Part shown: positions 1 through 64,000 of the stretch, piece after piece
How the letters are laid out: every line of letters begins with the position of its first letter
How positions within the stretch are numbered: the stretch's first letter is position 1
NCBI GenBank assembly: GCA_965221695.1
Contig: OZ244905.1
Coordinates: forward strand, 2,701,384-2,765,383
Length of the DNA stretch: 64,000 nt
Direction of reading: 5' to 3'
From: Gammaproteobacteria bacterium
Lineage (GTDB): Bacteria; Pseudomonadota; Gammaproteobacteria; Eutrophobiales; Eutrophobiaceae
Made by a program: the position numbers and the translations under genes
The notes under the pieces: model-generated
Databases searched by the model: none
What the model was told of the DNA's origin: nothing
Seen by the model: the letters and a program-made list of their open reading frames with translations, nothing else

Positions 1-1
1 G

Positions 2-403
2 CTGCAGATGGAAACGGAGTTGCGCCCGCAAAAACAGTTGAAACGGCTACGCGCTCGCCTGGCGTTCGATGATACCCCGGTCGAGGGTTACGAGATACAT
101 GCCGGGATCACGCGAGGTAAAGCTCTGCAAAGGCCGGCAGTGCTGTTACCGGACAGGCAGGATGGCGCGATCTCCGAAGACAACAGCATCCTGGGGTGTT
201 ACCTGCATGGCCTGTTCGATGACGACGCGGCTTGTTCAGCTTTACTGCAATGGGCGGGCCTGGAACGGCCACAGGCAACGGATTACCGCGCCATCAGAGA
301 GCAGCAGATCGACCGCCTGGCCGATGTGATAGAAGAAGAGATCGATTTAACAAGATTATTCCCGCTGCCCCATACCATTCCCGCGAAAGCGGGAATCTAC
401 TGA
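2..403 (+). CDS. cobQ: cobyric acid synthase CobQ/CbiP, C-terminal glutamine-amidotransferase part (5'-partial; gene starts upstream of window)
   Basis: Translation contains the CobQ GATase-domain motif region (GYEIHAG...CYLHGLFDDD). The reading frame continues into the REP-like repeat, so the last ~20 codons (..PLPHTIPAKAGIY) are repeat-derived. Confidence 0.7.
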   Translation: MQMETELRPQKQLKRLRARLAFDDTPVEGYEIHAGITRGKALQRPAVLLPDRQDGAISEDNSILGCYLHGLFDDDAACSALLQWAGLERPQATDYRAIREQQIDRLADVIEEEIDLTRLFPLPHTIPAKAGIY

Positions 404-650
404 GACAAGGGGTCGCCCTGCGGGCGACACTGAATTTGACTGGACTCCCGCTTTCGCGGGAGTGGTATGGTGGCGGTGTTCACGGACATGCCCCCTATCC
501 CATTCCCGTGAAAACGGGAATCCAGTGAGACAAAGAGTCGCCTTTCGGGCGACACTGTATTGACTGGACTCCTGCTCTTGGGGGAGTGATACGAGGGAAT
601 GCCTTGGCCTTAGGCAACAGTTACGTGCAATCGGGGCGTTCGGATCACTG
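368..650. repeat. REP-like nested-palindrome element, two tandem copies plus a conserved ~50-bp tail (family 1)
   Basis: Arms ccataccattcccgcgaaagcgggaat / actcccgctttcgcgggagtggtatgg are inverted repeats around a central palindrome gtcgccctgcgggcgac. The same architecture recurs at 11765-11975, 17839-17975 and 24035-24170 (reverse orientation). Confidence 0.8.
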
Positions 651-679
651 AAAAATGGTTTATAATCGCCGCTGTATGC

Positions 680-870
680 AGGTTTCCACCGGGCAGGTCT
701 GCCGGGTGGATTAACGGGAAGCCTGGTGAGCTTTCACAAGTGATTCCAGCACTGCCCCCGCAACGGTGATCAGCCTTGGTCCCGGACGTTACCACTGTGC
801 ATCGCATGGGAAGGTGTTCGGGACGTTGACTGGCGACAGTCAGCGCTGTCAGTCCGGAGACCGACCTGGA
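680..870 (+). ncRNA. cobalamin (adenosylcobalamin) riboswitch in the btuB leader
   Basis: Conserved segments ttaacgggaagcctggtga, gcccccgcaacggtga and accactg...gggaagg, plus the B12 box cagtccggagaccgacc (consensus AGYCMGGAGACCKGCC). Lies between a perfect TATAAT at 661-666 and the btuB start at 995. Confidence 0.7.
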
Positions 871-994
871 TATGCCGGACCGGGACCAGCCCGCGTGACT
901 CACCATCTGGTGTGAAACACGTCTGAAGCCCGGCGCCGTTAATGACATGTTGCGGAGGGCGGCATAGGGCATTCACCTGCTCATTGTTCCCTCT

Positions 995-2854
995 TTGCTG
1001 CTGTCTGAGTTCGAATTCTACGGGAGTGAAGATGTGAACAAAGCAGTTATCCGGGCGCTGCTGGTTTGCGCCGTTCTCTACGGGCCGGTGATCCAGGCAG
1101 CCCAGCAGGAAGAAATTATCGTAACCGGGACGCGCGCGCCCATTGAAGCAAACAGGTTGCCGGCTGCTGTTACCGTGATTGATCGGGCGGAGATCGAGAA
1201 GCGGCAAGTACAGTCCCTGCCTGATCTGTTGCGCGGCATCGCCGGGATAGACGTGGCGGTCAGCGGCGGCTACGGCAAAGCGGCGGCGGTCCGCCTGCGC
1301 GGCACCGAGAACCATCACGCGCTGGTCGTTGTTGATGGCGTCAGGGTTGGCTCGGCAACCCTTGGCTATGCACCCCTTCACCATACCCCCCTGGCGCATG
1401 TGGACCGTATCGAAATCCTGCGCGGTCCCCGTTCCAGTCTCTGGGGGTCTGAGGCGTTGGGCGGCGTGATTCTGATATCCACCCGCAGGGGTTCAGGAGA
1501 AAAGCCCCGTTACAGCCTGGATGCGGGTGGCGGGTCTTACGGCGCCTTCGAAGTTACCGGCGGCGTCAGCGGCGCATACCGGGATTTTGACTACAGCGCT
1601 GCCGTTTCTCGATTTGATACCCGCGGTATCGATGCGAGACAACCTATCAGCGGCCTGTTTGGTGTCGACCAGCCGGATAAAGACGGTTATGACAATCTTT
1701 CCATGCAGTTGCGCGCGGGCTATGAATTCAGCGCTGACGGCAGGATCGAGGCCTTCCTCCTGAGGACGGAAGGTACTACAGAATACGACGGTAACTTCCA
1801 GGATGAGACCGACTACCTGCAACAGGTCGCAGGTGGTTCGCTTTCAATCAGCCCGCTCGAGCGCTGGAACATGTCTTTGCAGTTGTCTGAGTCCCGGGAT
1901 GAAGCAGATAATTTCTCCCCGTCGGGTGGGCGCTCTTCACGCTTCGACAGCCGGCTCCGGCAGTTGTCATGGCAAAACCATATCGCGTTGTTGAATGATA
2001 ATTCATTGACATTCGGTGTGGATTACCGGGAAGACAAGGTCAGCAGTTCCAGCGGCTACGACCGCACCCGTCGAAACAACACTGGCCTGTTCGGACAGTA
2101 CGGCGTGGATTTTCACGGCCACCAGTTACTGGCATCGGTTCGCTGGGACGATGATGGGGTATTTGGCGACAAGACGACAGGGGGAGTGGGTTGGAATTAC
2201 GCCTGGGGTGACGCGCTGCGTGTGTATGCCGCATACGGTACCGCTTACCGGACGCCCACTTTTAATGAGCTGTTTTTTCCTTTTTTCGGTAATCCGGACC
2301 TGCGGCCGGAGACCGCCGATTCCTGGGAAGCGGGACTGGAGGGCCGGCATGCGCGTTTCCGCTGGCATTTGCGGGCGTATCACATGCAGGCGGAGGACCT
2401 CATCGTTACCGTCTGTGACCAGTTTTTCAACTGTGCCCCGGAAAACGCCAACGAGGCTGAAATAACCGGTGTGGAGGGCGAGCTTTACGCGCAATGGAAT
2501 AATTGGGATGCCGTGCTGGCTGTGGAATATCTCGATCCCGAGGATAAAAACACGGGGAACAGGCTGGCACGCCGGGTGAAGCAGCGGTTATCGATTGACC
2601 TCAGACGGGATTTGGGCAGATTCAGCTTCGGCACACGACTGCTTGCCGAAGGGAATCGGTTCGATAATGCCGCCAACACGATCAGGGTCGGCGGGTTCGT
2701 GACGCTGGATTTATCGGCAGAGTACCGTCTAAATGAGCGCCTGACATTACGCGCAAAGGCGGCAAACCTGCTGGACAAGTCGTACCAGACTGTCAATACC
2801 TACAACTCCTTCGATCGGAACTTCTTCTTGTCGTTCCATTATCGAAGCCGATGA
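995..2854 (+). CDS. btuB: TonB-dependent outer-membrane vitamin B12 receptor (BtuB-like)
   Basis: 619-aa product with an N-terminal TonB box/plug (EEIIVTGTRAP...DRIEILRGPRSSLWGSEALGGVILISTRRG). Preceded by the cobalamin riboswitch and located in a cob gene neighbourhood. Confidence 0.75.
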   Translation: MLLSEFEFYGSEDVNKAVIRALLVCAVLYGPVIQAAQQEEIIVTGTRAPIEANRLPAAVTVIDRAEIEKRQVQSLPDLLRGIAGIDVAVSGGYGKAAAVRLRGTENHHALVVVDGVRVGSATLGYAPLHHTPLAHVDRIEILRGPRSSLWGSEALGGVILISTRRGSGEKPRYSLDAGGGSYGAFEVTGGVSGAYRDFDYSAAVSRFDTRGIDARQPISGLFGVDQPDKDGYDNLSMQLRAGYEFSADGRIEAFLLRTEGTTEYDGNFQDETDYLQQVAGGSLSISPLERWNMSLQLSESRDEADNFSPSGGRSSRFDSRLRQLSWQNHIALLNDNSLTFGVDYREDKVSSSSGYDRTRRNNTGLFGQYGVDFHGHQLLASVRWDDDGVFGDKTTGGVGWNYAWGDALRVYAAYGTAYRTPTFNELFFPFFGNPDLRPETADSWEAGLEGRHARFRWHLRAYHMQAEDLIVTVCDQFFNCAPENANEAEITGVEGELYAQWNNWDAVLAVEYLDPEDKNTGNRLARRVKQRLSIDLRRDLGRFSFGTRLLAEGNRFDNAANTIRVGGFVTLDLSAEYRLNERLTLRAKAANLLDKSYQTVNTYNSFDRNFFLSFHYRSR

Positions 2855-2925
2855 ACTGACAAGGGCGCCGGGCGCGCTGGCGCTCTTTCAACCTGGGATT
2901 GCCGCATGAATACTTGGGCAAGCTA

Positions 2926-3110
2926 AGGAACCTCTGGATTAAGTCAGAGTTTCCCTAAGGAAACTCTGAACAAGTCCATCCTGGACTTGTCAGAGTACGG
3001 AAAGCAAAAATGCGATTTTTGTTTTCCTCACAAAATCAATGTCTTACAGTCATTGATATTGACGATACATCCTTGTATCGTAGGAACCTCTGACTTAATC
3101 AGAGGTTCCC
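2926..3110. repeat. MITE-like multi-hairpin element (family 2), full copy with terminal inverted hairpins
   Basis: Five consecutive perfect hairpins: ggaacctctga..tcagaggttcc; ctctgaacaagtccatcctggacttgtcagag; ggaaaacaaaaatgcgatttttgttttcc; caatatcaatg..cattgatattg; gacgataca..tgtatcgtc. Near-identical copies at 22539-22705 (reverse) and 60746-60898. Confidence 0.8.
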
Positions 3111-3211
3111 TAATATTACAAAGAGTTTTGTTGTCCACTGGATTCCTGCTGTTGCGGTAATGGTATAGATTGGCGGACAATATCAGGTTGAATAACCCAT
3201 GAGATTGAAAG

Positions 3212-3817
3212 ATGACCGACAAGACAATCAGCGCTGACGAGCACAAGCAGAAGATGCAGGAGCAGCAACGCCAGGTGCGCGCCAAGATCGCGGCGGCGAA
3301 AACAAGGCGCGGGATCATCCTCTACCTGTACGGCAACGGCAAGGGAAAAAGCAGTTCGGCATTCGGCACCCTGGCCAGAAGCATTGGTCACGGTAAAAAA
3401 GGCGCGGTGGTGCAATTCATCAAGGGTAAATGGAAGACCGGGGAGCAAGCGATTTTCAAACAACTGGGCGTGAAACACCTGGTTATGGCAACTGGGTTTA
3501 CCTGGGACACCCAGGACCGGGAGAAGGACATCGCCGCCGCGGCAGCGGTCTGGAACGACGCGCTCCCGTTGTTCCGGGACCCTGCTTACGATATTGTGGT
3601 CCTCGATGAAATAACCTACATGTTCAAGTATGGCTACCTGCCGGCAGACGCCGTCTGCGAAGTCCTGCTGGCCCGGCCGGAGAAACAGAACGTGATTATC
3701 ACCGGCAGGGACCCGATCCCGGAATTGCTGGAGATTGCCGATACCATCAGCGAGGTCAAGGAAATCCGCCATGCCTTCCACCAGGGCATCAAGGCACAGA
3801 AAGGCATAGAGTATTAA
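3212..3817 (+). CDS. cobO: cob(I)yrinic acid a,c-diamide (cob(I)alamin) adenosyltransferase
   Basis: 201-aa product with the P-loop motif LYLYGNGKGKSSSAFGTLARSIGHGKKGAVVQFIKG, typical of CobO/BtuR/CobA-type ATP:corrinoid adenosyltransferases. Confidence 0.8.
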   Translation: MTDKTISADEHKQKMQEQQRQVRAKIAAAKTRRGIILYLYGNGKGKSSSAFGTLARSIGHGKKGAVVQFIKGKWKTGEQAIFKQLGVKHLVMATGFTWDTQDREKDIAAAAAVWNDALPLFRDPAYDIVVLDEITYMFKYGYLPADAVCEVLLARPEKQNVIITGRDPIPELLEIADTISEVKEIRHAFHQGIKAQKGIEY

Positions 3818-3977
3818 AGAAGCTCTGAACAAGTCCATCCTGGACTTGCCAGAGCACGCACAACAAAAATGCGATTTTGTTGTGCTCACATATTCAATAA
3901 CTTGCAGTCATTGAATATGGCGATACATCCTTGAATCGCAAGAAGCTCTGAACAAGTCCATCCTGGACTTGACAGAG
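3818..3977. repeat. MITE-like family 2 variant copy filling the cobO/recN convergent intergenic region
   Basis: Both ends carry the ctctgaacaagtccatcctggacttg(c/a)cagag hairpin; the interior has the aaaaatgcgatttt and cattgaatatg hairpins. Confidence 0.7.
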
Positions 3978-3982
3978 ATTAC

Positions 3983-5653
3983 TTAACCGGAACCTGCGAG
4001 CATTTCCCGCGCATGATCACGGGACTGTTGCGATATCCTGATGCCGCCCAGCATGCGGGCGATTTCTTCCACCCGTTGTTCATCCGTCAGCACATCGACC
4101 CGGGTTTCAGTGGTTATACTGTCGGAGGTTTTCGTTACCCTGAAGTGGTTATCGCCCTGCGAGGCTACCTGCGGCAAATGGGTAACGCACAGTACCTGCC
4201 GGCGTTCCGCTAAGCTGTGTAACCGGTTGCCGACGATTTCCGCGATCCCGCCGGCAATTCCCGCGTCCACTTCGTCGAAAATCAACGTCGACGCGCCGCT
4301 GTCCCGGTTTGCGCTGACCTGCAGCGCAAGGCCGATGCGCGACAGTTCACCGCCGGAGGCGACTTTTCTCAGCGGTAACAACGCTTGCCCGGGATTGGTG
4401 GAAACGAGGAATTCCACCTGGTTGTTCCCGTTTCTGTGGGGTTTCAGGTCCGCACCCGGGGTGACATTGATTTGAAATCTCCCTTCAGGCATACCCAGGG
4501 TACGTATTCTGTCGCTGATGTCCGTAGCCATGTCTGCCGCGCACCGGCGCCGGCATTCACCCAGTTCATCTGCGGCCGATCGGTATTCCTCCAGCGCCCG
4601 TTGTTGTTCCTGTTCGAGTTCCGCCTGGCGCGTGCGATTGTGCTCCAGCGTACCCAGTTGCTGCGTTATCAATTGCTGGTGCGCGTAAAGCTGTTGCGGC
4701 TGTACCCGGTGTTTGCGGGCCAAATCGTGCAACTTCCCCATGCGTTGTTCCACCTCACCCAGGCGCGCAGGGTCCTGGTCCAGCTTGCCCAGGTAAGAGC
4801 GCAGTTCGTCGCTGGCCTCGGCAATGTGCAGAGACGCATTCTCCAGCAGTCCGGTTATGGTTGCCAGGGTTGAATCGAAGCGTTCCAGGTCAGCGAGATC
4901 CTTTTTGATGTGGTTGATCCTGTCGTTTGCCGACTTTTCGCCGGTATATAATCCGTCCAGGGCCTGTTGTGCCGTTTCCAGCAAGCTGTGCATGTTGACC
5001 AGACGCTTGTAATCATGTTCCAGCCGTTCCACTTCGTTCTCTTCCACTTCAAGCGCCTGCAGTTCCTCCACCTGGTACCTGAGCAGGGATAATCGTTCAC
5101 CTGCATCTCCGTCAGGTTCGGTGAGTGCACGCAAGGCCCTGTCTATTTCGTCCCAGTGTTCGTATGCCCGACTGACCCGCGCCAGGACCTCGTCATAGTC
5201 CCCGAAGCCGTCCAGCAATTCCCTTTGCGCATCTCTTTTCAACAACTTCTGGTGTTCGTGTTGCCCATGGATATCTATCAGCAGCGCGCCGATGTCGCGC
5301 AGTAACTGCAAGGGGACGGGAGTGGTATCGATATAAGCGCGCGAAGGGCCTTCCCTGTTAACCGCCCGGCGCAACAGCAATTCGTTTTCTGCGCAGGTGA
5401 TGGACTGTTCGTCCAGTAATTGCATCAGCGACTCATTTCCACCCACATCGAACAGCGCGCTGATCTCGGCGCGTGCGCACCCGGTTCGTATCACTGTGGT
5501 ATCCGCCCGGTCGCCCAGCACCAGCCCCAGGGCATCGATCAAAATGGATTTGCCGGCGCCGGTCTCGCCGGTAAGCACCGTCAGGCCCTCACAGAACGAC
5601 AGCTCGAGATTTTCAATTACCGCCAGATTGTTAATACAAAGATGTTTCAGCAT
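3983..5653 (-). CDS. recN: DNA repair protein RecN
   Basis: 556-aa product with the N-terminal Walker A motif (LTVLTGETGAGKSILIDALGLVLG), a long coiled-coil, and the C-terminal SMC-like signature and Walker B (LIFDEVDAGIAG). Confidence 0.9.
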   Translation of the reverse strand: MLKHLCINNLAVIENLELSFCEGLTVLTGETGAGKSILIDALGLVLGDRADTTVIRTGCARAEISALFDVGGNESLMQLLDEQSITCAENELLLRRAVNREGPSRAYIDTTPVPLQLLRDIGALLIDIHGQHEHQKLLKRDAQRELLDGFGDYDEVLARVSRAYEHWDEIDRALRALTEPDGDAGERLSLLRYQVEELQALEVEENEVERLEHDYKRLVNMHSLLETAQQALDGLYTGEKSANDRINHIKKDLADLERFDSTLATITGLLENASLHIAEASDELRSYLGKLDQDPARLGEVEQRMGKLHDLARKHRVQPQQLYAHQQLITQQLGTLEHNRTRQAELEQEQQRALEEYRSAADELGECRRRCAADMATDISDRIRTLGMPEGRFQINVTPGADLKPHRNGNNQVEFLVSTNPGQALLPLRKVASGGELSRIGLALQVSANRDSGASTLIFDEVDAGIAGGIAEIVGNRLHSLAERRQVLCVTHLPQVASQGDNHFRVTKTSDSITTETRVDVLTDEQRVEEIARMLGGIRISQQSRDHAREMLAGSG

Positions 5654-5665
5654 CGGGTAACCGGC

Positions 5666-6532
5666 TCAACCCCAATTCAGTTTATCCCTGAGGATCTTGA
5701 AGTGATCATGGTCCGCAGGATGGATCAGCCGTATTTTCTTGTCCTTCTTCTGTATGTTCACCTTGTCGCCGGTAACCAGTTCACAGACGATTTCTCCGTC
5801 GCAGGTCAGGTAAGCGCGATCAATTTGCGGCGTACCGATGATGACTTCCACTACGTTGTTGCCGTCAATGACCACCGGGCGGTTACTCAGGGTATGCGGG
5901 CAGATGGGGACCAGCACCAGCGCGTTCAGCGCGGGATGCAATATCGGGCCTCCACCTGCCAGCGCGTAAGCGGTTGACCCGGTGGGAGAGGAGATGATCA
6001 TGCCGTCGGAACGTTGCCGGTGAAGAAAATTACCGTCAACAAAGGTCTCGAGTTCTATCAGCTTGGCGATATTGCCTTTTTGTATGATGACATCGTTGAA
6101 AGCGTGGCTTTCCATCAGGGTCTTGCTCTGGCTTTCGATTTCGCAGTGTAATTGAAAGCGTTCATCCTCGATGAAGTTACCGCGCAGGATTTCGTCCAGC
6201 CGGCGGACCACCGCATTCGCGGGAATATCTGCCAGGAATCCCAGGCGTCCGCGGTTGATGCCCAGTAACGGCACGTTGTAATCGGCCAACAGGTGAGCGG
6301 CCCGCAACATGGTGCCATCGCCACCTATGGCTATCGCGAGATCGCAGTTCATGCCGAAATATTCCGCATTTCCCTGCGGCAGATTCAGGTTGGGCACCAG
6401 CGTGGTGGAGAACTCATCTAAGATAACTTCCTTTTTATGTTCCTGGAGGTAGTCTATAACTGTCTGTAAAGTATAAATTATTTCAGAAGTGCTATTATTT
6501 GTAATGATAGCTATGGTGTTGAACATGGTCAT
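5666..6532 (-). CDS. nadK: NAD(+) kinase
   Basis: 288-aa product with the GGDGTML and NRGRLGFL motifs. Lies immediately upstream of recN, as in E. coli. Confidence 0.85.
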   Translation of the reverse strand: MTMFNTIAIITNNSTSEIIYTLQTVIDYLQEHKKEVILDEFSTTLVPNLNLPQGNAEYFGMNCDLAIAIGGDGTMLRAAHLLADYNVPLLGINRGRLGFLADIPANAVVRRLDEILRGNFIEDERFQLHCEIESQSKTLMESHAFNDVIIQKGNIAKLIELETFVDGNFLHRQRSDGMIISSPTGSTAYALAGGGPILHPALNALVLVPICPHTLSNRPVVIDGNNVVEVIIGTPQIDRAYLTCDGEIVCELVTGDKVNIQKKDKKIRLIHPADHDHFKILRDKLNWG

Positions 6533-6612
6533 GGTTTATATTGGCCGGTGTCTTGACTCATCATGACTTAGCCGGTGATTTACCCGGTAATTTACCCAGT
6601 AACCGGGCAGGA

Positions 6613-6640
6613 TTTTGCACTGCCATGAATAGAGTGTTAA
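6613..6640 (+). promoter_or_regulatory. degenerate CIRCE-like inverted repeat (HrcA operator) upstream of hrcA
   Basis: ttttgcactg-N9-gagtgttaa resembles the CIRCE element TTAGCACTC-N9-GAGTGCTAA. It sits ~40 bp upstream of the hrcA start. Confidence 0.4.
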
Positions 6641-6678
6641 ATTTTCCATTGAGAAACTTTGCCACATTACACTGAACA

Positions 6679-7737
6679 ATGCCAAAAAATCGTCTGGAAT
6701 CCGTACAGGATTTGAATGAACGCAGTCTGCTTTTGTTCAAATCACTGGTGGAGCATTTCATCCACGATGGTCATCCGGTCGGTTCGCGTACCCTGTCCAG
6801 GGACTCGAACCTGGATCTGAGCCCGGCTACCATCCGCAATGTGATGGCCGACCTGGAGGACATGGGGCTATTGCGTTCTCCCCATACTTCGGCCGGACGC
6901 GTCCCCACGGCGCGCGGCTTCCGCCTGTTCGTTGACAGTCTGCTCAGCGTTGAACAACTGGAAGAACGAACGGTGGAGCGTATGGCGCGGGAGATGGAAG
7001 CGGAAGCCGATCTGCAGCACCTGGTTGTGCGCACGTCAAGCCTGCTGTCCGATATTACCAAGCTGGCCGCTGTGGTCATGCTGCCGCGCGTCAGGCGGAA
7101 TTCGCTCGAACATATCGAATTCATCCCCCTGTCTGAGAATCGAATCCTGGTCATACTGGTGTTGAGTAACAAGGAGATCCAGAACCGGATCATACATACA
7201 GCAAAATCCTACCCGCAATCTGAGTTGCAAAGAACCGCAAACTATCTCAACTCCACCTTTCGCGGCAAGGATCTGGAGACGATTCGCAGCGAGATGCTCA
7301 CCGAGCTGAGAAGGCTTAAGAAAGACGTTAACGATCTGATGCAGACCGCCATCGAAATGGCACAAAAAGCGTTTGTGTCGCCAACCGCGGAGGATGACGT
7401 GGTGATTTCAGGGCATACCAACCTGATGGGAGTGGCGGAACTGGGCGACCTGGAAAAATTGAAACGATTGTTCGAGAGCTTCAACCAGAAACGCGACATT
7501 CTTCACCTGCTGGAGAACGCAATCAGCGCCAAGGGCGTGCAGATATTCATTGGCGAAGAATCCGGCTACGAGGTGCTGGATGATTGCAGTATTGTTACCT
7601 CTCCGTACCAGCGCGAAGGCCAGGTCCTCGGTGTGCTGGGTGTCATCGGGCCCACCCGTATGGATTACGAAAGAGTCATCCCGGTCGTGGATGTGACCGC
7701 AAGAATTCTGGGCTCGGTCTTGAATTCTACGAATTAG
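6679..7737 (+). CDS. hrcA: heat-inducible transcription repressor HrcA
   Basis: 352-aa product with an N-terminal winged-helix region (LNERSLLLFKSLVEHFIHDGHPVGSRTLS) and the HrcA C-terminal domain. First gene of the hrcA-grpE-dnaK-dnaJ cluster. Confidence 0.9.
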   Translation: MPKNRLESVQDLNERSLLLFKSLVEHFIHDGHPVGSRTLSRDSNLDLSPATIRNVMADLEDMGLLRSPHTSAGRVPTARGFRLFVDSLLSVEQLEERTVERMAREMEAEADLQHLVVRTSSLLSDITKLAAVVMLPRVRRNSLEHIEFIPLSENRILVILVLSNKEIQNRIIHTAKSYPQSELQRTANYLNSTFRGKDLETIRSEMLTELRRLKKDVNDLMQTAIEMAQKAFVSPTAEDDVVISGHTNLMGVAELGDLEKLKRLFESFNQKRDILHLLENAISAKGVQIFIGEESGYEVLDDCSIVTSPYQREGQVLGVLGVIGPTRMDYERVIPVVDVTARILGSVLNSTN

Positions 7738-7822
7738 TCCATATCTTCTTCTACGGGTAACAGGGCGCCGGTTGCGCGCGCCCGGAATTCATTATTATCG
7801 ATCAGGACATAATGGTCTAATC

Positions 7823-8443
7823 ATGATGGTTGAAGAAAAACAAAATGCCGGCAACGGGGCAGAGCCTGTAACAAACGGGGGATCTTCCCCGGCTGAAGCA
7901 CGGTCAGAAGAGGAGATAACCGGAGCGGTACCCCTGGGTCAGGAGGAGGCCGGTGACGACCCGGACAAGATTTCTGAAGAGATTGCCGAACTCCAGCAGG
8001 AAAACGAACGGCTGAACCTGGAAGTCCGGGAACATGCCGACAACGCGTTGCGCGCCTCGGCGGAACTGGAGAATATCCGTAAACGCACTGCGCGCGATGT
8101 TGAGAATGCCCATAAGTACGCGCTGGAGCGCTTCCTTAATGAATTACTGCCGGTTATCGACAGTATGGAATTGGGCATGAACGCATCGCAGTCGGCGGAA
8201 GACATCGAGAGTTTGCGCGAAGGGATGGACCTTACCCTGAAGATGCTGCTCGACTGCCTGGAGAAGTTCGGGGTTAAAGCCATTGATCCGGCCGGTGATA
8301 AATTCGACCCCGAGTGGCATGAGGCCGTCTCCATGCAGGAACTGGAGGGCGCTGATTCAGGCAAGGTCATCAGCGTAATGCAAAAAGGCTATGAACTGAA
8401 CGGGCGACTGGTCAGACCGGCGATGGTAGTGGTTGCGAAATAG
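7823..8443 (+). CDS. grpE: nucleotide exchange factor GrpE
   Basis: GrpE coiled-coil and C-terminal domain are present (ELENIRKRTARDVENAHKYALERFLNELLPVID...GYELNGRLVRPAMVVVAK). The start is set at the first in-frame ATG; the ORF-track start at 7772 is a TTG. Confidence 0.85.
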   Translation: MMVEEKQNAGNGAEPVTNGGSSPAEARSEEEITGAVPLGQEEAGDDPDKISEEIAELQQENERLNLEVREHADNALRASAELENIRKRTARDVENAHKYALERFLNELLPVIDSMELGMNASQSAEDIESLREGMDLTLKMLLDCLEKFGVKAIDPAGDKFDPEWHEAVSMQELEGADSGKVISVMQKGYELNGRLVRPAMVVVAK

Positions 8444-8533
8444 TGGGGTCAGATTATGGGGCCTGGGCAATATCAGTTTGGTATTTCTGGCGATTTCAGC
8501 GTTTCACCGAACCTTGCTGTGTCCCGCGTAATC

Positions 8534-8562
8534 CTTGAATTTCGGGGTGATAACCCACACTT
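8534..8562 (+). promoter_or_regulatory. putative sigma-32 (RpoH) heat-shock promoter for dnaK
   Basis: cttgaat-N13-cccacactta matches the sigma-32 consensus CTTGAAA-N13-15-CCCCATNT. Lies ~50 bp upstream of dnaK. Confidence 0.45.
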
Positions 8563-8607
8563 ATATCTCTGGTAAGACAATAAAATTCTGAGCAATATAC
8601 AAGAGGC

Positions 8608-10542
8608 TTGAACATGAGCAAAATTATCGGCATAGACCTGGGCACGACCAATTCCTGCGTTGCCGTTCTGGAAGGCGGCCAGGCCAGGGTTATTGAGAAC
8701 AGCGAAGGCGGCAGAACCACGCCGTCCATCGTCGCATTTTCCGACGACGATGAAGTTCTGGTAGGGCAGTCGGCCAAGCGCCAGGCGGTCACCAACCCCA
8801 ACAACACCTTGTTTGCGGTCAAACGTTTGATCGGCCGGCGCTATGATGACAATGTTGTGCAGAAGGATATCAACATGGTTCCGTATAAAATCGTCAAGGC
8901 TGACAACGGCGATGCCTGGGTTGATGTAAAAGGTAAGAAGATGGCCCCCCCGGAGGTCTCGGCGCGCGTGCTGATGAAAATGAAGCAGACGGCTGAGGAT
9001 TACCTGGGTGAAAAAGTGACCGAGGCGGTGATTACCGTTCCGGCCTATTTCAATGATTCGCAACGCCAGGCGACCAAGGATGCAGGCAAGATCGCGGGGC
9101 TGGAAGTTCGGCGCATCATCAATGAGCCTACGGCCGCGGCGCTGGCCTATGGCATGGACAAGAAACAGGGCGACTCCAGGATTGCCGTCTATGACCTGGG
9201 CGGCGGCACGTTCGATGTATCCATCATTGAAATTGCCGAAGTGGACGGTGAGCACCAGTTCGAAGTACTCTCCACCAACGGCGATACGTTCCTGGGCGGC
9301 GAGGATTTTGACCTGCGTATCATCGATTTTCTGTGCGACGAATTCAAGAAGGACCAGGGTATCGACCTGCACAATGACCCGCTGGCCTTGCAGCGTTTGA
9401 AAGAGGCTGCGGAAAAGGCCAAGATCGAACTGTCATCCAGCCAGCAGACCGATATCAACCTGCCGTATATCACCGCGGATGCCGGCGGTCCGAAGCATCT
9501 CAACATAAAGATGAGCCGTTCCAAACTTGAATCACTGGTGGAAGACCTCGTTGATCGTACCATAGAGCCTTGCCGCGTAGCCCTGGAGGATGCCGGCTAT
9601 GCTGCAGCGGATATCACTGACGTCATCCTGGTAGGCGGACAGACCCGCATGCCCAAGGTACAGGAGAAGGTCAAGCAGTTTTTCAATAAAGAACCGCGCA
9701 AGGATGTCAACCCGGATGAAGCTGTTGCGGTGGGCGCGGCCATCCAGGCCGGTGTACTCGGCGGTGACGTGAAGGATGTGTTGCTGCTCGATGTCACGCC
9801 TCTCTCGCTGGGCATTGAAACTCTGGGCGGCGTGATGACCCGTCTCATCGAGAAGAATACGACGATCCCGACCAAGGCACAGCAAGTGTTCTCCACCGCG
9901 GATGATAACCAGACAGCGGTGACCGTGCACGTGTTGCAGGGCGAGCGCGAGATGGTCGCGGGCAACAAGTCCCTGGGCCGCTTCGACTTGTCGGACATAC
10001 CGCCTGCGCCCCGCGGCATACCCCAGATCGAGGTAACTTTTGATATCGACGCCAACGGCATCATGAATGTTTCGGCCAAGGACAAGGCCACCGGCAAGGA
10101 ACAATCCATCGTTATCAAGGCTTCCAGCGGGTTGTCGGATGAGGAAATCGAGAACATGGTCAAAGACGCGGAAGCCCATGCCGAGGAAGACCGGCAGGCA
10201 AAGGAATTGGTCGAGGCCCGCAACCTGGCGGAGAACCTGGTGCATTCAACGAAAAAATCCATGGAGGAACTGGGCGACAAGGTTGAAGAACAGGAGAAAA
10301 AAGACATCGAATCTGCAATAGCCGAGGTAGAGGAAACCGTTAAAGGGAATGACAAGGAGGCCATAGAGGAGAAAACCCGGAAACTGACCGAGATCGCGGG
10401 CAAACTTGCGGAGCGTGCATACCAGCAGGCCGCAGCGGCGGGCGCCAACGGTGAGGGCAAGCCCGCGGGCACGGATAACGGACCCGGCGATGAAAATGTC
10501 GTCGATGCAGAATTCGAGGAAGTGGATGACAACAAGAAGTAA
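8608..10542 (+). CDS. dnaK: molecular chaperone DnaK (Hsp70)
   Basis: 644-aa product with canonical Hsp70 motifs ([36 protein letters not shown]) and an acidic EEVDDNKK tail. Confidence 0.97.
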
Positions 10543-10553
10543 ATCGGCGAGAA

Positions 10554-11693
10554 ATGCAGGTTATGGCCGCAAAACGAGATTACTATGACGTTCTTGGCGT
10601 ATCAAAAAATGCGTCTGACGCCGATATAAAAAAAGCCTTCCGCCGCCTGGCGATGAAGTACCATCCGGATCGCAATCCGGATGACCAGGAAGCGGAGGAA
10701 AAATTCAAGGAGGCCAAGGAGGCAAATGACATCCTCAGCGACCAGCAGAAACGGGCGGCTTACGACCAGTTTGGCCATGCCGGGGTCAGCACTTCGGCCG
10801 GTGGCGCGGACGGCCAGGGTTTCAGCGGCTTCGGCGATATATTCGACAGTGTGTTCGGAGACATATTCGGCGCGCAAGGACGCGGCGGCCAACGCACCCA
10901 GTCCGGCGCTAACCTCCGTTACGACCTGGAATTGAACCTGGAGGAAGCCATTGCCGGCTCCACCATCAAGATACGGGTACCCAGGCTGATAAGCTGTAAT
11001 GACTGTTCAGGCAGCGGCGCCAAACGGGGATCGAGTCCGTCCCAGTGCCCTACCTGCAACGGCGCCGGACAGATCCGTATGCAACAGGGATTTTTCTCGG
11101 TGCAGCAGACCTGTCCCAAATGCCGCGGCAAAGGAAGCATCATCAATGATCCATGCCGCACGTGCAATGGGCAGGGCAGGGTCCGCGACAGCAAGACTAT
11201 TTCCGTAAAAGTCCCGCCCGGTGTCAATACCGGCGACCGGATACGCCTCACCGGCGAGGGTGAAGCCGGCGAGTACGGCGCCCCACCCGGCGATCTTTAC
11301 GTACATGTCATCGTCAAGGATCACGAGATATTTACCCGCGACGGTTCGGACCTGTACTGTGAAGTGCCAATCAGTTTTGCCGCCGCCGCCCTGGGCCGGG
11401 ATATAGAAATACCCACGCTGGACGGCAAAATCAAACTGCGCATCCCGCCGGAAACCCAGAGCGGCAGGTTGTTCCGCCTGCGCGGCAAGGGCGTGCGCTC
11501 GGTGCGTTCGGCTGCAAGAGGCGACCTGTTATGCCGCGTCGCGGTTGAGACTCCGGTAAACCTGAGCAAACAACAGAAAGACATCCTGGAATCCCTTGAG
11601 GATTCCATGGAGAACGATGAATCACGCTTCCGCCCTAAGGCCAGCAAGTGGTTCGACAGCGTGAAGAAATTTTTCGAAAACGCCAACCGCTGA
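10554..11693 (+). CDS. dnaJ: molecular chaperone DnaJ
   Basis: J-domain ([13 protein letters not shown]), G/F-rich linker, four CxxCxGxG zinc-finger repeats and a C-terminal domain. Confidence 0.95.
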
Positions 11694-11764
11694 CCCGCAT
11701 GCTCAAAGCACTGCATGCCCGGGCAACAGCAGGAGTCCAGTCATATTACAGTGTAGTCCGGAGA

Positions 11765-11975
11765 GCTTACCCATATAGAACGTGGGGCAATCCTTTGTTT
11801 CACCGGTTGAAATAGTTGCCACAGACCAGGGCATTCTCCCGTACCACTCCCGCGAAAGCGGGAGTCCAGTAAAATACTATGTCGCCTGAAAGGCGACCCT
11901 TTGTTCCACCGGCCGGAAAAGCTGTATTCCCACCCAAGCGGGAATCCAGTAAAATAACCGTCTCAAAGAGACACC
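11765..11975. repeat. REP-like nested-palindrome element (family 1)
   Basis: Carries ccgtaccactcccgcgaaagcgggagtccagtaaaat and gtcgcctgaaaggcgac. Lies between dnaJ and dapB. Confidence 0.75.
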
Positions 11976-11985
11976 TTATTCACCC

Positions 11986-12789
11986 ATGATCAAAACAGCA
12001 ATATGCGGCGCCGCGGGCAGGATGGGAAAAACCATCCTGGAAGTTGTCAGCGAGAGCGAAGGGATCACGGCGGGCGCGGCCATTGAACAACGCGGCTCAC
12101 CGGCGCTAGGCCGGGACGCGGGCGAACAGGCCGGCATCGGCAATCTCGGAGTCAGCGTGACCGATGATATCGAAACCGTCCTGGATGACTTCGATGTGCT
12201 GATAGACTTCACCCGGGCCGATGCGGTGCTCAAAAACCTGGAAGTTTGCCGTGCAGGCAATAAAAAAGTGGTGATCGGTACCACCGGCCTGACCGGTGAG
12301 CAACAACAGACACTGCACAGGGCCAGCGAAGATATCGCGATCGTATTTGCCCCCAACATGAGCGTCGGTGTTAACCTGTGTTTCAAACTGACGGAACTGG
12401 CCGCAAGCATAGTCGGTGACAGCACGGATATCGAGATTATAGAAGCTCACCATAACCGCAAAATCGATGCGCCGTCAGGCACTGCGGTGCGCCTGGGAGA
12501 AATCATCGCGGCGCAATTGGGGCGCGACCTGGCAGAATGCGCGGTTTACGGGCGAGAGGGTATTACCGGCCCGCGCGATCGCAAGACCATCGGCTTTGAG
12601 ACCATACGCGCCGGTGATATTGTGGGTGAGCACACCGTTATGTTCGCCGGCGAGGGCGAACGGGTGGAGATCAAGCATGTCGCCGGCAACCGCAAGACAT
12701 TTGCCGGCGGTGCAGTGCGCGCCGCGCAATGGGTCATGAGCAAGAAAACCGGCCTGTACAGTATGCAGGACGTGCTGGGGTTGCATTGA
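11986..12789 (+). CDS. dapB: 4-hydroxy-tetrahydrodipicolinate reductase
   Basis: 267-aa product with an N-terminal Rossmann motif (MIKTAICGAAGRMGKT) and the DapB C-terminal domain (EIIEAHHNRKIDAPSGTA). Confidence 0.9.
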   Translation: MIKTAICGAAGRMGKTILEVVSESEGITAGAAIEQRGSPALGRDAGEQAGIGNLGVSVTDDIETVLDDFDVLIDFTRADAVLKNLEVCRAGNKKVVIGTTGLTGEQQQTLHRASEDIAIVFAPNMSVGVNLCFKLTELAASIVGDSTDIEIIEAHHNRKIDAPSGTAVRLGEIIAAQLGRDLAECAVYGREGITGPRDRKTIGFETIRAGDIVGEHTVMFAGEGERVEIKHVAGNRKTFAGGAVRAAQWVMSKKTGLYSMQDVLGLH

Positions 12790-12791
12790 TT

Positions 12792-13301
12792 ATGCCGATA
12801 GAAGCGCCATTCCGGGCAAACAGGCAACTGATCGTCCCCGAATGGATCGACTACAACGGCCACATGAACGTGACCTACTATGTCCTCGTGTTTGACCGCG
12901 CCACCGACGATTTTTTCGACTTCATGGGGTTGACCGCCGAATACAGGGCCGCCAGCAATCTCTCGGCCTTCACGGCGGAAATGCATGTGAATTATCTCCG
13001 TGAGGTGAAGGAAGGTGACGAAGTATCCGTAACCACCCAATTGCTGGGTTACGATGCCAAACGCTTCCATTATTTTCACCACATGTACCACGCCGAACAA
13101 GGCTACCTGGCCGCCACCAGTGAACTGCTGTGCCTGTTCATGGACATGAACCAGCGACGGGTAACGCAAATTCCACCCCCGATCCAGGACAGACTGGCCG
13201 AAATCAAGCAAAGCCACGCCGCTTTGCCGTTGCCCGAACAGGTCGGCAGCGTGATGCGAGTGAAACCTGCCGCACCAGCCGATAACGCAGATAATCGATA
13301 A
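12792..13301 (+). CDS. hotdog-fold acyl-CoA thioesterase (4HBT/YbgC-like)
   Basis: Motif YNGHMNVTYYVLVFDRATDDFF is typical of 4HBT thioesterases. The start is set at the ATG after the dapB stop. The 3' end of this gene is duplicated at 15560-15649. Confidence 0.6.
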   Translation: MPIEAPFRANRQLIVPEWIDYNGHMNVTYYVLVFDRATDDFFDFMGLTAEYRAASNLSAFTAEMHVNYLREVKEGDEVSVTTQLLGYDAKRFHYFHHMYHAEQGYLAATSELLCLFMDMNQRRVTQIPPPIQDRLAEIKQSHAALPLPEQVGSVMRVKPAAPADNADNR

Positions 13302-13410
13302 GAAACCTGTGAGCTACCTTCAACAGAGGGTATGCACAAGGAATGCGCCATCAACTGTGAGCATATCCAGACGGTTTCCAAAGGTGGATTAAGCGGATGG
13401 TGAATTCTGC
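13221..13410 (+). repeat. direct repeats B1 (13221-13312) + A1 (13317-13410), left boundary of a small island
   Basis: B1 is ~90% identical to 15560-15649 (B2) and A1 is ~90% identical to 15337-15425 (A2), all in the same orientation. The order is B-A here and A-(140 bp)-B at the right side. Confidence 0.8.
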
Positions 13411-13521
13411 ATATATACTGGATTTTTGCGACCTAAGCGCTTAGACTATGATTATACCCCCTGCGGCTTCGACCGCAGGCCGCGGGGCCTCTACGGAGGC
13501 CCCTGCTTTTTTTGGTGAGAA

Positions 13522-14145
13522 ATGCGCACATACATCTATGTCGATGGTTTTAACCTCTACTATGGCGCGCTGAAAGACACGGCCTGGAAGTGGCTGGATC
13601 TGACCGCTCTATTCGAGAAAGTCCTCCAACCCAAACACGACATCCTGGCCATAAAGTACTTCACGGCTCACGTTTCAAGCACGCCTGCGGACCCGTTGAA
13701 ACCACAACGGCAAGAGGCCTATCTGCGCGCACTTCGGCATTTCCGACCTGAAGTCGACGTGTATTTCGGGCATTTTCTGAGTCATAAAGTCAGGGCGCCG
13801 CTTGCACATCCTGTGGGAAAACAGCGTTCTGCCAAAGTAATCCGAACCGAGGAGAAAGGTTCGGATGTTAACCTTGCCGTACACTTGCTAAATGATAGCT
13901 GGTTGAATGTCTATGATTGTGCAGTTGTCGTTAGCAATGATAGCGATATCGCCGAGGCAATGCGCCTTGTGAGGGAGCATCAAGGCAAGAGGATTGGATT
14001 GGTGACACCGGGAACTGGCCGCCCGTCCAGCCAACTCATGTTACACGCGGATTTTGCGAGACACATCCGACCGAATGCTTTGAGACAATCACAACTTCCG
14101 GACCAAATTCCCAACACCAACATCAGAAAGCCAGCGCGCTGGTAG
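13522..14145 (+). CDS. NYN-domain (LabA/PIN-like) predicted nuclease
   Basis: The N-terminus YIYVDGFNLYYG and the acidic residues (SNDSD) match NYN/LabA-like domains. Confidence 0.65.
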   Translation: MRTYIYVDGFNLYYGALKDTAWKWLDLTALFEKVLQPKHDILAIKYFTAHVSSTPADPLKPQRQEAYLRALRHFRPEVDVYFGHFLSHKVRAPLAHPVGKQRSAKVIRTEEKGSDVNLAVHLLNDSWLNVYDCAVVVSNDSDIAEAMRLVREHQGKRIGLVTPGTGRPSSQLMLHADFARHIRPNALRQSQLPDQIPNTNIRKPARW

Positions 14146-14189
14146 GACTATGACATAAGATTCGAGGAACAACCGTTTCAATCAAGAAA

Positions 14190-14330
14190 ATGTCCTCTAA
14201 AGGCCAGATTGTCATCCCTGAGCAAATACGCACGCAAATAGACCTAGAAGCGGGTTTCCAGTTACAGTACGTAGCCTCACCAATGCGCGTTTGCGGGAGA
14301 TTCTATTACAATCACAGTATCAAAGGTTAA
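14190..14330 (+). CDS. small AbrB/MazE/SpoVT-type antitoxin-like ORF (46 aa, possibly truncated)
   Basis: MSSKGQIVIPEQIRTQIDLEAGFQL matches the swapped-hairpin AbrB/MazE/VapB N-terminal motif. Not in the ORF track because it is under 60 aa. No toxin partner follows. Confidence 0.35.
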   Translation: MSSKGQIVIPEQIRTQIDLEAGFQLQYVASPMRVCGRFYYNHSIKG

Positions 14331-14515
14331 ATCCTTAAAGCGGGATTCGCTTACGCCTCCAGATTCTAAGGTTTCCCAAAATTAAGGCTGGATATGGGTG
14401 CCCCAGGACGCTCGTGCTCAGGATACCATGTCATTGAGAAGCACATAACGCTGCAGGGATCGCGTCGAATGTGTATTCCCAAGGGTATTCGAAGGTGTGT
14501 CCTCTGATCACGGCA

Positions 14516-14971
14516 TCAGGTCAATTCTGCGTGGATACTACGCGCGTCCAGAAGTGGCATATCCAACACAGTTTGAACAAAGCCCGGGCCTTTCTCGTGC
14601 TGTTTAAGGTATCGGCGCAAAATGCCAAAGAATGGCGTCTCAAAGGTTTTCTCGACCGTAGTGATATACTCCCGCGCGTCAGGCTTTGCGCGGCTATCGC
14701 CCCTGAAGTTGCCAAACAGCGCTGCGCTGAGGTTGGGATATGCTTTATTGAAATTTGTCACGGCGCCGGGAAATCCCCTGCCAAGGGAGAGTTTTGGTTT
14801 GTTTATCTGCGCCGCATAGTTGTTGACTTGCTTTTCAACTGTATAGGGCGAAATCTTAACTTCGTCTGCCAGAGTGAGAATACGCTCAATTCTCGCTGCG
14901 TTGGTTGATTGCCGGTTGAGAATGGCATAAGCCCGTTTTGCCAATTCATGCGGATACAACAGGTTCGTCAA
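14516..14971 (-). CDS. hypothetical protein
   Basis: 151-aa ORF with a protein-like composition. The overlapping plus-strand ORF (14471-14908) is Cys-rich and looks spurious. No family recognised. Confidence 0.3.
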   Translation of the reverse strand: MTNLLYPHELAKRAYAILNRQSTNAARIERILTLADEVKISPYTVEKQVNNYAAQINKPKLSLGRGFPGAVTNFNKAYPNLSAALFGNFRGDSRAKPDAREYITTVEKTFETPFFGILRRYLKQHEKGPGFVQTVLDMPLLDARSIHAELT

Positions 14972-15073
14972 GTTACCAGTTTACTTGCACCTGACACCAA
15001 TGCGTATAAATTTGACCTAAACTGAATATACTCTTACAGTCTGACCAGACAGATCAGAATTGGGTAGACCGCA

Positions 15074-15379
15074 TTGATAAGAGAAACAAAATGGCAATTA
15101 CAGGAAGCCAAGGCGGACCTGAGTGAGCTGGTAAAGTCCGCTCAGAATAACGGACCGCAACAAATCACTGTACACGGCAAGCCTGCCGCTGTTGTCCTTT
15201 CCTGTTACGACTATACCCGGCTTGCCAGGAGTAAGCCGTCATTCGTCGGTCTGATGCGGCAATCTCCGCTCATAGGCGTAGACCTGCAACTTGAGCGGGA
15301 CCAATCGCTGGCACGCGAACAAACCCTGTGTACTATCTTCAACAGAGGGTATGCCGAAGGAATGCGCCATCAACTCTGA
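15074..15379 (+). CDS. Phd/YefM-family type II antitoxin-like protein (orphan)
   Basis: WQLQEAKADLSELVKSAQNNGPQQITVHGKPAAVVLSCYDYTRL matches the Phd/YefM N-terminal fold. The C-terminal ~20 codons run into repeat A2, and no Doc/YoeB/ParE-like toxin follows. Confidence 0.55.
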   Translation: MIRETKWQLQEAKADLSELVKSAQNNGPQQITVHGKPAAVVLSCYDYTRLARSKPSFVGLMRQSPLIGVDLQLERDQSLAREQTLCTIFNRGYAEGMRHQL

Positions 15380-15649
15380 TCACATCCAGACGGTTTCCAA
15401 AGGTAGATTAATCGGATGGTAAATTATTATCACGCTATACACCTGGAAGAAAAACACCGCAAAGGTTACGAATTACAGCCTGTGGGTAATAACGAGTTCG
15501 CTATGTGGGAAGCAGAACAGGATTGGGGAGACAGTTTAACAAGGGAAAGCCAAGCAGAGTTGCCGTTGCCCAAACAAGTCGGCAGCGTGATGCAAGTTAA
15601 ACCTGCCGCACCAGCCGATAACGCAGATAATCGATAAGAAACCTGTGAT
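15337..15649 (+). repeat. direct repeats A2 (15337-15425) and B2 (15560-15649), right boundary of a small island
   Basis: Counterparts of A1/B1 at 13221-13410. B2 reproduces the last ~25 codons and stop of the thioesterase gene. Confidence 0.8.
15416..15637 (+). pseudogene. chimeric small ORF: unrelated N-terminus fused to a duplicated thioesterase C-terminal tail
   Basis: The product ends ..LPLPKQVGSVMQVKPAAPADNADNR, nearly identical to the thioesterase C-terminus ..LPLPEQVGSVMRVKPAAPADNADNR. Confidence 0.3.
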
Positions 15650-15723
15650 GATTAAGTATTTCTGAGATTCCAACTGTCACTTTTCACTTGTTCGGAATAT
15701 CCGGAGATTGCTATACTTTCTAC

Positions 15724-15963
15724 ATGTCTTATCATGAACGAATTACGGTGGAACCAGGCAAACGGGGAGGCAAACCCTGTATTCGAAGGTTGCGAATTAC
15801 TGTCAATGACGTACTGGAATATCTTGCTTCCGGAATGACAGAGCAAGAAATCCTAGCTGATTTTCCTGATTTAGAACCAGAAGATATCAAAGCATGTTTG
15901 GCATTTGCTGCCGAGCGAAAACGGAAATTCGTATTGGCGCAAAAAAGTGAAACTGCTTGTTGA
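15724..15963 (+). CDS. DUF433-family protein (putative antitoxin)
   Basis: MSYHERITVEPGKRGGKPCIRRLRITVNDVLEYLASGMTEQEILADFPDLEPEDIKACLAFAA is the DUF433 signature. Its 3' end overlaps the next gene by 17 nt. Confidence 0.65.
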   Translation: MSYHERITVEPGKRGGKPCIRRLRITVNDVLEYLASGMTEQEILADFPDLEPEDIKACLAFAAERKRKFVLAQKSETAC

Positions 15964-16279
15964 CGAAAACCTGTCACCCCGTCTAACTGGCTTTCTTTCG
16001 ACCAACTTTCCCGGTTCCGCACATGTGCGCGATGTTGGACTGGCCAGAGCCGATGATGAAACTATCTGGGCCTATGCGAAAAACCATGGATTTGTAATTG
16101 TTTCCAAGGGTTCGGATTTTTTCCTCAAAGCAGTCAAGTCAATGCCTCATCCCAAACTGATTTGGATTCAACGTGGTAACTGTAGTACGAGGGAAGTAAG
16201 GACTCTGTTTGAAGATTACCTGCCTGTTCTTCAAAGCTTTGAAAAAAGTACGGATGTATCCTTTCTTAAAATGGTATGA
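15947..16279 (+). CDS. DUF5615-family PIN-like protein (putative toxin partner of DUF433)
   Basis: (V)KLLVDENLSPRL...HVRDVGLARADDETIWAYAKNHGFVIVSKGSDF matches DUF5615 (Mut7-C/PIN-like). The start is set at a GTG that overlaps the DUF433 stop. Confidence 0.6.
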   Translation: MKLLVDENLSPRLTGFLSTNFPGSAHVRDVGLARADDETIWAYAKNHGFVIVSKGSDFFLKAVKSMPHPKLIWIQRGNCSTREVRTLFEDYLPVLQSFEKSTDVSFLKMV

Positions 16280-16281
16280 CT

Positions 16282-16626
16282 TCAACGGTTGATATCATGC
16301 CTGGCTTCAAACTCAGCTGTGAACTCATCAAGTGGCCGGCCTTGTTCAGACAGGGCATGTCTGATAATCCGCACGCTCTCGGCATAGTTTGCCAATACCG
16401 CTATTTTTTCGTAGGTTTCAGAATCCTGGACTACCACAGCAGCGTTGCCATTGACCGTTAGAAGCTCTGGACGTTTGCTTTTGTTCGGTCGTGTAATATG
16501 CGTCGCCGGTTTCCGGCTGAAGTCAGTGACCGATTGTTGTTCAAACGTGAGCGGAGATTTCGTGTAGGCTTCTGCCACTGGAGATCCTCGGTACGCAGGC
16601 AAAAAAAAGCCGCCAAGGTTGCGCAT
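16282..16626 (-). CDS. Phd/YefM-family antitoxin-like protein (ORF probably N-terminally over-extended; orphan)
   Basis: ..ELLTVNGNAAVVVQDSETYEKIAVLANYAESVRIIRHALSEQGRPLDEF matches the YefM core. No YoeB/ParE toxin on either side. Confidence 0.5.
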   Translation of the reverse strand: MRNLGGFFLPAYRGSPVAEAYTKSPLTFEQQSVTDFSRKPATHITRPNKSKRPELLTVNGNAAVVVQDSETYEKIAVLANYAESVRIIRHALSEQGRPLDEFTAEFEARHDINR

Positions 16627-17142
16627 TGTTAAGAGGCGTGACGGCTATGTTACTCATATTATAGTTCCTGCTGGAAACAGATTCAAGAGAGAGATAGTGT
16701 TTTCCATATTAGCGGGAGATTCTGTTAGCAACAAATTGATTTGTCCGCTTTTGTAACAAATCAATTCCTCTTTTATCTTTACACTGACACCGTCAAGATG
16801 TTAGCGGGAGCTTCTTGTAAATCCCTGATATGGTTGTTAAAGTATTTTGCATGGAAAAATTGATCGAAAGAATAAAACTAGGTCTTGAGAAAGGGCATTA
16901 TTCACGCGAAGAACAAGTATGGGGTAGTGGCGCCGAAGTGGAATTTGAAATACCTACACGCACTTAGAGTTCAACAGCCAGTTGACACAGTCGGCTAACC
17001 TGACAAAAAAGCAAACCAACCGTTATCGGTTGAAAAACTAATCTCTGGTTTAGACAGTTGTGAAACCACAATGGAGGGATCGTTGTCCGAGACCGAATGA
17101 ATCATAACGTGGAATACAAGCCGTTTGACAGCGCGTAAAGAA

Positions 17143-17781
17143 ATGACTCCCGGACAACAATTTGTCGAAGCATTGAGCGAACTCGATTTTGAGAATACGT
17201 TTAACCCTTATTCGGATCAATGTTTTGTTCACGACCTGGATGGTGCGCCAGTCTTTCGGTCACACGCATTGCAGGCTATGCTGGATGCGGCAACTGAGCA
17301 GGAAATTGATTCCCTCTGGATTGGGAGAGACCTTGGCTATCGTGGAGGCAGGCGGACTGGATTGGCCCTGACAGATGACGCCCATATTCAGGCCCATGCC
17401 AAACGCTGGAAGCTGTCGATTCAACGGCCAACAAAAGGCGCTCCGGTTACTGAACAAACAGCAGCGGTAACCTGGCGCGTGCTTGCGCAAATTGAATTAT
17501 CCGTTTTCCTGTGGAATGTCTTCCCACTGCATCCTCATGAACCCGATAATCCTTTCAGTAATCGCTCGCATAACGCGCGCGAACGCAGGGCCGGGGAAGA
17601 ATTTCTCTCTGAGCTTATCCTGCTTCTGAAGCCTCGTCGGCTTGTTGCAATCGGCAATGACGCGGCGCAGACGGTAAACCGTCTGAGACATGGGCATGAA
17701 GCCATCAAAATACGGCATCCTGGCCATGGTGGACAAACCCGGTTCCTTGACCAAGTCAGCGCGCTGTACAACCTGCACTGA
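17143..17781 (+). CDS. uracil-DNA glycosylase-superfamily-like protein (tentative)
   Basis: The motif arrangement (GRDLGYRGGRRTG; FPLHPHEPDNPFSNRSHN; RHPGHGG near the C-terminus) resembles the UDG-fold motifs A and B. Assignment made by eye only. Confidence 0.35.
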   Translation: MTPGQQFVEALSELDFENTFNPYSDQCFVHDLDGAPVFRSHALQAMLDAATEQEIDSLWIGRDLGYRGGRRTGLALTDDAHIQAHAKRWKLSIQRPTKGAPVTEQTAAVTWRVLAQIELSVFLWNVFPLHPHEPDNPFSNRSHNARERRAGEEFLSELILLLKPRRLVAIGNDAAQTVNRLRHGHEAIKIRHPGHGGQTRFLDQVSALYNLH

Positions 17782-17838
17782 GATTTTGCTGATATATGCT
17801 GTGTAAATTTTACTAACTGTCCTGCACCCCGAACATTC

Positions 17839-17975
17839 CGGTACGTACAGGAATTCAGTGAAACAAAGGGTCGCCCTCCGGGCGACACAGAATTTGACTG
17901 GACTCCCGCTTTCGCGGGAGTGGTACGGGGGAATACCTTGTTCTGTGCCAACAGTTACATGTAATCGGGGTGTGC
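17839..17975. repeat. REP-like nested-palindrome element with tail (family 1)
   Basis: gggtcgccctccgggcgac centre, actcccgctttcgcgggagtggtacgg arm and the conserved tail ..ccaacagttacatgtaatcgggg. Confidence 0.75.
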
Positions 17976-18124
17976 AGAGAGCTGATCATAAGGGTTTAGA
18001 GTTTGCAAACAACGTCTCGGATGAGATGACGTAATCAGGTCATGCCTGCTGGCGGTTTCTCCACATAACCGGCAGGGTTGCGACGGCGGGCCAGTAGTTT
18101 GTCAATTTCCCAGCGGGCGGCTGG

Positions 18125-21100
18125 TTAGACATCGGTGAGGCAGGTAGTCACTCCATTCAATTGTTTTGCGACCGGCAAGCCGTTTTTGAACAATATCCTG
18201 TTGGTATGCAAGGCCGGGATGCGGTCGCCGGGCAATATCACGCCTACCAGGTTCAGCGGATCGGTGGCGGAGATGACGACTGGAGGCAGCTCCTGCGTGG
18301 CGTTTTTCTGTTTCCTCAACAAGGCAATCGCCTCCGGTCGGGCAAATTGTTCGCCGGAGCAGCCTTCGACAAAATAACCGCCACGGATCTCGCCTCGCGC
18401 CTCCATGCGCCGGCACATATACAGCAGCTCTCTCCACGGCGGTAAGTCGGGTTCGCGTTCCAGTACCTTGCGGAACAGCACACCATAACGCTTCAGCAGG
18501 GTATCGACAACCGCGCTCAGCGTGTTTTCGTCCGTGCCCGGCCAGGCGCGCTGTTCCGGGGTTTCGGGGTCTTCCGTTGAACTGACAATGGCCGACCAGC
18601 GCCCTGCGGCATCGACGCTGTTCATGCTCGACGCTCGCCGGCGTCGCCTCCCATGGCCGTAGCCGGGGCGCTTGCTCTCCGGTGTGATCAGTGCCCGGAG
18701 CCCTGCGTAGCTGTCTGAGGTGACGGCGCCGCCAGCGGCCAGTTCAGCCAGCGCCGTTTCCACCTGGGTGCGCAGTAAACCGGTCTGTTGCGCCAGGTCC
18801 ATGAAAAATGATGCGCCCTGGCGCCGCAGGGTGTCCAGGGTTTTTGCTGCTGCGGACGATAACTTCCTGCCCTGGATCGCATCCGGCAGCAGAAGTTTCT
18901 GCCACAGGTCAAGGCGTTCACGGTCCAGCAGGGTGATGGGCGTGTTCCTCAGCAATACCGCTTTGCCCGCAGACATTTCATCCGCTGCAGCCCTGTGCCT
19001 GGCAGAACGCAGGCGCGACCAGACGATGCGGCCACTACTGCACAAGCGGTCCAGGGCCGCGCTGGAGTAGTCGTTCAGGCGGGCAGGCAGGATATCCTTT
19101 TCCCACGCAGCCGCGGCAATGGCGTAACCCTCCAGTTTTTCCAGCGCCGCCAGCAGCGCGGCGTCACCCTCGGGTCGTATTTCACCCATACCGTGCCACG
19201 CAAACAGGAAACGCATATAGCCGGCGGCTGTTACCGGTTTGATTTCCTGCCGTAACGATTGAATGGTATAGCGGTGCATCCTGGCGAGCAGGCCGCGCTC
19301 GCACCACTCTGTCTCCACGGCGTCAGGGCTGTACCGGCCCTGCATCGCATAGCCCTCGTTCTGCAATGCCAGCAGGGACGCGTTAACCTCGGTGGCGCTT
19401 GCGTCAAACAGTTCAGCCAACTCGGCTTCGGTCACGGGTCCGCAGCATTCGAGCCGGGCGCGCACAAGTTCGATCAGCGCGGACTCTCTGGCAGGTCTTC
19501 CTGTACCAAGGGCTGCCTCTGGCGGCATCTCGGATAACTGGATTTTTGCTTCCGCCGTGATGGCGGCAGAGGAGCGCCGGGATGGTGGGGAGGCAGCAGT
19601 ATCGATAGAAGAAGCAGGCGCTGGGGGCAAGCCGGCAGCCGCAGTGGTTGGCCCGCCGGCATATACTGCCTGAGCCTGGGGAAGCCGTTCGGCGCAAACC
19701 CATAGGGTCTGTTTGCCGGCGCGCAGCACGGTTGCGCGTTTCTCCTCCATAAGCCGAGGCAACCAGGGGCGACCGTCTGCCAGCGCCGGGTTATCGCCGC
19801 TGCCTTCGCGTGCACTCATCACGCCGGTAAGCATCAGCGCATCATGCAGTTCATCTGCGTCACGGAATGCCGGCCAGGCTTCACTGCGTACCTGGGCGAT
19901 GGCTTCCGGACTCAAGCGGGCAAGGTTTGCGGCGTCGGCCGGGTCCAGGAAGCGCCTGGCAATGACCGCGTTGGTGCGGCGTTCTTCCGCCGGCGCATCA
20001 TCCAGGAATGCATACGGCCGGGCGTTCAGGATTTCCTGTGCCAGCGGAGAGGGCCCGCCCAGGTCGCGGCAATGGAAGCGGATCCGGCCGTTCTCGTATG
20101 CCCGAAGAATTTCTTCCAGTCCGGCAATGTCCATCAGGTCGTTCAGGCAGTCGTTGACGGTCTGTTCTACCAGCGGATGCCGTGGTATTTCCCTTTCTCC
20201 GATGAGATTGTCCTGGCAGGCCAGTTGGTCGGGGAAGACCACCGCCATCAGGTCCTCGGCATCGCTGCGCTGGAACTGTGCGGGCACTTTCTGCCCGCCG
20301 CTGTTGCGCCTGACGGCCAGGGCCGTGGTGGCATTCCAGCGCCAGTGTGTGGGGAACATCGGCGTCGCCAGCAGCGCCTGGGTGACCGCGTCCCTGACGC
20401 TCGCGGAATTAAGGTAGCGGGTCACATCCTCCAGGGGAAAGCTGTGGATCGCGCCCAGGGATATGACAATGCTGTCGTCCAGGGCTGCGGCCTGCAACTC
20501 AAAATTGAACTGCCGGCAGAAGCGCTTGCGCAGGCCCAGGCCCCAGGCGCGGTTGATGCGGGAGCCGTAAGGGCTGTGCAGCACCAGGTGCTGGTCTCCT
20601 GCCTCGTCAAAAAAGCGCTCGAACACGACATCCTGCCGGGTCGGGACGCGTCCCAGGGCGGCGCGCGCGCCGGCCAGGTGATCGGTCAACTGGCGTGCAG
20701 CCGCCTCGTTCAGATTTAATTCGCCAACCAGCCAGTGATATGCGGTATCCCCGCCCTGCGCCAGTTTTTCATCCATGACGCTGCGCAGGCGTGAGACCGC
20801 ACGACTCAGTTCATCGGACCGGCCCGGCGCCTCGCCGAACCAGAACGGAATGTTCGGAGGCTGGCCTTGTGCGTCCGCAACCCGCACTTTGCTCTGTTCG
20901 ACCTTGAGGATGCGATACGAGGTATTGCCCAGTTGGAAGATGTCGCCAGGCAGGCTCTCGAATGCAAAATCTTCGTTCAATGTCCCGATAAAATGGCCCT
21001 CCGGTTCCAACACCACATCGTAATCGAACTGGTCCGGTATCACCCCGCCGTTGGTAACGGCAGTCAGCCTCGCGCTCTTCCTGGGCCGGATGCGCTTGTT

Positions 21101-22516
21101 GACGCTGTCATGGTGGATGTACCGGCTGCGCCGGCCGCGGCGCGTGGAAAACCCCTGCGCCAGCATGCCCAATACCTCCGTGAATTTCTGCCGCGTCAGT
21201 TCCCGGTACGGGTAAGCGTGCGTCACTTGCCGGAACAATTCATCTTCCTGCAACTCCGCGCAGGCAGCCTCCGCGACCAGGTGCTGCGCGAGCACATCCA
21301 GGTGGCCCTCAGGTATGGCGAGCCGGTCCAGCTCGTCACGCCGCGCCGCGTCCAGCAACGCCGCGCATTCCACCAGGTCATCCCGGCTCAGCGGGAACAG
21401 TCGTCCCTTTGGAGTCGCACCCAGGTGGTGGCCGGAACGTCCAACCCGTTGCAGGAACACGGCAATGGATCGGGGCGAGCCAAGCTGGCACACCAGGTCC
21501 ACATCTCCGATGTCGATGCCCAGTTCCAGCGATGCAGTCGCGACCAGCGCCTTGAGTTCTCCCCGTTTCAGCCGTTGTTCCGCATTCAGGCGATGTTCTT
21601 TTGCCAGGCTGCCGTGATGGGCGGTCACATTTTCTTCACCTACCCGTTCCGCCAGCGCGCGCGCGGCCCGTTCGGCCAGGCGGCGGGTATTGACGAAGAT
21701 CAGCGTGGTCCTGTGCTGCCCAATCAGGTCAGCCAGCCGAGCGTACAATTCCAGCCATACCTCGCCGGCCATCACGGCTTCCAAGGGTGAGTCGGTAAGC
21801 GCCAGCGCGATGTCCATACGCCTGGCATGGCCGCGATCCAGGATGTTGCACTGTTGCTCCCGGTTACCGATCAGGAACCGGGCAATCTCTTCTATCGGCC
21901 GTTGAGTCGCAGACAGGCCGATACGCGCGAACGGGCGTCCGGTGAGCGCCTCCAGCCGTTCCAGTGAAAGCGCCAGGTGCGCCCCCCGTTTGTTTGGCGC
22001 CAGGGCATGAATCTCGTCAATGATCACGTTGCGCACGGTTTGCAGCATATTTCTACCGGAACTGCTGGTGAGCAGGATATAAAGGGATTCCGGGGTGGTG
22101 ACCAGGATATGGGGTGGCGTGCGCCGCATACGCTCGCGCGCTGCCTGCGTGGTATCACCGGTTCGCACCAGGGCGCGGATGTCCGCCGTCGCCAAGCCCT
22201 GTGCCTGCATCCTGTCGCGGATGCCTTGCAGCGGTCCCTGCAGGTTCTTCTGTATATCGTTGGACAAGGCCTTCAGAGGAGAGACATACAGGATATACGT
22301 CTCATCAGCAAGCCGGCCGGCCACAGCTTCCCGCACCAGGTCGTCAATGGCCGCGAGGAACGCGGCCAAGGTCTTGCCGCTACCGGTCGGGGCGGCAATC
22401 AGGGCATGTTTGCCCTGTTTTATCGCAGGCCAGGCGTCCTCCTGTACCGGCGTCGGTCCGGCAAATTCACTGTTAAACCAGGACGCGGTCACCGGGTGAA
22501 AAATATCGGTTGACAT
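18125..22516 (-). CDS. lhr: Lhr-like large ATP-dependent (DEAD/DEAH-box) helicase
   Basis: 1463-aa product with an N-terminal superfamily-2 helicase core (LIAAPTGSGKTLAAFL; DEIH; QRVGRSGH) followed by a long Lhr-type C-terminal extension. Confidence 0.85.
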   Translation of the reverse strand: MSTDIFHPVTASWFNSEFAGPTPVQEDAWPAIKQGKHALIAAPTGSGKTLAAFLAAIDDLVREAVAGRLADETYILYVSPLKALSNDIQKNLQGPLQGIRDRMQAQGLATADIRALVRTGDTTQAARERMRRTPPHILVTTPESLYILLTSSSGRNMLQTVRNVIIDEIHALAPNKRGAHLALSLERLEALTGRPFARIGLSATQRPIEEIARFLIGNREQQCNILDRGHARRMDIALALTDSPLEAVMAGEVWLELYARLADLIGQHRTTLIFVNTRRLAERAARALAERVGEENVTAHHGSLAKEHRLNAEQRLKRGELKALVATASLELGIDIGDVDLVCQLGSPRSIAVFLQRVGRSGHHLGATPKGRLFPLSRDDLVECAALLDAARRDELDRLAIPEGHLDVLAQHLVAEAACAELQEDELFRQVTHAYPYRELTRQKFTEVLGMLAQGFSTRRGRRSRYIHHDSVNKRIRPRKSARLTAVTNGGVIPDQFDYDVVLEPEGHFIGTLNEDFAFESLPGDIFQLGNTSYRILKVEQSKVRVADAQGQPPNIPFWFGEAPGRSDELSRAVSRLRSVMDEKLAQGGDTAYHWLVGELNLNEAAARQLTDHLAGARAALGRVPTRQDVVFERFFDEAGDQHLVLHSPYGSRINRAWGLGLRKRFCRQFNFELQAAALDDSIVISLGAIHSFPLEDVTRYLNSASVRDAVTQALLATPMFPTHWRWNATTALAVRRNSGGQKVPAQFQRSDAEDLMAVVFPDQLACQDNLIGEREIPRHPLVEQTVNDCLNDLMDIAGLEEILRAYENGRIRFHCRDLGGPSPLAQEILNARPYAFLDDAPAEERRTNAVIARRFLDPADAANLARLSPEAIAQVRSEAWPAFRDADELHDALMLTGVMSAREGSGDNPALADGRPWLPRLMEEKRATVLRAGKQTLWVCAERLPQAQAVYAGGPTTAAAGLPPAPASSIDTAASPPSRRSSAAITAEAKIQLSEMPPEAALGTGRPARESALIELVRARLECCGPVTEAELAELFDASATEVNASLLALQNEGYAMQGRYSPDAVETEWCERGLLARMHRYTIQSLRQEIKPVTAAGYMRFLFAWHGMGEIRPEGDAALLAALEKLEGYAIAAAAWEKDILPARLNDYSSAALDRLCSSGRIVWSRLRSARHRAAADEMSAGKAVLLRNTPITLLDRERLDLWQKLLLPDAIQGRKLSSAAAKTLDTLRRQGASFFMDLAQQTGLLRTQVETALAELAAGGAVTSDSYAGLRALITPESKRPGYGHGRRRRRASSMNSVDAAGRWSAIVSSTEDPETPEQRAWPGTDENTLSAVVDTLLKRYGVLFRKVLEREPDLPPWRELLYMCRRMEARGEIRGGYFVEGCSGEQFARPEAIALLRKQKNATQELPPVVISATDPLNLVGVILPGDRIPALHTNRILFKNGLPVAKQLNGVTTCLTDV

Positions 22517-22538
22517 AAGAGAACAGTTTATCCGAAAC

Positions 22539-22705
22539 TTAAGGAACCTCTGATTAAGTCAGAGGTTCCTACGATACAAGGATGTATCGTCAATATCAAT
22601 GACTGTAAGGCATTGATATTGTGAGGAAAACAAAAATCGCATTTTTGTTTTCCGTACTCTGACAAGTCCTGGATGGACTTGTTCAGAGTTTTCTTAAGTT
22701 CCAGG
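22539..22705. repeat. MITE-like multi-hairpin element (family 2), reverse orientation
   Basis: Reverse complement of the 2926-3110 and 60746-60898 copies. Lies directly upstream of the lhr start. Confidence 0.8.
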
Positions 22706-22845
22706 GGGACGGATTTCAAGCATGCCCTGTATGTTGTAAACAGTACGCCGTCCCTGTACATCAAACAGAAACTTAAAAAATTGCCCAAAGGCAGGCTTAA
22801 GCGCAAACATAAGGGCTTGCCGTTGGCAGCGTGAGGATACCTTGA

Positions 22846-23244
22846 ATGAGCGAAGAGCTGCTGACACATAAAGGCGGCTGCCATTGCGGCGCGGTGAAGT
22901 TCGAGGTGGATGCCCCCGCTGCGATCACCGTGATGGACTGTAACTGCTCCATCTGCCGGATGAGCGGCTACTTGCACCTGCAGGTCCCGAGGTCGCGCTT
23001 CCGGCTGCTGCGAGGCAAGGATGCGCTGTCGACCTACACTTTCAATACCGGTGTCGCGCAACACTATTTCTGCGGCGCTTGCGGCGTCAAGTCATTCTAC
23101 GTGCCGCGCTCATTCCCCGAGGGCTACAGCGTCAACCTCAACTGCCTCGACCGGTCACAGGTAATAAACGTTACGGTGGAAAAGTTTGACGGTGACAACT
23201 GGGAAGCGGCATATAACAGAAAAAAACACACGCCGGTTGATTAA
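22846..23244 (+). CDS. GFA-family protein (glutathione-dependent formaldehyde-activating enzyme / CENP-V-like zinc protein)
   Basis: GGCHCGAV...CNCSICR...CGACG cysteine pattern is typical of the GFA family. Confidence 0.7.
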   Translation: MSEELLTHKGGCHCGAVKFEVDAPAAITVMDCNCSICRMSGYLHLQVPRSRFRLLRGKDALSTYTFNTGVAQHYFCGACGVKSFYVPRSFPEGYSVNLNCLDRSQVINVTVEKFDGDNWEAAYNRKKHTPVD

Positions 23245-23276
23245 GAGAACCTCTGAGATTAAGTCAGAGGTTCCTG
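23245..23276. terminator. solo family-2 hairpin acting as a putative bidirectional terminator between convergent genes
   Basis: gagaacctctgagattaagtcagaggttcctg, with a perfect 10-bp stem. It starts 1 nt after the GFA stop and contains the stop codon of the minus-strand MocA-like gene. Confidence 0.4.
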
Positions 23277-23866
23277 AGCTTCTCCAGGTCGGCGGGCACA
23301 TCAAGGTCAAATTCGGCTTCGGCAAGAGGGAGTGTGCTGACCCGGTCGGCGTTGTTTTTCAGCATTAATTTTGCCCCAGTATCGCCTTTCAGCGCCAGCA
23401 ATTGCGGGTAAAACTCTGCGGGAATGATGGCCGGTGTGCCGATGACGCCGGCGTAGCGGGCGGCTGCTATATCGGACGGGCTGGCAAGCCAAAGGTTGAG
23501 CAGGCTGTTCAGGTGCTGCTGAGTAACCAGCGCCTGGTCGCACAAGGTAATCATCACGGCCGGACAGTCCGGCTCAAGACTGCGCACTCCTGCTTGAACA
23601 GAGGATGCCAGCCCCTGGCGCCAATCCTTGTTGAGCGCTATGTTGACTCCCAGGTCGTCGACAGCTTGTGCGACGGCCTCCGAGTTGGCGCCGACGACCA
23701 CATTGATCCGGCCGGGCGCGAACAGCGCCAGGAGCTTGTTCACGGCAAGCCGCACCAGGCTGGAACCCTTTATTTCAACCAGTTGTTTACACTGGCCGTA
23801 CCTGCTTGAACCTCCCGCCGCCAGAACTACCGCGGCCGCATTTTGCTCCAGGTTTGACGTCTTCAC
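23264..23866 (-). CDS. MobA-like NTP-transferase domain protein (MocA/molybdenum-cofactor cytidylyltransferase-like)
   Basis: N-terminal AAVVLAAGGSSRYGQCKQL glycine-rich nucleotidyltransferase motif. Confidence 0.55.
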   Translation of the reverse strand: MKTSNLEQNAAAVVLAAGGSSRYGQCKQLVEIKGSSLVRLAVNKLLALFAPGRINVVVGANSEAVAQAVDDLGVNIALNKDWRQGLASSVQAGVRSLEPDCPAVMITLCDQALVTQQHLNSLLNLWLASPSDIAAARYAGVIGTPAIIPAEFYPQLLALKGDTGAKLMLKNNADRVSTLPLAEAEFDLDVPADLEKLRNL

Positions 23867-24034
23867 GGTTTCAGCCTCTACTGGACTCGCTTAAGGTTAA
23901 TTTGCAAGCGCTGTGCCGGAAAGTTATTGGTGTTAAGCTTACATTGCGCTCCCAGGCTAATGCCGCGCTATGCAGGCCGGAAGCCGACCTCAGCCGTCAG
24001 AGCCAGTGCGGGGAGGCTCAGCGGTGGTAGGCGT

Positions 24035-24170
24035 CAGTATAGCACAGGCCAAGGTATTGCCCCGTACCACTCCCGCAACAGCGGGAGTCCAGTCAAATAA
24101 GTGTCGCCCGCAGGGCGACTCATCTGTTTACTGGATTCCCGTTTTCACGGGAATGGTACGGAGCGCACGT
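24035..24170. repeat. REP-like nested-palindrome element (family 1), reverse orientation
   Basis: Tail ggccaaggtattgcccc precedes ccgtaccactcccgcaacagcgggagtccagtcaaat, gtcgcccgcagggcgac and ggattcccgttttcacgggaatggtacgg. Confidence 0.75.
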
Positions 24171-24343
24171 CAGTTAGTAAAACGTACACAAAAAACCAAT
24201 CGACACCGAAGCCCTTGATTTAGTACACTGTACCATGTTGGTAGACGGGAGTAATCGGAAGATTGCTCCCGTTTTATATGTGTATTGCTATAGCCTGAAT
24301 TTTCTATCAGTTGATGCGAAGTTCGGGTGAATGGAGGAATTTG

Positions 24344-25474
24344 TTGGGTCATACGGCTTTACTTGCGCTGGCGGATGGCAGTCTCTTCTACGGCGATTCC
24401 ATCGGCGTTGACGGTGCGGCCGTGGGGGAAGTGGTGTTCAATACCTCAATGACGGGCTACCAGGAGATTCTGACGGACCCATCCTACTGCCGCCAAATCA
24501 TTACGTTTACCCAACCGCAGATCGGCAATGTGGGCGTCAATTCGGAAGATATGGAGTCCGCCCGGGTATACGCGTCCGGCATGATCATCAAGCAGGCGCC
24601 CTATCTGCCGAGCAACTGGCGCAACGAGCAATCCCTCACCGACTACCTGGTTGCCAACGAAGTCGTCGCTATTGCGAATATCGATACCCGGCGCCTGACC
24701 CGGCTGTTGCGGGACCAGGGCGCACAAAGCGGTTGCATTGTAGCCGGCGAGCGGCCGGAGGCCGAGCGCGCGCTGGCGCTGGCCCGGGACTTCCCCGGAC
24801 TCAAAGGCATGGACCTCGCCCGTGAAGTCACGACTGCGCAAAACTACCGCTGGCAAGAGGGTGTCTGGTCGTTGGGAGAAGGCCACCGGCGACCGGAGAC
24901 GGCGCGCAAGAAAAAGGTTGTCGCCTATGATTTCGGTGTGAAAAAGAACATCTTGCGCATTCTCTGCGACCTGGGCTGTGAACTGGACGTGGCGCCGGCG
25001 ACCACGAGCGCGCAACAGACGTTGTCCAGTGCGCCTGACGGCGTATTTTTATCCAACGGTCCCGGCGACCCCGAGCCTTGTGATTATGCGATAAACGCGA
25101 TCAGGGAGATTGTGGACGCGGGAATCCCCACCTTCGGTATTTGCCTGGGACACCAGTTGCTGGGGTTGGCCTGCGGCGCGGAAACGGTGAAAATGAAGTT
25201 CGGCCATCATGGCGGTAACCACCCGGTGCAGGAACTGGCGACCGGCAGGGTGATGATCACCAGCCAGAACCACGGTTTTACCGTTGCGGAAGATTCCATC
25301 CCGGACACTTTGACGGTCACGCACCGGTCATTGTTCGACGATACGGTACAGGGCATCCATCACCGGGAACTCCCGGCGTTCGGTTTCCAGGGCCACCCTG
25401 AAGCCAGCCCCGGTCCCCATGACCTCAAGCCGTTGTTCGACCACTTCATGGACCTGATGGAAGCAAACAAATGA
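24344..25474 (+). CDS. carA: carbamoyl-phosphate synthase small (glutaminase) subunit
   Basis: CarA N-terminal domain plus a class-I GATase triad region (GICLGHQLL). Start set at the TTG five nt after a ggagga Shine-Dalgarno sequence; ORF-track start is 24311. Confidence 0.9.
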
Positions 25475-25505
25475 AATCGCTGTGTCCTCTGTGGCTGACA
25501 GATAC

Positions 25506-28715
<3,210 letters not shown>

Positions 28716-28722
28716 CAACAAA

Positions 28723-29199
28723 ATGAACAGAATGCCAATGACAGCTATAGGCGCCGAGCGTTTACGCCGCCAGTTGCACACATTGAAAACGGTAGAGCGC
28801 CCCGGAATCATCCAGTCCCTGGCGGAGGCCAGGGCGCATGGAGACCTTAGCGAAAATGCCGAATATCATGCCGCGCGCGAACGTCAGAGTTTTATTGAAG
28901 GTCGCATCGCGACCATAGAAGAGGCGCTAGCCGTCGCGGAAATCATTGACGTGACGAAAATCGACGCGGACGGTAAAATCGTTTTCGGCGCAACGGCAGA
29001 ATTACTTAATCTTGATACAGAACAAGAAGCCCGTTACCAGATTGTGGGGGAGATGGAAGCGGATATTGACCAGGGACTGCTGTCCGTAAATGCCCCGATA
29101 GCCCGGGCCATGATTGGCAAGGAAGAGGGTGATATCATTCAGGTCGATGCGCCTGGAGGTGTGGTCGAATACGAGATCCTGTCGGTTGCGTATATTTGA
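28723..29199 (+). CDS. greA: transcription elongation factor GreA
   Basis: [34 protein letters not shown] coiled-coil and the FKBP-like C-terminal domain. Start chosen by alignment to the GreA N-terminus. Confidence 0.9.
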
Positions 29200-29215
29200 C
29201 GTCACAGGGACGGTA

Positions 29216-29234
29216 TGCGGCGCGCTTCCCGCGC
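29216..29234 (+). terminator. putative intrinsic terminator after greA
   Basis: ggcgcgcttcccgcgcgct GC-rich hairpin followed by an A/T-rich stretch (taataatg). Confidence 0.35.
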
Positions 29235-29251
29235 GCTAATAATGTCGAGAT

Positions 29252-29866
29252 ATGTCTAAAAGTTCCAAACGCTGGCTGCAGGAACATAACCGGGATAGGT
29301 ACGTTAACCTGGCCCGGAGCCGGCGACTGCGTTCTCGCGCGGTGTTCAAACTTGAGGAGTTGGACCGGCGTCACAGACTGTTCCGCCCGGGACAGACGGT
29401 GCTTGACCTGGGCGCGGCGCCGGGTAGCTGGTCAGCCTACGTGGCTGAAAAGGTTAGGCCCGACGGCAAAGTCATCGCGGTCGACTTGCTGGCGATGCGG
29501 CCTATTGCCGATGTGATCTTCCTGCAAGCTGACCTGAGCAATGCAGCCAACCTGCAGAATTGTATCGCCCGGCTGAGCGAATACCGCGTTGACCTTGTAA
29601 TTTCTGATATGGCCCCCAATTTATCAGGCATAGCTGCCGCGGATCAGGCCAACAGTCTGAAACTGGCGGAAACCGCTCTCCGAATAGCCTGTTCGGCGCT
29701 GCGCGGTAACGGGCATTTTCTGGTCAAGCTGTTTCAAGGAGCTGACAGCGACGCATTCAGAAAGCAATTGACGGAGAAATTTGCTAAAGTATCAGTGAGC
29801 AAGCCGAAGGCGTCGAGGACGAACTCCAGTGAGGTATACATCCTGGCAAAAGGTTATGAGGTTTAA
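29252..29866 (+). CDS. rlmE: 23S rRNA (uridine2552-2'-O)-methyltransferase RlmE (FtsJ)
   Basis: SSKRWLQEHNRDRYV..RSRAVFKLEELD..VLDLGAAPGSWS SAM-binding motif. Confidence 0.9.
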   Translation: MSKSSKRWLQEHNRDRYVNLARSRRLRSRAVFKLEELDRRHRLFRPGQTVLDLGAAPGSWSAYVAEKVRPDGKVIAVDLLAMRPIADVIFLQADLSNAANLQNCIARLSEYRVDLVISDMAPNLSGIAAADQANSLKLAETALRIACSALRGNGHFLVKLFQGADSDAFRKQLTEKFAKVSVSKPKASRTNSSEVYILAKGYEV

Positions 29867-29984
29867 GAAAGCTTTGAACAAGTCCATCGTTGATCTGTCA
29901 GGTGATGCAAACAATGTAAGTGATAGGATGTATGCTGGCAGGCGCTCGTCCGTTTGTTGAGATAAAGCTCAGGCATAAGGCGTT

Positions 29985-31910
29985 ATGATAAAAAGTATAT
30001 TATTGTGGGTAGTCATCGCCCTGGTCATGATGATGGTATTTCAGAATTTTGGGGCCCGGCCCATCGATACCACCATTCCCTATTCGCAGTTTATTCTGGA
30101 TGTAAAAACAGGCAAAGTGCTCTCCGTCATTATCGAGGGCAACACCATCTCCGGCAACCTGGCGGATGGGTCCCGGTTCAACACGTACAGTCCGGAAACC
30201 AGCAATGATGCCCTGATTGGCACCCTGCTGGATAATAACGTGGAGGTGCTGGGCGCCGAGCCCAATAAGAATTCGTTTTGGGCGCACGCTTTTATCTCCT
30301 GGTTTCCTATCTTACTGTTACTGGGCATTTGGATTTACTTCATGCGCCAGATGCAGGGTGGCGGCGGCCGCGGCGCGCTATCGTTTGGCAAGAGCCGGGC
30401 GCGACTGTTGAATGAAGACCAGGTGAAGATTACATTTAACGATGTTGCCGGCGTTGAGGAGGCGAAAGAAGAAGTCGTCGAGCTGGTTGAATTCCTGCGC
30501 GATCCGGGCAAGTTCCAGAAACTGGGAGGTAAGATTCCACGGGGCGTATTGATGGTAGGCTCACCGGGCACAGGCAAGACCCTACTGGCGAAAGCGATAG
30601 CCGGTGAGGCGCAGGTTCCGTTTTTTACCATTTCCGGTTCGGATTTCGTGGAAATGTTCGTCGGCGTAGGCGCCTCGAGGGTGCGCGACATGTTTGAACA
30701 GGCGAAAAAACACGCGCCCTGTATCATCTTCATTGATGAAATCGATGCGGTAGGACGCCACCGCGGCGCTGGTCTTGGCGGCGGTCATGATGAACGTGAA
30801 CAGACACTCAACCAGCTTCTGGTTGAAATGGATGGGTTTGAAGGCAACGAAGGCATTATCGTCATAGCCGCGACCAACCGGCCCGATGTGCTGGATCCGG
30901 CTTTGCTGCGCCCTGGGCGGTTTGACCGGCAAGTGGTCGTCCCATTGCCGGATATCCGGGGGCGTGAACAGATTCTCAAGGTGCATTTGCGCAAGGTCGC
31001 ATTAGCCGATGATGTTGATCCCTCTATCATCGCGCGCGGCACGCCCGGGTTTTCCGGAGCGGACCTGGCCAACCTGATTAACGAAGCGGCGCTGTTCGCG
31101 GCGCGGGCCAACAAGGAACAGGTTGACATGGAGGAGTTTGAACGGGCTAAGGATAAGGTGATGATGGGCGCCGAGCGGCGTTCCATGGTGATGACTGATG
31201 AGGAAAAGAAACTCACTGCCTACCACGAAGCTGGTCATGCCATTGTCGGACGGCTTGTTCCCAATCATGATCCAGTCTACAAGGTTACTATTATTCCGCG
31301 CGGACGCGCCCTGGGTGTCACCATGTTCCTGCCGGAACAGGACAGGTTGAGCTATTCCCGAGAGTTTTTGCAGAGCCAAATCTGTTCCCTGTTCGGCGGC
31401 CGTATCGCCGAGAGCCTGATTTTCGGAGAAGATGCCGTCACAACAGGGGCGAGCAACGATATAGAGCGCGCCACGCTGCTGGCAAGAAACATGGTAACCA
31501 AATGGGGGCTGTCCGAAAAAATGGGACCGCTCGCCTACCAGGAGGATGAAGGAGAAGTCTTCCTGGGACATTCCGTGACCAAGCACTCAACTGTTTCCGC
31601 TGCCACACAGAATGATATTGACGCAGAGGTAAGGCGCATCATTGATTTGAACTATCAGCGCGCAAAAGAGTTGCTTGAAGCAAACATGGAGAAGCTGCAC
31701 ATGATGGCGGAGGCCCTGGTCAAGTATGAAACCATCGATACCGGTCAGATTGACAGCATCATGGAAGGCAAGGAGCCCGGACCGCCGGCTGATTGGCGCA
31801 ATAATCATAAGACGCGTGGCACACAGTCCGGACCTGATGAAACACAGCAGAAAACCGATGATGAGCCAGTTGAAGGCCCTGCCATGGACGGGCCGGCCCG
31901 TCCAGCCTGA
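29985..31910 (+). CDS. ftsH: ATP-dependent zinc metalloprotease FtsH
   Basis: Two N-terminal TM helices, the AAA+ module ([18 protein letters not shown]; [11 protein letters not shown]) and the HEAGH zinc motif. Confidence 0.97.
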
Positions 31911-31979
31911 AGTATAACCTCTCAGCCACGGAACAGGTTGTCCCGGGTTTTCTTGCCGCCAGCAACAATTCTCTATCGT

Positions 31980-33317
31980 ATGCAGGTTAATTCACGCAAA
32001 TACTTCGGCACCGACGGCATTCGCGGCAAGGTGGGCGAGGAACCCGTCACGCCCGATTTTGTCATGAAATTGGGCTGGGCTATTGGCAAGGCGCTGCATA
32101 AAAACAACGCAGGGCCCATTCTTATCGGCAAAGATACTCGGGTGTCCGGTTATATGTTTGAATCGGCGCTGGAAGCGGGACTGTCTGCCGCAGGCGTTGA
32201 TATTCGCCTGCTTGGCCCAACGCCGACGCCGGCCGTAGCCTACCTGACAAAAAATACCCGCGCCGAGGCAGGTATAGTGATCAGCGCTTCCCACAACCCC
32301 TATTTTGACAATGGCATCAAGATCTTTTCCAGAAACGGCAGGAAACTGCCGGATGCTGTCGAATTATTGATAGAAGAGCATCTGGCGAGTTCCATTGAGG
32401 TTGTGGAACCGAACAAGCTGGGCAAGGCGCGCCGGATTACGGACGCGGCGCGCAGGTATATAGAGTACTGCAAAAGCAGGATCGACTGTGACCTGAACGG
32501 TATTCGTATGGTGGTCGATTGCGCTAACGGCGCAGCCTACAGGATTGCGCCCAAGGTGTTTGAGGAATTGGGCGCCACGGTCAATGCGATAGGTGTGGAA
32601 CCGGATGGCTTAAATATAAACAACGGCTGCGGCGCCACCAAACCGGCAGTTTTGCAACAGACCGTGCTGGAATGCCAGGCGGATGTCGGCATCTCGCTGG
32701 ATGGTGATGGCGACCGCTTGATTATGGTCGATCATAAGGGCCAACTGGTGGATGGCGACGAGTTGCTCTACATCATTGCAAATCACCAACGAAAGACGCT
32801 CAATGGGGGCGTTGTGGGCACGCAGATGAGCAACCTGGGACTGGAGCAAGCGCTGAGGGATATGGGATTTGAGTTTTACCGGTCGCAGGTGGGAGACCGA
32901 TATGTCGCGGAAATGCTGGATGAAAAAAATCTGACGCTGGGAGGTGAACAATCGGGCCATATCGTAAACAGGAATTTTTCGGATACGGGTGATGGCATCA
33001 TTTCCGCGCTACAAGTATTGAAAGCTATGTTGGACACCGGAGAGAATTTGTGTGCCTTAAAAAGTGGCATGAAAAAATTTCCACAGGCGTTATTGAATAT
33101 AGTCCTGCGCAAACCTGTGCGGCTTCAGGATTATCCGGAGATCGACGGCATGGTGAGAGAAGTTGAAAAACAGCTCGATGACCTGGGACGGGTGTTGTTG
33201 CGCTGTTCGGGTACCGAGCCTGTGTTGCGGGTAATGGTGGAAGGCCGGGATGCCGGTAAAGTGCACAAGCTGACGCGCAAACTGGCCGGGGACATTGATG
33301 AGTTGATCAGTGGTTAA
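31980..33317 (+). CDS. glmM: phosphoglucosamine mutase
   Basis: KYFGTDGIRGKVGE at the N-terminus and the active-site loop SASHNP. Start chosen by alignment; ORF-track start is 31938. Confidence 0.9.
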   Translation: MQVNSRKYFGTDGIRGKVGEEPVTPDFVMKLGWAIGKALHKNNAGPILIGKDTRVSGYMFESALEAGLSAAGVDIRLLGPTPTPAVAYLTKNTRAEAGIVISASHNPYFDNGIKIFSRNGRKLPDAVELLIEEHLASSIEVVEPNKLGKARRITDAARRYIEYCKSRIDCDLNGIRMVVDCANGAAYRIAPKVFEELGATVNAIGVEPDGLNINNGCGATKPAVLQQTVLECQADVGISLDGDGDRLIMVDHKGQLVDGDELLYIIANHQRKTLNGGVVGTQMSNLGLEQALRDMGFEFYRSQVGDRYVAEMLDEKNLTLGGEQSGHIVNRNFSDTGDGIISALQVLKAMLDTGENLCALKSGMKKFPQALLNIVLRKPVRLQDYPEIDGMVREVEKQLDDLGRVLLRCSGTEPVLRVMVEGRDAGKVHKLTRKLAGDIDELISG

Positions 33318-34911
33318 AGAGAACCGGCAGAAACGCATACTGGTAGCCGACAGGATTTCGCCTGAAGGCAAGGAATTCCTTGACGGCCAGGAGAATTTCA
33401 TCACAGATCATATCACCGGACTTGATGAGGCCGGGTTATGTGAGAAAATCGGCGCGTACCATGCGGTAATCGTGCGCAGCGCCACGACGATATCGGCGCC
33501 AGTCCTGGACGCGGCCGGCAGGCTTGAAGTAATCGGCAGGGCCGGCATTGGTGTCGATAATATTGACGTCAACCATGCCACGGGCAAAGGCGTTGTGGTG
33601 CTCAACACCCCGGACGCGAACGTAACGACAACGGCGGAACTGACGTTGGCGCATCTTTTTTCCCTGAGTCGAAACCTGCCCCAGGCCGACTCTTCAGTGA
33701 AAGCAGGAGAATGGAAGCGCGCCCGCTTCATGGGTGTGGAACTGAGCGGCAAGACCCTGGGCATCATCGGCTACGGGCATATCGGCAGGATTGTGGCAGC
33801 CAAGGCGCTGGCCCTGGAAATGCTGGTAATCGCCCATGATCCGTTTGTTACCGAAGAAAAGTTTCTCGCCGACGGCGTTACCGGCGTCGGTCTCGATGAA
33901 CTGCTCAGCGAGGCGGATTTTGTCAGCGTGCATTGCCCGTTGAATGACAAGACCCGTAACATCATCAATGCCGACCGGCTCAAGACAATGAAACGCGGCG
34001 CGCGGCTGATCAACTGCGCCCGCGGCGGGCTCGTCGACGAAACCGCGTTATATGAAGCGCTCAAGAGCGGGCAATTGTCCGGCGCGGCGCTGGATGTATT
34101 TTCCCGCGAGCCTCCGGATGGTTCTCCCCTGTTGGAACTCGATAACGTATTGCTGACGCCGCACCTTGGCGCATCGACCCGGGAAGCACAGGCTGCGGCC
34201 GGCATCGAGATAGCACAGCAGGTCAGCATTTACCTGAAGACCGGTGAACCCATTAACGCGATCAACCTGCCGGCGGTATCATCGGAGGAACTGGTGAAGC
34301 TGCAGCCGTACATGGCGCTGGCGAGACGCCTGGGAAACCTGCTCGGTCTTATGATTCCGGACTCCATACACCGGCTGGAAGTGTCCCTGTTTGGCGAAGC
34401 CGCAGAGCGGGACATGAGCAGCATCGCCACGGAGGGGTTGGTGGGGTTATTGGGTGTCCATATGTCAACCGAGGTAAACCGGGTGAACGCAAAACATATC
34501 GCCGAGCAACAGGGTTTGAGCCTGGTGGAGGCCCGTGGTGGCGAACATCCGGATTACCATTCAGCGGTCAGCCTTTCGGTGCATAACGGTGAAGGCGAAA
34601 CGCGGGTTGTCGGGACACTGTTCCAAAGAAGATACCCGCGCCTGATCAGGATCAACGATTACGAGATAGAAGCCGTGCTGGAAGGACACCTGCTGGTTAC
34701 CAGGCATAATGATCAACCCGGCGTGATCGCCGCCATCAGCAACCTGCTGGCAGGTGAAAAGATCAACATTTCGCGTATGCAACTGGGGATCGTATCCGGC
34801 AGCGACAAAGCGGTCGCGGTGATTGGCGTGTCGACCCCGCTGAACAATGAACTGATGAAGGAACTGGCTCAAATCGAGGCGATAAACAAGGTGATACAGG
34901 TCAGCCTGTAA
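33310..34911 (+). CDS. serA: D-3-phosphoglycerate dehydrogenase (long form with C-terminal ASB/ACT domains)
   Basis: 2-hydroxyacid dehydrogenase NAD-binding motif (GIIGYGHIGRIVA), the catalytic H/E region and a ~130-aa C-terminal regulatory extension. GTG start overlaps the glmM stop. Confidence 0.85.
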   Translation: MVKENRQKRILVADRISPEGKEFLDGQENFITDHITGLDEAGLCEKIGAYHAVIVRSATTISAPVLDAAGRLEVIGRAGIGVDNIDVNHATGKGVVVLNTPDANVTTTAELTLAHLFSLSRNLPQADSSVKAGEWKRARFMGVELSGKTLGIIGYGHIGRIVAAKALALEMLVIAHDPFVTEEKFLADGVTGVGLDELLSEADFVSVHCPLNDKTRNIINADRLKTMKRGARLINCARGGLVDETALYEALKSGQLSGAALDVFSREPPDGSPLLELDNVLLTPHLGASTREAQAAAGIEIAQQVSIYLKTGEPINAINLPAVSSEELVKLQPYMALARRLGNLLGLMIPDSIHRLEVSLFGEAAERDMSSIATEGLVGLLGVHMSTEVNRVNAKHIAEQQGLSLVEARGGEHPDYHSAVSLSVHNGEGETRVVGTLFQRRYPRLIRINDYEIEAVLEGHLLVTRHNDQPGVIAAISNLLAGEKINISRMQLGIVSGSDKAVAVIGVSTPLNNELMKELAQIEAINKVIQVSL

Positions 34912-34921
34912 ATTCCCAATA

Positions 34922-36166
34922 ATGTTAATCAAGGCTTTCAGAGGTTATCGCCCCGACAGGGACAGGGTTGCCAGGGTTGCATCAAGACCGTATGACGTGA
35001 TCACAACGGAAGAAGCCAGGGAGGAAGCAGCCGGCAACCCGTATTCCTTCCTGAACATCGTCAAACCGGAGATCGGTTATCCCGCCGGCACAGAACCCGG
35101 TGACCCGGAAATGTACCGTGCCGCGGCGGCAAACTTCCAAGCCTTGGTCGATAGCGGGACATTTGTCCGGGATGAACAGGAATGCCTGTATATCTATGAA
35201 CTAAGTGTGAACCGGCGTCCGAGGACGGGCATTGTCGCCGCCGCCGCTGTGGACGATTACCTGGACGGCCGTATCAGGAAACACGAATTGACCCGGTTTG
35301 ACAAGGAGGCGGACCGGGCGAACCATATTCGTACAACAATGCTCAACGTGGAGCCGGTGATGTTTGCCTATCGCGATGACCGGCGAATGGGCGATCTTGT
35401 AGATTCAATCAAATCGGGGCAACCGGAGTACGACTTCGTTGACGAGGACTCGGTGCAGCACAGGTTCTGGATCGTCAATGAGCCTGGGACCGTTGCTGCG
35501 ATTATCCGCGCATTTGCCGGCATCCCCGCAACTTACGTGGCTGACGGTCACCACCGCACCGCTGCTGCCGCGATCGTCAGCCAGCAACTGGACAGTGAAG
35601 GCCAAAAGAGCAATGCGGATCAGGGACATCATTTCTTTCTGGCTGTACATTTTCCCGACAGCGAACTGGAAATTCTCGATTACAACCGGCTGGTCACCGA
35701 CCTCAACGCTCTTGAACAAGATGAATTCCTGCGCGAGTTGGGGCTGGCGTTCGTAGTTGAGAGGACTGGAGGGCGGCCCGTAAGACCGAAGCAACCCGGC
35801 GTCATGGGCATGTACCTCGCAGGCAGTTGGTACCGCCTGAGCGCGCGGCCCGGTACGTATAATCCCGATGATGTGATGTCGGCGCTGGGCGTCAGCATCC
35901 TGTCCGACCTGATCCTGGCGCCCATACTGGGCATTCACGACCAGAGGACCGACCCGCGCATAATCTATGTCGGTGGCGTGAGCGGCACAGAGAAGCTCCA
36001 GGAGAGGGTGGACAGCGGCGAAATGGCTGTTGCCTTCACTCTGCACCCGGTATCGATACAGGAACTGATGGCCATCGCTGACTCCGGCAGGATTATGCCA
36101 CCCAAGGCCACCTGGTTTGAACCGAAACTGCGCAGCGGCCTTGTAGTCTACAGTCTTAAGGACTAA
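34922..36166 (+). CDS. DUF1015-family protein
   Basis: ADGHHRTAAA motif and overall length and architecture typical of DUF1015. Commonly encoded next to serA. Confidence 0.65.
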   Translation: MLIKAFRGYRPDRDRVARVASRPYDVITTEEAREEAAGNPYSFLNIVKPEIGYPAGTEPGDPEMYRAAAANFQALVDSGTFVRDEQECLYIYELSVNRRPRTGIVAAAAVDDYLDGRIRKHELTRFDKEADRANHIRTTMLNVEPVMFAYRDDRRMGDLVDSIKSGQPEYDFVDEDSVQHRFWIVNEPGTVAAIIRAFAGIPATYVADGHHRTAAAAIVSQQLDSEGQKSNADQGHHFFLAVHFPDSELEILDYNRLVTDLNALEQDEFLRELGLAFVVERTGGRPVRPKQPGVMGMYLAGSWYRLSARPGTYNPDDVMSALGVSILSDLILAPILGIHDQRTDPRIIYVGGVSGTEKLQERVDSGEMAVAFTLHPVSIQELMAIADSGRIMPPKATWFEPKLRSGLVVYSLKD

Positions 36167-36260
36167 TTCCGCAGCTTTGCCAACCGTTCTATGCGGTTGC
36201 CCTGCGCAGCGATGCAGGGATAATGTGCTGTACCGCATAATCAGCTACAATAACCAGCCC

Positions 36261-36347
36261 GGAGAGGTGCCAGAGTGGTTGAATGGGGCAGACTCGAAAT
36301 CTGTTGTACGCGTCAGCGTACCGTGGGTTCGAATCCCACCCTCTCCG
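36261..36347 (+). tRNA. tRNA-Ser (anticodon CGA)
   Basis: Folds by eye into a cloverleaf: acceptor ggagagg/cctctcc, 3-bp D stem, anticodon loop ctCGAaa, long variable arm gtacgcgtcagcgtac and T-arm cgtgggttcgaatcccac. CCA is not encoded. Confidence 0.85.
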
Positions 36348-36701
36348 TAACATTCATGCCACAGGCGCATCTGGCGCCTGTGGCATGAATGTTGATGCAA
36401 TGGGGTTCGAACCCACGGTAATTAAATACGGGTTCGACAAATTCGCTGGGAGCGAATTTGAACAGCGTAGCTGGCCCCGGAGGGGCAAACTACATGGATG
36501 TAGTTTGTAATCCCACCCTCTCCGTAACATTCATGGCACAGGCGCTTCTGTCGCCTGTGCCATGAATGTTGATGCAATGGGGTTCGAACCCACGGTAATT
36601 AAATACGGGTTCGACAAATTCGCTGGGAGCGAATTTGAACAGCGTAGCTGGCCCCGGAGGGGCAAACTACATGGATGTAGTTTGTAATCCCACCCTCTCC
36701 G
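36348..36701 (+). repeat. two tandem 177-bp direct repeats, each ending in a 17-nt copy of the tRNA-Ser 3' end (att-like)
   Basis: Units 36348-36524 and 36525-36701 each contain a perfect 13-14 bp stem hairpin (catgccacaggcgc..gcgcctgtggcatg vs catggcacaggcg..cgcctgtgccatg, with compensatory gcc<->ggc changes), a gggttcgaaccc palindrome and a terminal aatcccaccctctccg. Confidence 0.85.
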
Positions 36702-36705
36702 CCAT

Positions 36706-37896
36706 CTAATAGTCCGGTAAAGTCCGGAGTCTTCCAAGCGCTTCAATGAAATGTGCTAGTGACAGGATGGTTGTGTCCTGGCTGCCGGGGAATGTATCTT
36801 CGCCAGTGTAAACAACAAATTTCTGTTTTACCTTTAAGTCTTCACAGGCCATGTGAAAGCCTTTTTTCAAGGTTGGAGTTCGGCTTGCTTTGATCTCAAC
36901 GGCCCAGTATTCATCAAGACCAAACTCAATTACCAAATCAATTTCTGCCCCAGCAGATGTGCGATAGAAAAACGGATGAGCGCTTGAAGGTAAGGCGTTA
37001 ATAATGGTCTCAATGACAAACCCCTCCCAGCTTTTTCCGAATATAGGATGCCCCAACAAAGCTTCATAATTCGGAATTTGCAGCAAGGCATGCACAAGAC
37101 CGCTATCGCGTACATAGGTACGTGGTGATTTCACCAGCCGTTTTTTGACGTTCCCATGCCAAGGCTCTAGCCTGCGAACCAATAACAAATCAACCATGAG
37201 GTCCAGATATCGACTAACGGTGACACTCTCTACGCCAAGAGAGCTTGCGAGTTTTGACGCGTTCAGTAGTTCACCTTGTGTATGGGCAAGCATGGTCCAA
37301 AAGCGCATCAAGGTCGTTGCTGGAATTCTTGGTCCTAGCTGAGGGATGTCTCGTTCCAGATAGGTGCGAATAAAATTCTGCCGCCACTGGTGACTGGCCG
37401 CATCATCTTCAGCGGCATAGCTGTCGGGAAACCCACCACGTATCCAGAGCTTTTGTAAGGGCTCTCCGGATGTTTCTTCAATTTCAAAAAGGTTTAAGCC
37501 AGTCAGTTCAGAGTAATGAATGCGGCCAGCAAGGCTCTCAGAGCTTTGTTTTAGCAACTCATTGGTTGCCGATCCTAAAACAAGAAAGCGTCCGTTTCCG
37601 CGCCCCTCACGACGTCTGGCATCAATGATTCCGCGCAGTGACATAAACAAATCAGGGTAGCGTTGGACCTCATCGAGAATGACCAGCTTATCTGCATGTA
37701 GTTCTAGATAGTGGGCAGGGTCTTTGAGCTTTTGGAAATCCTCTGGGTTCTCGAGATCCAAATAAACAGATGGTTGCCCTTTGGCGATCTCATGGGCAAG
37801 CGTTGTCTTGCCAATCTGGCGCGGGCCAAGAATGGCAACAGCCGGATTTTGACTGAGACTTTTGATGATTTTCTGTGTAAGCTCTCTTTCATACAT
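36706..37896 (-). CDS. AAA+ ATPase, DUF4143-containing (COG1373-like)
   Basis: Walker A AILGPRQIGKTTLA, Walker B LVILDEVQ and a C-terminal DUF4143-like region. Start set at MYERELTQ (ORF-track start is 37971). Confidence 0.65.
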   Translation of the reverse strand: MYERELTQKIIKSLSQNPAVAILGPRQIGKTTLAHEIAKGQPSVYLDLENPEDFQKLKDPAHYLELHADKLVILDEVQRYPDLFMSLRGIIDARRREGRGNGRFLVLGSATNELLKQSSESLAGRIHYSELTGLNLFEIEETSGEPLQKLWIRGGFPDSYAAEDDAASHQWRQNFIRTYLERDIPQLGPRIPATTLMRFWTMLAHTQGELLNASKLASSLGVESVTVSRYLDLMVDLLLVRRLEPWHGNVKKRLVKSPRTYVRDSGLVHALLQIPNYEALLGHPIFGKSWEGFVIETIINALPSSAHPFFYRTSAGAEIDLVIEFGLDEYWAVEIKASRTPTLKKGFHMACEDLKVKQKFVVYTGEDTFPGSQDTTILSLAHFIEALGRLRTLPDY

Positions 37897-38276
37897 GCTA
37901 GCAATACTAACACAAAATATTAAATATGCAAGGTAAATGTTTTTGTGGTGATCTGTTTCCAATGAAGGCAAAGCGGGATTAGAACCCGCGATACGGTACC
38001 GTGTTCACAACAAAAACCGGCGCTTGGCGAGGAAGGTGTACAGGCGGGTGGTGAACAAGTCGCCGGTACGGCGAACTTTGCGAGGCACAAACCTCTTATC
38101 ACCCAATGTAATTCGGTTTGTATAGTCCGCAACATCCGTAATTGGTTTTGAAAATCCTGTGTCTATGGACAACCCCCCCATACTTGATTAGCATAAGTCA
38201 TAAGGAGGACCTATCGTGAACGTTGATTTCGTGACAAAGCGCCAGTCTGACAATCTCATGCAAATGCCGACCATCC

Positions 38277-38684
38277 ATGTCCAGGATTCGTTGTTATAGT
38301 ATCGGTCGAGACCCCTCCGCATCCATCGTACTGCGTCATGAGACGGTGTCGCGCAGGCATGCAGAGTTGATTCCCGTATCCGGCGGGCAGGTATACGTCA
38401 CGGATTGCGCCAGCGCCTGCGGGACTTTCATCGATAAGGGCAGGCGCTGGGAGAGGCTTACCCAGGATTTCGTCGGCGCAGGCGGCAGGGTGCGTTTCGG
38501 CGAGGTTGAGGTCAGCGTGCAGAGTCTGCTGGCGGACATTGCCCGCTTGCCTGCCGGCGGTGGAACGGGTCCCGGCGGTTCGGCGGAGCCCGGCGGTACC
38601 CCAGGCGCCGATAAGAAGAAACATGTGGATGCCGGCCGCGGGGTCATGCGCGACCCGGAAACGGGCGAGCCGATTCCCATGTAA
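38277..38684 (+). CDS. FHA-domain protein (small, cytoplasmic; Pro/Gly-rich tail)
   Basis: YSIGRDPSASIVLRHETVSRRHAEL....GTFI is an FHA core (G-R...S-R-xH...NG-T). First gene of the 8-gene cluster. Confidence 0.7.
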   Translation: MSRIRCYSIGRDPSASIVLRHETVSRRHAELIPVSGGQVYVTDCASACGTFIDKGRRWERLTQDFVGAGGRVRFGEVEVSVQSLLADIARLPAGGGTGPGGSAEPGGTPGADKKKHVDAGRGVMRDPETGEPIPM

Positions 38685-38699
38685 TCGGACAGACAGACC

Positions 38700-39473
38700 A
38701 TGAACCAGAGAATGAGGATATTCATAGGGGCGCTGGGCGCGGGCGTGATCTTCATCGGCCTGCTCAGCCTGTTTTTCTCCGAAGGTTTCTTCGCCGACTT
38801 CCTGCTGGACCGGAATTCGAAGTTCATGCCCTACCCGGTCACGATACAGAATATCATGTGGCTGGTGTTCTTCATCGGGGCGGGAGAATTGCTGTCGCGC
38901 TACCTGCAGACGGACCGGGAAATCAGCCAGATCCGCCTGGGACTGTTGCCGGAGGACAGCACAACCCTATTGCGCAAGCAAGATCTGGGCGGCGTGTACC
39001 AGCGCGTCAAGGAAACCATGCACCCGGCGCCGGGCGCTGCGGAGGATTCCTATTTCCTGCAACGCCTGCTGTCCCGTTGTATCCTGCAGTTCCAGGTCAG
39101 CGGCGCCATTGATAAGGCAAACAACATGTTCAACTCCAGCCTGGAGTTGTTCCAGCACGAGGTCGAGCTGAGGTACAATGCCATTCGCTATATCGTCTGG
39201 CTGATCCCGACCCTGGGGTTCATCGGCACCGTGGTCGGCATCGCGCTGGCGCTCAGCAACGCCGGCAGCGTCGACAACTTCCAGGACCCCACCTTGCTGA
39301 AACAGCTTACCCAGAGTCTCGGCGTAGCGTTCTTTACCACCTTGCTGGCCTTGCTGCAATCCGCGGCGCTGATGTTCGCGCTGCATGTCGTACAAGGACA
39401 GGAGGAAGCGTCGCTGAACCGGATAGGGCAGTATTGCCTGGATAACCTGATTAACCGGTTGTACGAGACTTGA
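38700..39473 (+). CDS. MotA/TolQ/ExbB-family proton-channel subunit
   Basis: Topology TM1 - ~130-aa cytoplasmic domain - TM2/TM3, with the family-typical IVWLIPTLGFIGTVVGIALAL and GVAFFTTLLALLQSAALMF helices. Confidence 0.7.
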   Translation: MNQRMRIFIGALGAGVIFIGLLSLFFSEGFFADFLLDRNSKFMPYPVTIQNIMWLVFFIGAGELLSRYLQTDREISQIRLGLLPEDSTTLLRKQDLGGVYQRVKETMHPAPGAAEDSYFLQRLLSRCILQFQVSGAIDKANNMFNSSLELFQHEVELRYNAIRYIVWLIPTLGFIGTVVGIALALSNAGSVDNFQDPTLLKQLTQSLGVAFFTTLLALLQSAALMFALHVVQGQEEASLNRIGQYCLDNLINRLYET

Positions 39474-39493
39474 TGGGGGTCGCCTGCGCGAGA

Positions 39494-39517
39494 CAAATCG
39501 GCAGGACAGCCGATTTG
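39494..39517 (+). terminator. hairpin after the MotA-like gene (possible terminator/attenuator)
   Basis: caaatcggc-aggaca-gccgatttg, perfect 9-bp stem. No U-tract follows. Confidence 0.3.
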
Positions 39518-39652
39518 CGCAGCGACTGCTGCCCGCAGGGTTGTATCCAGGGAAGGATGCAATGAGTGACGGAAGGAGAGAGGAATGACGGGTGGGTTCA
39601 AGAATGACGGTTAAGGGGCGAAGGGAGGTGTCGGCAAGTGGGTGTCGGCAAG

Positions 39653-39680
39653 TTGAACGCAGGGTGGTTTTCTGTTAAAT
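39653..39680 (+). promoter_or_regulatory. putative sigma-70 promoter for the second transcription unit of the cluster
   Basis: ttgaac-N16-ttaaat. Preceded by a direct repeat gtgtcggcaagtgg/gtgtcggcaagttg at 39628-39655. Confidence 0.3.
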
Positions 39681-39715
39681 TTTCATCAACCGCAACACCA
39701 GAAGGGGAGGACATC

Positions 39716-40375
39716 ATGCCGGTAAAACGCGATGCGGACGGGAACATCATAAAGGAACAGACAAGAACTACCGGAGTGGGTGATCCGGTGTTGCCGACCT
39801 TGGGGCGCTCCACTGTCGGCGCCACGGTCGGCCCCGGCAGGTCTCCCGAGACCAACCCCGGCCAGTCATCGGGTTATGAGGCCCAGACGGTGCTGGCAGG
39901 TTCGCCCCGTGTCGCGGAAGGGGAAGCCAGGACCCGGATCTACCGGCCCGGCAGGACGGGGCGGCAACAGCCGGAGACACCGGCTCCAGGTACGGGCGCT
40001 GAGGACGCGACGTCCTCTGCCATGGACGACCCGCCCGTAGGCTGGCTGGTCGTCGTCAGTGGGCCGGGACAGGGGAACTACATGGCCGTCGGCAACGGTT
40101 CGAATTCAGTCGGACGCGATGAGCGCGAGCGAGTGCGCGTGGATTTCGGTGACGAGTTGATCTCCCGCAGCGACCATTCAACGATCACCTACGATCCCAG
40201 GGGTAAGAAGTTTTACCTGCAGCACGGCGCCGGAAAAAACCTCACTTACCTGGAAGGCAAACCTGTCCTGGCGCCGACCGAACTGCCCGGGTTTTCCCGG
40301 ATCACGATTGGGAACACCGAATTGCTGTTCATCCCGCTCTGTTGCGATCAGTTTGACTGGGACGACTACACGTAA
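39716..40375 (+). CDS. FHA-domain protein (disordered Pro/Gly-rich N-terminus, C-terminal FHA)
   Basis: GWLVVVSGPGQGNYMAVGNGSNSVGRDERERVRVDFGDELISRSDHSTITYDPRGKKFYLQHGAGKNLTYLEGKPV is an FHA core. ATG start lies 6 nt after gaaggggagg; ORF-track start is GTG 39638. Confidence 0.7.
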   Translation: MPVKRDADGNIIKEQTRTTGVGDPVLPTLGRSTVGATVGPGRSPETNPGQSSGYEAQTVLAGSPRVAEGEARTRIYRPGRTGRQQPETPAPGTGAEDATSSAMDDPPVGWLVVVSGPGQGNYMAVGNGSNSVGRDERERVRVDFGDELISRSDHSTITYDPRGKKFYLQHGAGKNLTYLEGKPVLAPTELPGFSRITIGNTELLFIPLCCDQFDWDDYT

Positions 40376-40384
40376 CAGGTCGTT

Positions 40385-41368
40385 ATGAATGCCCTCAAGC
40401 AGTGGGTGTCGGGAGAGCAGATCCAGGGAGACCGAAATTACCAGGAAGACTATTTCTCGCTCAGCCTGCTTTCCCAGGGCCGGGAACCTCCGGATGAAGA
40501 CTGCCTGCTGCTCGTGCTGGCCGACGGCATGGGCGGACATGCCGGCGGCGCCGTTGCCAGCGAGACGGTAGTCAAGGCATTCCAGGAGGGCTTCAACCGC
40601 GATGCAACCGGGATCGCAGAGCGTTTCAGCGCCGGCATCGACACCGCCAACAACGCCGTCAGGGAAAAACAACAGGCCGATCCGGAACTGTCCGAGATGG
40701 GTTGCACCCTGGTGGCCGCGCTGGTGGTCGGGTCGACCCTTTACTGGACCAGCGTCGGCGATTCCATACTGTGGCTGTGCCGGCAGGGACATTTGCAGAG
40801 ATTGAATGCGGACCATTCCATGAAACCGCTGTTGCTGGACCTGGTCGAATTGGGCAGGATGACCGAAGAAGAGGCGCTGAGCGATTACCGGATCAACCAG
40901 CTACGCTCGGCCATTTTCGGCGAGGAGGTTCAGCTGATTGACATGAACGCGGACGGTTTCCAACTGGAGAGTGGTGATCTCGTTTTACTGGCCAGCGACG
41001 GCCTGGAAACCCTGTCCGGGCAAAGCATGACAGATGTCATCGAGGCCCGCGCGGACGATGCCGATGAGATAGTGAACGCCCTGCTTGACGCAGTTGCCAT
41101 GGCGGGGGTGCGCGGGCAGGACAATACTACGGCGCTGGCGTACCGGGTCGGCCAGGGGCATGATTCACTGCACGGCGTACTGGCGGGCATCAGCACAGAT
41201 GACAAGGATGCCGTATTCGAGCAGCAAGTGAAACCCTCCCGAACCTGCGAGTTGCGCCCGGCACAGGAACAGGAAGCGCCGGCAAAGCGGCCCGGCATCT
41301 TCGCCCGAGCCATACATGCCTTCTCCGGTAGACCGGCGCGTCAAGACACTCGTGACGGGAAGCAATGA
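40385..41368 (+). CDS. PP2C-family Ser/Thr protein phosphatase
   Basis: LLVLADGMGGHAGGAVAS, MGCTLVAALV, YWTSVGDSILWL and LLASDGL are canonical PP2C/PPM motifs including the metal-binding Asp residues. Confidence 0.8.
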   Translation: MNALKQWVSGEQIQGDRNYQEDYFSLSLLSQGREPPDEDCLLLVLADGMGGHAGGAVASETVVKAFQEGFNRDATGIAERFSAGIDTANNAVREKQQADPELSEMGCTLVAALVVGSTLYWTSVGDSILWLCRQGHLQRLNADHSMKPLLLDLVELGRMTEEEALSDYRINQLRSAIFGEEVQLIDMNADGFQLESGDLVLLASDGLETLSGQSMTDVIEARADDADEIVNALLDAVAMAGVRGQDNTTALAYRVGQGHDSLHGVLAGISTDDKDAVFEQQVKPSRTCELRPAQEQEAPAKRPGIFARAIHAFSGRPARQDTRDGKQ

Positions 41369-43104
41369 CAGCAATACGAGCATTGATGTTGTGTGCGCTT
41401 CTGGTGTACCTGCCGGCAGGCAACAGCCAGACGACCGGTGATGACGCAGAAGCGCCGGCTGTTTCCTCTGCCACTGCACCCGCTGTGCCTGCTGATACGC
41501 CCGTGACAACGGAGGACCCAGCGCAAATAGCCGCCCCCTCAGCGGATACAGCCACGGCGATTGCCGCGGTTGTGCAGGTTCCCGAACCCGTAGATTTCAG
41601 TGCGGTGCGGCCCCACCTGGTGGTCATAAGAGAAGGGATGGACGCCGCCGCACGTCGCACGCCGGGATTCAGCATCAGCGACCAGGGCCATATCCTGACT
41701 TATTCCGGAGAATTACGCGCCCGGGAGTACTACCTTGTCTCGGTTGCAGGCGGTCAGGTCTTTACTGCTGCGCTGCTTGATGAAGATGAAGACACCGGCC
41801 TCATGCTACTGAGGATCGCAGGAGAAGGGCACGGCCTCACCGCCCTGAAGTTTGCCAGAACGACGCTGGAAGCCGCGGTGCCGCTCTATGCAGTACGGTT
41901 CGACCCGGTGCGGGCGGAGCCGTTCGTGCCCGTTCCCGGCACGGTCACGCGGTTGCCTGCAACGGATGAGGAGACACCGGCAATCGTGCATAATGCCCTG
42001 TTCAATACGGCGGCCGCCGGGACGCCCTTGTTCAACCGTTGTTACCAGGCGGTCGGTGTCAGCGTGCTGCAAAGGAAGGGCTTCCCGCCGAGAACTCTCG
42101 ATCCCCAACAACAGGGTAGCGCCATCTCCCTGGCGGCCTACTCGTTGAGCGTGATCCTGGCGTCGGCCAACCTGACCCTGCCCATCGCTGAGGCGGAGTG
42201 CCAGAGTGCGGAGGAGGAGGCGCGACTGCGGCTGGAACAACTTCAGCAGGAAAAAGAGGCGGAGCGGGCAAATGCCGAAGCCCTGGCCCTTGCCGCCGCG
42301 GAGGAAGCGCTGCGCAGGGAGGCGGTAATGAACCTGGAGCGGGAAGCAGCGCAACAGCAGCTTGAACAGGCGCGCCAAGAGAAAGAAGCGGCCCTGCAGG
42401 CGGAGCGGGCAAGTGCCGAAGCCGATAAGCGCCGTTTGGAAGAAGAAGCGCAGCAACAACTTGAACAGGCGCAGCAGGAGAAGGAACAGGCCCTGCAGGC
42501 ACAACAGCAGGAGAATGAACAGGCTCTGCAGGTGGAGCGGCAGGAGACCGAACAGGCCCGGCGGGAAGCCCGGCAGGCGACGCATACGGGGAAACAGATC
42601 CTGCTGTTATCGCTAGCGGTCGTCTTCGTCCTGGCGCTGGTCTTCTTCCTGGTCCTGCGCGCCAGGCGTAAACACCTGCAACGCGTGGAACAGGAAAAAC
42701 AGCAGTTCGCCCAGGACCTGGACAGGGCAGAGGCAGACCTGTCAGACGCCTCCGAGAGGGAGCAGCTACGCGCCGGCGCCCCCGACGTGTTTATCGAGGG
42801 TGTCACGCCGCAGAACGAGCGCATCGCCCTGAAAATACCCGGCGCCTCACTGGTCAAACCCTCAGGTGTCACGGTAGGCAGGAGTCCCTCCGAATCCGAG
42901 TTCGTCATCAATCACGAACAGGTCTCCCGCCGCCATTTCCGCCTCATGCTGGTGTCTGGGCAGGTGATGATCGAAGATATGGGCTCGACCAATGGGACCG
43001 TCGTGAACGGCGTGCCCCTCAGTCCCGGCGCCCGGCAGACGCTGGGCGACGGCAGCCGCATGCAGGTCGGGCGCGTGACGATGACGGTGCGGATAGGTCT
43101 CTGA
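41365..43104 (+). CDS. bitopic membrane protein: signal peptide - degenerate trypsin-like (pseudo-protease) periplasmic domain - long coiled-coil - TM - cytoplasmic C-terminal FHA domain
   Basis: Periplasmic part resembles the S1 fold (GHILTYSG..; DTGLMLLRI; AAAGTPLFN in place of GNSGGPL), with the catalytic His and Ser replaced. EQARQEKEAALQAERASAEADKRRLEEEAQQQLEQAQQEKEQALQ heptad region, TM ILLLSLAVVFVLALVFFLVL, then FHA (VGRSPSESEFVINHEQVSRRHFRL..GSTNGTVVNG). Confidence 0.6.
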   Translation: MTAIRALMLCALLVYLPAGNSQTTGDDAEAPAVSSATAPAVPADTPVTTEDPAQIAAPSADTATAIAAVVQVPEPVDFSAVRPHLVVIREGMDAAARRTPGFSISDQGHILTYSGELRAREYYLVSVAGGQVFTAALLDEDEDTGLMLLRIAGEGHGLTALKFARTTLEAAVPLYAVRFDPVRAEPFVPVPGTVTRLPATDEETPAIVHNALFNTAAAGTPLFNRCYQAVGVSVLQRKGFPPRTLDPQQQGSAISLAAYSLSVILASANLTLPIAEAECQSAEEEARLRLEQLQQEKEAERANAEALALAAAEEALRREAVMNLEREAAQQQLEQARQEKEAALQAERASAEADKRRLEEEAQQQLEQAQQEKEQALQAQQQENEQALQVERQETEQARREARQATHTGKQILLLSLAVVFVLALVFFLVLRARRKHLQRVEQEKQQFAQDLDRAEADLSDASEREQLRAGAPDVFIEGVTPQNERIALKIPGASLVKPSGVTVGRSPSESEFVINHEQVSRRHFRLMLVSGQVMIEDMGSTNGTVVNGVPLSPGARQTLGDGSRMQVGRVTMTVRIGL

Positions 43105-43818
43105 ATGAACCGTTCATTGTGGTGCGGTTTGATATTTCTCAGCCTCTGGGGTCTGAGTTACCAGGGTGGCGCGGATATTGATGACCAGGAAGAACATTTC
43201 AGGGAGGAGCAGGGGGCGCAACAGGATCAGGAAGCCGCGCGACGGGAACGCAAGCGTGCCCGACAGGCAGAACAGGAGGCGCTCCGGCAACAGGAAGCGG
43301 CGCGCCAGCGCGTGGTTCAGCAAAATCTGTTCGTAACCTTGCTGGCTCTGTTGACCCTGCTGGCCTTGATACTGGCCTTGAGAAAACCCCGGCAGGCCAT
43401 TGTTTGGGCCGCCGGCCACGCAATCGAACCACTCAGTCGGCGCTTCAAACCGGCAGGGCGCTTGCCCGCGCCGGGCGCAGCCCGCGCCGGGACGGCAAAC
43501 GTCGTACTTACGGGCTTTGACAGCCGGGGCAAACCGGTGAATATCCCGTTGCCGGAGGAGGAACTGGATCGGAAACGGGGCGGTTTCACCCTGGGGCGCC
43601 ATCACCTGCTGGTCGATACGGCGCTGGACGATGACCGGATATCGAAGCGCCATGCCCGGTTCACCCGCAACGGTCACGGCTATTTTATCGAAGACCTCAA
43701 TTCGAGAAACGGCACTGTGATCAACGGTGAGCAACCCTGCGCGCCGTTCAAACCCATGCGAATCAGGCCCGGCGACACGGTGCGGCTAGGCGGCATGGAG
43801 TTGCTCGTATCGGCCTGA
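43105..43818 (+). CDS. bitopic membrane protein: signal peptide - periplasmic coiled-coil - TM - cytoplasmic C-terminal FHA domain
   Basis: N-terminal hydrophobic leader, charged coiled-coil (EQGAQQDQEAARRERKRARQAEQEALRQQEAARQ), TM FVTLLALLTLLALILAL, then FHA (LGRHHLLVDTALDDDRISKRHARF..NSRNGTVING). The start codon abuts the previous stop. Confidence 0.6.
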   Translation: MNRSLWCGLIFLSLWGLSYQGGADIDDQEEHFREEQGAQQDQEAARRERKRARQAEQEALRQQEAARQRVVQQNLFVTLLALLTLLALILALRKPRQAIVWAAGHAIEPLSRRFKPAGRLPAPGAARAGTANVVLTGFDSRGKPVNIPLPEEELDRKRGGFTLGRHHLLVDTALDDDRISKRHARFTRNGHGYFIEDLNSRNGTVINGEQPCAPFKPMRIRPGDTVRLGGMELLVSA

Positions 43819-43831
43819 TTCGGAAGCGCCC

Positions 43832-44635
43832 GTGAGGCTACGCAGCAAGGAGATCAATGTCTTCAACATGTCCGCGCTGGACCTGTTCGCCTCCGCGCTG
43901 GGTGCGTTTATCCTTATTTCCGTGGTCTTGTTTCCCTATTTTCCCAACACCGGCGATTCCCAGGAACGGGTGGACGAGGTCAAGGCGCAACTGGCTGAGG
44001 CCAATGCGCGATTGGAGGAAACCAGCGCCGAACTGGAGCAGGTCCGCGCCCGGTTGAACCCCGCCCTGGAACAAGAACTGCAGGTCGCACGAGAACAACT
44101 CGGCGCGTGCCAGGCCCGACTCCGGGAGGCAGAGGCCGCGCTAAACGCCTGCCAGGTTGAACAGCGAGAAGTTGCATCATTGGATTCCGCGCTGGGCGCC
44201 TGCGAGAACCGCAACCGGCAGATGCAACAGGAACTGCAATCCTGCGAGAATGAATTGCGCAAGAAATTCGTGCTGGTCGTGATCAGCTGGGGCACGCCGG
44301 ACGATATCGACCTGCACGTGATCGATCCGCAAGGCCGGGAGTTCTTCTACGGGCGCAAACACATCCCCGGTTCCCTGGCAAAACTGGAAGAGGACAACAC
44401 CAGAGGTCCCGGCAATGAGATCTGGCTGCACCCGGCCGCGGAGCCGGGCGCCTACGAGGTTTACTACAAATATTACGATGGATCAACCGGCAACGTGCAG
44501 GTGCGCGGCGCGGCGCTGACGCCCCGCGGCAGGACGGAGTTGCCGGACATCACTCTGCGGTACGTGGGTGAGAAGCCCCTGGTGGCAACCATTTTCGTCA
44601 ATGAGGATGGCAACGCTGAGGTGAGGGCATGGTAA
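43832..44635 (+). CDS. ExbD/TolR/MotB-like membrane anchor fused to a coiled-coil and an unknown beta-rich C-terminal domain
   Basis: N-terminus KEINVFNMSALDLFASALGAFILISVVLF matches the TolR/ExbD TM signature (E-I-N-x-x-P/N-x-x-D-V/L), including the conserved protonatable Asp. Followed by a ~110-aa coiled-coil and a ~120-aa domain (..DIDLHVIDPQGREFFYG..GAYEVYYKYYDGSTGN..). Confidence 0.5.
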   Translation: MRLRSKEINVFNMSALDLFASALGAFILISVVLFPYFPNTGDSQERVDEVKAQLAEANARLEETSAELEQVRARLNPALEQELQVAREQLGACQARLREAEAALNACQVEQREVASLDSALGACENRNRQMQQELQSCENELRKKFVLVVISWGTPDDIDLHVIDPQGREFFYGRKHIPGSLAKLEEDNTRGPGNEIWLHPAAEPGAYEVYYKYYDGSTGNVQVRGAALTPRGRTELPDITLRYVGEKPLVATIFVNEDGNAEVRAW

Positions 44636-44661
44636 CGCGGCGGGAGGGGAATTTTCCGCAT

Positions 44662-44693
44662 TGACACGATTTCCCAGGCCCCCTTAGAATACG
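44662..44693 (+). promoter_or_regulatory. putative sigma-70 promoter for the kinase gene, followed by a hairpin
   Basis: ttgaca-N18-tagaat. A ccggtgaca..tgtcaccgg hairpin lies at 44700-44730, inside the 130-bp gap before the kinase start. Confidence 0.35.
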
Positions 44694-44766
44694 GTTTAAC
44701 CGGTGACACAATTTAATTCTGTCACCGGATTTACGGGGCAAACATAACAAACAAAGACGGCCTTCC

Positions 44767-47373
44767 ATGAACTCCGACCACCTGCATGCCCTACCGCCCG
44801 GCACGCGCCTTGAAGAATTTCGGCTGGAGGCGCAGGTGGGCGCCGGCGGGTTCAGCATCACCTATCGGGCCTATGACGAATTACTGGACAAGGTGGTGGC
44901 CGTCAAGGAATACCTGCCGCGGGATTTCGCCACCCGCACCGCCGGCAATACAGTGGCGCCCATATCCGATGCGGACGCCCGGGATTACCAGTGGGGCCTG
45001 ACCCGGTTCCTGGACGAGGCCCGCACGCTGGCCAGGTTCGACCATCCGCATCTCAACAAGGTGCGTCGTTTCTTCGAGGCCAACGGCACGGCCTACATGG
45101 CGCTGGAGCATATCCATGGCGAGACCCTGGCTACCCGGTTAAGCCGCGAGCGGCGCTTGCCGGAAACGGACCTGCTGCGCCTGCTGGAGGAAGTGTTATC
45201 GGGACTTGCTGTGATTCACGAGGCTGGCTACGTGCACCGGGACATCAAACCGGGCAACCTGATGCTGCGCGAGGAAGACGACAGCATAGTGCTGCTGGAC
45301 TTCGGCGCCGCGCGCCAGGCAGTGGGCCAGAGTTCCAAGTCAATCACCAGCATCCTGACACCGGGCTATGCCCCGATAGAGCAGTACGAAAGCAAAGCGG
45401 ACGCCGTCGGACCGTGGAGTGATATCTATGCATTGGGGATGGTGGCGTACAAGTGCATCAGCGGCGCGGGTGACGGGGAGTTGCCCGATGCCGTGACCCG
45501 GGCCCGCTCCCAACGCAAAGGGGGTAAGGACCTGGCGATGGCGGCGGAGGTGGGCCAGAGCAGGTACAGTGCGAAGCTGCTGGCGGCGATAGACTGGGCC
45601 ATCGAGGTGGATGAGGAGTCCCGGCCGCAGGGGGTGGGTGAGTGGAGTGAGGCGCTGGTGGGGAGCGGGAGCAAGCAACGAGCCGCCAAACCGGCGCCTA
45701 ATACAACGGCACGGTCTGCAAAGGCTCCGGCCACCGAGCGCCAGGGTATGAATTGGTACAGCATGGCCCTGACCGCGGTGATAGTGGTGTTACTGGGAGC
45801 GAGCGCCTGGCAGGGCTGGCGGCTGTATCAGGGGATGCCCGGGCTTGGCGTAGACGGCGCCGCCACGGCAGTTGAGTCGCAGGCAAACGCACAGGGCAAA
45901 GCAGAGTTAGCAGCAGAACCCTATGCACAAACACCAACGGTAACGCCAGAACAAGGCTCCGGGCCTGACGCGCCCACACTGGCCGCGCCGGTTGAGGAAG
46001 ACGAAGTCGCCCGGCTGCTGGCTGCAGCCGAAGCCGACTTGGAGGCAAGACGCCTGACCAGTCCGCAGGGGAACAACGCCTGGGAGAAGTACCGGCGGGT
46101 ATTGGGTTTATCCTCCGCGCACCCCGAGGCCATAGCGGGGATGGAGCGGGTGATCGGGAGTTACATGGACCTGTTCGGCGCTGTTCTGGAGCAGGAGGAT
46201 TTTGACCAGGCGGAGGGGTATCTCTCACGCATCCGCGACCTGCACCCGGATTCGCCACTCTTGTTGACGGGGAAAGAACGTTTGGAACAAGCCCGGCAGG
46301 CTCATGTCGAGCGGTTGGCGGAAGAAGAGCGCCTGCGCCAGGCCGAGGAAGCGGCGCGCCAGGCGGAACAGGAGCGCCAGCGAATAGCACAGGAAATCGA
46401 GAGACACTGGCAGTCCTTTGAGACGGCAATGCAGCAAGACAAATTGGACCGGGCGGAAGACAGTCTCAACCTCGTGCGGGAGTTGGACTCGGACGCGCCG
46501 GGGTTAGCGGATGCGGAACGACGCCTGTCACAGGCGCGGGAAGCATCCCGGCAGAAGGCGCTGCAGTATGCCGGTGAGATGGTCTCCATCCCTGCCGGCA
46601 GTTTCCGCATGGGGGACCTGACAGGCGCTGACGCTGAGAAACCGGTCCACAGTGTGCGAGTCGCGGCCTTCAGCATGGGCAAGTATGAGGTAACGGTGGG
46701 CCAGTTCCAGCGGTTTGTGGAGGCGACGGGGTACCTCACGGATGCGGAGCGTTATACGGACGGCAAAGCAGGTTGTTCTGTCTATACAACAAAAAGATGG
46801 AAGTACACCGAGGGCAAGAGTTGGCGCAATCCGGGGTTTTCAGTCGGAGACAAGCACCCGGTGGTGTGCGTGAACTGGAATGATGTGCAGGCGTTCGTGA
46901 AGTGGCTGAACGGCAATACCGATGGGGATTTCCGCTTGCCGACCGAGGCGGAGTGGGAGTATGCGGTGCGCGCCGGGAGCAGTACGAAGTATCATTTCGG
47001 CAATGATGAGTCACAACTGTGCCGGTTTGCCAGCCATGCGGACAGCGGGACGGATATTGATTGGAAAAACAAGTCCTGCTCGGACGGTGTGGGCGAACGC
47101 ACCGCCGAAGTGGGCCGTTACCAGCCGAACAGTTTCGGGCTGTATGACATGCACGGCAATGTCTGGGAGTGGGTGACAGATTGCTGGAATGAGAGTTATG
47201 TGGGCGCCCCGACAGACGGTAGCGCCTGGACGAATGGGGACTGCAGCCGGCGCGTCATTCGGGGCGGGGCCTGGGACAGCTCACCGTGGAACCTGCGTTC
47301 CGCGCACCGTTACGGGAGCTCCCGTTCGAATCACAGCTCTTATCTGGGCTTTCGCTTGGCCCGGGACAACTGA
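44767..47373 (+). CDS. transmembrane Ser/Thr protein kinase with periplasmic coiled-coil region and C-terminal FGE/SUMF1 (formylglycine-generating enzyme-like) domain
   Basis: Hanks kinase motifs (VAVKEY; HRDIKPGNLML; LLDFGAAR; TPGYAPIEQ), TM ALTAVIVVLLGASAW and the FGE-sulfatase fold signature (MGKYEVTVGQFQRFV; FRLPTEAEWEYAVRAG; YDMHGNVWEWVTDCW; RVIRGGAWDS). Confidence 0.85.
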   Translation: MNSDHLHALPPGTRLEEFRLEAQVGAGGFSITYRAYDELLDKVVAVKEYLPRDFATRTAGNTVAPISDADARDYQWGLTRFLDEARTLARFDHPHLNKVRRFFEANGTAYMALEHIHGETLATRLSRERRLPETDLLRLLEEVLSGLAVIHEAGYVHRDIKPGNLMLREEDDSIVLLDFGAARQAVGQSSKSITSILTPGYAPIEQYESKADAVGPWSDIYALGMVAYKCISGAGDGELPDAVTRARSQRKGGKDLAMAAEVGQSRYSAKLLAAIDWAIEVDEESRPQGVGEWSEALVGSGSKQRAAKPAPNTTARSAKAPATERQGMNWYSMALTAVIVVLLGASAWQGWRLYQGMPGLGVDGAATAVESQANAQGKAELAAEPYAQTPTVTPEQGSGPDAPTLAAPVEEDEVARLLAAAEADLEARRLTSPQGNNAWEKYRRVLGLSSAHPEAIAGMERVIGSYMDLFGAVLEQEDFDQAEGYLSRIRDLHPDSPLLLTGKERLEQARQAHVERLAEEERLRQAEEAARQAEQERQRIAQEIERHWQSFETAMQQDKLDRAEDSLNLVRELDSDAPGLADAERRLSQAREASRQKALQYAGEMVSIPAGSFRMGDLTGADAEKPVHSVRVAAFSMGKYEVTVGQFQRFVEATGYLTDAERYTDGKAGCSVYTTKRWKYTEGKSWRNPGFSVGDKHPVVCVNWNDVQAFVKWLNGNTDGDFRLPTEAEWEYAVRAGSSTKYHFGNDESQLCRFASHADSGTDIDWKNKSCSDGVGERTAEVGRYQPNSFGLYDMHGNVWEWVTDCWNESYVGAPTDGSAWTNGDCSRRVIRGGAWDSSPWNLRSAHRYGSSRSNHSSYLGFRLARDN

Positions 47374-47463
47374 AACGAAGGCATTATAAAGACTCTATAC
47401 ACAGGACTATCCGGCTGGATTCCCTTTTCCCCTTCTATCTCATCGGCAATCGCCTGGCGAACT

Positions 47464-49089
47464 TCACCGCATCGATTTTTGCAGTACCGAGAAGTTTCTT
47501 ACCCAAGGCTCTAGTTTGCGTATTTCATCGGGCAAATCATCTATAGCTCTTTCGGCAAGCTCATAGTCATGGTACAGACCATAAAACACGCGATAGTAAG
47601 TTATCTGCTCGATCTCGATCCTGATATAGGCAATCTGCTGTGTCAGGTTATTCTGTTTGAGGAAATTTAGCACACGTTCTTCACTGGAAAAGCTGGCCAG
47701 TTGCAAAGTGTAGTGATACGGAGATTGTGCGGCGACCCAGTCTTCCCGCCTGATAGCGGTCTCACCGGCGTCAGAGGCATCCTCGCCAGCCAACTCATCT
47801 TCATCGGAAATGACCTCGCTGGTGGTCGCAACCAGATCGGAAATGGCCTCTGGTACAGCCGCAATGTATTCCGCTGTCGCTGGTACAGGGCTGGTGTCCG
47901 CGGTCTCTGCAACAGTCTCCGGCGTTTCCTCCTCCGCGGCGTTCAGCGCGATCTCGGCGGTGTCCTCATCCGTCTGAGCAGCTACGATGGTCGGCGTTTC
48001 TTCGACAGCAGGCGCTGTGTCTTCTGCTTCAGTTGCCTCAGCAGCAGTTTGAGCAAGGCTGGTCTCCGCGGTCTCTGCAACGATCTCCGGCGCTTCCTTC
48101 TCCGCATCGAACAGTGCGGTCTCGGCTGTGTCTTCGTCCGACTGAGCGGCTATGGTCGGCGCTTCCTCCTGCGTGACGCTCAGTGCGGTCTCGGCAGCGT
48201 CCTCATCCGGCTGAGCAGCTATAATCGGTGTTTCCTCGACGGCAGGTACCGTATCTTCTTCAGTTGCCTGCGCAAAGGGTTCTGTTGTTTCCTGCATTGC
48301 AGGCGCTTGCGATACGGTCGTGTCCTCTTCAATATCGACATAAGCAAGTCTTTGTAAGCTTTCTTCTGCCTGTTGCAGACCCCCGGCGGCCGCGCGTTGA
48401 TACCATTTTTTCGCCTCCACCAGGTCCTTTTCTACCGCGTAACCATTTTCATAGTACACGCCCATGTTGAATTGCGCCTGTGGGACATCGGCGTCAGCGG
48501 CTTTTCTGAACCAGAGTAGCGCTACATCATAGTCCTGGTCGACGCTGTAACCGAAGGCGTACATGACAGCCAGGCTGTATTGCGCATTTCCGTTTCCCTG
48601 CTCTGCTGCTTGGCGGAAAAGCCGGGTGGCTGTTTCATAATCCCGGGTAATCTGCTCACTGCCGTTGAAGTACAAAAGGCCAAGGTTGAACAGCGCATCC
48701 GATTGCCCGGCCGCCGCGGCCAGCTTCCACCATTGCATGACTTTAGACGGGTCTTTTGTGACACCATCACCGTGCAAGTACTTGACGCCGAGCTCGAATT
48801 GGGCGTCGGGGTGCCCTTGATCCGCCGCAAGCAAGTACCATTTTACTGCTTCGGCAGAATCTGCGTTAACGCCATGGCCATAGTCATACATGAGGCCAAG
48901 CATTCTTTGCGCATCCGAGTTGCCGTCCTCAGCCAGTGGTTGCAGTATTTCGTAGGCTTTTTCGTAGTCTTTGGCCAGGTAGGCCTGTCTCGCCGTTTCA
49001 AAAGATTGCGCCAGCACAGGGCCGGAAAATACCAACCCCAATAACAGGAAAGGAATTAACTTGGTCAGCATAAACCGTATCTTTGACAT
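47464..49089 (-). CDS. secreted Sel1-repeat (SLR) protein with acidic tandem-repeat linker and C-terminal SPOR (septal peptidoglycan-binding) domain
   Basis: Signal peptide, then >=6 Sel1-like repeats (A..W..AA.QG...AQ..LG.MY..G.GV..D), a D/E/T/A-rich repetitive region and a C-terminal SPOR-like fold (YTLQLASFSSEERVLNFLKQNNL...YYRVFYGLYHDYELAERA). Confidence 0.65.
   Translation of the reverse strand: MSKIRFMLTKLIPFLLLGLVFSGPVLAQSFETARQAYLAKDYEKAYEILQPLAEDGNSDAQRMLGLMYDYGHGVNADSAEAVKWYLLAADQGHPDAQFELGVKYLHGDGVTKDPSKVMQWWKLAAAAGQSDALFNLGLLYFNGSEQITRDYETATRLFRQAAEQGNGNAQYSLAVMYAFGYSVDQDYDVALLWFRKAADADVPQAQFNMGVYYENGYAVEKDLVEAKKWYQRAAAGGLQQAEESLQRLAYVDIEEDTTVSQAPAMQETTEPFAQATEEDTVPAVEETPIIAAQPDEDAAETALSVTQEEAPTIAAQSDEDTAETALFDAEKEAPEIVAETAETSLAQTAAEATEAEDTAPAVEETPTIVAAQTDEDTAEIALNAAEEETPETVAETADTSPVPATAEYIAAVPEAISDLVATTSEVISDEDELAGEDASDAGETAIRREDWVAAQSPYHYTLQLASFSSEERVLNFLKQNNLTQQIAYIRIEIEQITYYRVFYGLYHDYELAERAIDDLPDEIRKLEPWVRNFSVLQKSMR
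47890..48280. repeat. intragenic imperfect tandem DNA repeats (~170-215 bp units with sub-repeats) encoding the acidic linker of the Sel1-SPOR protein
   Basis: Recurring gcggtctcggc(a/t)g(c/t)gtcctcatccg(g/t)ctgagcagcta..atggtcggcg(c/t)ttc blocks. Translated repeats are DEDTAETAL..EAPEIVAETAETS. Confidence 0.6.
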
Positions 49090-49261
49090 TGTTTATCTCA
49101 CAGTCATTCTACCTGCTTCACCATTATGGCAAGGATTTTATAACACGCTACAACAGGTGAATACGTTGCATAGCATATCATTTCTTAGAATAAATGACAC
49201 TCTCGTCAGGACTGAAAAATATTCAATCCGTTGAATACCTGACAGCCTCCAAACTCAAATA

Positions 49262-49313
49262 CTGGGAGCGCGGGCGTTCCGCCCGCAGGCAGGCGAGACG
49301 CCCGCGCTCCCAG
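49262..49313 (-). terminator. strong hairpin immediately downstream of the minus-strand enolase-superfamily gene
   Basis: ctgggagcgcgggcg ... cgcccgcgctcccag, perfect 15-bp stem. A T-rich run follows on the minus strand (tatttgagttt). Confidence 0.5.
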
Positions 49314-49314
49314 G

Positions 49315-50520
49315 CTAGGCCTTGGAAACCCGCACGCTGGCATCGTCCCGTTTGTGCAGGTCCGGCAGCAGGTCAATACCGATCCCCGGGTCCGGGTCCA
49401 GCGTGACCATGCCGTTTTCCACGACCGGCAGTTTGGTCGTCACGTCCTTGTACCAGCCGGTGTACAAGGCCCGGACCGATTCCTGGAATATCGCGTTAAC
49501 CGCGTTAAGCGACAGGTGTACGGATGCCGCCCATACCACGGGGCCGGTGCAGTCGTGCGGCGCCACCGGAAGTCCGTAAACCTCGGCCAGGCTGGCAATG
49601 TGTTTGGCTTCGGTTATGCCGCCGACCCAGCCGATATCCGGCATCGCAAAATCGGTGGCGCGCTGCTCAAACAGGTCCCGATAACCCCAGCGCGTTGCCA
49701 CCGTCTCACTCGCACAAACAGGGATGGATGCGCGCGCGCGAAACTCGGCCAGGTTTTCCAGGCTGTCCGACTTCACGGGGTCTTCAATGAAATAAGGCTG
49801 GTACGGTTCCAGCGCATGGGAAATAGCGATTGCGGTGGTCAGGTTCCAGAGCGAGTGGCACTCGACCATGATGTCCATCCGGTCGCCCGCGGCGGCGCGG
49901 ATTTTCTCAAATGGCTCCAACGCCGCGTCAAGTTCCGCGGCGCTTATTCTGTTGCCCAGGTTGCGTTCTGCGGCGAAGTCGAAAGGCCAGATTTTCATCG
50001 CGCTAATGCCTTCCTCCAGCAGGCTGAGCGCCAGTTCGTCAGCGCGGTTCAGGAACGCGTCCAGGTCTTCATAGGGTCCGTGTTCCGTGCCTATGCCCCA
50101 GTTCGATGTCTTCTGCCCTTCGGTGGAACGGATGTAGGTATAACCGGCGCAGGTATTGTAAACCCGGATGGCATCCCGCGACCTGCCGCCCAGCAAGTCA
50201 TACAGCGGCTGTCCTGTAAGCCGGCCCCAGAGGTCCCATAGCGCCATGTCAATCGCGGACAGCGCCCGCATCTCTGCGCCCGTGCTTCTGAAGCCCAGGT
50301 AGCCCCGCAGTTGCTTCCAGTGCAAGTCCCGTTGCAACGGGTTTTTCCCCAGCAGGTATGGCGCAATGGTTTCGTGGATATGCGCCTCGACGGACTCGGC
50401 GCCCAGAAAAGTCTCGCCCAGGCCGTAGACGCCCTGGTCCGAATGTACCTTGACCCAGACCAGGTTGCCGTAGGAACTGAGGCGCAGGGTTTCTATGCGG
50501 GTAATTGTGATGTTGTTCAT
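49315..50520 (-). CDS. mandelate racemase/muconate lactonizing enzyme-family protein (enolase superfamily, acid-sugar dehydratase-like)
   Basis: N-terminal capping domain (ITRIETLRL..GLGET) and barrel motifs (AIDMALWDLWGRLTGQPLYDLLGG; metal-ligand D/E positions) typical of MR-subgroup dehydratases. Confidence 0.75.
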   Translation of the reverse strand: MNNITITRIETLRLSSYGNLVWVKVHSDQGVYGLGETFLGAESVEAHIHETIAPYLLGKNPLQRDLHWKQLRGYLGFRSTGAEMRALSAIDMALWDLWGRLTGQPLYDLLGGRSRDAIRVYNTCAGYTYIRSTEGQKTSNWGIGTEHGPYEDLDAFLNRADELALSLLEEGISAMKIWPFDFAAERNLGNRISAAELDAALEPFEKIRAAAGDRMDIMVECHSLWNLTTAIAISHALEPYQPYFIEDPVKSDSLENLAEFRARASIPVCASETVATRWGYRDLFEQRATDFAMPDIGWVGGITEAKHIASLAEVYGLPVAPHDCTGPVVWAASVHLSLNAVNAIFQESVRALYTGWYKDVTTKLPVVENGMVTLDPDPGIGIDLLPDLHKRDDASVRVSKA

Positions 50521-50676
50521 AGCGTCGGGTTTCCTTTAATTCAGGTAGGGACGGTTTTACGCGCTCTGACAAGTCCAGGATGGACGTGTTCAGAGTTTCC
50601 CAAAATCATAAAATGTTGACATAGATTACAAAAACACGGCATTATCTGCTTACTATTTTATGGGGGTGTTATAAAA

Positions 50677-52950
50677 ATGAAAAATTTCTTTCATTGTACA
50701 TTGCTGTTGCTATTCTTCAGTTCCAGTATCTCCTCTGCCGCCGTCCTTGAAGAAATCATCGTCACCGCCACCAAGCGTGAGGAAAGTTTACAGGATGTGC
50801 CGGTATCCGTATCGGTTATGGACGGCGTGGCGCTGGACAACGCTTCGATAAACAGTCTTGATGAACTGACATTGCGCATGCCATCGGTGATGATGACCGA
50901 AGCTCAGGCGGCAACCAATATTTTTATCCGCGGCGTCGGTTCGGGGCAGAACTACGGTTTTGAACAGTCCGTCGGCATGTTCATAGACGGCGCCTATTTC
51001 AGTCGCAGCCGCGCCTTTCGCAACCCCTTCTTTGATGTGCAACGTGTGGAAGTCCTTAAGGGCCCGCAGACCGTGCTGTTCGGCAAGAATGTCGTTGCCG
51101 GCGCGTTCAATATTGAAACCCGGCGTCCGACCGAGGAATGGGAAAACAGTATCAGCGCCTACTGGGATCCGGAGTATGACGGCAAGGAGTTCACTGCAGT
51201 CGTATCCGGTCCGCTCAGCGACAACGTGGGTATTCGTCTCGCCGGCAAATACTACGATGTCGATGGCTATATCGAAAATTCGCTCCCCGGTGTGCCCGAC
51301 CCGTACCAACGCGAGCATTATCTCATCCGCGGCACCATCCAGTGGGATATCACTCCTGATTTCAGCGCTACCCTGAAAGGGGAATTCGGCGCCTATGACG
51401 TGACCGGCGGTTACCATACCCAGCCGCAGTTCCTGTCGGCCAATCACCTGGCGCTGACGCAGGCCAATGACCCGCAGGCGGAAGCTGCATTCGATTACCG
51501 GGTCTCCATCCCGGCGCCCCCGGGCGATCCGTTTTTTGACGGTCTGTTCAATGATACCAACATGGAAAATGTGACCCTGACCCTGGACTGGAACGCCGGC
51601 GGTCACCAGGTTAAGTCCATCACCAGCTATGTCGCCTTCGATTTTGAGGCATTGACCAATAATGATCACACCAACCTCAGGATAGTTGCCGGACCGCAAC
51701 GGCAGGATTCGGAGACCATCTCTCAGGAGCTCCGCATCACCTCGCCGCAGGACCAGTTCATCGAATATATTATTGGGGCCTATTATGCCGATGATAAATA
51801 TCGAACCCGTCTGCAAGCGTCTCTTGACCTGGGTCAGTCCGCATTGGCCGCGGTATTTCCCATCGTGCGCCTCGGCAGGAACCAGCAGACCCGGCAGGAT
51901 GGCGAGACCTGGGCGGTATTCGGCGAGGCCACGATGAATTTCACGGACCGGGTGCGCTTGATCCTGGGCGCCCGTTATACGGAGGACCGCAAAACGGCTG
52001 ACAAACGGCTCTGGTATTCCGATGTGTCTACATTGGACAATGCCGTGCCGGATCCGGCCATCGCTGCAATCTATAACGGCGTTATCGGTGTGGAACATGA
52101 CCTCCGGGGCGTGAAACGCAAGACCGATGACGTCCCATTTGCCGTGACCGGTGAATTTGATGCAAGTGATGACCTGATGGTCTATGTAACCTATAGAGAA
52201 GGGTTCAAGGCCGGCGGGTTTGATGAGGACTTTAATTCCGGCGTGTTCTCGGAATATGAATTTGAAGACGAGCAGGTGGAGTCGTTTGCATACGGCGCCA
52301 AGATGACACTGGCGGACGGCAGGGCGTATATCAATGCCGAATATTTCCACTCGGAATACAGCAACCTACAGGTCTCAACCTTCTCCGTCGCCAGTTTCCT
52401 GGTAGGCAATGCAGCCTCGGCCACCACCCAGGGGCTGGATGTAGACGCACGTTGGCTGGTCACGGATCAATTCAGTGTAGGCGGCGCGTTTGTCTGGTTG
52501 GACGCCGAATACGATAACTACGAATCCGGCCCCTGCTTGCTTGACGCTGCCGGCAACGAAATCGCGGACTTTTGTGACCTGTCGGGTCGCCCGCTGCAAT
52601 ACGCGCCTGATATCGAATTCAATATCTACGCGGATCTGGTCGTGCCTGTCTACCAGGGCTGGGAACTTGGGCTGACCGGCGATCTCACCTATTCGGATGA
52701 CTTCTACCTGGCAGGCGATCTCGATCCGGACTATGTGCAGGAAGACTATGCCAAGCTCAATGCCACCCTGAGCCTGGCCTCACCCGACGGCAGGTACCGC
52801 TTTTCTGTCATCGGCAAGAATCTGACCGACAAGCAGACTTCGCACCAGCAGAATGATATTCCGCTGGCAGGTTTGTATGGCGGCAAGGCCGGTTCGGCAT
52901 TCTCCGACCCGCCGCGCGTCGTCGCACTGCAGGCAGAGGTTAAATTCTGA
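50677..52950 (+). CDS. TonB-dependent outer-membrane receptor
   Basis: Signal peptide, TonB box/plug (EEIIVTATKREESLQDVPVSVSVM) and a C-terminal beta-barrel ending in the canonical terminal Phe (..LQAEVKF). Confidence 0.85.
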   Translation: MKNFFHCTLLLLFFSSSISSAAVLEEIIVTATKREESLQDVPVSVSVMDGVALDNASINSLDELTLRMPSVMMTEAQAATNIFIRGVGSGQNYGFEQSVGMFIDGAYFSRSRAFRNPFFDVQRVEVLKGPQTVLFGKNVVAGAFNIETRRPTEEWENSISAYWDPEYDGKEFTAVVSGPLSDNVGIRLAGKYYDVDGYIENSLPGVPDPYQREHYLIRGTIQWDITPDFSATLKGEFGAYDVTGGYHTQPQFLSANHLALTQANDPQAEAAFDYRVSIPAPPGDPFFDGLFNDTNMENVTLTLDWNAGGHQVKSITSYVAFDFEALTNNDHTNLRIVAGPQRQDSETISQELRITSPQDQFIEYIIGAYYADDKYRTRLQASLDLGQSALAAVFPIVRLGRNQQTRQDGETWAVFGEATMNFTDRVRLILGARYTEDRKTADKRLWYSDVSTLDNAVPDPAIAAIYNGVIGVEHDLRGVKRKTDDVPFAVTGEFDASDDLMVYVTYREGFKAGGFDEDFNSGVFSEYEFEDEQVESFAYGAKMTLADGRAYINAEYFHSEYSNLQVSTFSVASFLVGNAASATTQGLDVDARWLVTDQFSVGGAFVWLDAEYDNYESGPCLLDAAGNEIADFCDLSGRPLQYAPDIEFNIYADLVVPVYQGWELGLTGDLTYSDDFYLAGDLDPDYVQEDYAKLNATLSLASPDGRYRFSVIGKNLTDKQTSHQQNDIPLAGLYGGKAGSAFSDPPRVVALQAEVKF

Positions 52951-53008
52951 CTTGCATAATCGGTAACTGCCCGGCGAAAGAGCGGCTGGTACGGTTCCTC
53001 TTTTGGTG

Positions 53009-54784
53009 ATGCGAACCGGTTGCAAAGCGGGAACGCCTTTTTACAGCACGCTGTTGGTCGTGGCGATGCTGTCAGTTATTGTGCCCGGGGCGCCTGCGCG
53101 TGATACCAGCCTGTACTGGGGTGACACCCATTTACACACGAACAACTCACCCGACGCATCGCTGAACGGCAACATTCGCATTGGTCCGGAAGAGGCGTTC
53201 CGTTTCGCCCGCGGCGAAGCCGTCGAAGGCCACAGCGGCGCACCGGCAAAACTGGAAAGGCCGCTGGACTTTCTGGTGGTAAGTGACCATGCTGAATATC
53301 TCGGCTTGCTGCCGAGAATACGCGATGGCGATACGCTGGTATTGAAAAATGCTGTGACCCGGCGCTGGCGCGACATGATAGACAGCGGTGATGGGGAACA
53401 GACCTGGAAAGCGATGTTTGAAGTCCTGGAGGACATTGAGACGAACAACCCGAGTTTCGATGATACGGATATAAGGCATTCCACCTGGGGGCGCTTTATC
53501 GAACTTGCCGACAGATATAACGAACCGGGCAGGTTTACCGCATTCATCGGTTTTGAGTGGACCTCGATGCCGGACGGGAACAACCTGCACAGGGTGGTCA
53601 TTTTCCGGGACGGCGCCGCAAAGGCAGGAACGGTATTGCCGTTCTCGGCGTTTGACGGCGATGACCCGGAACAACTCTGGGCGTTCCTGGAGAATTACGA
53701 GACGGACACGGGGGGCAGGGCGCTTGCCATTCCCCACAACGGTAATATGAGCAACGGTCGCATGTTCCCGGAAACAGACTTCGAGGGTAGACCGATCGAC
53801 GGGGATTACGCTCGCGCCAGGTCCCGCTGGGAACCCCTGTATGAAGTCACCCAGATCAAGGGTGACGCGGAGACACATCCGCAATTATCTCCCCGGGACC
53901 TTTTTGCCGATTTCGAGAACTGGGACAGGGGCAACATCACTGCAACAGCGCTGAAACAGACCGGGATGCTCAAGGCCGAATATGCGCGCGCGGCGCTGCA
54001 GACGGGCCTGGGACTCGAACGGCAGGTCGGCGCCAATCCGTACCGTTTCGGACTGATCGGCAGTTCGGATGCGCATACCGGATTTGCCGCCGTGGCTGAG
54101 CGGAACTTCTGGGGCAAGTTTTCCGTGTACGAGCCTGGTTTGCACCGCCTGACACACCACTCGGTTGTGAAGGGCAGGCAGGGGAAGACATACGATATCT
54201 GGGCTTACGAGATGGTTGCCTCGGGTTATGCCGCGGTCTGGGCAACGGAAAATACCCGCGCCGCGCTGTTCGATGCCATGCAACGCAGAGAAGTTTACGC
54301 CACCACCGGCTCGCGTATCAGGCTACAGTATTTTGCGGGCTGGGATTTCCTGCCCGAGGATGCAAACGGCGACGATTTTGCCGCCAATGGTTATCGAAAC
54401 GGCGTGCCCATGGGCGGCACACTGAGCGCCGCCCCGGCAAACTCCGGGCCGGCGTTCATCATCAATGCGCTCAAGGACCCGGCCGGCGTTTCGCTTGAAC
54501 GGGTCCAGGTCATCAAGGGATGGGTCGATGAAAATGGAGACACTCATGAAATCATCCATGATGCAGCCGTTGCGGAAAACGGCGCAGTCGGTTTCCACAC
54601 CTATTGGCAAGACCCGGATTTTGATCCCCGGCAGCATGCCTTTTATTACCTGAGGGTCCTTGAGATACCCAAACCCCGCTGGACGACACTGGAGGCTCGG
54701 CGGCTGAATACGGCTCTGCCGGAACAGGTACCTGCGCAGATACAGGACAGGGCATACAGCAGTCCCGTCTGGTACAGTCCGTGA
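53009..54784 (+). CDS. secreted DUF3604-like protein (putative PHP/metal-dependent hydrolase-like)
   Basis: Signal peptide then YWGDTHLHTNNSPDA (H-x-H metal motif close to the mature N-terminus) and a ~590-aa length typical of DUF3604. Family assignment from memory of the motif only. Confidence 0.4.
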   Translation: MRTGCKAGTPFYSTLLVVAMLSVIVPGAPARDTSLYWGDTHLHTNNSPDASLNGNIRIGPEEAFRFARGEAVEGHSGAPAKLERPLDFLVVSDHAEYLGLLPRIRDGDTLVLKNAVTRRWRDMIDSGDGEQTWKAMFEVLEDIETNNPSFDDTDIRHSTWGRFIELADRYNEPGRFTAFIGFEWTSMPDGNNLHRVVIFRDGAAKAGTVLPFSAFDGDDPEQLWAFLENYETDTGGRALAIPHNGNMSNGRMFPETDFEGRPIDGDYARARSRWEPLYEVTQIKGDAETHPQLSPRDLFADFENWDRGNITATALKQTGMLKAEYARAALQTGLGLERQVGANPYRFGLIGSSDAHTGFAAVAERNFWGKFSVYEPGLHRLTHHSVVKGRQGKTYDIWAYEMVASGYAAVWATENTRAALFDAMQRREVYATTGSRIRLQYFAGWDFLPEDANGDDFAANGYRNGVPMGGTLSAAPANSGPAFIINALKDPAGVSLERVQVIKGWVDENGDTHEIIHDAAVAENGAVGFHTYWQDPDFDPRQHAFYYLRVLEIPKPRWTTLEARRLNTALPEQVPAQIQDRAYSSPVWYSP

Positions 54785-56997
54785 TGCCGAAGAATGCCGA
54801 TAAATTCAGGCATTGTCCCGGTCTCCTCCTGTGTTTGTGCATAGCCCTGACGGCCTGTGCCGAACCGGATGTTCCCGCGGATGGCGTGCTGACCGCGACC
54901 AACGGGGAAGCGGAGTTTGGTCAGATCGATGACGAGCGCATACTGAACCATGCGGATGACCCCGACAACTGGCTGGCCCATGGGCGTGATTACAGTGAGA
55001 AGCGGTTTTCACCTCTCAGTGAGATAAACAAGTCCAATGTATCCGGACTGGGTCTGGCGTGGGCGCTCGATATGGGCACGAACCGGGCGCAGGAGGCAAC
55101 GCCCATCGTCGTGGACGATACACTTTTTCTCACCAGCGCCTGGAGCCGCGTGTTCGCCATTGATGCCCGCACGGGTTCAATACGCTGGAAATACGATCCG
55201 CAAGTGCCCGGCGCCTGGTCGCGGCGCGCCTGTTGCGACGTGGTCAACCGCGGCGTTGCCGTATACCGCGGGCGCGTCTATGTGGGCAGTCTTGACGGTC
55301 GCCTGATAGCTTTGGACGCGGCGACCGGCGCAGAGGTTTGGCAAGTGGACACGCTCATCGATCGGGACCGGTTTTACACCATCACCGGCGCGCCTCGGGC
55401 CGCCCGCGGCAAAGTTTACATTGGCAATGGCGGCGCAGAGTTCGGCGTGAGGGGATATGTGTCGGCCTACGATGCGGATACGGGCAAACTTGCGTGGCGT
55501 TTTTATACCGTTCCCGGCGATCCTTCGCAACCCTACGAACATCCCGAACTGGAACTGGCCGTTGCCACCTGGAGTGGTAATGAATGGTGGAAATACGGAG
55601 GCGGCGGGACAGTATGGAATTCGATCGTGTACGACGCCGAATTCAATCATCTTTATATCGGCGTCGGTAACGGTTCCCCCTGGGCGCGCGCGATACGCTC
55701 ACCGGGCGGCGGCGACAACCTGTTTCTGTCCTCAATCGTAGCCCTGGATGCCGACAGCGGCAGGATGAAATGGTATTACCAGACCACACCGGCGGATAAC
55801 TGGGACTATACCGCGGTGCAGGACATGGCCCTGGCGGAGCTGGAAGTCGGCGGGGAACTGCGCAAGGTATTGTTGCAGGCGCCGAAGAACGGGTTTTTCT
55901 ACGTGCTTGATCGCAGTGACGGTGAATTGCTGCGCGCGCACCCATACAGCGCAGTGAACTGGGCAACCCATGTCGACCTGGAAACCGGGCGGCCCGTGGA
56001 AAACCCTGATCTGGATTATCTCGAACAGGAAAAATGGGTGCTGCCGGGTTCCGCAGGCGCCCATGGCTGGCAGGCCATGTCCGTCGATGAAATGAGCGGC
56101 CTGGTGTATATCCCCACCCAGGAAAGTCCTCTTATCTTTGCCATGGCCGATGAATGGAAACAGAGCGGGCGCTTCGAGAGAAACCCCGGCAGATGGAATA
56201 TCGGCCTTGAGGTCGGGCGCCTGGCGCAGTTGTTTGTTGATAATGTTGCGACCCAACCGGCGCCGGCAGGCGCGCTGAAGGCATTCGACCCCATCAGTGG
56301 AGAGACCCGCTGGGAGGTGCGCAATCCCTATTACTGGAACGGCGGGGTACTGGCCACACAGGGCGGCCTGGTATTCCAGGGGGATGCCAACGGTGTCTTG
56401 TCTGCCTACGACAAGGAAAACGGCGACAGCTTATGGCAGTTCAATACCTGGACATCCATACTTGCGCCGCCGGTCACCTACAGCATCGACGGCACGCAAT
56501 ATGTTGCGTTGCTGACCGGTGGCGGCGGCGCCGACCTGTTCGGCGGCGAAGCGGACACGGCTACGAGCAAATACGGGAACAGGGGACAACTGCTGGCATT
56601 TCGCCTCGGTGGAGATGCGCTGCTGCCCGAACCCGAGCCGTTGGACAAGCGCATACCGGAACAGCCCGCGGTAACGGTGGACAGCATGGTGATTGCGCAG
56701 GGAGAACTGCTGTATAACAACTTCTGCGCCACGTGCCATGGCCTGTTGGCGCGCTCGGGTGGGTCTATCCCTGACCTGAGACTGATGTCCGACCAAAGCC
56801 ATGCCCTGTTCCATGATATCGTCAGTGATGGGATCCTGTCCGCGAACGGCATGGCGGGATTCGGGGATATCCTGACTACGGCTGAAGTTGAAAAAATTCA
56901 CCACTATGTGCGCGCGCGGGCCTCGGAAGACAGGGCCGTGGCAACAGGCGATAAGCAACAGGCGACACTGACCTGGCTGTCGCCGCCGGAAGAGTAA
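54784..56997 (+). CDS. PQQ-dependent dehydrogenase, quinohemoprotein type (8-bladed propeller + C-terminal cytochrome c domain), lipoprotein signal
   Basis: Lipobox LTAC, PQQ-ADH family sequence (DPDNWLAHGRDYSEKRFSPLSEIN..W...tryptophan-docking repeats) and a C-terminal CATCHG haem-binding motif. Confidence 0.8.
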   Translation: MPKNADKFRHCPGLLLCLCIALTACAEPDVPADGVLTATNGEAEFGQIDDERILNHADDPDNWLAHGRDYSEKRFSPLSEINKSNVSGLGLAWALDMGTNRAQEATPIVVDDTLFLTSAWSRVFAIDARTGSIRWKYDPQVPGAWSRRACCDVVNRGVAVYRGRVYVGSLDGRLIALDAATGAEVWQVDTLIDRDRFYTITGAPRAARGKVYIGNGGAEFGVRGYVSAYDADTGKLAWRFYTVPGDPSQPYEHPELELAVATWSGNEWWKYGGGGTVWNSIVYDAEFNHLYIGVGNGSPWARAIRSPGGGDNLFLSSIVALDADSGRMKWYYQTTPADNWDYTAVQDMALAELEVGGELRKVLLQAPKNGFFYVLDRSDGELLRAHPYSAVNWATHVDLETGRPVENPDLDYLEQEKWVLPGSAGAHGWQAMSVDEMSGLVYIPTQESPLIFAMADEWKQSGRFERNPGRWNIGLEVGRLAQLFVDNVATQPAPAGALKAFDPISGETRWEVRNPYYWNGGVLATQGGLVFQGDANGVLSAYDKENGDSLWQFNTWTSILAPPVTYSIDGTQYVALLTGGGGADLFGGEADTATSKYGNRGQLLAFRLGGDALLPEPEPLDKRIPEQPAVTVDSMVIAQGELLYNNFCATCHGLLARSGGSIPDLRLMSDQSHALFHDIVSDGILSANGMAGFGDILTTAEVEKIHHYVRARASEDRAVATGDKQQATLTWLSPPEE

Positions 56998-57001
56998 TAC
57001 C

Positions 57002-58126
57002 ATGCAGATAACAGATGTGCGCCTGCGCCGTTTACGGGTCATCGAGGAAGTGGGGACGGTGCAACTGGCCTGGAGTCCGGGCGATCAGATGCTGATCCAA
57101 AAAGGGGGCGGCGGTTTTGTTGAAGTTCTGACTGATGAAGGTATTGCCGGAATTGGTCCGGAGGTGGATGACCGCTTCATCCCGGTGTTGAAGAAGATAC
57201 TCATCGGCAGGGACCCCATGGAAGTGGAAAAGCTCAGCGCGATGCTGGAGTATTACCTTCAGGCAGGGACCCATTACCAACATGTGGCCGGAGTGGATAT
57301 CGCGCTGTGGGATATCGTGGGCAAGGCCAGGGGCTTGCCCCTGTATAAACTATGGGGCGGAAGTAAGGATCGTATTGTGCCCTATGCCGCAATGATCATG
57401 TTGTCCACGCCTGAGGAAAGGGCGGATATGGCGCGCCGGCTCAGGGATCAGGGCTGGCAGGCAATAAAGCTGCGTCTGCACCATGAGACCATGGCGGAAG
57501 ATATCCGCACGGTGGCCAAGGTCAGGGACGCAGTGGGCAGCGATATGCGCATCATGGTGGATGCCAACCAGGCACAATCCAAGGGTGACTGGCAACCGGG
57601 GGTGAGATGGGACTACCGGCGCGCGTACGACACCGCGCTGGAATTGCAACAGCTTGACTGCGTATGGCTGGAGGAGCCCAGGCCGCGCTATGCATTCGAG
57701 GAGCTGGCCAGGCTGAATGATTCGGTGGAGATAGACCTGGCAGGCGGTGAAAATGCCGCTGTCCTTTACGAGTTTCAACAGATGTGCGAACTGGGCGCCT
57801 ACAGCATATTGCAACCGGAATGCCTGGTATTGACCGGGATCACCGAAACCCTGAAGGTGGGGGAGATTGCAAAAAAATACGGCAAACAGGTTGCCCCCCA
57901 TAACGGCTACGTGAAACTCGGGTTGATCGCCCATATGCACATGGTGGCAAGCTGGCCGCACGCACCGTACCTGGAGCTGATCCACGACCCACCCGTCGGC
58001 GATTACCGCAATTTTTTTGCGTTGATGGATAATCCACCCCTGGTTGATGAACACGGGTGCATGACCGTACCGTCAGCGCCCGGCCTCGGCGTGGATATAG
58101 CCCCGGACCTGATCATCCCTGACTGA
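57002..58126 (+). CDS. mandelate racemase/muconate lactonizing enzyme-family protein (enolase superfamily)
   Basis: VDIALWDIVGKARGLPLYKLWGG and barrel-domain metal ligands. Second MR/MLE paralogue in the island. Confidence 0.75.
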   Translation: MQITDVRLRRLRVIEEVGTVQLAWSPGDQMLIQKGGGGFVEVLTDEGIAGIGPEVDDRFIPVLKKILIGRDPMEVEKLSAMLEYYLQAGTHYQHVAGVDIALWDIVGKARGLPLYKLWGGSKDRIVPYAAMIMLSTPEERADMARRLRDQGWQAIKLRLHHETMAEDIRTVAKVRDAVGSDMRIMVDANQAQSKGDWQPGVRWDYRRAYDTALELQQLDCVWLEEPRPRYAFEELARLNDSVEIDLAGGENAAVLYEFQQMCELGAYSILQPECLVLTGITETLKVGEIAKKYGKQVAPHNGYVKLGLIAHMHMVASWPHAPYLELIHDPPVGDYRNFFALMDNPPLVDEHGCMTVPSAPGLGVDIAPDLIIPD

Positions 58127-58277
58127 GCAACCCCTGTCCTGATCGCCGGTCGTGATCCCAAACAAGGGGACCTCTGATTAAGTCTCAGAGTTTCCCAAGA
58201 TATCTATTCAGGGACCCTGTTCAACAATTTGTGTTACTCTGCGGTGAAATAAAAGCGAATAACATCGGGAGAACCCT

Positions 58278-59387
58278 ATGCACGTACATGCACTGGCGGC
58301 CGTTGCGCGGTCGCCCGAGGCGCCGTTTGATTTTCGCGAAATGGAACTGCTGCCACCGCGCAGTAACGAAGTACAGGTCAGGATTGCGGCGACCGGTATC
58401 TGCCATACGGATATTGCAGTCAAAGAACAGGCATTTCCATTGCCCTTGCCCATGGTGCTGGGCCATGAAGGCGCCGGGGTTGTCGAGGCGGTAGGTGAAG
58501 AAGTCACCCATCTACAGGTCGGGGACCATGTCGTGTTATGTGGCGATTCCTGTGGTAGGTGCGGTAATTGCCACCAGGGGTTGCCGTTTTACTGCCGCGA
58601 ATTCCCGGAGCGCAACCTGAGTGGCCTGCGCACTGACGGCAGCACCAGCCTGGTGTGCGATGGAGAGCCGATGCGGGGACGGTTTGTCGCCCAGTCGTCA
58701 TTTTCCACCCGGGTGATCGGCGCCGCAAGAGGCGCAATAAAAGTCCCCGGCGATTTACCCCTTGAATTGTTGGGGCCGCTGGGCTGTGGACTTGCCACCG
58801 GCGTGGGCACGGTGATGAATGCGCTGCGTCCGAGCGCCGGTTCAAGTATCGCGATTTTCGGCGCCGGAACCGTAGGGCTTGCCGCGGTGATGGGCGCGCG
58901 CCTTTCGGGTTGTACCTGCATAATCGTTACCGACATCCGGCCCGCGCGGCTTGAAATGGCGCGCGAACTGGGCGCGACCCATGTGCTTGATGCCGGTACG
59001 GAGGATGTGGTTGACGCGATCCATTCCATTACCGGCGGCGGCGCCAATTATGCGGTCGAATGCACGGGTGTACCCGAAGTCGTTATCCAGTCGGTCAACT
59101 GCCTTGCCCCGCCCGGCTGGTGTGCGCAGGTTGGGGTGACGCCTGCCGCCGCCACCGTGCCCCTGGAAATGGACCAGGTGATTTTCGGGCGCGGCCTGCG
59201 CGGTGTGGTGATGGGCGAAGCGAATGTGCAGGTCTTTGTACCGTTCCTGGCCGACCTGTTCAGGCAGGGGCGGCTCCCCTATGACCGCTTCGTCAAGTTC
59301 TATGACTTTGCCGATATCGACCGGGCAGTACATGACAGCGCCGTCACCGGCGAGGTGATCAAGCCGATCCTGCGCATGCCGGAATAG
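58278..59387 (+). CDS. zinc-dependent alcohol dehydrogenase (MDR superfamily)
   Basis: GICHTDIAVKE..GHEGAGVVEAVG catalytic zinc site, structural-zinc Cys cluster (CGDSCGRCGNCHQG) and GAGTVGLAAV Rossmann motif. Confidence 0.85.
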   Translation: MHVHALAAVARSPEAPFDFREMELLPPRSNEVQVRIAATGICHTDIAVKEQAFPLPLPMVLGHEGAGVVEAVGEEVTHLQVGDHVVLCGDSCGRCGNCHQGLPFYCREFPERNLSGLRTDGSTSLVCDGEPMRGRFVAQSSFSTRVIGAARGAIKVPGDLPLELLGPLGCGLATGVGTVMNALRPSAGSSIAIFGAGTVGLAAVMGARLSGCTCIIVTDIRPARLEMARELGATHVLDAGTEDVVDAIHSITGGGANYAVECTGVPEVVIQSVNCLAPPGWCAQVGVTPAAATVPLEMDQVIFGRGLRGVVMGEANVQVFVPFLADLFRQGRLPYDRFVKFYDFADIDRAVHDSAVTGEVIKPILRMPE

Positions 59388-59433
59388 GTTAGTCCCTTTT
59401 CCTTTTAATTCTGATTATGTTCAGAGCAAAGCC

Positions 59434-60747
59434 GTGGCGTCAAGACAAGGCTCAGTCCGCAGTCCGGTGAATAGTCTGAATCCCTCCCTGCGGGAATACT
59501 GGCCCCGGCGTTACACGCTGACCGGCCTGGCGGTTATCGCGATGTTCATCTGCTACATGGACCGGGTGAACATTTCCATTGCCATCATACCGATGGCTGA
59601 CGACATGGGTTGGCAGCCGGAACAACAGGGCATGGTATTGTCGTCTTTTTTTCTCGGTTACCTGTTAACCCAGGTCCTCGGTGGCCGCCTGGCGGATCGC
59701 CATGGCGGCAAGCTTGTGCTGGGAGTTGCGGTACTGGTCTGGTCGTTGTTCACGTTTGTCACACCCGTAGCTGCAATGGCCGGTTTCGGCGCACTGCTCC
59801 TGGCGCGTATCGGTATGGGCGCAGGCGAAGGCGTGGCGTTGCCGGCCGTTTACAGTCTCTACGGTCGCTGGTTGCCGCGTCATGAGTTTTCCCGCGCCAT
59901 TGGCGCTACCTTTTCTGCGATGACCCTGGGGATTGTTTTCGGCATGGCAGCCACGCCCTGGATCATCGTCAATTTCGGTTGGCACTGGGCATTTTATTCA
60001 TTCGGTCTCGCCGGTTTTGCCTGGTTCATCTTCTGGCACAAAAGCGCTGCGTCGCATCCTGACCTGCATTCGGGTATCAGCGAGCAAGAGCGCGCGCTGA
60101 TACGCAGGGATGCGGCGCCGGTCACGGCAACACAGGCGCCGCCCTGGGGCCAGTTGTTAACCACACCGGCCGTCTGGGCTATCATCGTGGCCCATTTCTG
60201 TTCCAACTGGGGTGTGTACGTGCTGCTGGCGTGGATGCCCACCTATATCAACAAGGGGTTGCAGGTTGATTTCAATGCGGTGGGCTTGTATGCAATGATC
60301 CCCTACATCGCCGCCTTCCTGTTCTTTAACATAGCCGGCGCGCTCGCAGACAGACTGGCCATGCGTGGTTGGGAGACAATAAAAATCCGCAAGTTGATGC
60401 AAGTCATCGGTTTTGGCGGACCGGCGCTGATCCTGATGTTCGTCGGTAATGTCGATAATGCAGAAGCCGCGATTGCATTGATGACACTGGCCAATATTTT
60501 TATAGCCTTCAATGCGGGCGCTTTCATCGTCAACCACCTGGACATAGCCCCGAAATACGCCGGCGTTTTGATGGGCCTGTCGAACACGGCAGGCACAATA
60601 CCGGGTATCATAGGCGTTTATGTCAGCGGAATGATACTGGGGCTGACTGGTTCGTGGACGCTGGTGTTTCAGCTCGCAGCGCTGGTATACCTGCTGGGGC
60701 TGGTATTCTACCTGGCGTTCGCATCGGGCAAACGCCTGTTTGATTAG
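59434..60747 (+). CDS. MFS transporter, anion:cation symporter (ACS) family (hexuronate/aldonate-type)
   Basis: 12 predicted TM segments and the ACS-type signature ..YMDRVNISIAI.. near TM1. Confidence 0.7.
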   Translation: MASRQGSVRSPVNSLNPSLREYWPRRYTLTGLAVIAMFICYMDRVNISIAIIPMADDMGWQPEQQGMVLSSFFLGYLLTQVLGGRLADRHGGKLVLGVAVLVWSLFTFVTPVAAMAGFGALLLARIGMGAGEGVALPAVYSLYGRWLPRHEFSRAIGATFSAMTLGIVFGMAATPWIIVNFGWHWAFYSFGLAGFAWFIFWHKSAASHPDLHSGISEQERALIRRDAAPVTATQAPPWGQLLTTPAVWAIIVAHFCSNWGVYVLLAWMPTYINKGLQVDFNAVGLYAMIPYIAAFLFFNIAGALADRLAMRGWETIKIRKLMQVIGFGGPALILMFVGNVDNAEAAIALMTLANIFIAFNAGAFIVNHLDIAPKYAGVLMGLSNTAGTIPGIIGVYVSGMILGLTGSWTLVFQLAALVYLLGLVFYLAFASGKRLFD

Positions 60748-60898
60748 GGAAACTCTGAACAAGTCCATCCTGGACTTGTCAGAGTACGGAAAACAAAAAT
60801 GCGATTTTTGTTTTCCTCACAATATCAATGCCTTACAGACATTGATATTGACGATACATCCTTGTATCGTAGGAACCTCTGACTTAATCAGAGGTTCC
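60746..60898. repeat. MITE-like multi-hairpin element (family 2) between the MFS transporter and the MBL hydrolase
   Basis: Same orientation and ~95% identity to 2926-3110. It starts at the MFS stop codon. Confidence 0.8.
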
Positions 60899-60917
60899 TT
60901 AGTTTTGGAGACAACTT

Positions 60918-61778
60918 ATGCAATGGCAAATAGGCAAGGTAAAAATAACCCGTGTGGTTGAGTTGGTCGTCAGCGGAGACAACGAATTTGTGTTGCCGGA
61001 CGCGCAAAACGAAAAGTGCCTGGCATACGACTGGATGCAGCCGCACTTCATGGATGAAAAAGGGTTTCTTCTTTTCAGCGTGCATGGTCTGATTGTCGAT
61101 ACCGGCGCCCACAAGGTCATGGTCGACACCTGTATCGGCAATGACAAGCAGTTGGCGGTTCCCACCTGGAATAATATGCAGACGAACTTTCTGGAAGACA
61201 TGAAGGCCGCCGGGTATGCGCGGGAGGATATCGATACGGTGCTGTGCACGCATCTTCACGTCGACCATGTGGGTTGGAATACCATGCTGGTGGACGGTAA
61301 ATGGACGCCAACCTTCAACAACGCCCGCTACCTGGTGGCGAAATCAGAGTGGGAGCACTGGGATGCCCATGAGGAGGAGATTGAGATAGGCCCGGTCATG
61401 CAGCAGTCCGTCCGGCCTGTAGTAGAGGCGGGGTTGATGGAACTGGTTGATCAGGATTACAGGGTCTGTCCCGAAATTAGACTGATACCGACACCCGGCC
61501 ATACTCCGGGTCATGTGAGCGTGCTGATCTCGTCCGAAGACAACCAGGCGCTGATTACCGGCGATTTTATCCACCACCCGGTACAGATGACACGGCCTGA
61601 TTGGTGCAGTTCGGCAGATTCCGACTCCGCGCAAGGCCTGCTCACCAGGAAGGAGATCCTGGAACGGTATGCCGCCACCGAGGTCCTGATTATCGGCAGC
61701 CATTTCCCCACACCGACCGCCGGTTATATCAAGCCCATGAGTAACGGTGATAATTACTGGCTGGACGTGAATGATTGA
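60918..61778 (+). CDS. MBL-fold metallo-hydrolase
   Basis: THLHVDHVGWN (HxHxDH) motif and downstream His/Asp ligands (TPGHTPGH). Confidence 0.75.
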   Translation: MQWQIGKVKITRVVELVVSGDNEFVLPDAQNEKCLAYDWMQPHFMDEKGFLLFSVHGLIVDTGAHKVMVDTCIGNDKQLAVPTWNNMQTNFLEDMKAAGYAREDIDTVLCTHLHVDHVGWNTMLVDGKWTPTFNNARYLVAKSEWEHWDAHEEEIEIGPVMQQSVRPVVEAGLMELVDQDYRVCPEIRLIPTPGHTPGHVSVLISSEDNQALITGDFIHHPVQMTRPDWCSSADSDSAQGLLTRKEILERYAATEVLIIGSHFPTPTAGYIKPMSNGDNYWLDVND

Positions 61779-61790
61779 CCGGAGTTTCTT

Positions 61791-62969
61791 ATGACCCGTA
61801 TCAAGTCGGTGGCCCTGACGGAATTTGAGTTTGGCGTGGACAACATAGGGCTGGAGACCGCGGCTGCCGGTGTCGGCAACATGGCCTATGTCAAGGGCAA
61901 CCGGTTCAAGGCCAGGCGCTGGGCCGTAAGCATCAGCGCCGACGAAGGCGCAACAGGTGAATATGTGACCAACTGGGTGGGAACGCCGTCATCGTTCGGC
62001 CAGGCATCCATGCTGGCGCCGTTGCTCGTCGGGCGTGACCCCGAACACAGGGAACAGATCTACAACGACCTGAAATGGGAAATACGGGCCTATGACCACA
62101 TGGGGCACGGCCCATTGGATATTGCCTTGTGGGACCTGGCAGGCAAGCTCCACGGCGTATCCATCAAGAGCATGCTTGGCGGCTACCGTGACAGGTTGCC
62201 GGTCTACGCGAGCACCTACGGGGGCCAGGAAAGCCCGGGCGGGTTGCACACGCCGGCGGATTTTGCCGACTATGCCGAACACTGCCTCGCTGCCGGTTTC
62301 CACGGCTTCAAGATCCACGGCTGGCGCAACAGCATACTGGCGCGTGAGATGGAAAACCTGCGCGGCGTGCGGGACAGGGTGGGAGATGATTACCCGGTGA
62401 TGATTGATCCGGCCTGCATGCTGGAAACCTGGATGGATGCCCTGGAACTGGGCAGGGTAGCCGACGAGGTCGGTTGCCTCTGGTATGAAGACCCCTACAA
62501 GGACGCGTCGGTCTCCGCGTTCGCGCACAGCCGCCTGCGGGAAAAACTGAAAACGCCGTTACTGGTCAGCGAGCATGTGCGCGGCCTGGAACAGAAAGCG
62601 TCCTTTCTGGTCAACGGCGGGTGCGACATGATCCATGCAGACCCGGAATACGATATGGGCATCACGGGCGTAATGAAAATAGCCCATTTCTGCGAAGCCA
62701 TGGGACTGGATGTGCAGATTCATGCTGTCGGCCCCGCCCATCGCCTGTGCATGTCGGCGATGCGCAACACCCTGATGTATGAAATGGCGCTGGTCGGCCC
62801 GGACATGCCCAACATCGTAGCGCCGGTATATACCTGTGGCTACTCGGATCGGGCGGAGGACCTGCCCGCCGACGGATTTCTGCCCGTTCCCGACGGCCCC
62901 GGCCTGGGCGTCAGCTATGACTGGGACTATATAAATGCCCACCAGACCAGGCGCCTGGTGTTTGAGTAA
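61791..62969 (+). CDS. mandelate racemase/muconate lactonizing enzyme-family protein (enolase superfamily)
   Basis: DIALWDLAGKLHGVSIKSMLGG and barrel metal ligands. Third MR/MLE paralogue. Confidence 0.75.
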   Translation: MTRIKSVALTEFEFGVDNIGLETAAAGVGNMAYVKGNRFKARRWAVSISADEGATGEYVTNWVGTPSSFGQASMLAPLLVGRDPEHREQIYNDLKWEIRAYDHMGHGPLDIALWDLAGKLHGVSIKSMLGGYRDRLPVYASTYGGQESPGGLHTPADFADYAEHCLAAGFHGFKIHGWRNSILAREMENLRGVRDRVGDDYPVMIDPACMLETWMDALELGRVADEVGCLWYEDPYKDASVSAFAHSRLREKLKTPLLVSEHVRGLEQKASFLVNGGCDMIHADPEYDMGITGVMKIAHFCEAMGLDVQIHAVGPAHRLCMSAMRNTLMYEMALVGPDMPNIVAPVYTCGYSDRAEDLPADGFLPVPDGPGLGVSYDWDYINAHQTRRLVFE

Positions 62970-63067
62970 CGGAGGTCAGCAGGCAAAGACCCAGGGCAGG
63001 CCGGCAGCAATCCGGAAACAGCGAACCGCCGGTTGAACCTCAGAAGCCCCCTGGTCCGGTCTCGCTT

Positions 63068-64000
63068 TTACCAGTTATAACCGACTTCAACGCCATAGGT
63101 GCGCGGCGGTCCTTGCATCTGATGGGCAAATCCCAGGGCCGAAATAATATCCTGGCCGGAGGACATGTACTTTGCGTTAGTGAGATTCATGACCCACACC
63201 GCTGCGTCCCAGTTGCCGTTATCCTGTTGGAAACTAAGACGCCCGTTCAGTAGGAAGTAGCCGTCTTCTTCCAGGATCAGGCGGTTGTTGGGTTCCAGGA
63301 AATGCTCGTCGACATACTTGAAGTCAGCCTGGAGGTAAGGACGAACTCCTCCCATCATGGGCAACTCGTAACGCGCTCTCCCATTGAAGGACCAGTCGGG
63401 CGCGTTGGTAATTTCATTACCCTTGATGGTTGAGGCTGGTCCGCCTGCCAACGAAGACAGGACCACATCGGTCTTGACGATCTCGTTATCCAGCCAGCTT
63501 AAGCCGACATCAATATAGAGCCGGTCAGTCATCAGCCATTGCAGAGAACCCTCGGCCCCGAAGATTTCCACATCGCCGGCGTTCTGTAGGCGGGCGCTCA
63601 CCTCGGTACCGCGCACGAAGGTAGCCTGGTACCCTTCAAAGTCATAGAAGAATCCGCTGCCGTTGAACTGCATGCGTCCGTCCAGCAAGGTCCACTTGAA
63701 GCCGCCCTCGTAGGCTCGCAGGGATTCGACGCCGAACGGCTGCAACGACGGCTGGGAAAAAATTACCGCGCCGGAATACCCACCACTGCGGAAACCTTCG
63801 CTGACTGATATATACCACATCATATCGTCGGTCGGGCTGTATTTGAGTGCGACACGGAAGTCCACGTTTTCCTCTTCCTGTTTGTTGTCGAAATCCAAGG
63901 GGCCGCCAGGCATAAACCCGTCGCAAGTGCCGCCTGCTGTAATAGGCAAGGCTGACAATGGACAAGGTGTGAAACCGGGAGTTGTCAGGGAAGTAAAAGC
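63068..64000 (-). CDS. TonB-dependent receptor, C-terminal beta-barrel part (5'-partial; continues beyond window end)
   Basis: Ends with the canonical C-terminal aromatic strand ..TYGVEVGYNW. Beta-barrel strand periodicity is visible. The reading frame runs off the window edge. Confidence 0.65.
   Translation of the reverse strand, partial: AFTSLTTPGFTPCPLSALPITAGGTCDGFMPGGPLDFDNKQEEENVDFRVALKYSPTDDMMWYISVSEGFRSGGYSGAVIFSQPSLQPFGVESLRAYEGGFKWTLLDGRMQFNGSGFFYDFEGYQATFVRGTEVSARLQNAGDVEIFGAEGSLQWLMTDRLYIDVGLSWLDNEIVKTDVVLSSLAGGPASTIKGNEITNAPDWSFNGRARYELPMMGGVRPYLQADFKYVDEHFLEPNNRLILEEDGYFLLNGRLSFQQDNGNWDAAVWVMNLTNAKYMSSGQDIISALGFAHQMQGPPRTYGVEVGYNW

Follow-up and report, generated by a model that had tools for sequence, protein, structure and literature searches.

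A probable IS5-group MITE family of five consecutive hairpins at gene ends in uncultured Gammaproteobacteria

The 64-kb stretch of DNA analyzed here (64,000 nt; the window) carries copies of a short palindromic repeat next to btuB, cobO, recN, lhr and other long open reading frames. The repeat family had been predicted from the sequence, and a blastn-short census of the window confirms it: all copies listed in the original prediction are present at, or a few bases from, the positions given there. Three 151-bp copies are mutually 97-99% identical over 150 bp (BLAST E 1e-74 to 1e-86), and the window contains nine elements in total—three full copies, one diverged 165-bp variant and five short or decayed derivatives. 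The 19-nt end of the element occurs seven times in the window at ≤3 mismatches, against 0.01 occurrences expected, and the G+C content of the element is 40% compared with 57% for the window. Each full copy is made of five consecutive hairpins, labelled B, C, D, E and A in order. The features are:

2927-2954, minus strand: solo foldback (mini-element) of 28 bp, an 11-nt IS5-type left end, loop and right end, reading GGAAACTCTGACTTAATCCAGAGGTTCC on the minus strand; perfect duplication CTAA (2923-2926 / 2955-2958)
2959-3109, plus strand: full MITE copy of 151 bp, hairpins B-C-D-E-A; duplication CTAA (2955-2958 / 3110-3113)
3818-3982, plus strand: diverged subfamily copy of 165 bp with a long B-type foldback at each end; duplication TTAA (3814-3817 / 3983-3986)
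22543-22693, minus strand: full copy of 151 bp; duplication TTAA (22539-22542 / 22694-22697)
23246-23274, no strand assigned: A-type solo foldback of 29 bp; flanks TAAG and TGAG (3/4 match)
29867 to about 29940, plus strand: decayed remnant, a B-like foldback and degenerate interior; end match with 3 mismatches
50554-50600, minus strand: 5' fragment that spans the left end, all of hairpin B and the beginning of hairpin C, lacking the right end
58167-58195, minus strand: solo foldback of 29 bp, also present in locus L071; perfect duplication CAAG (58163-58166 / 58196-58199)
60748-60898, plus strand: full copy of 151 bp; duplication TTAG (60744-60747 / 60899-60902)

The interval 2926-3110 had been taken for one full copy; the repeat is indeed there, but the interval resolves into a 28-bp solo foldback and a 151-bp copy that have one CTAA in common. 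The full copies at 2959-3109 and 22543-22693 display 97.4% and 98.7% identity, respectively, to the copy at 60748-60898. In the 165-bp variant, the left TTAA carries the cobO stop (TAA, 3815-3817) and the right TTAA carries the stop of the convergent recN ORF (3983-3985, minus strand). The left TTAG of the copy at 60748-60898 includes the TAG stop of ORF 59434-60747, and the next ORF starts 19 nt past its right end; the same insertion is found in L071 (CBDCSC010000001.1). The remnant at 29867 begins 1 nt past the stop of ORF 29252-29866. The copy at 22543-22693 is placed between the start of a long minus-strand ORF (18125-22516, lhr) and a plus-strand GFA-type ORF, the TAA stop of which directly adjoins the solo foldback at 23246-23274. 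This foldback also holds the stop of a convergent gene, as had been noted, with ORF 23264-23866 (minus strand) ending inside it.

Additional copies elsewhere, on which the original prediction depended, are found both in the same species and in sister genomes. Among the matches listed, copies of the five-hairpin MITE abound in a single lineage of uncultured MAGs labelled 'Gammaproteobacteria bacterium', comprising six genomes (CBDCSC01, OZ252091.1, OZ000552.1, OZ242169.1, OZ220696.1 and CBDCTH01). Loci sampled from these six genomes contain more than 40 further copies; for the species representative, the count in its sampled loci runs to dozens. A search for hairpin C in viral contigs gave no match. 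Positions 56244-64000 of the window align with L071 (CBDCSC01) at 98.6% identity, both elements of that stretch included, which assigns the window to the species of CBDCSC01. Identity to the window copy is mostly 95-99% for copies in CBDCSC01, 87-91% for older copies and 80-93% for copies in sister genomes; these graded values indicate a recent amplification atop older subfamilies.

A metagenome search with the CobO protein of the window recovered two relatives (L087 and L088) in which CobO is 87% identical at the protein level and the btuB-cobO-recN region is syntenic and 75-85% identical at the DNA level. Neither contains a copy of the element, and both sites flanking cobO are empty, although at 75-85% identity the junctions are not base-exact. 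The btuB-cobO spacer measures 20-70 nt in the two relatives versus 349 nt in the window, and the cobO-recN spacer 6-27 nt versus 165 nt. An all-against-all comparison of the host-lineage loci for base-exact empty sites added a single syntenic pair, L075 and L055, whose 74% identity is too low for exact junctions. In L055 a solo hairpin flanked by a TAAG duplication precedes a start codon by 13 nt, and L075 lacks it at the orthologous place. In the rlmE-ftsH intergenic region the window has the remnant at 29867 and L027 has a full copy; the two regions align poorly, and the orientations of the elements are apparently opposite.

The element runs from GGAAACTCTGAACAAGTCC to TCAGAGGTTCC. Its ends form inverted repeats, in which the left end GGAAACTCTGA (ACAAGTCC) and the right end TCAGAGGTTCC are complementary at 10 of 11 positions. 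The right end of the main subfamily has only 11 nt in common with the left end, and the match is 18-19 nt long for the variant subfamily and the 42-bp forms. In hairpin B the left end pairs with its own inverted copy inside the element, and hairpin A is built from the right end in the same manner.

The flanks, proposed earlier as a place to look for target-site duplications, do contain them: a 4-bp duplication is perfect at 20 of 27 full copies from the six genomes and at eight solo forms. All four of the 151- and 165-bp copies in the window are bracketed by a 4-bp direct repeat. The duplications are mostly TTAA, TTAG or CTAA, and YTAR is the duplication motif of IS5 (PMC10359306). Among the matches listed, YTAR precedes the 19-mer in 17 of the 34 copies from the host lineage and in 35 of the 52 from other taxa, compared with a background of 0.27% per position, and most of the remaining tetranucleotides are one base off the motif (TTAT, TTTA, TAAG, CTAT). 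Duplications outside YTAR also occur (TTAT, TTTA, TAAG, CAAA and CAAG).

The chain of five hairpins described in the original prediction is reproduced by folding, with five local hairpins predicted at z of about -12 relative to shuffled sequences. The RNA fold of a full copy has a minimum free energy of -73.9 kcal/mol, whereas shuffles reach -27.9 ± 3.8 (z = -12.3); the variant at 3818-3982, folded as DNA, gives z = -12.2. The stems are stable on both strands (-73.9 and -78.1 kcal/mol). We aligned 24 copies from the six genomes and counted the pairs of the five-hairpin structure. Standard pairs occupy 96.2% of the cells in this alignment. Two-sided changes are found at 13 pairs versus 4.8 ± 1.4 in shuffles, none of which reaches 13 in 500 trials, and controls with the partners slid by 1-3 columns show 0-5 two-sided pairs. 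Helices C, D, E and A all contribute: GGAAAAC/GTTTTCC changes to GCAAACT/AGTTTGC or GCACAAC/GTTGTGC, AATATC/GATATT to AAAATC/GATTTT or AAATTC/GAATTT, and GGAACC/GGTTCC to GGAACA/TGTTCC inside one genome. Stems C and D of the variant at 3818-3982 likewise carry compensatory changes relative to the main subfamily.

The excess of compensatory pairs (13 against 4.8) suggests that pairing is constrained, or else restored by a templated mechanism within palindromes, and the covariation points to a constraint on this MITE that goes beyond its ends. Mismatches in the stems are strand-symmetric (11 G.T versus 18 A.C), which argues against an RNA working in one orientation only. Upkeep of the stems possibly serves end synapsis or bending of a very short element, the presentation of duplex ends on single-stranded or cruciform DNA, or tolerance of the element when it is co-transcribed; templated repair within palindromes is a further possible cause.

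The center of the element contains an exact match to the IHF consensus (WATCAANNNNTTR) in 16 of the 24 aligned copies, at position 73-76 of 151. Three of the four consensus matches in the window fall inside the three full copies, whereas 1.25 matches are expected in the window as a whole. The match is lost in all diverged subfamilies. This predicted site in hairpin D (TATCAATGCCTTA) is a candidate only, and is best treated as a lead. A second palindromic unit (CCCGTATCAAG...GGGACAGGC) is present inside hairpin loops of the MITE in OZ252091.1.

A scan of 185,579 species genomes with the 19-mer GGAAACTCTGAACAAGTCC returned at least 86 loci. In other taxa among the matches listed—Betaproteobacteria, Rhodanobacteraceae, Sulfurifustaceae, Acidobacteriaceae, Dehalococcoidia and others—the start codon of a transposase lies about 70 nt downstream of the 19-mer. 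In four loci, L016 (CTAG), L081 (TTAG), L053 (CTAA) and L070 (CTAG), the exact 19-mer bounds a complete element, 1175-1214 bp in length and flanked by a perfect 4-bp duplication. An intact 317-aa ORF (L070:309-1262) matches DDE_Tnp_1 (93.9 bits) and DUF772 (62.3 bits), scores 335.5 bits with the NCBIfam model of IS5 family transposases (NF033581, cut-off 140), and shares 55-64% identity with plasmid-borne ISPre1-, IS1384- and IS5-like transposases. Other MITE families with the same 19-nt end are also observed, one of 110 nt in Methylobacter and Methyloglobulus and one of 94 nt in Dehalococcoidia.

For E. coli IS5, a 125-nt end was checked against annotated records: matches with identities reaching 100% are found in 1,529 E. 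coli genomes, at features labelled 'IS5-like element IS5 family transposase'. The copy in NZ_CP023826.1 reads CTAA-GGAAGGTGCGAACAAGTCC...GCACCTTCC-CTAA, with the same kind of 4-bp duplication as the MITE, and the ends of the two are identical at 15 of 19 bases. Literature searches for the end brought up nothing beyond unrelated primers and p53 sites. The search for an autonomous partner, suggested in the original prediction, gave a divided result: full-length elements with matching ends exist in other taxa, but tblastn detects no IS5-type transposase gene in either the window or the roughly 0.3 Mb of loci sampled from the host lineage. No similarity is detectable between the interior of the element (hairpins C-E) and the full-length IS copies that were sampled. 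We infer trans-mobilization by an IS5-group DDE transposase in this host lineage.

Judged from these sequence comparisons, the family very probably consists of MITEs that originate from the IS5 group (IS5 family) and are mobilized by an IS5-type DDE transposase. The MITE reading had been put forward before, and it is strongly supported by the terminal inverted repeats, the 4-bp duplications and the autonomous IS5-family elements with an identical 19-nt end. Further support comes from the empty orthologous sites and from the many more copies in the same species and five sister MAGs.

According to the original prediction, each copy begins 0-40 bp from a stop codon. We counted stop codons around 38 elements with defined boundaries (76 ends). 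The tendency stands, with 30 of the 76 ends located ≤40 nt from the stop of an open frame of at least 100 codons, but it does not extend to every copy: the one at 22543-22693 sits in a divergent promoter/intergenic region, some 26 nt upstream of where the long lhr ORF (minus strand) starts, and the first copy of the original prediction (2926-3110) lies 72-104 nt past the stop of the btuB ORF. At 10 of the 38 elements the last 3 nt of the duplication are themselves the stop of an open frame of at least 200 codons. The location at gene ends follows from the target, because every YTAR tetranucleotide includes TAA or TAG, on both strands. YTAR density in the window is 2.0 per kb in long ORFs versus 8.2 per kb outside them. 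The gene-end position is thus explained more simply by the YTAR target than by a terminator role.

A DDE transposase would recognize the ends GGAA(A/C)CTCTGA (ACAAGTCC) and make a staggered 4-bp cut at YTAR-like targets (TTAA, TTAG, CTAA, CTAG), where the 151-bp element would be inserted with duplication of the 4 bp. With YTAR sites concentrated outside genes in a genome of 57% G+C, surviving insertions would accumulate at gene ends. Insertion would often fall exactly on a stop codon, which the duplication would regenerate. Since the duplication rebuilds the stop, such insertions would leave the protein unchanged and presumably survive because they do no harm. A preferred target that includes a stop, coupled with a duplication that rebuilds it, would be enough to tile gene ends, with no need for a terminator role.

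The short copies form a graded series. Searching for pairs of left and right ends less than 125 nt apart, we obtained the following derivatives:

83 bp: hairpins B, E and A (L013, L062)
67 bp: hairpins B and A (L003)
42 bp: hairpin B with both complete ends (L018, L022, L028)
27-29 bp: 11-nt left end, loop and right end (2927 and 58167 in the window; L034:4125, L055:7558, L075:286, L079:508)

At eight independent loci a 27-42-bp form is flanked by a perfect 4-bp duplication, and every deletion junction coincides with a short direct repeat of the full element (CTCTGA/TCAGAG, GGAA or TAC). With junctions at direct repeats and both ends kept, the 'solo hairpins' are, on the evidence of their sequences, internal-deletion derivatives that retain both ends and the duplication. 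Slippage between the short direct repeats (CTCTGA/TCAGAG, GGAA, TAC) would produce the 83-, 67-, 42- and 27-29-bp forms.

A further proposition is that the foldback is a selected trait: the terminal hairpins would rebuild duplex transposase-binding ends on single-stranded or cruciform DNA, and the 27-42-bp solo forms would be independently mobile. Compensatory changes in all five stems and strand-symmetric mismatches fit a constraint at the DNA level. In-situ deletion of full copies, however, accounts for the solo forms equally well as independent mobility, and we consider the proposition distinctly unlikely. If true, it would place the mobile 27-42-bp solos among the smallest transposable units known, moved by an IS5-type DDE enzyme.

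Other readings assign the hairpins a function in the host. Added to the MITE origin, such a function would consist in co-option of the hairpins as a bidirectional terminator, as the original prediction supposed, or as a REP-like 3'-end barrier stabilizing mRNAs, and would explain their persistence at gene ends. In its favor, the stems fold very stably whichever strand is read (-73.9 and -78.1 kcal/mol), compensatory changes between subfamilies keep them intact, and 30 of 76 ends lie ≤40 nt from a long-frame stop; transcripts of Correia/NEMIS MITEs regulate adjacent mRNAs (PMC2229807), and terminator-like MITEs such as SPRITE are known (PMC10969869). An intrinsic terminator would combine a G+C-rich stem with a T/U run, but no such site is present inside 2926-3110 or 3818-3982: no T run follows any hairpin, a terminator scan finds nothing inside the elements, and stems C and D are A+T-rich. 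YTAR targeting already predicts the gene-end position, copies are also placed directly upstream of start codons (22543-22693, L055:7558), and relatives lack the element at the same sites. The terminator proposal is accordingly not upheld, and we regard a host function of either kind as unlikely. The original prediction also offered a family of structured small RNAs, for which the copies would be the genes. The strong predicted structure agrees with this, and MITE-derived sRNAs are found in Coxiella (PMC10969869). No family in Rfam 15, however, matches at the gathering threshold, and the only matches at E < 1 are at chance level: TD-1 (26 bits versus 64.5) and Chloroflexus-1 (18 bits versus 181.5). 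Promoter-like sites do not exceed chance, and the elements contain no terminator-like site. Stem mismatches are not biased to one strand (G.T 11 versus A.C 18), and the copies occur in both orientations with transposon ends and target duplications. All this leaves the small-RNA reading very improbable.

Short palindromes strung together make up the body of the element, and single palindromes are also found, as in BIMEs, so that the copies might be taken for REP/BIME-like mosaics of independent palindromes spread by a RAYT (IS200/IS605-like Y1) transposase. Units C, D and E, however, are never found alone in the window, the solo forms are explained as internal deletions at direct repeats that keep both ends, and the elements have defined inverted ends identical to IS5-group ends together with 4-bp target duplications. 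REP/RAYT transposition is not known to generate such duplications, and we give this reading very little credence. The remaining alternative concerns coding. In young copies one frame runs open across all 151 bp (ETLNKSILDLSEYGKQKCDFCFPHNINALQ...), which invites its interpretation (..LSEYGKQKCDFCFPHNINAL..) as a real small protein gene; the original prediction had instead called such frames spurious and liable to mislead annotation, naming purifying selection on the frame as the contrary outcome. The frame is not conserved, while the stems stay paired: in-frame stops appear in 3818-3982, L027, L045, L055, L012 and L034, further copies are frameshifted by indels, and yet base pairing stands at 96% throughout. 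Moreover, the frame has neither its own start nor its own stop inside the element. It is a by-product that decays in diverged copies, and a protein-coding role is hardly credible. Gene callers would nonetheless emit spurious small proteins and extend real ones, and the element should be masked. The REP/BIME mosaic, the sRNA gene, the intrinsic terminator and the small protein gene were all rejected on the grounds set out above.

MITEs are typically A+T-rich and intergenic with folded transcripts, and sometimes contain IHF sites or spurious ORFs (PMC10969869; PMC2229807). The IS5 group (E. coli IS5, ISPre1, IS1384) is among the closest comparisons for the MITE described here. The MITE end (GGAAnnTnnGAACAAGTCC) agrees with that of E. 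coli IS5 at 15 of 19 bases, the 4-bp duplication with its YTAR preference is shared, and full-length elements with the MITE end encode a DDE_Tnp_1/DUF772 transposase (NF033581). By contrast, the window elements are 151 bp long without a transposase, their interior is dissimilar to the sampled IS copies, and their five hairpins are absent from the autonomous elements. The occurrence of an identical 19-nt end across Gammaproteobacteria, Betaproteobacteria, Acidobacteriota, Dehalococcoidia and others, among the matches listed, provides material for IS5 biochemistry, and the graded derivatives of 151, 83, 67, 42 and 27 bp define minimal end requirements.

MITEPgRS/BrickBuilt of P. gingivalis and ATR of Neisseria (PMC4596501) are likewise non-autonomous, multi-copy and mostly intergenic, with ends matching the IS5 family. 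They belong to other IS5 subgroups, with ends GAGAC.. and other duplications, and none of them is described as having five local hairpins in a chain and foldback ends. Correia/NEMIS elements of Neisseria resemble the window elements in size (about 150 bp), A+T richness, abundance, proximity to genes and strongly folded transcripts, and their 155-bp form has a central IHF site (PMC2229807); they differ in having 24-26-bp ends, a TA duplication and one long end-to-end stem. REP/BIME of enterobacteria are also strings of short extragenic palindromes at gene ends, with coexisting solo and composite forms, but they are linked to RAYT and lack transposon-type inverted ends and target duplication, both of which the window elements have. 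Tourist MITEs and PIF-Harbinger transposons (PMC4482050), eukaryotic relatives of IS5, share IS5-related DDE mobilization and a short A/T-rich target (TAA/TTA), whereas their 3-bp duplication, eukaryotic hosts and unrelated sequences distinguish them. MITEs with IS5-family ends are thus already known, and what is new is this family, whose hosts are uncultured Gammaproteobacteria of one lineage. It is set somewhat apart by the chain of five local hairpins in place of one end-to-end stem, the foldback ends, the clean deletion series down to 27 bp and the frequency of insertions precisely at stop codons.

The 19-nt IS5-type end of the main MITE is not confined to that element. Among the matches listed from a 19-mer scan of 185,579 species genomes (L-handles denote loci in other genomes), the identical end is also used by unrelated MITE families of 110 nt and 94 nt:

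L005, L021, L032, L036, L040, L057, L066: Methylobacter, Methyloglobulus, Methylococcaceae and a betaproteobacterial MAG
L056, L073, L074: Dehalococcoidia

These families likewise carry 4-bp duplications. The identity of the end, together with the duplications, indicates that one transposase-recognition end spawned different MITEs in different phyla.

The window contains another repeat family (351-651, 11719-11956, 17827-17985 and 24043-24099), built around CCACTCCCGCGAAAGCGGGAGTCCAGT hairpins and lacking the IS5-type end. It is probably the 'first' MITE-like family of the original prediction. Two of the matches listed, L019 and L058, both from one other MAG, have similar CCCGCGAAAGCGGGA hairpins and also carry the IS5-type end.

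Several further features were located in the window:

663-883, plus strand: cobalamin riboswitch (86.7 bits), upstream of a btuB-like ORF at 995-2854
16608-16645, minus strand: abiF RNA match at 40.2 bits, against a gathering score of 37
36260-36348: tRNA-Ser(CGA)
42257-42577 and 47886-48230: in-frame-looking CAG/GAA-rich repeats of 33 nt and 99/141 nt, plus a 108-nt repeat family (three copies)

The CAG/GAA-rich repeats are consistent with a coding repeat of the coiled-coil type. Within 36260-36701, a 177-nt tandem repeat (2.1 copies, 97% identical) comes after the 3' end of the tRNA, and every unit opens with a copy of the final ~25 nt of the tRNA. Possible readings of this arrangement are a duplicated attachment site and a scar left at an integration site.

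In two sister genomes of the host lineage, OZ252091.1 and CBDCTH01, many copies of the main MITE host a second small unit of nested palindromes, (T)CCCGTATCAA(A/G)..GTAC..GGGACAGGC, 24-70 nt in length and in some cases arranged in tandem:

OZ252091.1: L001, L015, L022, L029, L043 (for example, from position 4235, minus strand), L051, L069, L076
CBDCTH01: L047

Its insertion points are the loop of hairpin B, after GTCCAT, and the loop of hairpin C, after AAAAATGCGA. The 64-kb window has no copy of it. In L077, from a betaproteobacterial MAG, a similar unit lies within an unrelated MITE with the IS5-type end. The unit has the appearance of a REP-like element whose targets are hairpin loops.

Follow-up and report, generated by a model that had tools for sequence, protein, structure and literature searches.

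The 64-kb window, by which we mean the whole stretch of DNA analysed here, contains a single tRNA gene called by ARAGORN, a tRNA-Ser(CGA) at 36261–36347 on the forward strand (ARAGORN 36260–36348; Rfam RF00005, 58.6 bits), which does not encode CCA and is followed directly by TAA. Two tandem units of 177 nt, unit 1 at 36348–36524 and unit 2 at 36525–36701, start one base past this gene on the same strand. They were delimited by TRF, which finds a period of 177 bp in 2.1 copies with 97% identity over 36332–36701, and by comparison with each other, and their parts follow the same order as in the 178-bp units behind E. coli tyrT. Each unit ends in an exact copy of the tRNA 3' end, AATCCCACCCTCTCCG (forward strand; 36332–36347 in the tRNA itself, 36509–36524 in unit 1 and 36686–36701 in unit 2), which comprises the end of the T-loop, the 3' strand of the T-stem, the 3' strand of the acceptor and the discriminator. 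This string occurs exactly three times in the 64 kb, at 36332, 36509 and 36686, against a chance expectation of 0.07. The original prediction of a tRNA-Ser(CGA) followed by two tandem 177-bp units ending in the tRNA 3' end is thus borne out by ARAGORN, Rfam, TRF and the count of exact matches, with a shared end of 16 nt instead of the 17 nt first given. Three features go beyond that description: an inverted copy of the T-arm, a direct copy of the short segment GGGTTCGA, and a CCA, which is placed after the last unit (36702–36704), like the native tRNA end in relative L004.

A promoter-like site (TTGCCC-16 nt-GATAAT) lies at 36197–36224 on the forward strand, ~37 nt upstream of the tRNA. The site is weak, with 9/12 matches in a consensus scan, and the sequence around it resembles the upstream region of the tRNA in relatives L003–L005. 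Judged by its sequence, it is a candidate promoter for a transcript carrying both the tRNA and the repeats.

Anatomy of the units

Each unit consists, in order, of a trailer hairpin, the inverted T-arm copy, GGGTTCGA, a 70-nt core of four hairpins and the tRNA 3' end. In unit 1 the trailer hairpin (36349–36393, forward strand) has a perfect 20-bp stem and a 5-nt loop (RNAfold −37.8 kcal/mol) without a U-tract, and no terminator-like site was called there; its counterpart in unit 2 (36526–36570, forward strand) has a 19-bp stem. Both stems had been put at 13–14 bp. The two units differ at only four positions, all of them within this hairpin. A C>G change (36359/36536) and a G>C change (36383/36560) together make one swap of a C:G for a G:C pair, an A>T change (36369/36546) falls in the loop, and a G>T change (36374/36551) opens the closing pair in unit 2; the number of compensatory pairs is therefore one, this swap, to which the reciprocal changes described originally come down. 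A single such pair is by itself weak evidence for selection on structure, because a perfect palindrome can copy a change between its arms by template switching; it is the covariation across the family, described below, that argues very strongly for conservation of structure.

The inverted copy (36401–36420 and 36578–36597, forward strand) is the reverse complement of 36319–36338, the T-arm and the end of the variable arm, at 19 of 20 positions (95%), and in the predicted fold of the precursor it can form 19 bp with the T-arm of the tRNA itself. Inverted segments of the tRNA 3' part that are equivalent to it are found in the E. coli tyrT units and at loci L026, L081, L080, L086 and L109. The direct copy GGGTTCGA, which corresponds to the 5' half of the T-arm and the start of the T-loop, abuts the core (36430–36437 and 36607–36614, forward strand); elsewhere, TCGA stands before 62 of 138 cores, mostly as part of GGTTCGA. 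With GGGTTCGA upstream of the 70-nt core and AATCC... downstream, the homology to the tRNA is split and not contiguous.

The core of unit 1 (36438–36507, forward strand) is matched at 36430–36515 by model R1, a covariance model of the core built from 61 cores (81.7 bits, E 2.8e-16). Its hairpins are P1 (36438–36460, loop UGGGA), P2 (36463–36473), P3 (36475–36485, loop GGA) and P4 (36486–36507, loop region AUGGAU). The core of unit 2 (36615–36684, forward strand; R1 match 36607–36692, 81.7 bits) is identical, with P1 at 36615–36637, P2 at 36640–36650, P3 at 36652–36662 and P4 at 36663–36684. Each unit thus has GGA in three loops, those of P1, P3 and P4, which makes six in the array. On the forward strand a unit is predicted to fold at −94.1 kcal/mol (z = −9.0 relative to shuffles).

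A third, solo core lies at 39486–39570 on the forward strand (R1 45.7 bits, E 2e-8), in the spacer between a MotA/ExbB gene, whose stop is at 39473, and an FHA gene, both assigned by their Pfam domains. Its P1 stem carries compensated changes, CAAATCGGC AGGAC AGCCGATTTG, and its P4 loop reads AGGGAA.

The core family and the tRNA-linked repeats of E. coli

The first 23 nt of the core are present in more than 120 genomes, mostly gammaproteobacterial. Among 138 cores with an exact P1, 59 lie within 400 nt of a tRNA gene, 58 of them on the strand of the tRNA, and the other 79 are more than 400 nt from any tRNA. In the 61 cores, 220 cells are changed on both sides of a pair, compared with 66.5 in shuffled and 38–70 in slid controls. 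Across 134 cores, 93% of cells are paired and compensatory double changes are found in 24 of the 25 base pairs; the pair counts of alignment A3, which was fitted to the model, lean towards the structure. Covariation, which had been proposed as a check of structure conservation, is accordingly found. P4 stems differ completely between genera, and the sequence of the P1 stem is nearly invariant across orders. GGA occurs in the P1 loop of 133 of the 134 cores and in the P4 loop of 124, mostly in the form A(N)GGA(N), which is the RNA-binding signature of CsrA.

At least two cores within 400 nt of each other are found at 19 of 100 loci, with spacings that cluster at 155–183 nt, and locus L080 has five units behind a tRNA-Ser(GGA), four of which are identical. 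The same unit architecture occurs beside tRNAs for Ser (four anticodons), Gln, Val, Arg, Asp, Glu, Lys and Tyr, in many genera and without integrases, as well as at E. coli tyrT and rrnB. A unit behind tRNA-Ser(CGA), as in the window, is also found in Rhodanobacter lycopersici and R. soli (L081, L083), and one behind tRNA-Ser(GGA) in Alishewanella (L051); cultured carriers of the core include Rhodanobacter, Dyella and Rheinheimera. Relative to the upstream ORF, 22 solo cores have the same orientation and 13 the opposite one, a weak tendency to co-orientation that is too noisy to discriminate between a role as RNA and a role as DNA. In Methylobacter, core sites are found before start codons. 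Only two viral contigs carry the P1 pattern; examination of their flanks shows that in one (L126) the core belongs to a unit of the usual type embedded in tRNA fragments, while in the other (L127) it is solo and without a T-loop flank. A literature search for the P1 sequence string gave no match.

We conclude with high confidence that the two units are tRNA-linked repeats (TLRs) like those behind E. coli tRNA and 5S rRNA genes. [quoted passage not shown] The window units lie directly downstream of a stable RNA gene on its strand, and both end in 16 nt identical to the tRNA 3' end, a shorter match than in E. coli because this tRNA gene does not encode CCA. Homology extends to a recognised E. 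coli TLR, for model R1 gives 76.1 bits (E 2.9e-16) for the E. coli rrB core (L129, 332–418) beside the 81.7 bits of the window units. The original suggestion of a tRNA-linked array of structured RNA therefore stands as regards the array and its structure, but the array is not an unrecognised one, since it belongs to a known family (PMC8144298).

E. coli rrB and the window units have in common the four-hairpin core (in rrB, P1 is CAAATCCGCC GGGA GCGGATTTG and the P4 loop AGGAC), which in both lies inside a copy of the upstream stable RNA's 3' end, on the same strand and just downstream. They differ in the host RNA, which is 5S rRNA for rrB and a tRNA for the window units, and in copy number, rrB being a single copy between the rrnB terminators T1 and T2, neither arrayed in tandem nor accompanied by an obvious inverted copy, whereas the window has a tandem pair. 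RrB is an in vitro binder of CsrA and Hfq (PMC8144298); the window units come from an uncultured gammaproteobacterium.

The E. coli tyrT/tyrV units have the layout of those in the window: they are 178 bp long, against 177 bp here, occur in 3.1 copies behind a tRNA gene and follow the same order, with an inverted tRNA 3' segment, GGTTCGA, hairpins including GCCC-GAAG-GGC, and AATCC plus the acceptor strand. The annotated E. coli RttR RNA is one such unit and ends exactly at the pseudo-tRNA CCA. However, the tyrT P1 is degenerate, the P4 loop is GCAG/GAAG and not A(N)GGA(N), and the tRNA is Tyr. Model R1 gives the tyrT units only 9.5–13 bits, and the Rfam model RtT (RF00391, gathering threshold 45 bits), which scores 133–138 bits on four E. 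coli units, finds nothing in the window even when hits with E values of up to 10 are admitted; the link to the E. coli TLRs in tRNA operons therefore rests on architecture and on intermediates. The sister unit L040 has a canonical core beside a tRNA-Gln and is matched end to end by RF00391 (35.1 bits, E 2e-5). Other Rfam matches on the units were rejected, being chance microRNA-like matches to the long hairpin or, in the case of sX4 (32 bits), merely a match to the tRNA and its trailer. RtT-family RNAs beside Asn and Lys tRNA genes have been detected in Actinobacillus (PMC4986893).

Proposed release from the tRNA transcript and binding of CsrA

TLRs have been known since 1978 without an accepted function, and an early functional claim for RtT was later withdrawn (PMC8144298). 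Three E. coli RNAs, RrA, RrB and RrF, arise by processing of rRNA transcripts and are bound in vitro by Hfq and CsrA, and mutation of three GGA motifs abolishes the binding of CsrA to these rRNA-linked TLR RNAs (PMC8144298). The 19 TLRs of E. coli tRNA operons are predicted not to bind CsrA (InvenireSRNA <0.01), and deletion or overexpression of rrA, rrB and rrF causes only modest phenotypes (PMC8144298). The units described here are most likely transcribed with the tRNA, cut out at their tRNA-like 3' ends and able to bind CsrA, and TLR units released from a tRNA transcript and binding CsrA are, in our judgement, probably the best explanation of the locus as a whole.

In such a mechanism, the tRNA promoter would give a single transcript through the tRNA, unit 1 and unit 2. 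Read-through is compatible with the lack of any called terminator-like site between tRNA-Ser(CGA) and 36776 and with a trailer hairpin that has no U-tract. The enzymes that trim tRNA 3' ends would recognise the tRNA-like 3' end of each unit, as suggested by E. coli RttR and RrB, and because these ends are repeated, each unit would be released as an RNA of ~170 nt. The GGAs in the loops of P1 and P4, and here also of P3, may then bind a CsrA/RsmA dimer, as the homologous E. coli RrB binds CsrA in vitro, and the level of free CsrA would then be tied to the transcription of stable RNA and hence to growth rate. The array would expand and contract through unequal recombination or slippage between its direct repeats, with the native tRNA end and its CCA left at the distal end; growth by unequal recombination is probable. 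Titration of CsrA as the function of the units is a more tentative proposal, which we find credible but could well be mistaken. Binding of CsrA, which reads mainly the GGA loop, leaves the near-invariant P1 stem unexplained, and this stem may reflect another partner or recognition at the DNA level. How a unit comes to have its core flanked on either side by local tRNA sequence, with an inverted copy besides, is outside what the model explains.

Comparison with known CsrA-titrating RNAs shows both likeness and difference. CsrB/CsrC and RsmX/Y/Z, like the units, have several GGA motifs in A(N)GGA(N) hairpin loops, but the Csr/Rsm RNAs have a dedicated promoter, whereas the units would use that of the tRNA and conserve the sequence of their P1 stem. 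The Rfam models of CsrB, CsrC, RsmX, RsmY and RsmZ have no match in the window. The GacA/UvrY box (TGTAAGN6CTTACA), with up to three mismatches, has 11 matches there against 12.5 expected, none of them upstream of the tRNA, and the one nearest the tRNA lies inside the tRNA itself. A match to RsmY in the core array of L019 (28.8 bits, gathering threshold 57) is driven by one GGA hairpin and a terminator and was not taken as evidence of membership. A motif search found no csrA gene in the window, which is uninformative for the whole genome. Another parallel is 3'ETS-leuZ, the 3' external transcribed spacer of the glyW-cysT-leuZ tRNA operon, which acts as an RNA sponge (PMC8144298). As proposed for the units, it is a functional RNA freed by tRNA processing, with an output tied to tRNA transcription; unlike them, it base-pairs with small RNAs, is unrepeated and has no similarity to them in sequence or structure.

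We speculate further, in a reading that we think possible but rather unlikely in its entirety, that the core is a mostly gammaproteobacterial module that offers two GGA hairpins to CsrA and rides stable-RNA operons so that free CsrA tracks tRNA and rRNA synthesis. Arrays of 2–5 units would set the dose, spread of the core to mRNA spacers (39486–39570 here and the pre-start sites in Methylobacter) would bring genes under CsrA control, and the TLRs of E. coli tRNA operons would be degenerate relics.

Alternative explanations and implications

The original prediction read the units as integrase-mediated insertion at a tRNA attB site, twice in tandem. Such scars, with the cargo deleted and attL/attR-like repeats left at a decayed hotspot, would account for direct repeats of the tRNA 3' end that start in the T-loop, which is what tRNA-targeting integrases leave (the attL/attR repeats of tRNA-integrating islands and prophages have the same start), and for a native, CCA-bearing tRNA end at the distal end of the array. 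The low GC of the adjacent DUF4143 ATPase gene (0.47 vs ~0.57) also fits, as does the flank of this tRNA, which in sister genomes is hypervariable, with genes of GmrSD, TacAT and AbiE and, in L005, an AbiE island enclosed by a duplicated tRNA; the proposed comparison of flanks showed that the DUF4143 ATPase and the FHA cluster are absent beside this tRNA there. The locus is thus a hotspot, as had been suggested, but its variability is separate from the units. In line with the original statement that no integrase is present, Pfam finds no integrase or recombinase domain in the large ORFs between 29985 and 58126. Nor is there any gene in the 160 nt that separate the repeats. BLAST searches of phages and plasmids with the unit returned nothing, nor did a scan of viral contigs for the trailer hairpin, and no full-length element was found that carries an integrase and has the unit-unit junction GTAGTTTGTAATCCCACCCTCTCCGTAACATTCATG as its attP. 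An att repeat would be a contiguous copy of the tRNA 3' end, whereas here the homology is split by a structured core; the interior is not decayed cargo but a conserved, covarying structure shared with E. coli, and the composite unit is found again beside more than 10 tRNA species across dozens of genera, as well as at E. coli tyrT and rrnB, with an architecture common to TLRs at dozens of loci and without integrase or cargo. We therefore regard insertion scars as very improbable.

Two other explanations, each of which we consider unlikely and to a similar degree, deserve more weight. One is that the core or unit is selfish, non-autonomous DNA moved in trans by a transposase or recombinase that recognises its hairpins, similar to REP/RAYT or IS200/IS605 elements and with a preference for GA|A (T-loop GGTTCGA|A), the hairpins being DNA recognition structures and not RNA. 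Cores do sit in unrelated contexts, such as the T-loops and D-loops of tRNA pseudo-copies, a copy of the 5S 3' end and spacers within operons, and others lie between overlapping genes with GGCATGA on either side. The distance of 79 of the 138 copies from any tRNA, the base before the core, almost always A and mostly in GA, the P1 stem kept across orders, and the occurrence, in related genomes, of three different tRNA-Ser genes followed by near-identical cores (same P4, GCAAACTAC...) all point the same way. However, the inverted repeats are internal hairpins or T-arm copies and not terminal, a consistent target duplication is lacking at the junctions GGTTCGA|core|AATCC, and the element was not seen together with a transposase. 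Insertion into T-loops at GA|A by an IS200/IS605-like or integron-like mechanism is on these grounds kept as a rival for the solo copies only. Loops of the form A(N)GGA(N) that are conserved while stems vary freely, the common strand of 58 of the 59 cores near tRNAs, and the E. coli homologue, a processed protein-binding RNA (PMC8144298), also speak against it; core mobility and RNA function are mutually compatible. The tRNA pseudo-copies of L003–L005 with a core in the T-loop were also considered as functional tRNAs with an intron or an extended elbow and were rejected, as ARAGORN does not call them and their acceptor 3' strand is degenerate; they are more simply explained by a deletion between the GGGTTCGA of the upstream tRNA and that of the following TLR. 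The other explanation is a purely cis-acting role of the units on the tRNA transcript, as processing signals, as a decoy or protective 3' structure, or as a zone of Rho-dependent termination, with no product acting in trans. The units sit in the 3' trailer, each tRNA-like 3' end should attract processing enzymes, and the 19-bp pairing between the inverted copy and the T-arm is predicted for the precursor. In E. coli, transcription of tyrT ends by Rho within the repeats. A role in cis would nevertheless leave unexplained the solo cores far from tRNAs, including that at 39486–39570, the near-universal GGA loops and the amplification to five copies, and discrete RNAs exist in E. coli, where RttR is annotated and RrB has been mapped (PMC8144298).

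Release of the units from the tRNA transcript and binding of CsrA thus remain our preferred reading. The locus is a further instance of a TLR, while what TLR units do stays at the level of a hypothesis, and we hold its CsrA-titration form with some reserve; coupled to stable-RNA synthesis, this titration is a testable proposition. For genome annotation, tRNA 3'-end repeats of the TLR type should not be counted as att sites of islands, and the covariance model can be used to annotate the core, as Rfam 15 covers the element only through RtT. RrA, RrB and RrF, alone among TLRs in having biochemical partners (CsrA and Hfq), show the family in its general form, compared with which the copies in E. 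coli tRNA operons look degenerate. Overall, with more than 130 relatives, the TLR is not an oddity of E. coli but a widely conserved, strongly covarying RNA of four hairpins with near-universal GGA loops.

The repeat units behind tRNA-Ser(CGA)

The single tRNA gene in the window is tRNA-Ser(CGA), placed at 36260-36348 by ARAGORN, and the Rfam match (58.6 bits) spans 36261-36347. In Tandem Repeats Finder a 177-bp period covers 36332-36701 (2.1 copies, 97% identity), and the 16-mer AATCCCACCCTCTCCG, which is the tRNA end starting in the T-loop, has exactly three occurrences in the 64 kb (36332, 36509 and 36686), where 0.07 matches are expected by chance. The tRNA is therefore followed by unit 1 (36348-36524, + strand) and, directly after it, unit 2 (36525-36701, + strand), confirming the tandem 177-bp units of the original prediction.

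Each unit opens with a trailer hairpin that has no U-tract (36349-36393 in unit 1, + strand, as for all unit 1 elements here; from the sequence and the repeat finder). An inverted copy of the tRNA T-arm and variable-arm end follows (36401-36420, 19 of 20 positions complementary to 36319-36338) and, after a short linker, GGGTTCGA (36430-36437), which repeats the T-stem 5' strand and the beginning of the T-loop in direct orientation. Next comes a 70-nt core of four hairpins, P1 (36438-36460), P2 (36463-36473), P3 (36475-36485) and P4 (36486-36507), then one extra base and AATCCCACCCTCTCCG. With GGGTTCGA before the core and AATCCCACCCTCTCCG after it, the tRNA homology is more than one unbroken stretch of 16 nt; read from the sequence, the unit is a tRNA 3' part split within the T-loop by the core. 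The predicted unit fold (-94.1 kcal/mol, z = -9.0) is much better than that of shuffled sequence, and GGA is predicted in the loops of P1, P3 and P4, all three, of the window units. CCA stands directly after the last unit and TAA directly after the tRNA; the distal copy thus resembles a native gene end, and it looks like that of the native tRNA gene, as in the sister genome L004, where CCA follows the tRNA.

Just four differences separate the two units, every one inside the first 45 nt. Two of them (C>G at 36359/36536 and G>C at 36383/36560) are partners in a single base pair, the third (A>T, 36369/36546) lies in the trailer-hairpin loop, and the fourth (G>T, 36374/36551) opens the closing pair. 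The hairpin stem, which had been put at 13-14 bp, is actually 20 bp in unit 1 and 19 bp in unit 2, and the compensatory changes claimed for it hold for one pair (36359/36383 versus 36536/36560) and no more. Template switching without selection can also produce such a paired change in a perfect palindrome.

Relation to the tRNA-linked repeats of E. coli

The first description of repeats of this kind, the tRNA-linked repeats (TLRs), was given by Egan and Landy in 1978, and E. coli has 22 of them at ten loci, each sharing its last 18-19 bp exactly with the tRNA or rRNA upstream (PMC8144298). They are without known function, and an early claim that RtT acts in the stringent response was withdrawn; an E. 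coli homologue is co-transcribed with the stable RNA and processed near the repeated 3' end (PMC8144298). Three TLRs, rrA, rrB and rrF, follow 5S rRNA and are processed from the rRNA transcript, and their RNAs bind Hfq and CsrA in vitro, CsrA binding requiring GGA motifs (PMC8144298). In Actinobacillus, RtT-family RNAs beside Asn and Lys tRNA genes are expressed (PMC4986893).

The tyrT locus of E. coli has a 178-bp unit in 3.1 copies behind tyrV and one more unit between tyrT and tyrV. These units comprise a degenerate inverted tRNA-Tyr 3' part, GGTTCGA, hairpins including GCCC-GAAG-GGC, and then AATCCTTCCCCCACCACCA; the annotated small RNA RttR is one such unit, ending exactly at the CCA of AATCCTTCCCCCACCACCA. 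The Rfam family RtT (RF00391) scores 133-138 bits on them and had no match in the window in the Rfam search; it aligns end to end with a sister unit at locus L040, which has a canonical core and adjoins tRNA-Gln (35.1 bits, E 2e-5).

R1, a covariance model derived from A2, in which 61 cores are aligned, matches the E. coli rrnB TLR at 76.1 bits (E 2.9e-16; L129 332-418, between T1 and T2). Like the window core, the rrnB TLR has all four hairpins (P1 CAAATCCGCC GGGA GCGGATTTG; P4 GGCGGGC AGGAC GCCCGCC), and it is likewise embedded in a copy of the upstream RNA 3' end (GAGTAGGA, core, ATAAACTGCCAGGCAT). The tyrT units, in contrast, reach just 9.5-13 bits on R1 and seem to be degenerate TLRs from which the GGA loops of P1 and P4 have disappeared. 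None of the families in Rfam 15 covers the rrB core. Cloning vectors commonly use the rrnB T1-T2 region as a terminator cassette; within it, L129 332-418 holds a complete TLR core with two GGA hairpins. We conclude that the window units are very likely TLRs, here in an uncultured gammaproteobacterium; TLRs as a kind are already known, and the units add a further case.

Structure and spread of the core

Alignment A2 supports four helices, with 91.3% of cells paired versus 77.7% in shuffles, and with 220 cells changed on both sides of a pair versus 66.5 in shuffles and 38-70 with slid partners. Among the matches listed, R1 finds 134 core copies in 100 loci (93.2% of cells paired). Both-side changes occur in 24 of 25 pairs across these copies, and in eight of nine P1 pairs among copies outside the exact-pattern selection, counts to be read with the caveat that this alignment was fitted to R1 itself. 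P4 stems are wholly different between genera while the loop is kept. GGA is present in the P1 loop of 133 of the 134 copies and in the P4 loop of 124, mostly as AGGGAU, AUGGAU, AGGAU or AGGAC; we take these loops to be the A(N)GGA(N) hairpin bound by CsrA/RsmA proteins. Homologous loci, where the original prediction had proposed looking for conserved structure, thus yield four covarying helices in both A2 and the R1 copies, and the four core helices are under selection.

A scan for the P1 sequence CAAATTCGCNGGGAGCGAATTTG, with one genome per species, returned at least 120 stretches. The matches listed are mostly spread across Gammaproteobacteria, with many MAGs and one stretch from a Burkholderiales MAG; carriers among them are Xanthomonadales/Lysobacterales, Methylococcales, Halomonas, Salinicola, Rheinheimera, Alishewanella, Microbulbifer and Pluralibacter. 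A tRNA gene lies within 400 nt of 59 of the 138 core copies among the matches listed, and 58 of these 59 share its strand (43 downstream, 15 upstream); the tRNAs are Ser (four anticodons), Gln, Val, Arg, Asp, Glu, Lys, Tyr and others. Copies downstream of a tRNA are composites put together like the window units: terminator or hairpin, inverted local tRNA 3' part, GGTTCGA, core, and AATCC plus the local acceptor strand. At least two cores lie within 400 nt of each other in 19 of 100 loci, their spacing clustering at 155-183 nt. One gammaproteobacterial MAG (L080 6900-8000, - strand) carries five tandem 173-176 bp units behind tRNA-Ser(GGA), four of them identical, whose 3' end matches the local tRNA; their core is nearly identical to the window's, as is that of a single unit behind tRNA-Ser(GCU) at L086.

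Cores also stand without an adjoining tRNA gene. The window has one such solo core at 39486-39570 (+ strand; R1 45.7 bits, E 2e-8), in the spacer between a MotA/ExbB gene (stop 39473) and an FHA-domain gene (probable ATG 39717), with compensated P1 changes and a P4 loop AGGGAA. In Methylobacter and relatives (L016 5387-5517, L017, L022, L044, L085, L118), the core occupies one shared site between genes that otherwise overlap at ATGA; L016 has two copies, GGCATGA flanks both core sides in L016, L017, L022 and L085, and L024 and L064 carry a similar core at another site (after CCTGA/TCTGA). The downstream ATG, itself within the P4 stem, follows the P4 loop AGGA after about 9 nt, and this core looks like a portable CsrA-type translational control module. 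Rheinheimera and relatives form another group (L054 3700-3900, L063, L067, L069, L078, L094, L111, L122, L124), in which L054 has extra GGA hairpins beside the core (GCAUGGAUGC before, CAGGGAUG after) and then a terminator, giving five GGA in about 120 nt; the locus resembles a dedicated Csr/Rsm-type small RNA gene. Elsewhere the core sits in the D-loop, not the T-loop, of a tRNA-Ser pseudo-copy just upstream of an intact tRNA-Ser, as GAGTGGCTGA then core (L006 ~1235-1340, L025 ~5805-5915, L036, L113, L116).

The original prediction attributed the repeats to integrase-mediated insertion at a tRNA attB site while noting that no integrase was present. That absence is borne out, with no integrase domain in the large ORFs of 29985-58126; the unit has no phage or plasmid match and the trailer hairpin none in viral contigs. 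Together with the architecture common to the window and E. coli, this makes integrase scars at the tRNA-Ser 3' end very unlikely, and we have dropped that reading. The solo cores may be selfish mobile DNA, given that 79 of the 138 copies among the matches listed are far from tRNAs, that the base before the core is nearly always A, and that the Methylobacter core, set between overlapping genes, is flanked on either side by GGCATGA and has its P4 AGGA loop nine bases before a start codon; however, terminal repeats, a regular duplication and a transposase are all absent. A purely cis-acting role of the units, in tRNA processing or termination, seems improbable to us, as it leaves the solo cores and the GGA loops unaccounted for.

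Origin of the units, the variable flank and a possible CsrA link

A unit consists of local tRNA sequence on either side of the core plus an inverted copy. At two Rhodanobacter-type loci (L081 3950-4030, L026 5160-5240), a perfect palindrome with arms of about 30 bp is made up of the tRNA 3' end, the trailer and the terminator; its centre is the terminator loop, and it runs back into the inverted tRNA-end copy. The L081 palindrome, reaching into the tRNA 3' end, suggests that units may be born by fold-back or template-switch synthesis at hairpins, or that an incoming unit may be converted to the local tRNA.

The same strain is represented by two metagenome contigs (L001, L002), both with the identical array, and homologues of the upstream DUF1015 protein form a graded series in uncultured Gammaproteobacteria. 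In three sister genomes (L003-L005, 79-83% protein identity), DUF1015 is followed by an SDR gene, a tRNA-Ser(CGA) pseudo-copy whose T-loop holds the core (L003 8095-8270, L004 8095-8270, L005 10985-11150), a spacer of about 200 nt and the intact tRNA. The pseudo-copies, which gave no ARAGORN call, consist of the entire tRNA 5' part through GGGTTCGA, the core and a degenerate acceptor 3' strand, and their core, which shares its P1 and its P4 stem (GCAAACTAC...) with the window core, is clearly a homologue of it. Exactly this arrangement would result if the sequence from the GGGTTCGA of an upstream tRNA to that of the next unit were deleted. Variant-P1 cores lie in two housekeeping spacers, ftsJ-ftsH in L003 (714-798, +) and serA-DUF1015 in L005 (5829-5913, -, on the strand opposite to the genes on either side); at neither site does the window have a core.

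Downstream of the intact tRNA the genes are variable and unrelated: L003 has GmrSD, a transposase and a group II intron RT, L004 has TacAT and a nucleotidyltransferase, and in L005 (8162-11437) an AbiEi/AbiEii island with an SDR-gene fragment lies between two intact tRNA-Ser(CGA) genes; the window's DUF4143 ATPase and FHA/MotA cluster are absent from these flanks. The locus is therefore a variable hotspot. The hotspot that had been proposed here is genuine and independent of the repeats, the core being a conserved resident of the tRNA locus and not island debris. The DUF4143/AAA_14 ATPase gene (36706-37971, - strand) is read towards the tRNA transcript and ends 4 nt past the last repeat. It has a GC of 0.47 versus about 0.57 around it, is missing at that position in L003-L005, and was probably acquired horizontally.

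No terminator-like site was found from the tRNA to 36776. We propose that one transcript would run from a promoter-like site (36197-36224) through the tRNA and both units, and that each unit, because it ends in a tRNA-like 3' end, could be released there. A CsrA dimer might then bind across P1 and P4, tying free CsrA to tRNA transcription, and array length would shift through unequal recombination between repeats. By analogy, a CsrA function of the window units is possible, though we advance it tentatively. Against it, the tRNA-operon TLRs of E. coli are predicted non-binders of CsrA and the phenotypes of rrA, rrB and rrF mutants are modest (PMC8144298). Nor does CsrA explain the nearly invariant P1 stem sequence, and no csrA gene lies within the 64-kb window. 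Three points go beyond the open-access literature searched: how widely the family is spread, the support that covariation gives to its four-hairpin core, and the presence of GGA loops in nearly all copies. Together they make the CsrA hypothesis for TLRs directly testable.

Follow-up and report, generated by a model that had tools for sequence, protein, structure and literature searches.

A described counterpart of the proposed motor genes reported here is the TolQ-like/TPH-vWA family noted in 2025. The g2/g7 pair described below overlaps with that family, a kinship that the preliminary description of this DNA had missed. Asp-bearing TPH-vWA proteins have been proposed to be the dimeric partner of TolQ-like pentamers that lack TolR, and the related motors are read as force transducers towards the outer membrane (PMC12204202). 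A second point of reference is provided by predicted conflict systems, whose stated hallmarks are DGR-diversified FGE/C-type-lectin sensors, trypsin-like effectors and regulatory kinases (PMC7159879, PMC10907252).

The window, by which we mean the entire 64-kb stretch of DNA analysed, contains eight open reading frames (g1 to g8) at 38277-47373, all co-directional on the + strand and located where the preliminary description had placed them. They are closely spaced (15 bp between g1 and g2, 9 bp between g3 and g4, a 4-bp overlap of g4 and g5, 0 bp between g5 and g6, and 13 bp between g6 and g7), apart from two larger gaps of 164 bp between g2 and g3, as counted by ORF, and 131 bp between g7 and g8. 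The former widens to ~242 bp with Met27 (window 39716), probably the conserved start of g3, as initiation codon. Of the promoters previously claimed for both gaps, only that between g7 and g8 retains a candidate: an 11/12 sigma-70-like match (TTGACA-18-TAGAAT, 44661..44690, +) that would suggest a separate kinase promoter, without statistical support. Between g2 and g3 the promoter scan gave no sigma-70-like match, and overall the matches are no more numerous than in shuffled sequence. A weak 9/12 match upstream of g1 (38166..38194, +) belongs to this same set, whose number does not exceed chance. The remainder of the window consists of housekeeping or metabolic genes and, as noted before, secretion, pilus or flagellar genes are absent from the 64 kb. 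The gene next to the locus encodes a Sel1/SPOR protein, and the window also holds two TonB-dependent receptors.

Profile comparisons bore out all earlier fold assignments except that of g7. The 257-residue g2 protein (38700..39473, +) matches Pfam MotA_ExbB (PF01618) with 41.7 bits against a cut-off of 22.9, in line with its proposed MotA/TolQ/ExbB-like character, and four hydrophobic segments can be read from its sequence. Its pore-helix motif IPTLGFIGTVVGIA falls on TolQ SPYIGLFGTVWGIM and the ExbB equivalent in hhalign (E ~0.004), so that the conserved GTVxG helix of g2 aligns with the pore helix of both proteins; T177 and T213/T214 are invariant in the homologue alignment. A sequence-based comparison of the g2 profile with solved structures matched no MotA, ExbB or TolQ chain.

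The g7 protein (43832..44635, +) consists of a short basic N-terminus, a near-invariant helix carrying Asp17 (43862-43939, +; Asp codon 43880-43882), a single helix of ~100 residues that contains four Cys, and a C-terminal beta-sandwich (~44264-44632, +). It had been described as ExbD/TolR-like with a novel C-terminal domain. No profile or fold test links it directly to ExbD, TolR or MotB, and searches of Pfam and NCBIfam return only coiled-coil noise; the head is not novel but TerD/DUF2135-like. In 34 of 59 partners this head is replaced by a vWA domain, and despite the differing heads F11, L16, D17, L18, A20, A22, G24, F26, I29 and P35 are invariant in the N-terminus across all 59. A g7-type partner accompanies g2 in 73 of 80 loci; of the seven that lack one, five are short contigs. 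One locus (L066) has g2 and g7 only. A related protein (P0325), whose gene overlaps the end of a MotA_ExbB gene and whose motor is adjoined by an S8 peptidase, shares the coiled coil and head of g7 and also has a bona fide MotB_plug domain (54 bits). The invariant Asp helix, the co-occurrence, a weak match to ZorB and this MotB_plug protein together point to g7 as the putative dimeric partner of the channel. Stalk-length covariation gave a rho of 0.88, a value from 11 non-independent loci.

The cytoplasmic signalling proteins are as previously called, with Pfam matches for each. g1 (38277..38684, +; 135 aa) is a small FHA protein (50.3 bits) whose tail is rich in Gly and Pro and whose C-terminal motif, R-[DN]-P-x-T-G-E-[IP]-I, is kept in orthologues that adjoin g2 in 42 loci. 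g3 (39638..40375, +) is disordered in its N-terminal half and carries its FHA domain (27.5 bits) at the C-terminus, and its 44 aligned orthologues share the N-terminal motif MPvyRgpDGkIIEEkT. g4 (40385..41368, +) is a PP2C Ser/Thr phosphatase (PP2C_2, 50.4 bits; 140 bits against the NCBIfam Stp1-type PP2C, below the equivalog cut-off) with its catalytic motifs ADGMGGH, VGDS, ASDGL and DNTT intact and conserved over 50 orthologues. Read from sequence, the Arg/Ser/His triad is kept in all four FHA domains (g1, g3, g5 and g6).

The two bitopic proteins indeed end in cytoplasmic FHA domains. g5 (41365..43104, +) comprises a signal peptide, a trypsin-like domain (~41665-42060, +; Trypsin_2, 28.4 bits, cut-off 27.6), a coiled coil of ~125 residues, a transmembrane helix and the FHA domain (~42868-43071, +; 60.6 bits). 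The trypsin-like domain is catalytically dead, as suspected, with TYSGEL in place of TNxHV and AAAGTP in place of GNSGGP. Its paralogue g6 (43105..43818, +) has a signal peptide, a short charged segment, a transmembrane helix and an FHA domain (63.1 bits). Relatives of g6 span 400-540 residues and carry the TNxHV and GNSGGP motifs, and the g6 of one related locus (L002) retains a relic of the protease domain; g6 is descended by truncation from an S1 protease-coil-TM-FHA protein that looks active. In each of the 33 loci with two paralogues, both the His and the Ser motif are missing from the first and present in the second. This pattern, missed earlier, marks g5 and g6 as an ancient pseudoprotease/active-protease pair that has lost the active domain in the lineage of the window. 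Since the live domain of g6 is deleted and g5 is dead, proteolysis is ruled out as the essential output here.

The receptor kinase g8 (44767..47373, +) fits its earlier description as a membrane Hanks-type Ser/Thr kinase with a periplasmic FGE-like domain. Its kinase domain (~44821-45666, +; Pkinase, 110 bits), in which the catalytic motifs VAVK, HRDIKPGN and DFG are intact, is followed by a transmembrane helix, helical repeats and an FGE-sulfatase domain of C-type-lectin fold (~46573-47364, +; 229 bits). Linked kinases are found in 46 loci, with one to seven receptor kinases per locus, an array that had been overlooked. Their periplasmic domains are variable; the 73 linked kinases include 30 with FGE, 19 with ankyrin, nine with Sel1 and five with PG-binding (PG_binding_1) heads. 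DGR cassettes in three loci (L002, L047 and L014) target the FGE domains of the kinases, a further link not recognized before. The 3' end of g8 (47245..47362, +) is homologous to the DGR variable region of L002 and is 78% identical to the template repeat of that locus over 86 nt, with conserved flanking sequence. Within the 64-kb window we found no template repeat, reverse transcriptase or Avd gene and no partner repeat for the g8 3' end, and the variable region shows no differences from that of the 98%-identical strain L001.

A search for g2 yielded 2323 homologues and 301 genome loci among 185,579 species genomes, and the neighbourhoods of 80 related loci were compared by tblastn and ORF clustering. 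Seven gene families (g5 and g6 being paralogous), and essentially nothing else, are conserved around g2, in Gammaproteobacteria, Binatia, Latescibacterota, Acidobacteriota, Gemmatimonadota and Alphaproteobacteria (at least six phyla). The proposed unit with FHA, PP2C and kinase neighbours is therefore a recurrent one, clustered far beyond chance. In Latescibacterota the order is g5-g6-g7-g1-g2-g3-g4, and retention of the set in permuted order argues for selection on co-location.

With somewhat better than even confidence, we favour an envelope machine that is driven by protons, gated by phosphorylation and fed by variable receptor kinases, in the form of one conserved, horizontally mobile three-layer system. 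In the motor layer, g2 would be a divergent MotA/TolQ/ExbB channel subunit and g7 its pore-inserted partner, supplying the conserved Asp on a transmembrane helix and extending a disulfide-capable periplasmic shaft of ~15 nm, tipped by a metal-binding-type adhesion head (TerD/DUF2135-like here, vWA in many relatives). Together they would most probably make up a proton-driven motor of 5:2 type, exerting rotation or tension within the periplasm. The second layer would be the type-I membrane proteins g5 and g6, whose periplasmic parts, each borne on a coiled-coil stalk, were originally one inactive and one active trypsin-like protease, and whose cytoplasmic tails end in FHA. In the third, one to several g8-type kinases with variable protein-binding periplasmic domains, DGR-hypermutated in some relatives, would respond to ligand by phosphorylating threonines on locus components or on themselves. 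The FHA domains of g1, g3, g5 and g6 would read these marks and so build the complex, or clamp it, around g2 on the cytoplasmic side, and the g4 phosphatase would reset it. It is from gene linkage that we infer, as did the preliminary description, control of the motor by the kinase/phosphatase pair through phosphothreonine-FHA contacts. The output would be periplasmic, namely mechanical action on a bound target, whether or not accompanied by proteolysis, and we favour envelope surveillance for foreign or abnormal proteins over motility or nutrient uptake.

The same components could serve an abortive-infection-type conflict system with the channel as weapon, which we consider rather unlikely: variable or hypermutating receptor kinases would detect a periplasmic invader, and the pThr/FHA relay would unplug g2/g7 to collapse the proton gradient, and/or unleash the proteases, causing death or dormancy without mechanical work. 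The conflict-system hallmarks cited above recur in this family, with DGRs in some relatives, the locus is scattered patchily over phyla at 52-60% identity, and some genomes hold several copies (L009/L047, L026/L041, L078/L080). Between the window strain and L001 the locus is 98% identical compared with only 85% for flanking housekeeping genes, and ZorA and ZorB are its sole defence-database similarity. Some flanks carry reverse transcriptase, transposase or SIR2-like genes, but most consist of ordinary metabolism and give no consistent functional hint, and the locus matches no PADLOC system model. Moreover, a simple leak channel does not readily account for a long, Cys-stapled shaft in the periplasm that bears an adhesion head, the proteases lie on the periplasmic and not the cytoplasmic side, and the window copy is without DGR or live protease, yet its eight ORFs are all intact. 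Somewhat less probable again is a housekeeping regulator of envelope homeostasis or division, a Gram-negative counterpart of Tol-Pal or of the FhaA-FhaB-PstP-PknA/B cluster known from actinobacteria. Its kinases would monitor peptidoglycan or the state of the envelope and adjust a Tol-like motor by which the envelope is stabilized or remodelled. A likeness to FhaB/FipA (56 and 52 bits in NCBIfam) is seen in the TM-plus-FHA tails of g5 and g6, and the PG_binding_1 kinases, the housekeeping surroundings with their Sel1/SPOR gene and the force-transducer view of TPH-vWA motors all agree with such a role. However, 301 patchily distributed loci misfit a core function, the loci differ widely in how many copies and kinases there are and in the type of sensor, DGR hypermutation is not expected of a sensor of self structure, and no cell-wall synthase or Tol/Pal gene is linked in the 80 loci.

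It is very improbable that there is no single system and that a generic STK/PP2C/FHA cluster merely adjoins an unrelated TolQ-like motor operon. L066 and ~22 Gemmatimonadota loci do have the motor pair but no FHA, PP2C or STK gene, two other loci (L020, L034) keep g1-g4 and kinases with no g5-g7 within 10 kb, and the two intergenic gaps could house internal promoters. Against this, g1 and g3 flank g2 at distances of 0-20 bp in more than 40 loci, the whole set holds together through at least three gene orders across phyla, FHA domains are fused to the very proteins that bear periplasmic stalks, and one protein (P0313) fuses a g6-type protease with a g7-type head. Least probable of all is a peripheral piece of a known machine (the T6SS threonine-phosphorylation pathway, Agl-Glt gliding, TonB/Tol-Pal, T9SS or Zorya) with its core elsewhere in the genome. 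The FGE domain is similar to PorK/GldK, and the two TonB-dependent receptors in the window also fit this possibility. The resemblance to T6SS-TPP and Agl-Glt is limited to weak FHA-level matches to TagH and GltG, and that to Zorya to weak matches to ZorA and ZorB; NCBIfam scores against known-machine families are far below cut-offs (38 vs 120, 24 vs 650 and 18 vs 500 bits). The core genes of these machines are neither conserved near the locus in 80 genomes nor present in the window. The earlier statement that the locus is not Tol-Pal, TonB, flagellar, Agl/Glt, T6SS-TPP or Zorya thus agrees with the lack of any family-level match, and we found no description of the gene combination in PADLOC, NCBIfam or the literature searched. 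The locus unites a probable proton-driven motor, kinase/phosphatase/FHA signalling and membrane-anchored periplasmic (pseudo)proteases in one gene set.

The eight genes of the locus (38277–47373) all lie on the forward strand and, as the preliminary description stated, are co-directional and tightly packed. The junctions between them measure 15, 9, –4, 0 and 13 bp and are wider only between g2 and g3 (164 bp by ORF) and between g7 and g8 (131 bp). These two gaps had been described as containing promoters; the gaps are real, but a promoter and terminator scan gave matches no more numerous than in shuffled sequences. Profile searches find an FHA domain in g1, a C-terminal FHA domain in g3, a PP2C phosphatase in g4, a marginal Trypsin_2 match together with an FHA domain in g5, an FHA domain in g6, and Pkinase and FGE-sulfatase domains in g8, which bears out the FHA, PP2C, kinase and S1-like assignments made earlier. 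The source annotations call the locus proteins only “hypothetical protein” or “MotA/TolQ/ExbB family”.

Homologues of g2, the putative channel subunit, number 2323 in a set of 5.8 billion proteins. A scan with one genome per species gave 301 g2 loci, the best 80 of which were kept for neighbourhood analysis by tblastn with the eight proteins and by all-against-all clustering of 1419 ORFs. The two approaches agree that the same gene set recurs in several phyla. Among these best 80 of 301 loci, the sole families conserved near g2 are those of g7 (61 loci), g4 (48), g5/g6, which form one paralogous family (47), the kinases (46), g3 (44) and g1 (42). Gene order is g1-g2-g3-g4-g5-g6-g7-g8 in the window, g5-g6-g7-g1-g2-g3-g4 in Latescibacterota, g1-g2-g3-g4-g7-g8-x-g6 in SAR86 and Pseudohongiella, and g2-...-g7-g1 in two further loci (L052 and L058). 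That the set is kept together across phyla despite such rearrangement is the main evidence that it constitutes a single functional system. A census of 92 flanking proteins was heterogeneous and revealed no further conserved partner and no clear defence island. Judged by record titles, the carriers include Gammaproteobacteria (SAR86, Pseudohongiella, Halieaceae/Azotimanducaceae, Chromatiales and strain LSUCC0112), Candidatus Binatia, Latescibacterota, Vicinamibacterales, Gemmatimonadota and Rhodospirillales; many are MAGs whose record names point to sponge or coral hosts.

Some of the related loci are composed differently. L020 (282–9454) and L034 (8059–9303) have g1–g4 and kinases, with no g5–g7 within 10 kb; L020 carries four tandem FG-GAP/FlgD_ig proteins of ~710 aa each ahead of g1, and L034 a SIR2_2-domain protein upstream. 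About 22 loci of Gemmatimonadota/Longimicrobiales (L032, L036, L038, L048, L071 and ~17 more) combine a g2 homologue with a divergently transcribed gene encoding a transpore helix (TPH), a Pro/Cys-rich linker and a vWA domain, and with an upstream protein in which leucine-rich repeats are joined to a coiled coil and a peptidoglycan-binding-like segment. These Gemmatimonadota loci lack FHA, PP2C and kinase genes.

The g2 product is MotA/ExbB-like, as proposed, matching Pfam PF01618 with 41.7 bits (gathering cut-off 22.9) over residues 132–238. Its most conserved element in an alignment of its homologues is WLIPTLGFIGTVVGIA, and hhalign places IPTLGFIGTVVGIA of g2 on the pore helix of E. coli TolQ (SPYIGLFGTVWGIM) and on its ExbB equivalent. 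The pore-lining helices of TolQ/ExbB carry an essential Thr in a GTVxG motif and a second Thr-bearing helix. In g2, T171, T177, T213 and T214 are invariant in the alignment, with T213 and T214 on the second invariant helix. The g2 profile matched no MotA, ExbB or TolQ chain among the PDB sequences. For g7, the putative partner, the earlier ExbD/TolR label fails as a family assignment because no ExbD, TolR or MotB profile matches it: there is no Pfam or NCBIfam match, hhalign to TolR and ExbD gives probabilities <1%, and profile searches of the PDB were negative. Such HMM and hhalign matches as appeared against ExbD, TolR and PDB chains reflect coiled-coil noise or, in the case of insect Orco, chance. 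The only database match is a weak one to PADLOC ZorB1 (E 3.8e-4, residues 6–70).

The first 42 residues of g7 (MKxRSREINIFSMSALDLFASALGAFILIAVVLFPYFPNTGDS) are the best conserved stretch of any locus protein, and Asp17 and nine further positions are invariant in 59 of 59 full-length partners. The N-terminus reads as basic (MRLRSKE), and the AF2 model has a helix at residues 11–36, so that g7 is predicted to cross the membrane with a single N-terminal helix, N-in, bearing a conserved protonatable Asp. No periplasmic ExbD/TolR α-β domain and no OmpA-like peptidoglycan-binding domain is seen in the model. An HMM of the conserved N-terminal segment detects a partner in 73 of the 80 loci (five of the seven misses are on short contigs), and a Candidatus Spongiihabitans locus has a bare g2-g7 pair and nothing else of the set; the pairing with the A-subunit gene is in this sense obligate. 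Thus g2 is by family a member of MotA/TolQ/ExbB, and g7 lies outside ExbD/TolR/MotB but, we infer, works like the transmembrane part of those proteins. The two very probably form a 5:2-type proton motor, in which g7 would be an axle with an exchangeable adhesion head.

The shaft and head of this putative axle were modelled with AF2 from a 49-sequence alignment (pLDDT 78); a single-sequence attempt was unusable (pLDDT 56). After the transmembrane helix, the model continues with a helix of ~100 residues containing four conserved Cys and ends in a β-sandwich (residues 148–266). This C-terminal domain had been thought novel; it is instead a TerD-type β-sandwich whose best fold matches are TerD proteins. 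The isolated head has no Pfam match even at E up to 10, TerD PF02342 and DUF2135 PF09906 included, and its relatives have sub-threshold DUF2135 matches (~20.5 bits against 22), so in the model the head has the TerD fold outside the TerD sequence family. In 34 of 59 g7-family partners a vWA domain takes the place of the TerD-like head, and some of these partners are in loci that retain all of the FHA, PP2C and kinase genes (L052, L058, and L011 and L013 with their tandem pairs). A phmmer search with the g7 head against 1.84 billion representatives returned 948 relatives. One of them, P0325, joins a MotB_plug N-terminus (54 bits) and a long coiled coil to a g7-type head (33% identity to g7 over 211 residues) and is encoded by a gene that overlaps a MotA_ExbB gene at the latter's end. 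In another, P0313, a g6-type trypsin domain is fused to a g7-type head, and further relatives are fusions to caspase, M15 or C-type-lectin modules. A different motor locus, with a MotA_ExbB gene followed by a MotB_plug/coiled-coil/TerD-like-head gene (~7162–9248), is found on metagenome contigs L081–L084. Both the P0325 gene pair and the L081–L084 locus are flanked by TamB/TamA (Omp85) on one side and by a 1159-aa S8 peptidase on the other; the L081–L084 locus is another motor–protease pairing.

Both g5 and g6 read as having a signal peptide at the start and one transmembrane helix ahead of the FHA domain. The TM-FHA part resembles mycobacterial FhaB/FipA, and g5 residues 413–573 span nearly the whole FhaB model. 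The trypsin-like domain of g5 is indeed degenerate, with TYSGEL and AAAGTP where the His and Ser motifs would stand, and the protease domain is missing altogether from g6, so the window has no His-Asp-Ser S1 triad in either protein. By a regular-expression test, in all 33 of the loci with two paralogues the His and Ser motifs are missing from the upstream copy and present, as TNxHV and GNSGGP, in the downstream one; g6 orthologues with both catalytic motifs occur in 38 loci by the same test alone. This dead-upstream, live-downstream pattern indicates that the ancestral g5/g6 unit was a pseudoprotease/protease pair, each member with a predicted coiled-coil stalk, a transmembrane helix and a cytoplasmic FHA domain. 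The g6 protein is 237 aa long in the window and 400–540 aa elsewhere, and L002, whose g2 is 92% identical to that of the window, keeps only a protease relic. To judge from the sequences, the live protease domain has been cleanly removed in the window's lineage, and the locus there would work without an active protease of its own. Stalk lengths of g7 and g5/g6 correlate (rho 0.68–0.88) in the 11 loci that pass the motif filters, several of them close relatives, and we do not rely on this.

The control layer appears intact. The g8 kinase has the motifs VAVK, HRDIKPGN and DFG, and the g4 phosphatase ADGMGGH, VGDS and ASDGL; both look active. In the FHA domains of g1, g3, g5 and g6 the Arg/Ser/His residues that bind pThr can all be read. 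Those of g1 and g3 are in soluble proteins encoded on either side of g2, and the two share a similar short motif at their g2-proximal ends in gene order (GvrRnp.TGEiI at the g1 C-terminus, MPvyRgpDGkIIEEkT at the g3 N-terminus), which read RDPETGEPI in g1 and RDADGNIIKE in g3; the alignment of g3 suggests that its true start is Met27 (window 39716). Loci contain 1–7 kinases. In the 73 kinases that are 450 aa or longer, the head is FGE-sulfatase in 30 cases; ankyrin repeats are found in 19, Sel1 repeats in 9 and PG_binding_1 in 5, with PDZ, PEGA and TerB as single cases.

In some relatives the kinases are targets of a diversity-generating retroelement (DGR). An Avd-RT cassette with a template repeat (TR) lies 3' of the L002 locus, and the RT has the motifs IGNLTSQ and YVDD. 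The TR (20325–20443, 119 nt) pairs with three variable repeats (VRs) that form the 3' ends of three kinase genes, and 16–19 of the 17–20 TR-VR mismatches fall at template adenines. The same adenine-specific signature is present on the C-terminal FGE domain of kinases in L047 and L014 (Latescibacterota). Avd-RT cassettes lie within the locus in L002 and L047, and an Avd fragment at the edge of L004. The third targeted kinase of L002 (16823–18767) has a frame change within the VR: the ORF ends at 18706 and the FGE C-terminus is in another frame (18528–18767), from either an assembly error or a pseudogene left by mutagenic homing. In the window, a g8 segment (47245–47362) is homologous to the L002 VR region and 78% identical to the L002 template. 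Neither an RT nor Avd nor a TR is found in the 64 kb, and the g8 3' end has no repeat partner there. The VR-like segment is identical in L001, a gammaproteobacterial MAG of a near-identical strain.

The locus sits in otherwise ordinary chromosome (hrcA, dnaK, dnaJ, dapB, lhr, carAB, greA, ftsJ, ftsH, serA, a phosphoglucosamine/phosphoglucomutase-family gene, TonB-dependent receptors, dehydrogenases and enolase-family genes), and no secretion, pilus or flagellar genes were found in the 64-kb window, in line with the preliminary description. Compared with L001, the window is 98% identical across the locus and only 85% identical over ftsH-carB a few kb upstream. The mosaic extends over 27222–48161, with ~85% identity over carB-greA-ftsJ-ftsH (27.2–31.9 kb), 94% at 32–33.5 kb and 98% at 33.5–48 kb, and suggests that the locus segment was recently exchanged by recombination or transfer. 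Directly upstream of the locus, a 1.45-kb segment (36702–38155) carrying a DUF4143/AAA_14 ATPase gene (36706–37971, reverse strand) is missing in L001. It adjoins a 177-nt tandem repeat in two copies (36323–36676), with local GC falling to 0.49, and looks like a strain-specific insertion or deletion. On the 3' side, a reverse-strand gene (47464–49089), also present in L001, encodes Sel1 repeats and a SPOR domain; SPOR domains are binders of septal peptidoglycan, and Sel1 repeats elsewhere form the periplasmic domain of locus kinases. Two families of dispersed repeats occur in the window. The first (up to ~165 nt, intergenic, palindromic core CTCTGAACAAGTCCATCCTGGACTTGTCAGAG) is REP- or MITE-like in look and lies at 2949–3117, 3813–4001, 22535–22697, 29862–29927, 50554–50604 and 60738–60906, in both orientations; the second has the hairpin core CCCGCGAAAGCGGGA and lies at 351–651, 11808–11909, 17827–17985 and 24042–24174. 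Two direct repeats of ~100 nt (13210–13406 and 15322–15648) surround a low-GC stretch (GC 0.475 over 14–18 kb), with an NYN-domain gene (13522–14145) inside it and a UDG-like gene (17125–17781) close by, which may be a small island.

We propose that g2 and g7 would act as a proton-driven 5:2 motor moving a rigid periplasmic shaft with an adhesion head, near which g5 and g6 would hold (pseudo)protease domains on stalks. Ligand binding by the receptor kinase would lead to pThr marks, which the four FHA domains would read, so that the complex is assembled or clamped at the cytoplasmic face of g2; the g4 phosphatase would reverse this assembly. As a role we favour surveillance of foreign or aberrant envelope proteins, because the sensors are variable, the distribution is patchy and mobile, and there are several copies per genome. 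This is the weakest link of the argument. In its most specific and doubtful form, the proposal describes a proton-powered periplasmic 'grab-and-cut' machine armed by receptor kinases through pThr-FHA assembly: the motor would turn or pull the shaft, the vWA or TerD-like head would grip a target protein, and the neighbouring protease/pseudoprotease pair would process it. Arming would occur only on ligand binding by kinases whose ligand-binding domains can be rewritten by a DGR.

Other explanations can be set against the same data. That the channel is a depolarising suicide effector we consider unlikely. A housekeeping envelope regulator is a somewhat poorer candidate still, the patchy distribution and the variable sensors speaking against it. 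The bare g2-g7 pair in Candidatus Spongiihabitans is what might be expected if two operons had been juxtaposed by chance, and the retention of the whole set through rearrangement across phyla renders this very improbable. That the locus is a piece of a known machine, to several of which it bears likenesses, is hardly credible. Failed family tests speak against assigning the locus to T6SS-TPP, Agl-Glt, Tol-Pal, TonB, T9SS or Zorya, so that the earlier exclusion of Tol-Pal, TonB, Agl/Glt, T6SS-TPP and Zorya stands.

Understanding of 5:2 ion-driven motors is limited to a few systems, namely flagellar Mot, Ton, Tol, Gld/T9SS, Agl and Zorya, and to our knowledge none of these is under Ser/Thr phosphorylation control. 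A motor family with its own kinase, phosphatase and four pThr readers would offer a genetic handle on motor switching and would connect Hanks-type signalling with mechanical work done by the envelope. The periplasm contains no ATP and so cannot run AAA+ unfoldases, and the recurring periplasmic proteases raise the question of whether the proton motive force powers regulated proteolysis or unfolding there. That the receptor domains vary, and are in some cases hypermutated by a DGR, suggests that ligands outside the cell or in the periplasm are recognised in a programmable way. If the motor, head and proteases do grip and cut as proposed, an adaptive-like sensing layer would be wired to a mechanical envelope effector, a new kind of surveillance of the bacterial periplasm. 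Many carriers are, by record title, symbionts of sponges or corals or belong to abundant groups of marine heterotrophs such as SAR86 and Pseudohongiella, and experiments are feasible because at least one carrier is cultured (LSUCC0112).

The known systems resemble the locus in part. A TolA/TonB-type transducer has a His-bearing transmembrane helix, a Pro-rich linker and TonB_C. Unlike Tol-Pal/TonB, the locus has no such transducer, TolB or Pal among its eight proteins or conserved neighbours, and the transmembrane helices of g5 and g6, as read from the sequence, are without His and of opposite topology. Agl-Glt of Myxococcus (AglRQS, GltG) likewise combines a TolQR-type motor with a bitopic FHA protein reaching into the periplasm; however, the GltG model NF033760 scores 15–24 bits against 650 and matches the FHA domain only, no other Glt genes are present, and the topology is opposite, the FHA domain of the locus proteins being C-terminal, after an N-terminal periplasmic domain. 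In T6SS-TPP (PpkA-PppA-Fha1/TagH), too, an envelope machine is turned on and off by a Hanks receptor kinase that has a periplasmic domain, together with a PP2C and an FHA adaptor. The TagH model TIGR03354, however, scores 38 bits against 120, no T6SS genes occur in the window or among the conserved neighbours, and the locus has four FHA proteins, two of them bitopic, with a proton motor as the machine controlled. The actinobacterial fhaA-fhaB-pstP-rodA-pbpA-pknA-pknB cluster has the same signalling parts, among them an FHA protein of FhaB/FipA type with a TM anchor, but the equivalog cut-off is missed (56 against 125), the locus has a motor and (pseudo)proteases where the cluster has a SEDS/PBP synthase, and it is patchy, mobile and carried by Gram-negative lineages. 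Zorya also uses a MotA/MotB-type 5:2 motor for a job other than motility or uptake and has a long coiled-coil element, and ZorA/ZorB are the only defence-database similarity of g2/g7. The matches are nevertheless far below threshold (ZorA models 14–23 bits against an NCBIfam cut-off of 500); g2 has only 257 aa and no long cytoplasmic ZorA tail, the coil of the locus belongs to the B subunit and lies in the periplasm, a peptidoglycan-binding domain is missing from g7, neither the locus nor its relatives have ZorC, ZorD or ZorE effectors, and Zorya has no kinase/FHA layer. PADLOC matched no defence system model, and its kinase matches are generic.

DGR-diversified FGE/C-type-lectin sensors with trypsin-like effectors and kinases have been read as invader sensors of conflict systems (PMC7159879, eLife 2020; PMC10907252, PNAS 2024); MotA/ExbB channels and an FHA relay are absent from both papers. 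The loci described there share with ours DGR VRs in kinase FGE domains (L002, L047 and L014) and trypsin-like peptidases beside the sensors, but they are built on MoxR-vWA, STAND or GTPase switches with cytoplasmic action, and the window is without a DGR. Searches of the literature found no FHA/STK/PP2C-coupled MotA/ExbB system; apparent matches in papers on Ferrigenium and Gallionellaceae are unrelated. The closest precedent is a report that TolQ-like genes without TolR pair with Asp-bearing “transpore helix”-vWA proteins, predicted to form, as dimers, the axle of a 5:2 motor (PMC12204202, Mol Biol Evol 2025), which makes no mention of FHA, kinase, PP2C or protease partners. Like the locus, these TPH-vWA motors consist of a TolQ/ExbB-family gene and a single-pass partner with a conserved Asp helix, with no ExbD/TolR gene. 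The head is vWA in 34 of 59 locus partners, some of which stand in tandem pairs (L011 and L013); the window partner differs in its coiled coil of 100 aa and in a head that is TerD/DUF2135-like and not vWA. This comparison is by description, and the Idiomarina-type family of that paper may be another clade. A family overlapping the motor pair was thus already noted in 2025. The STK/PP2C/four-FHA coupling, the stalked protease pair, the TerD-like head variant and the DGR-targeted variable kinases were not found in database models, annotations or the literature. The locus is a variant of the 5:2 motor systems, with a real chance that it is something more.
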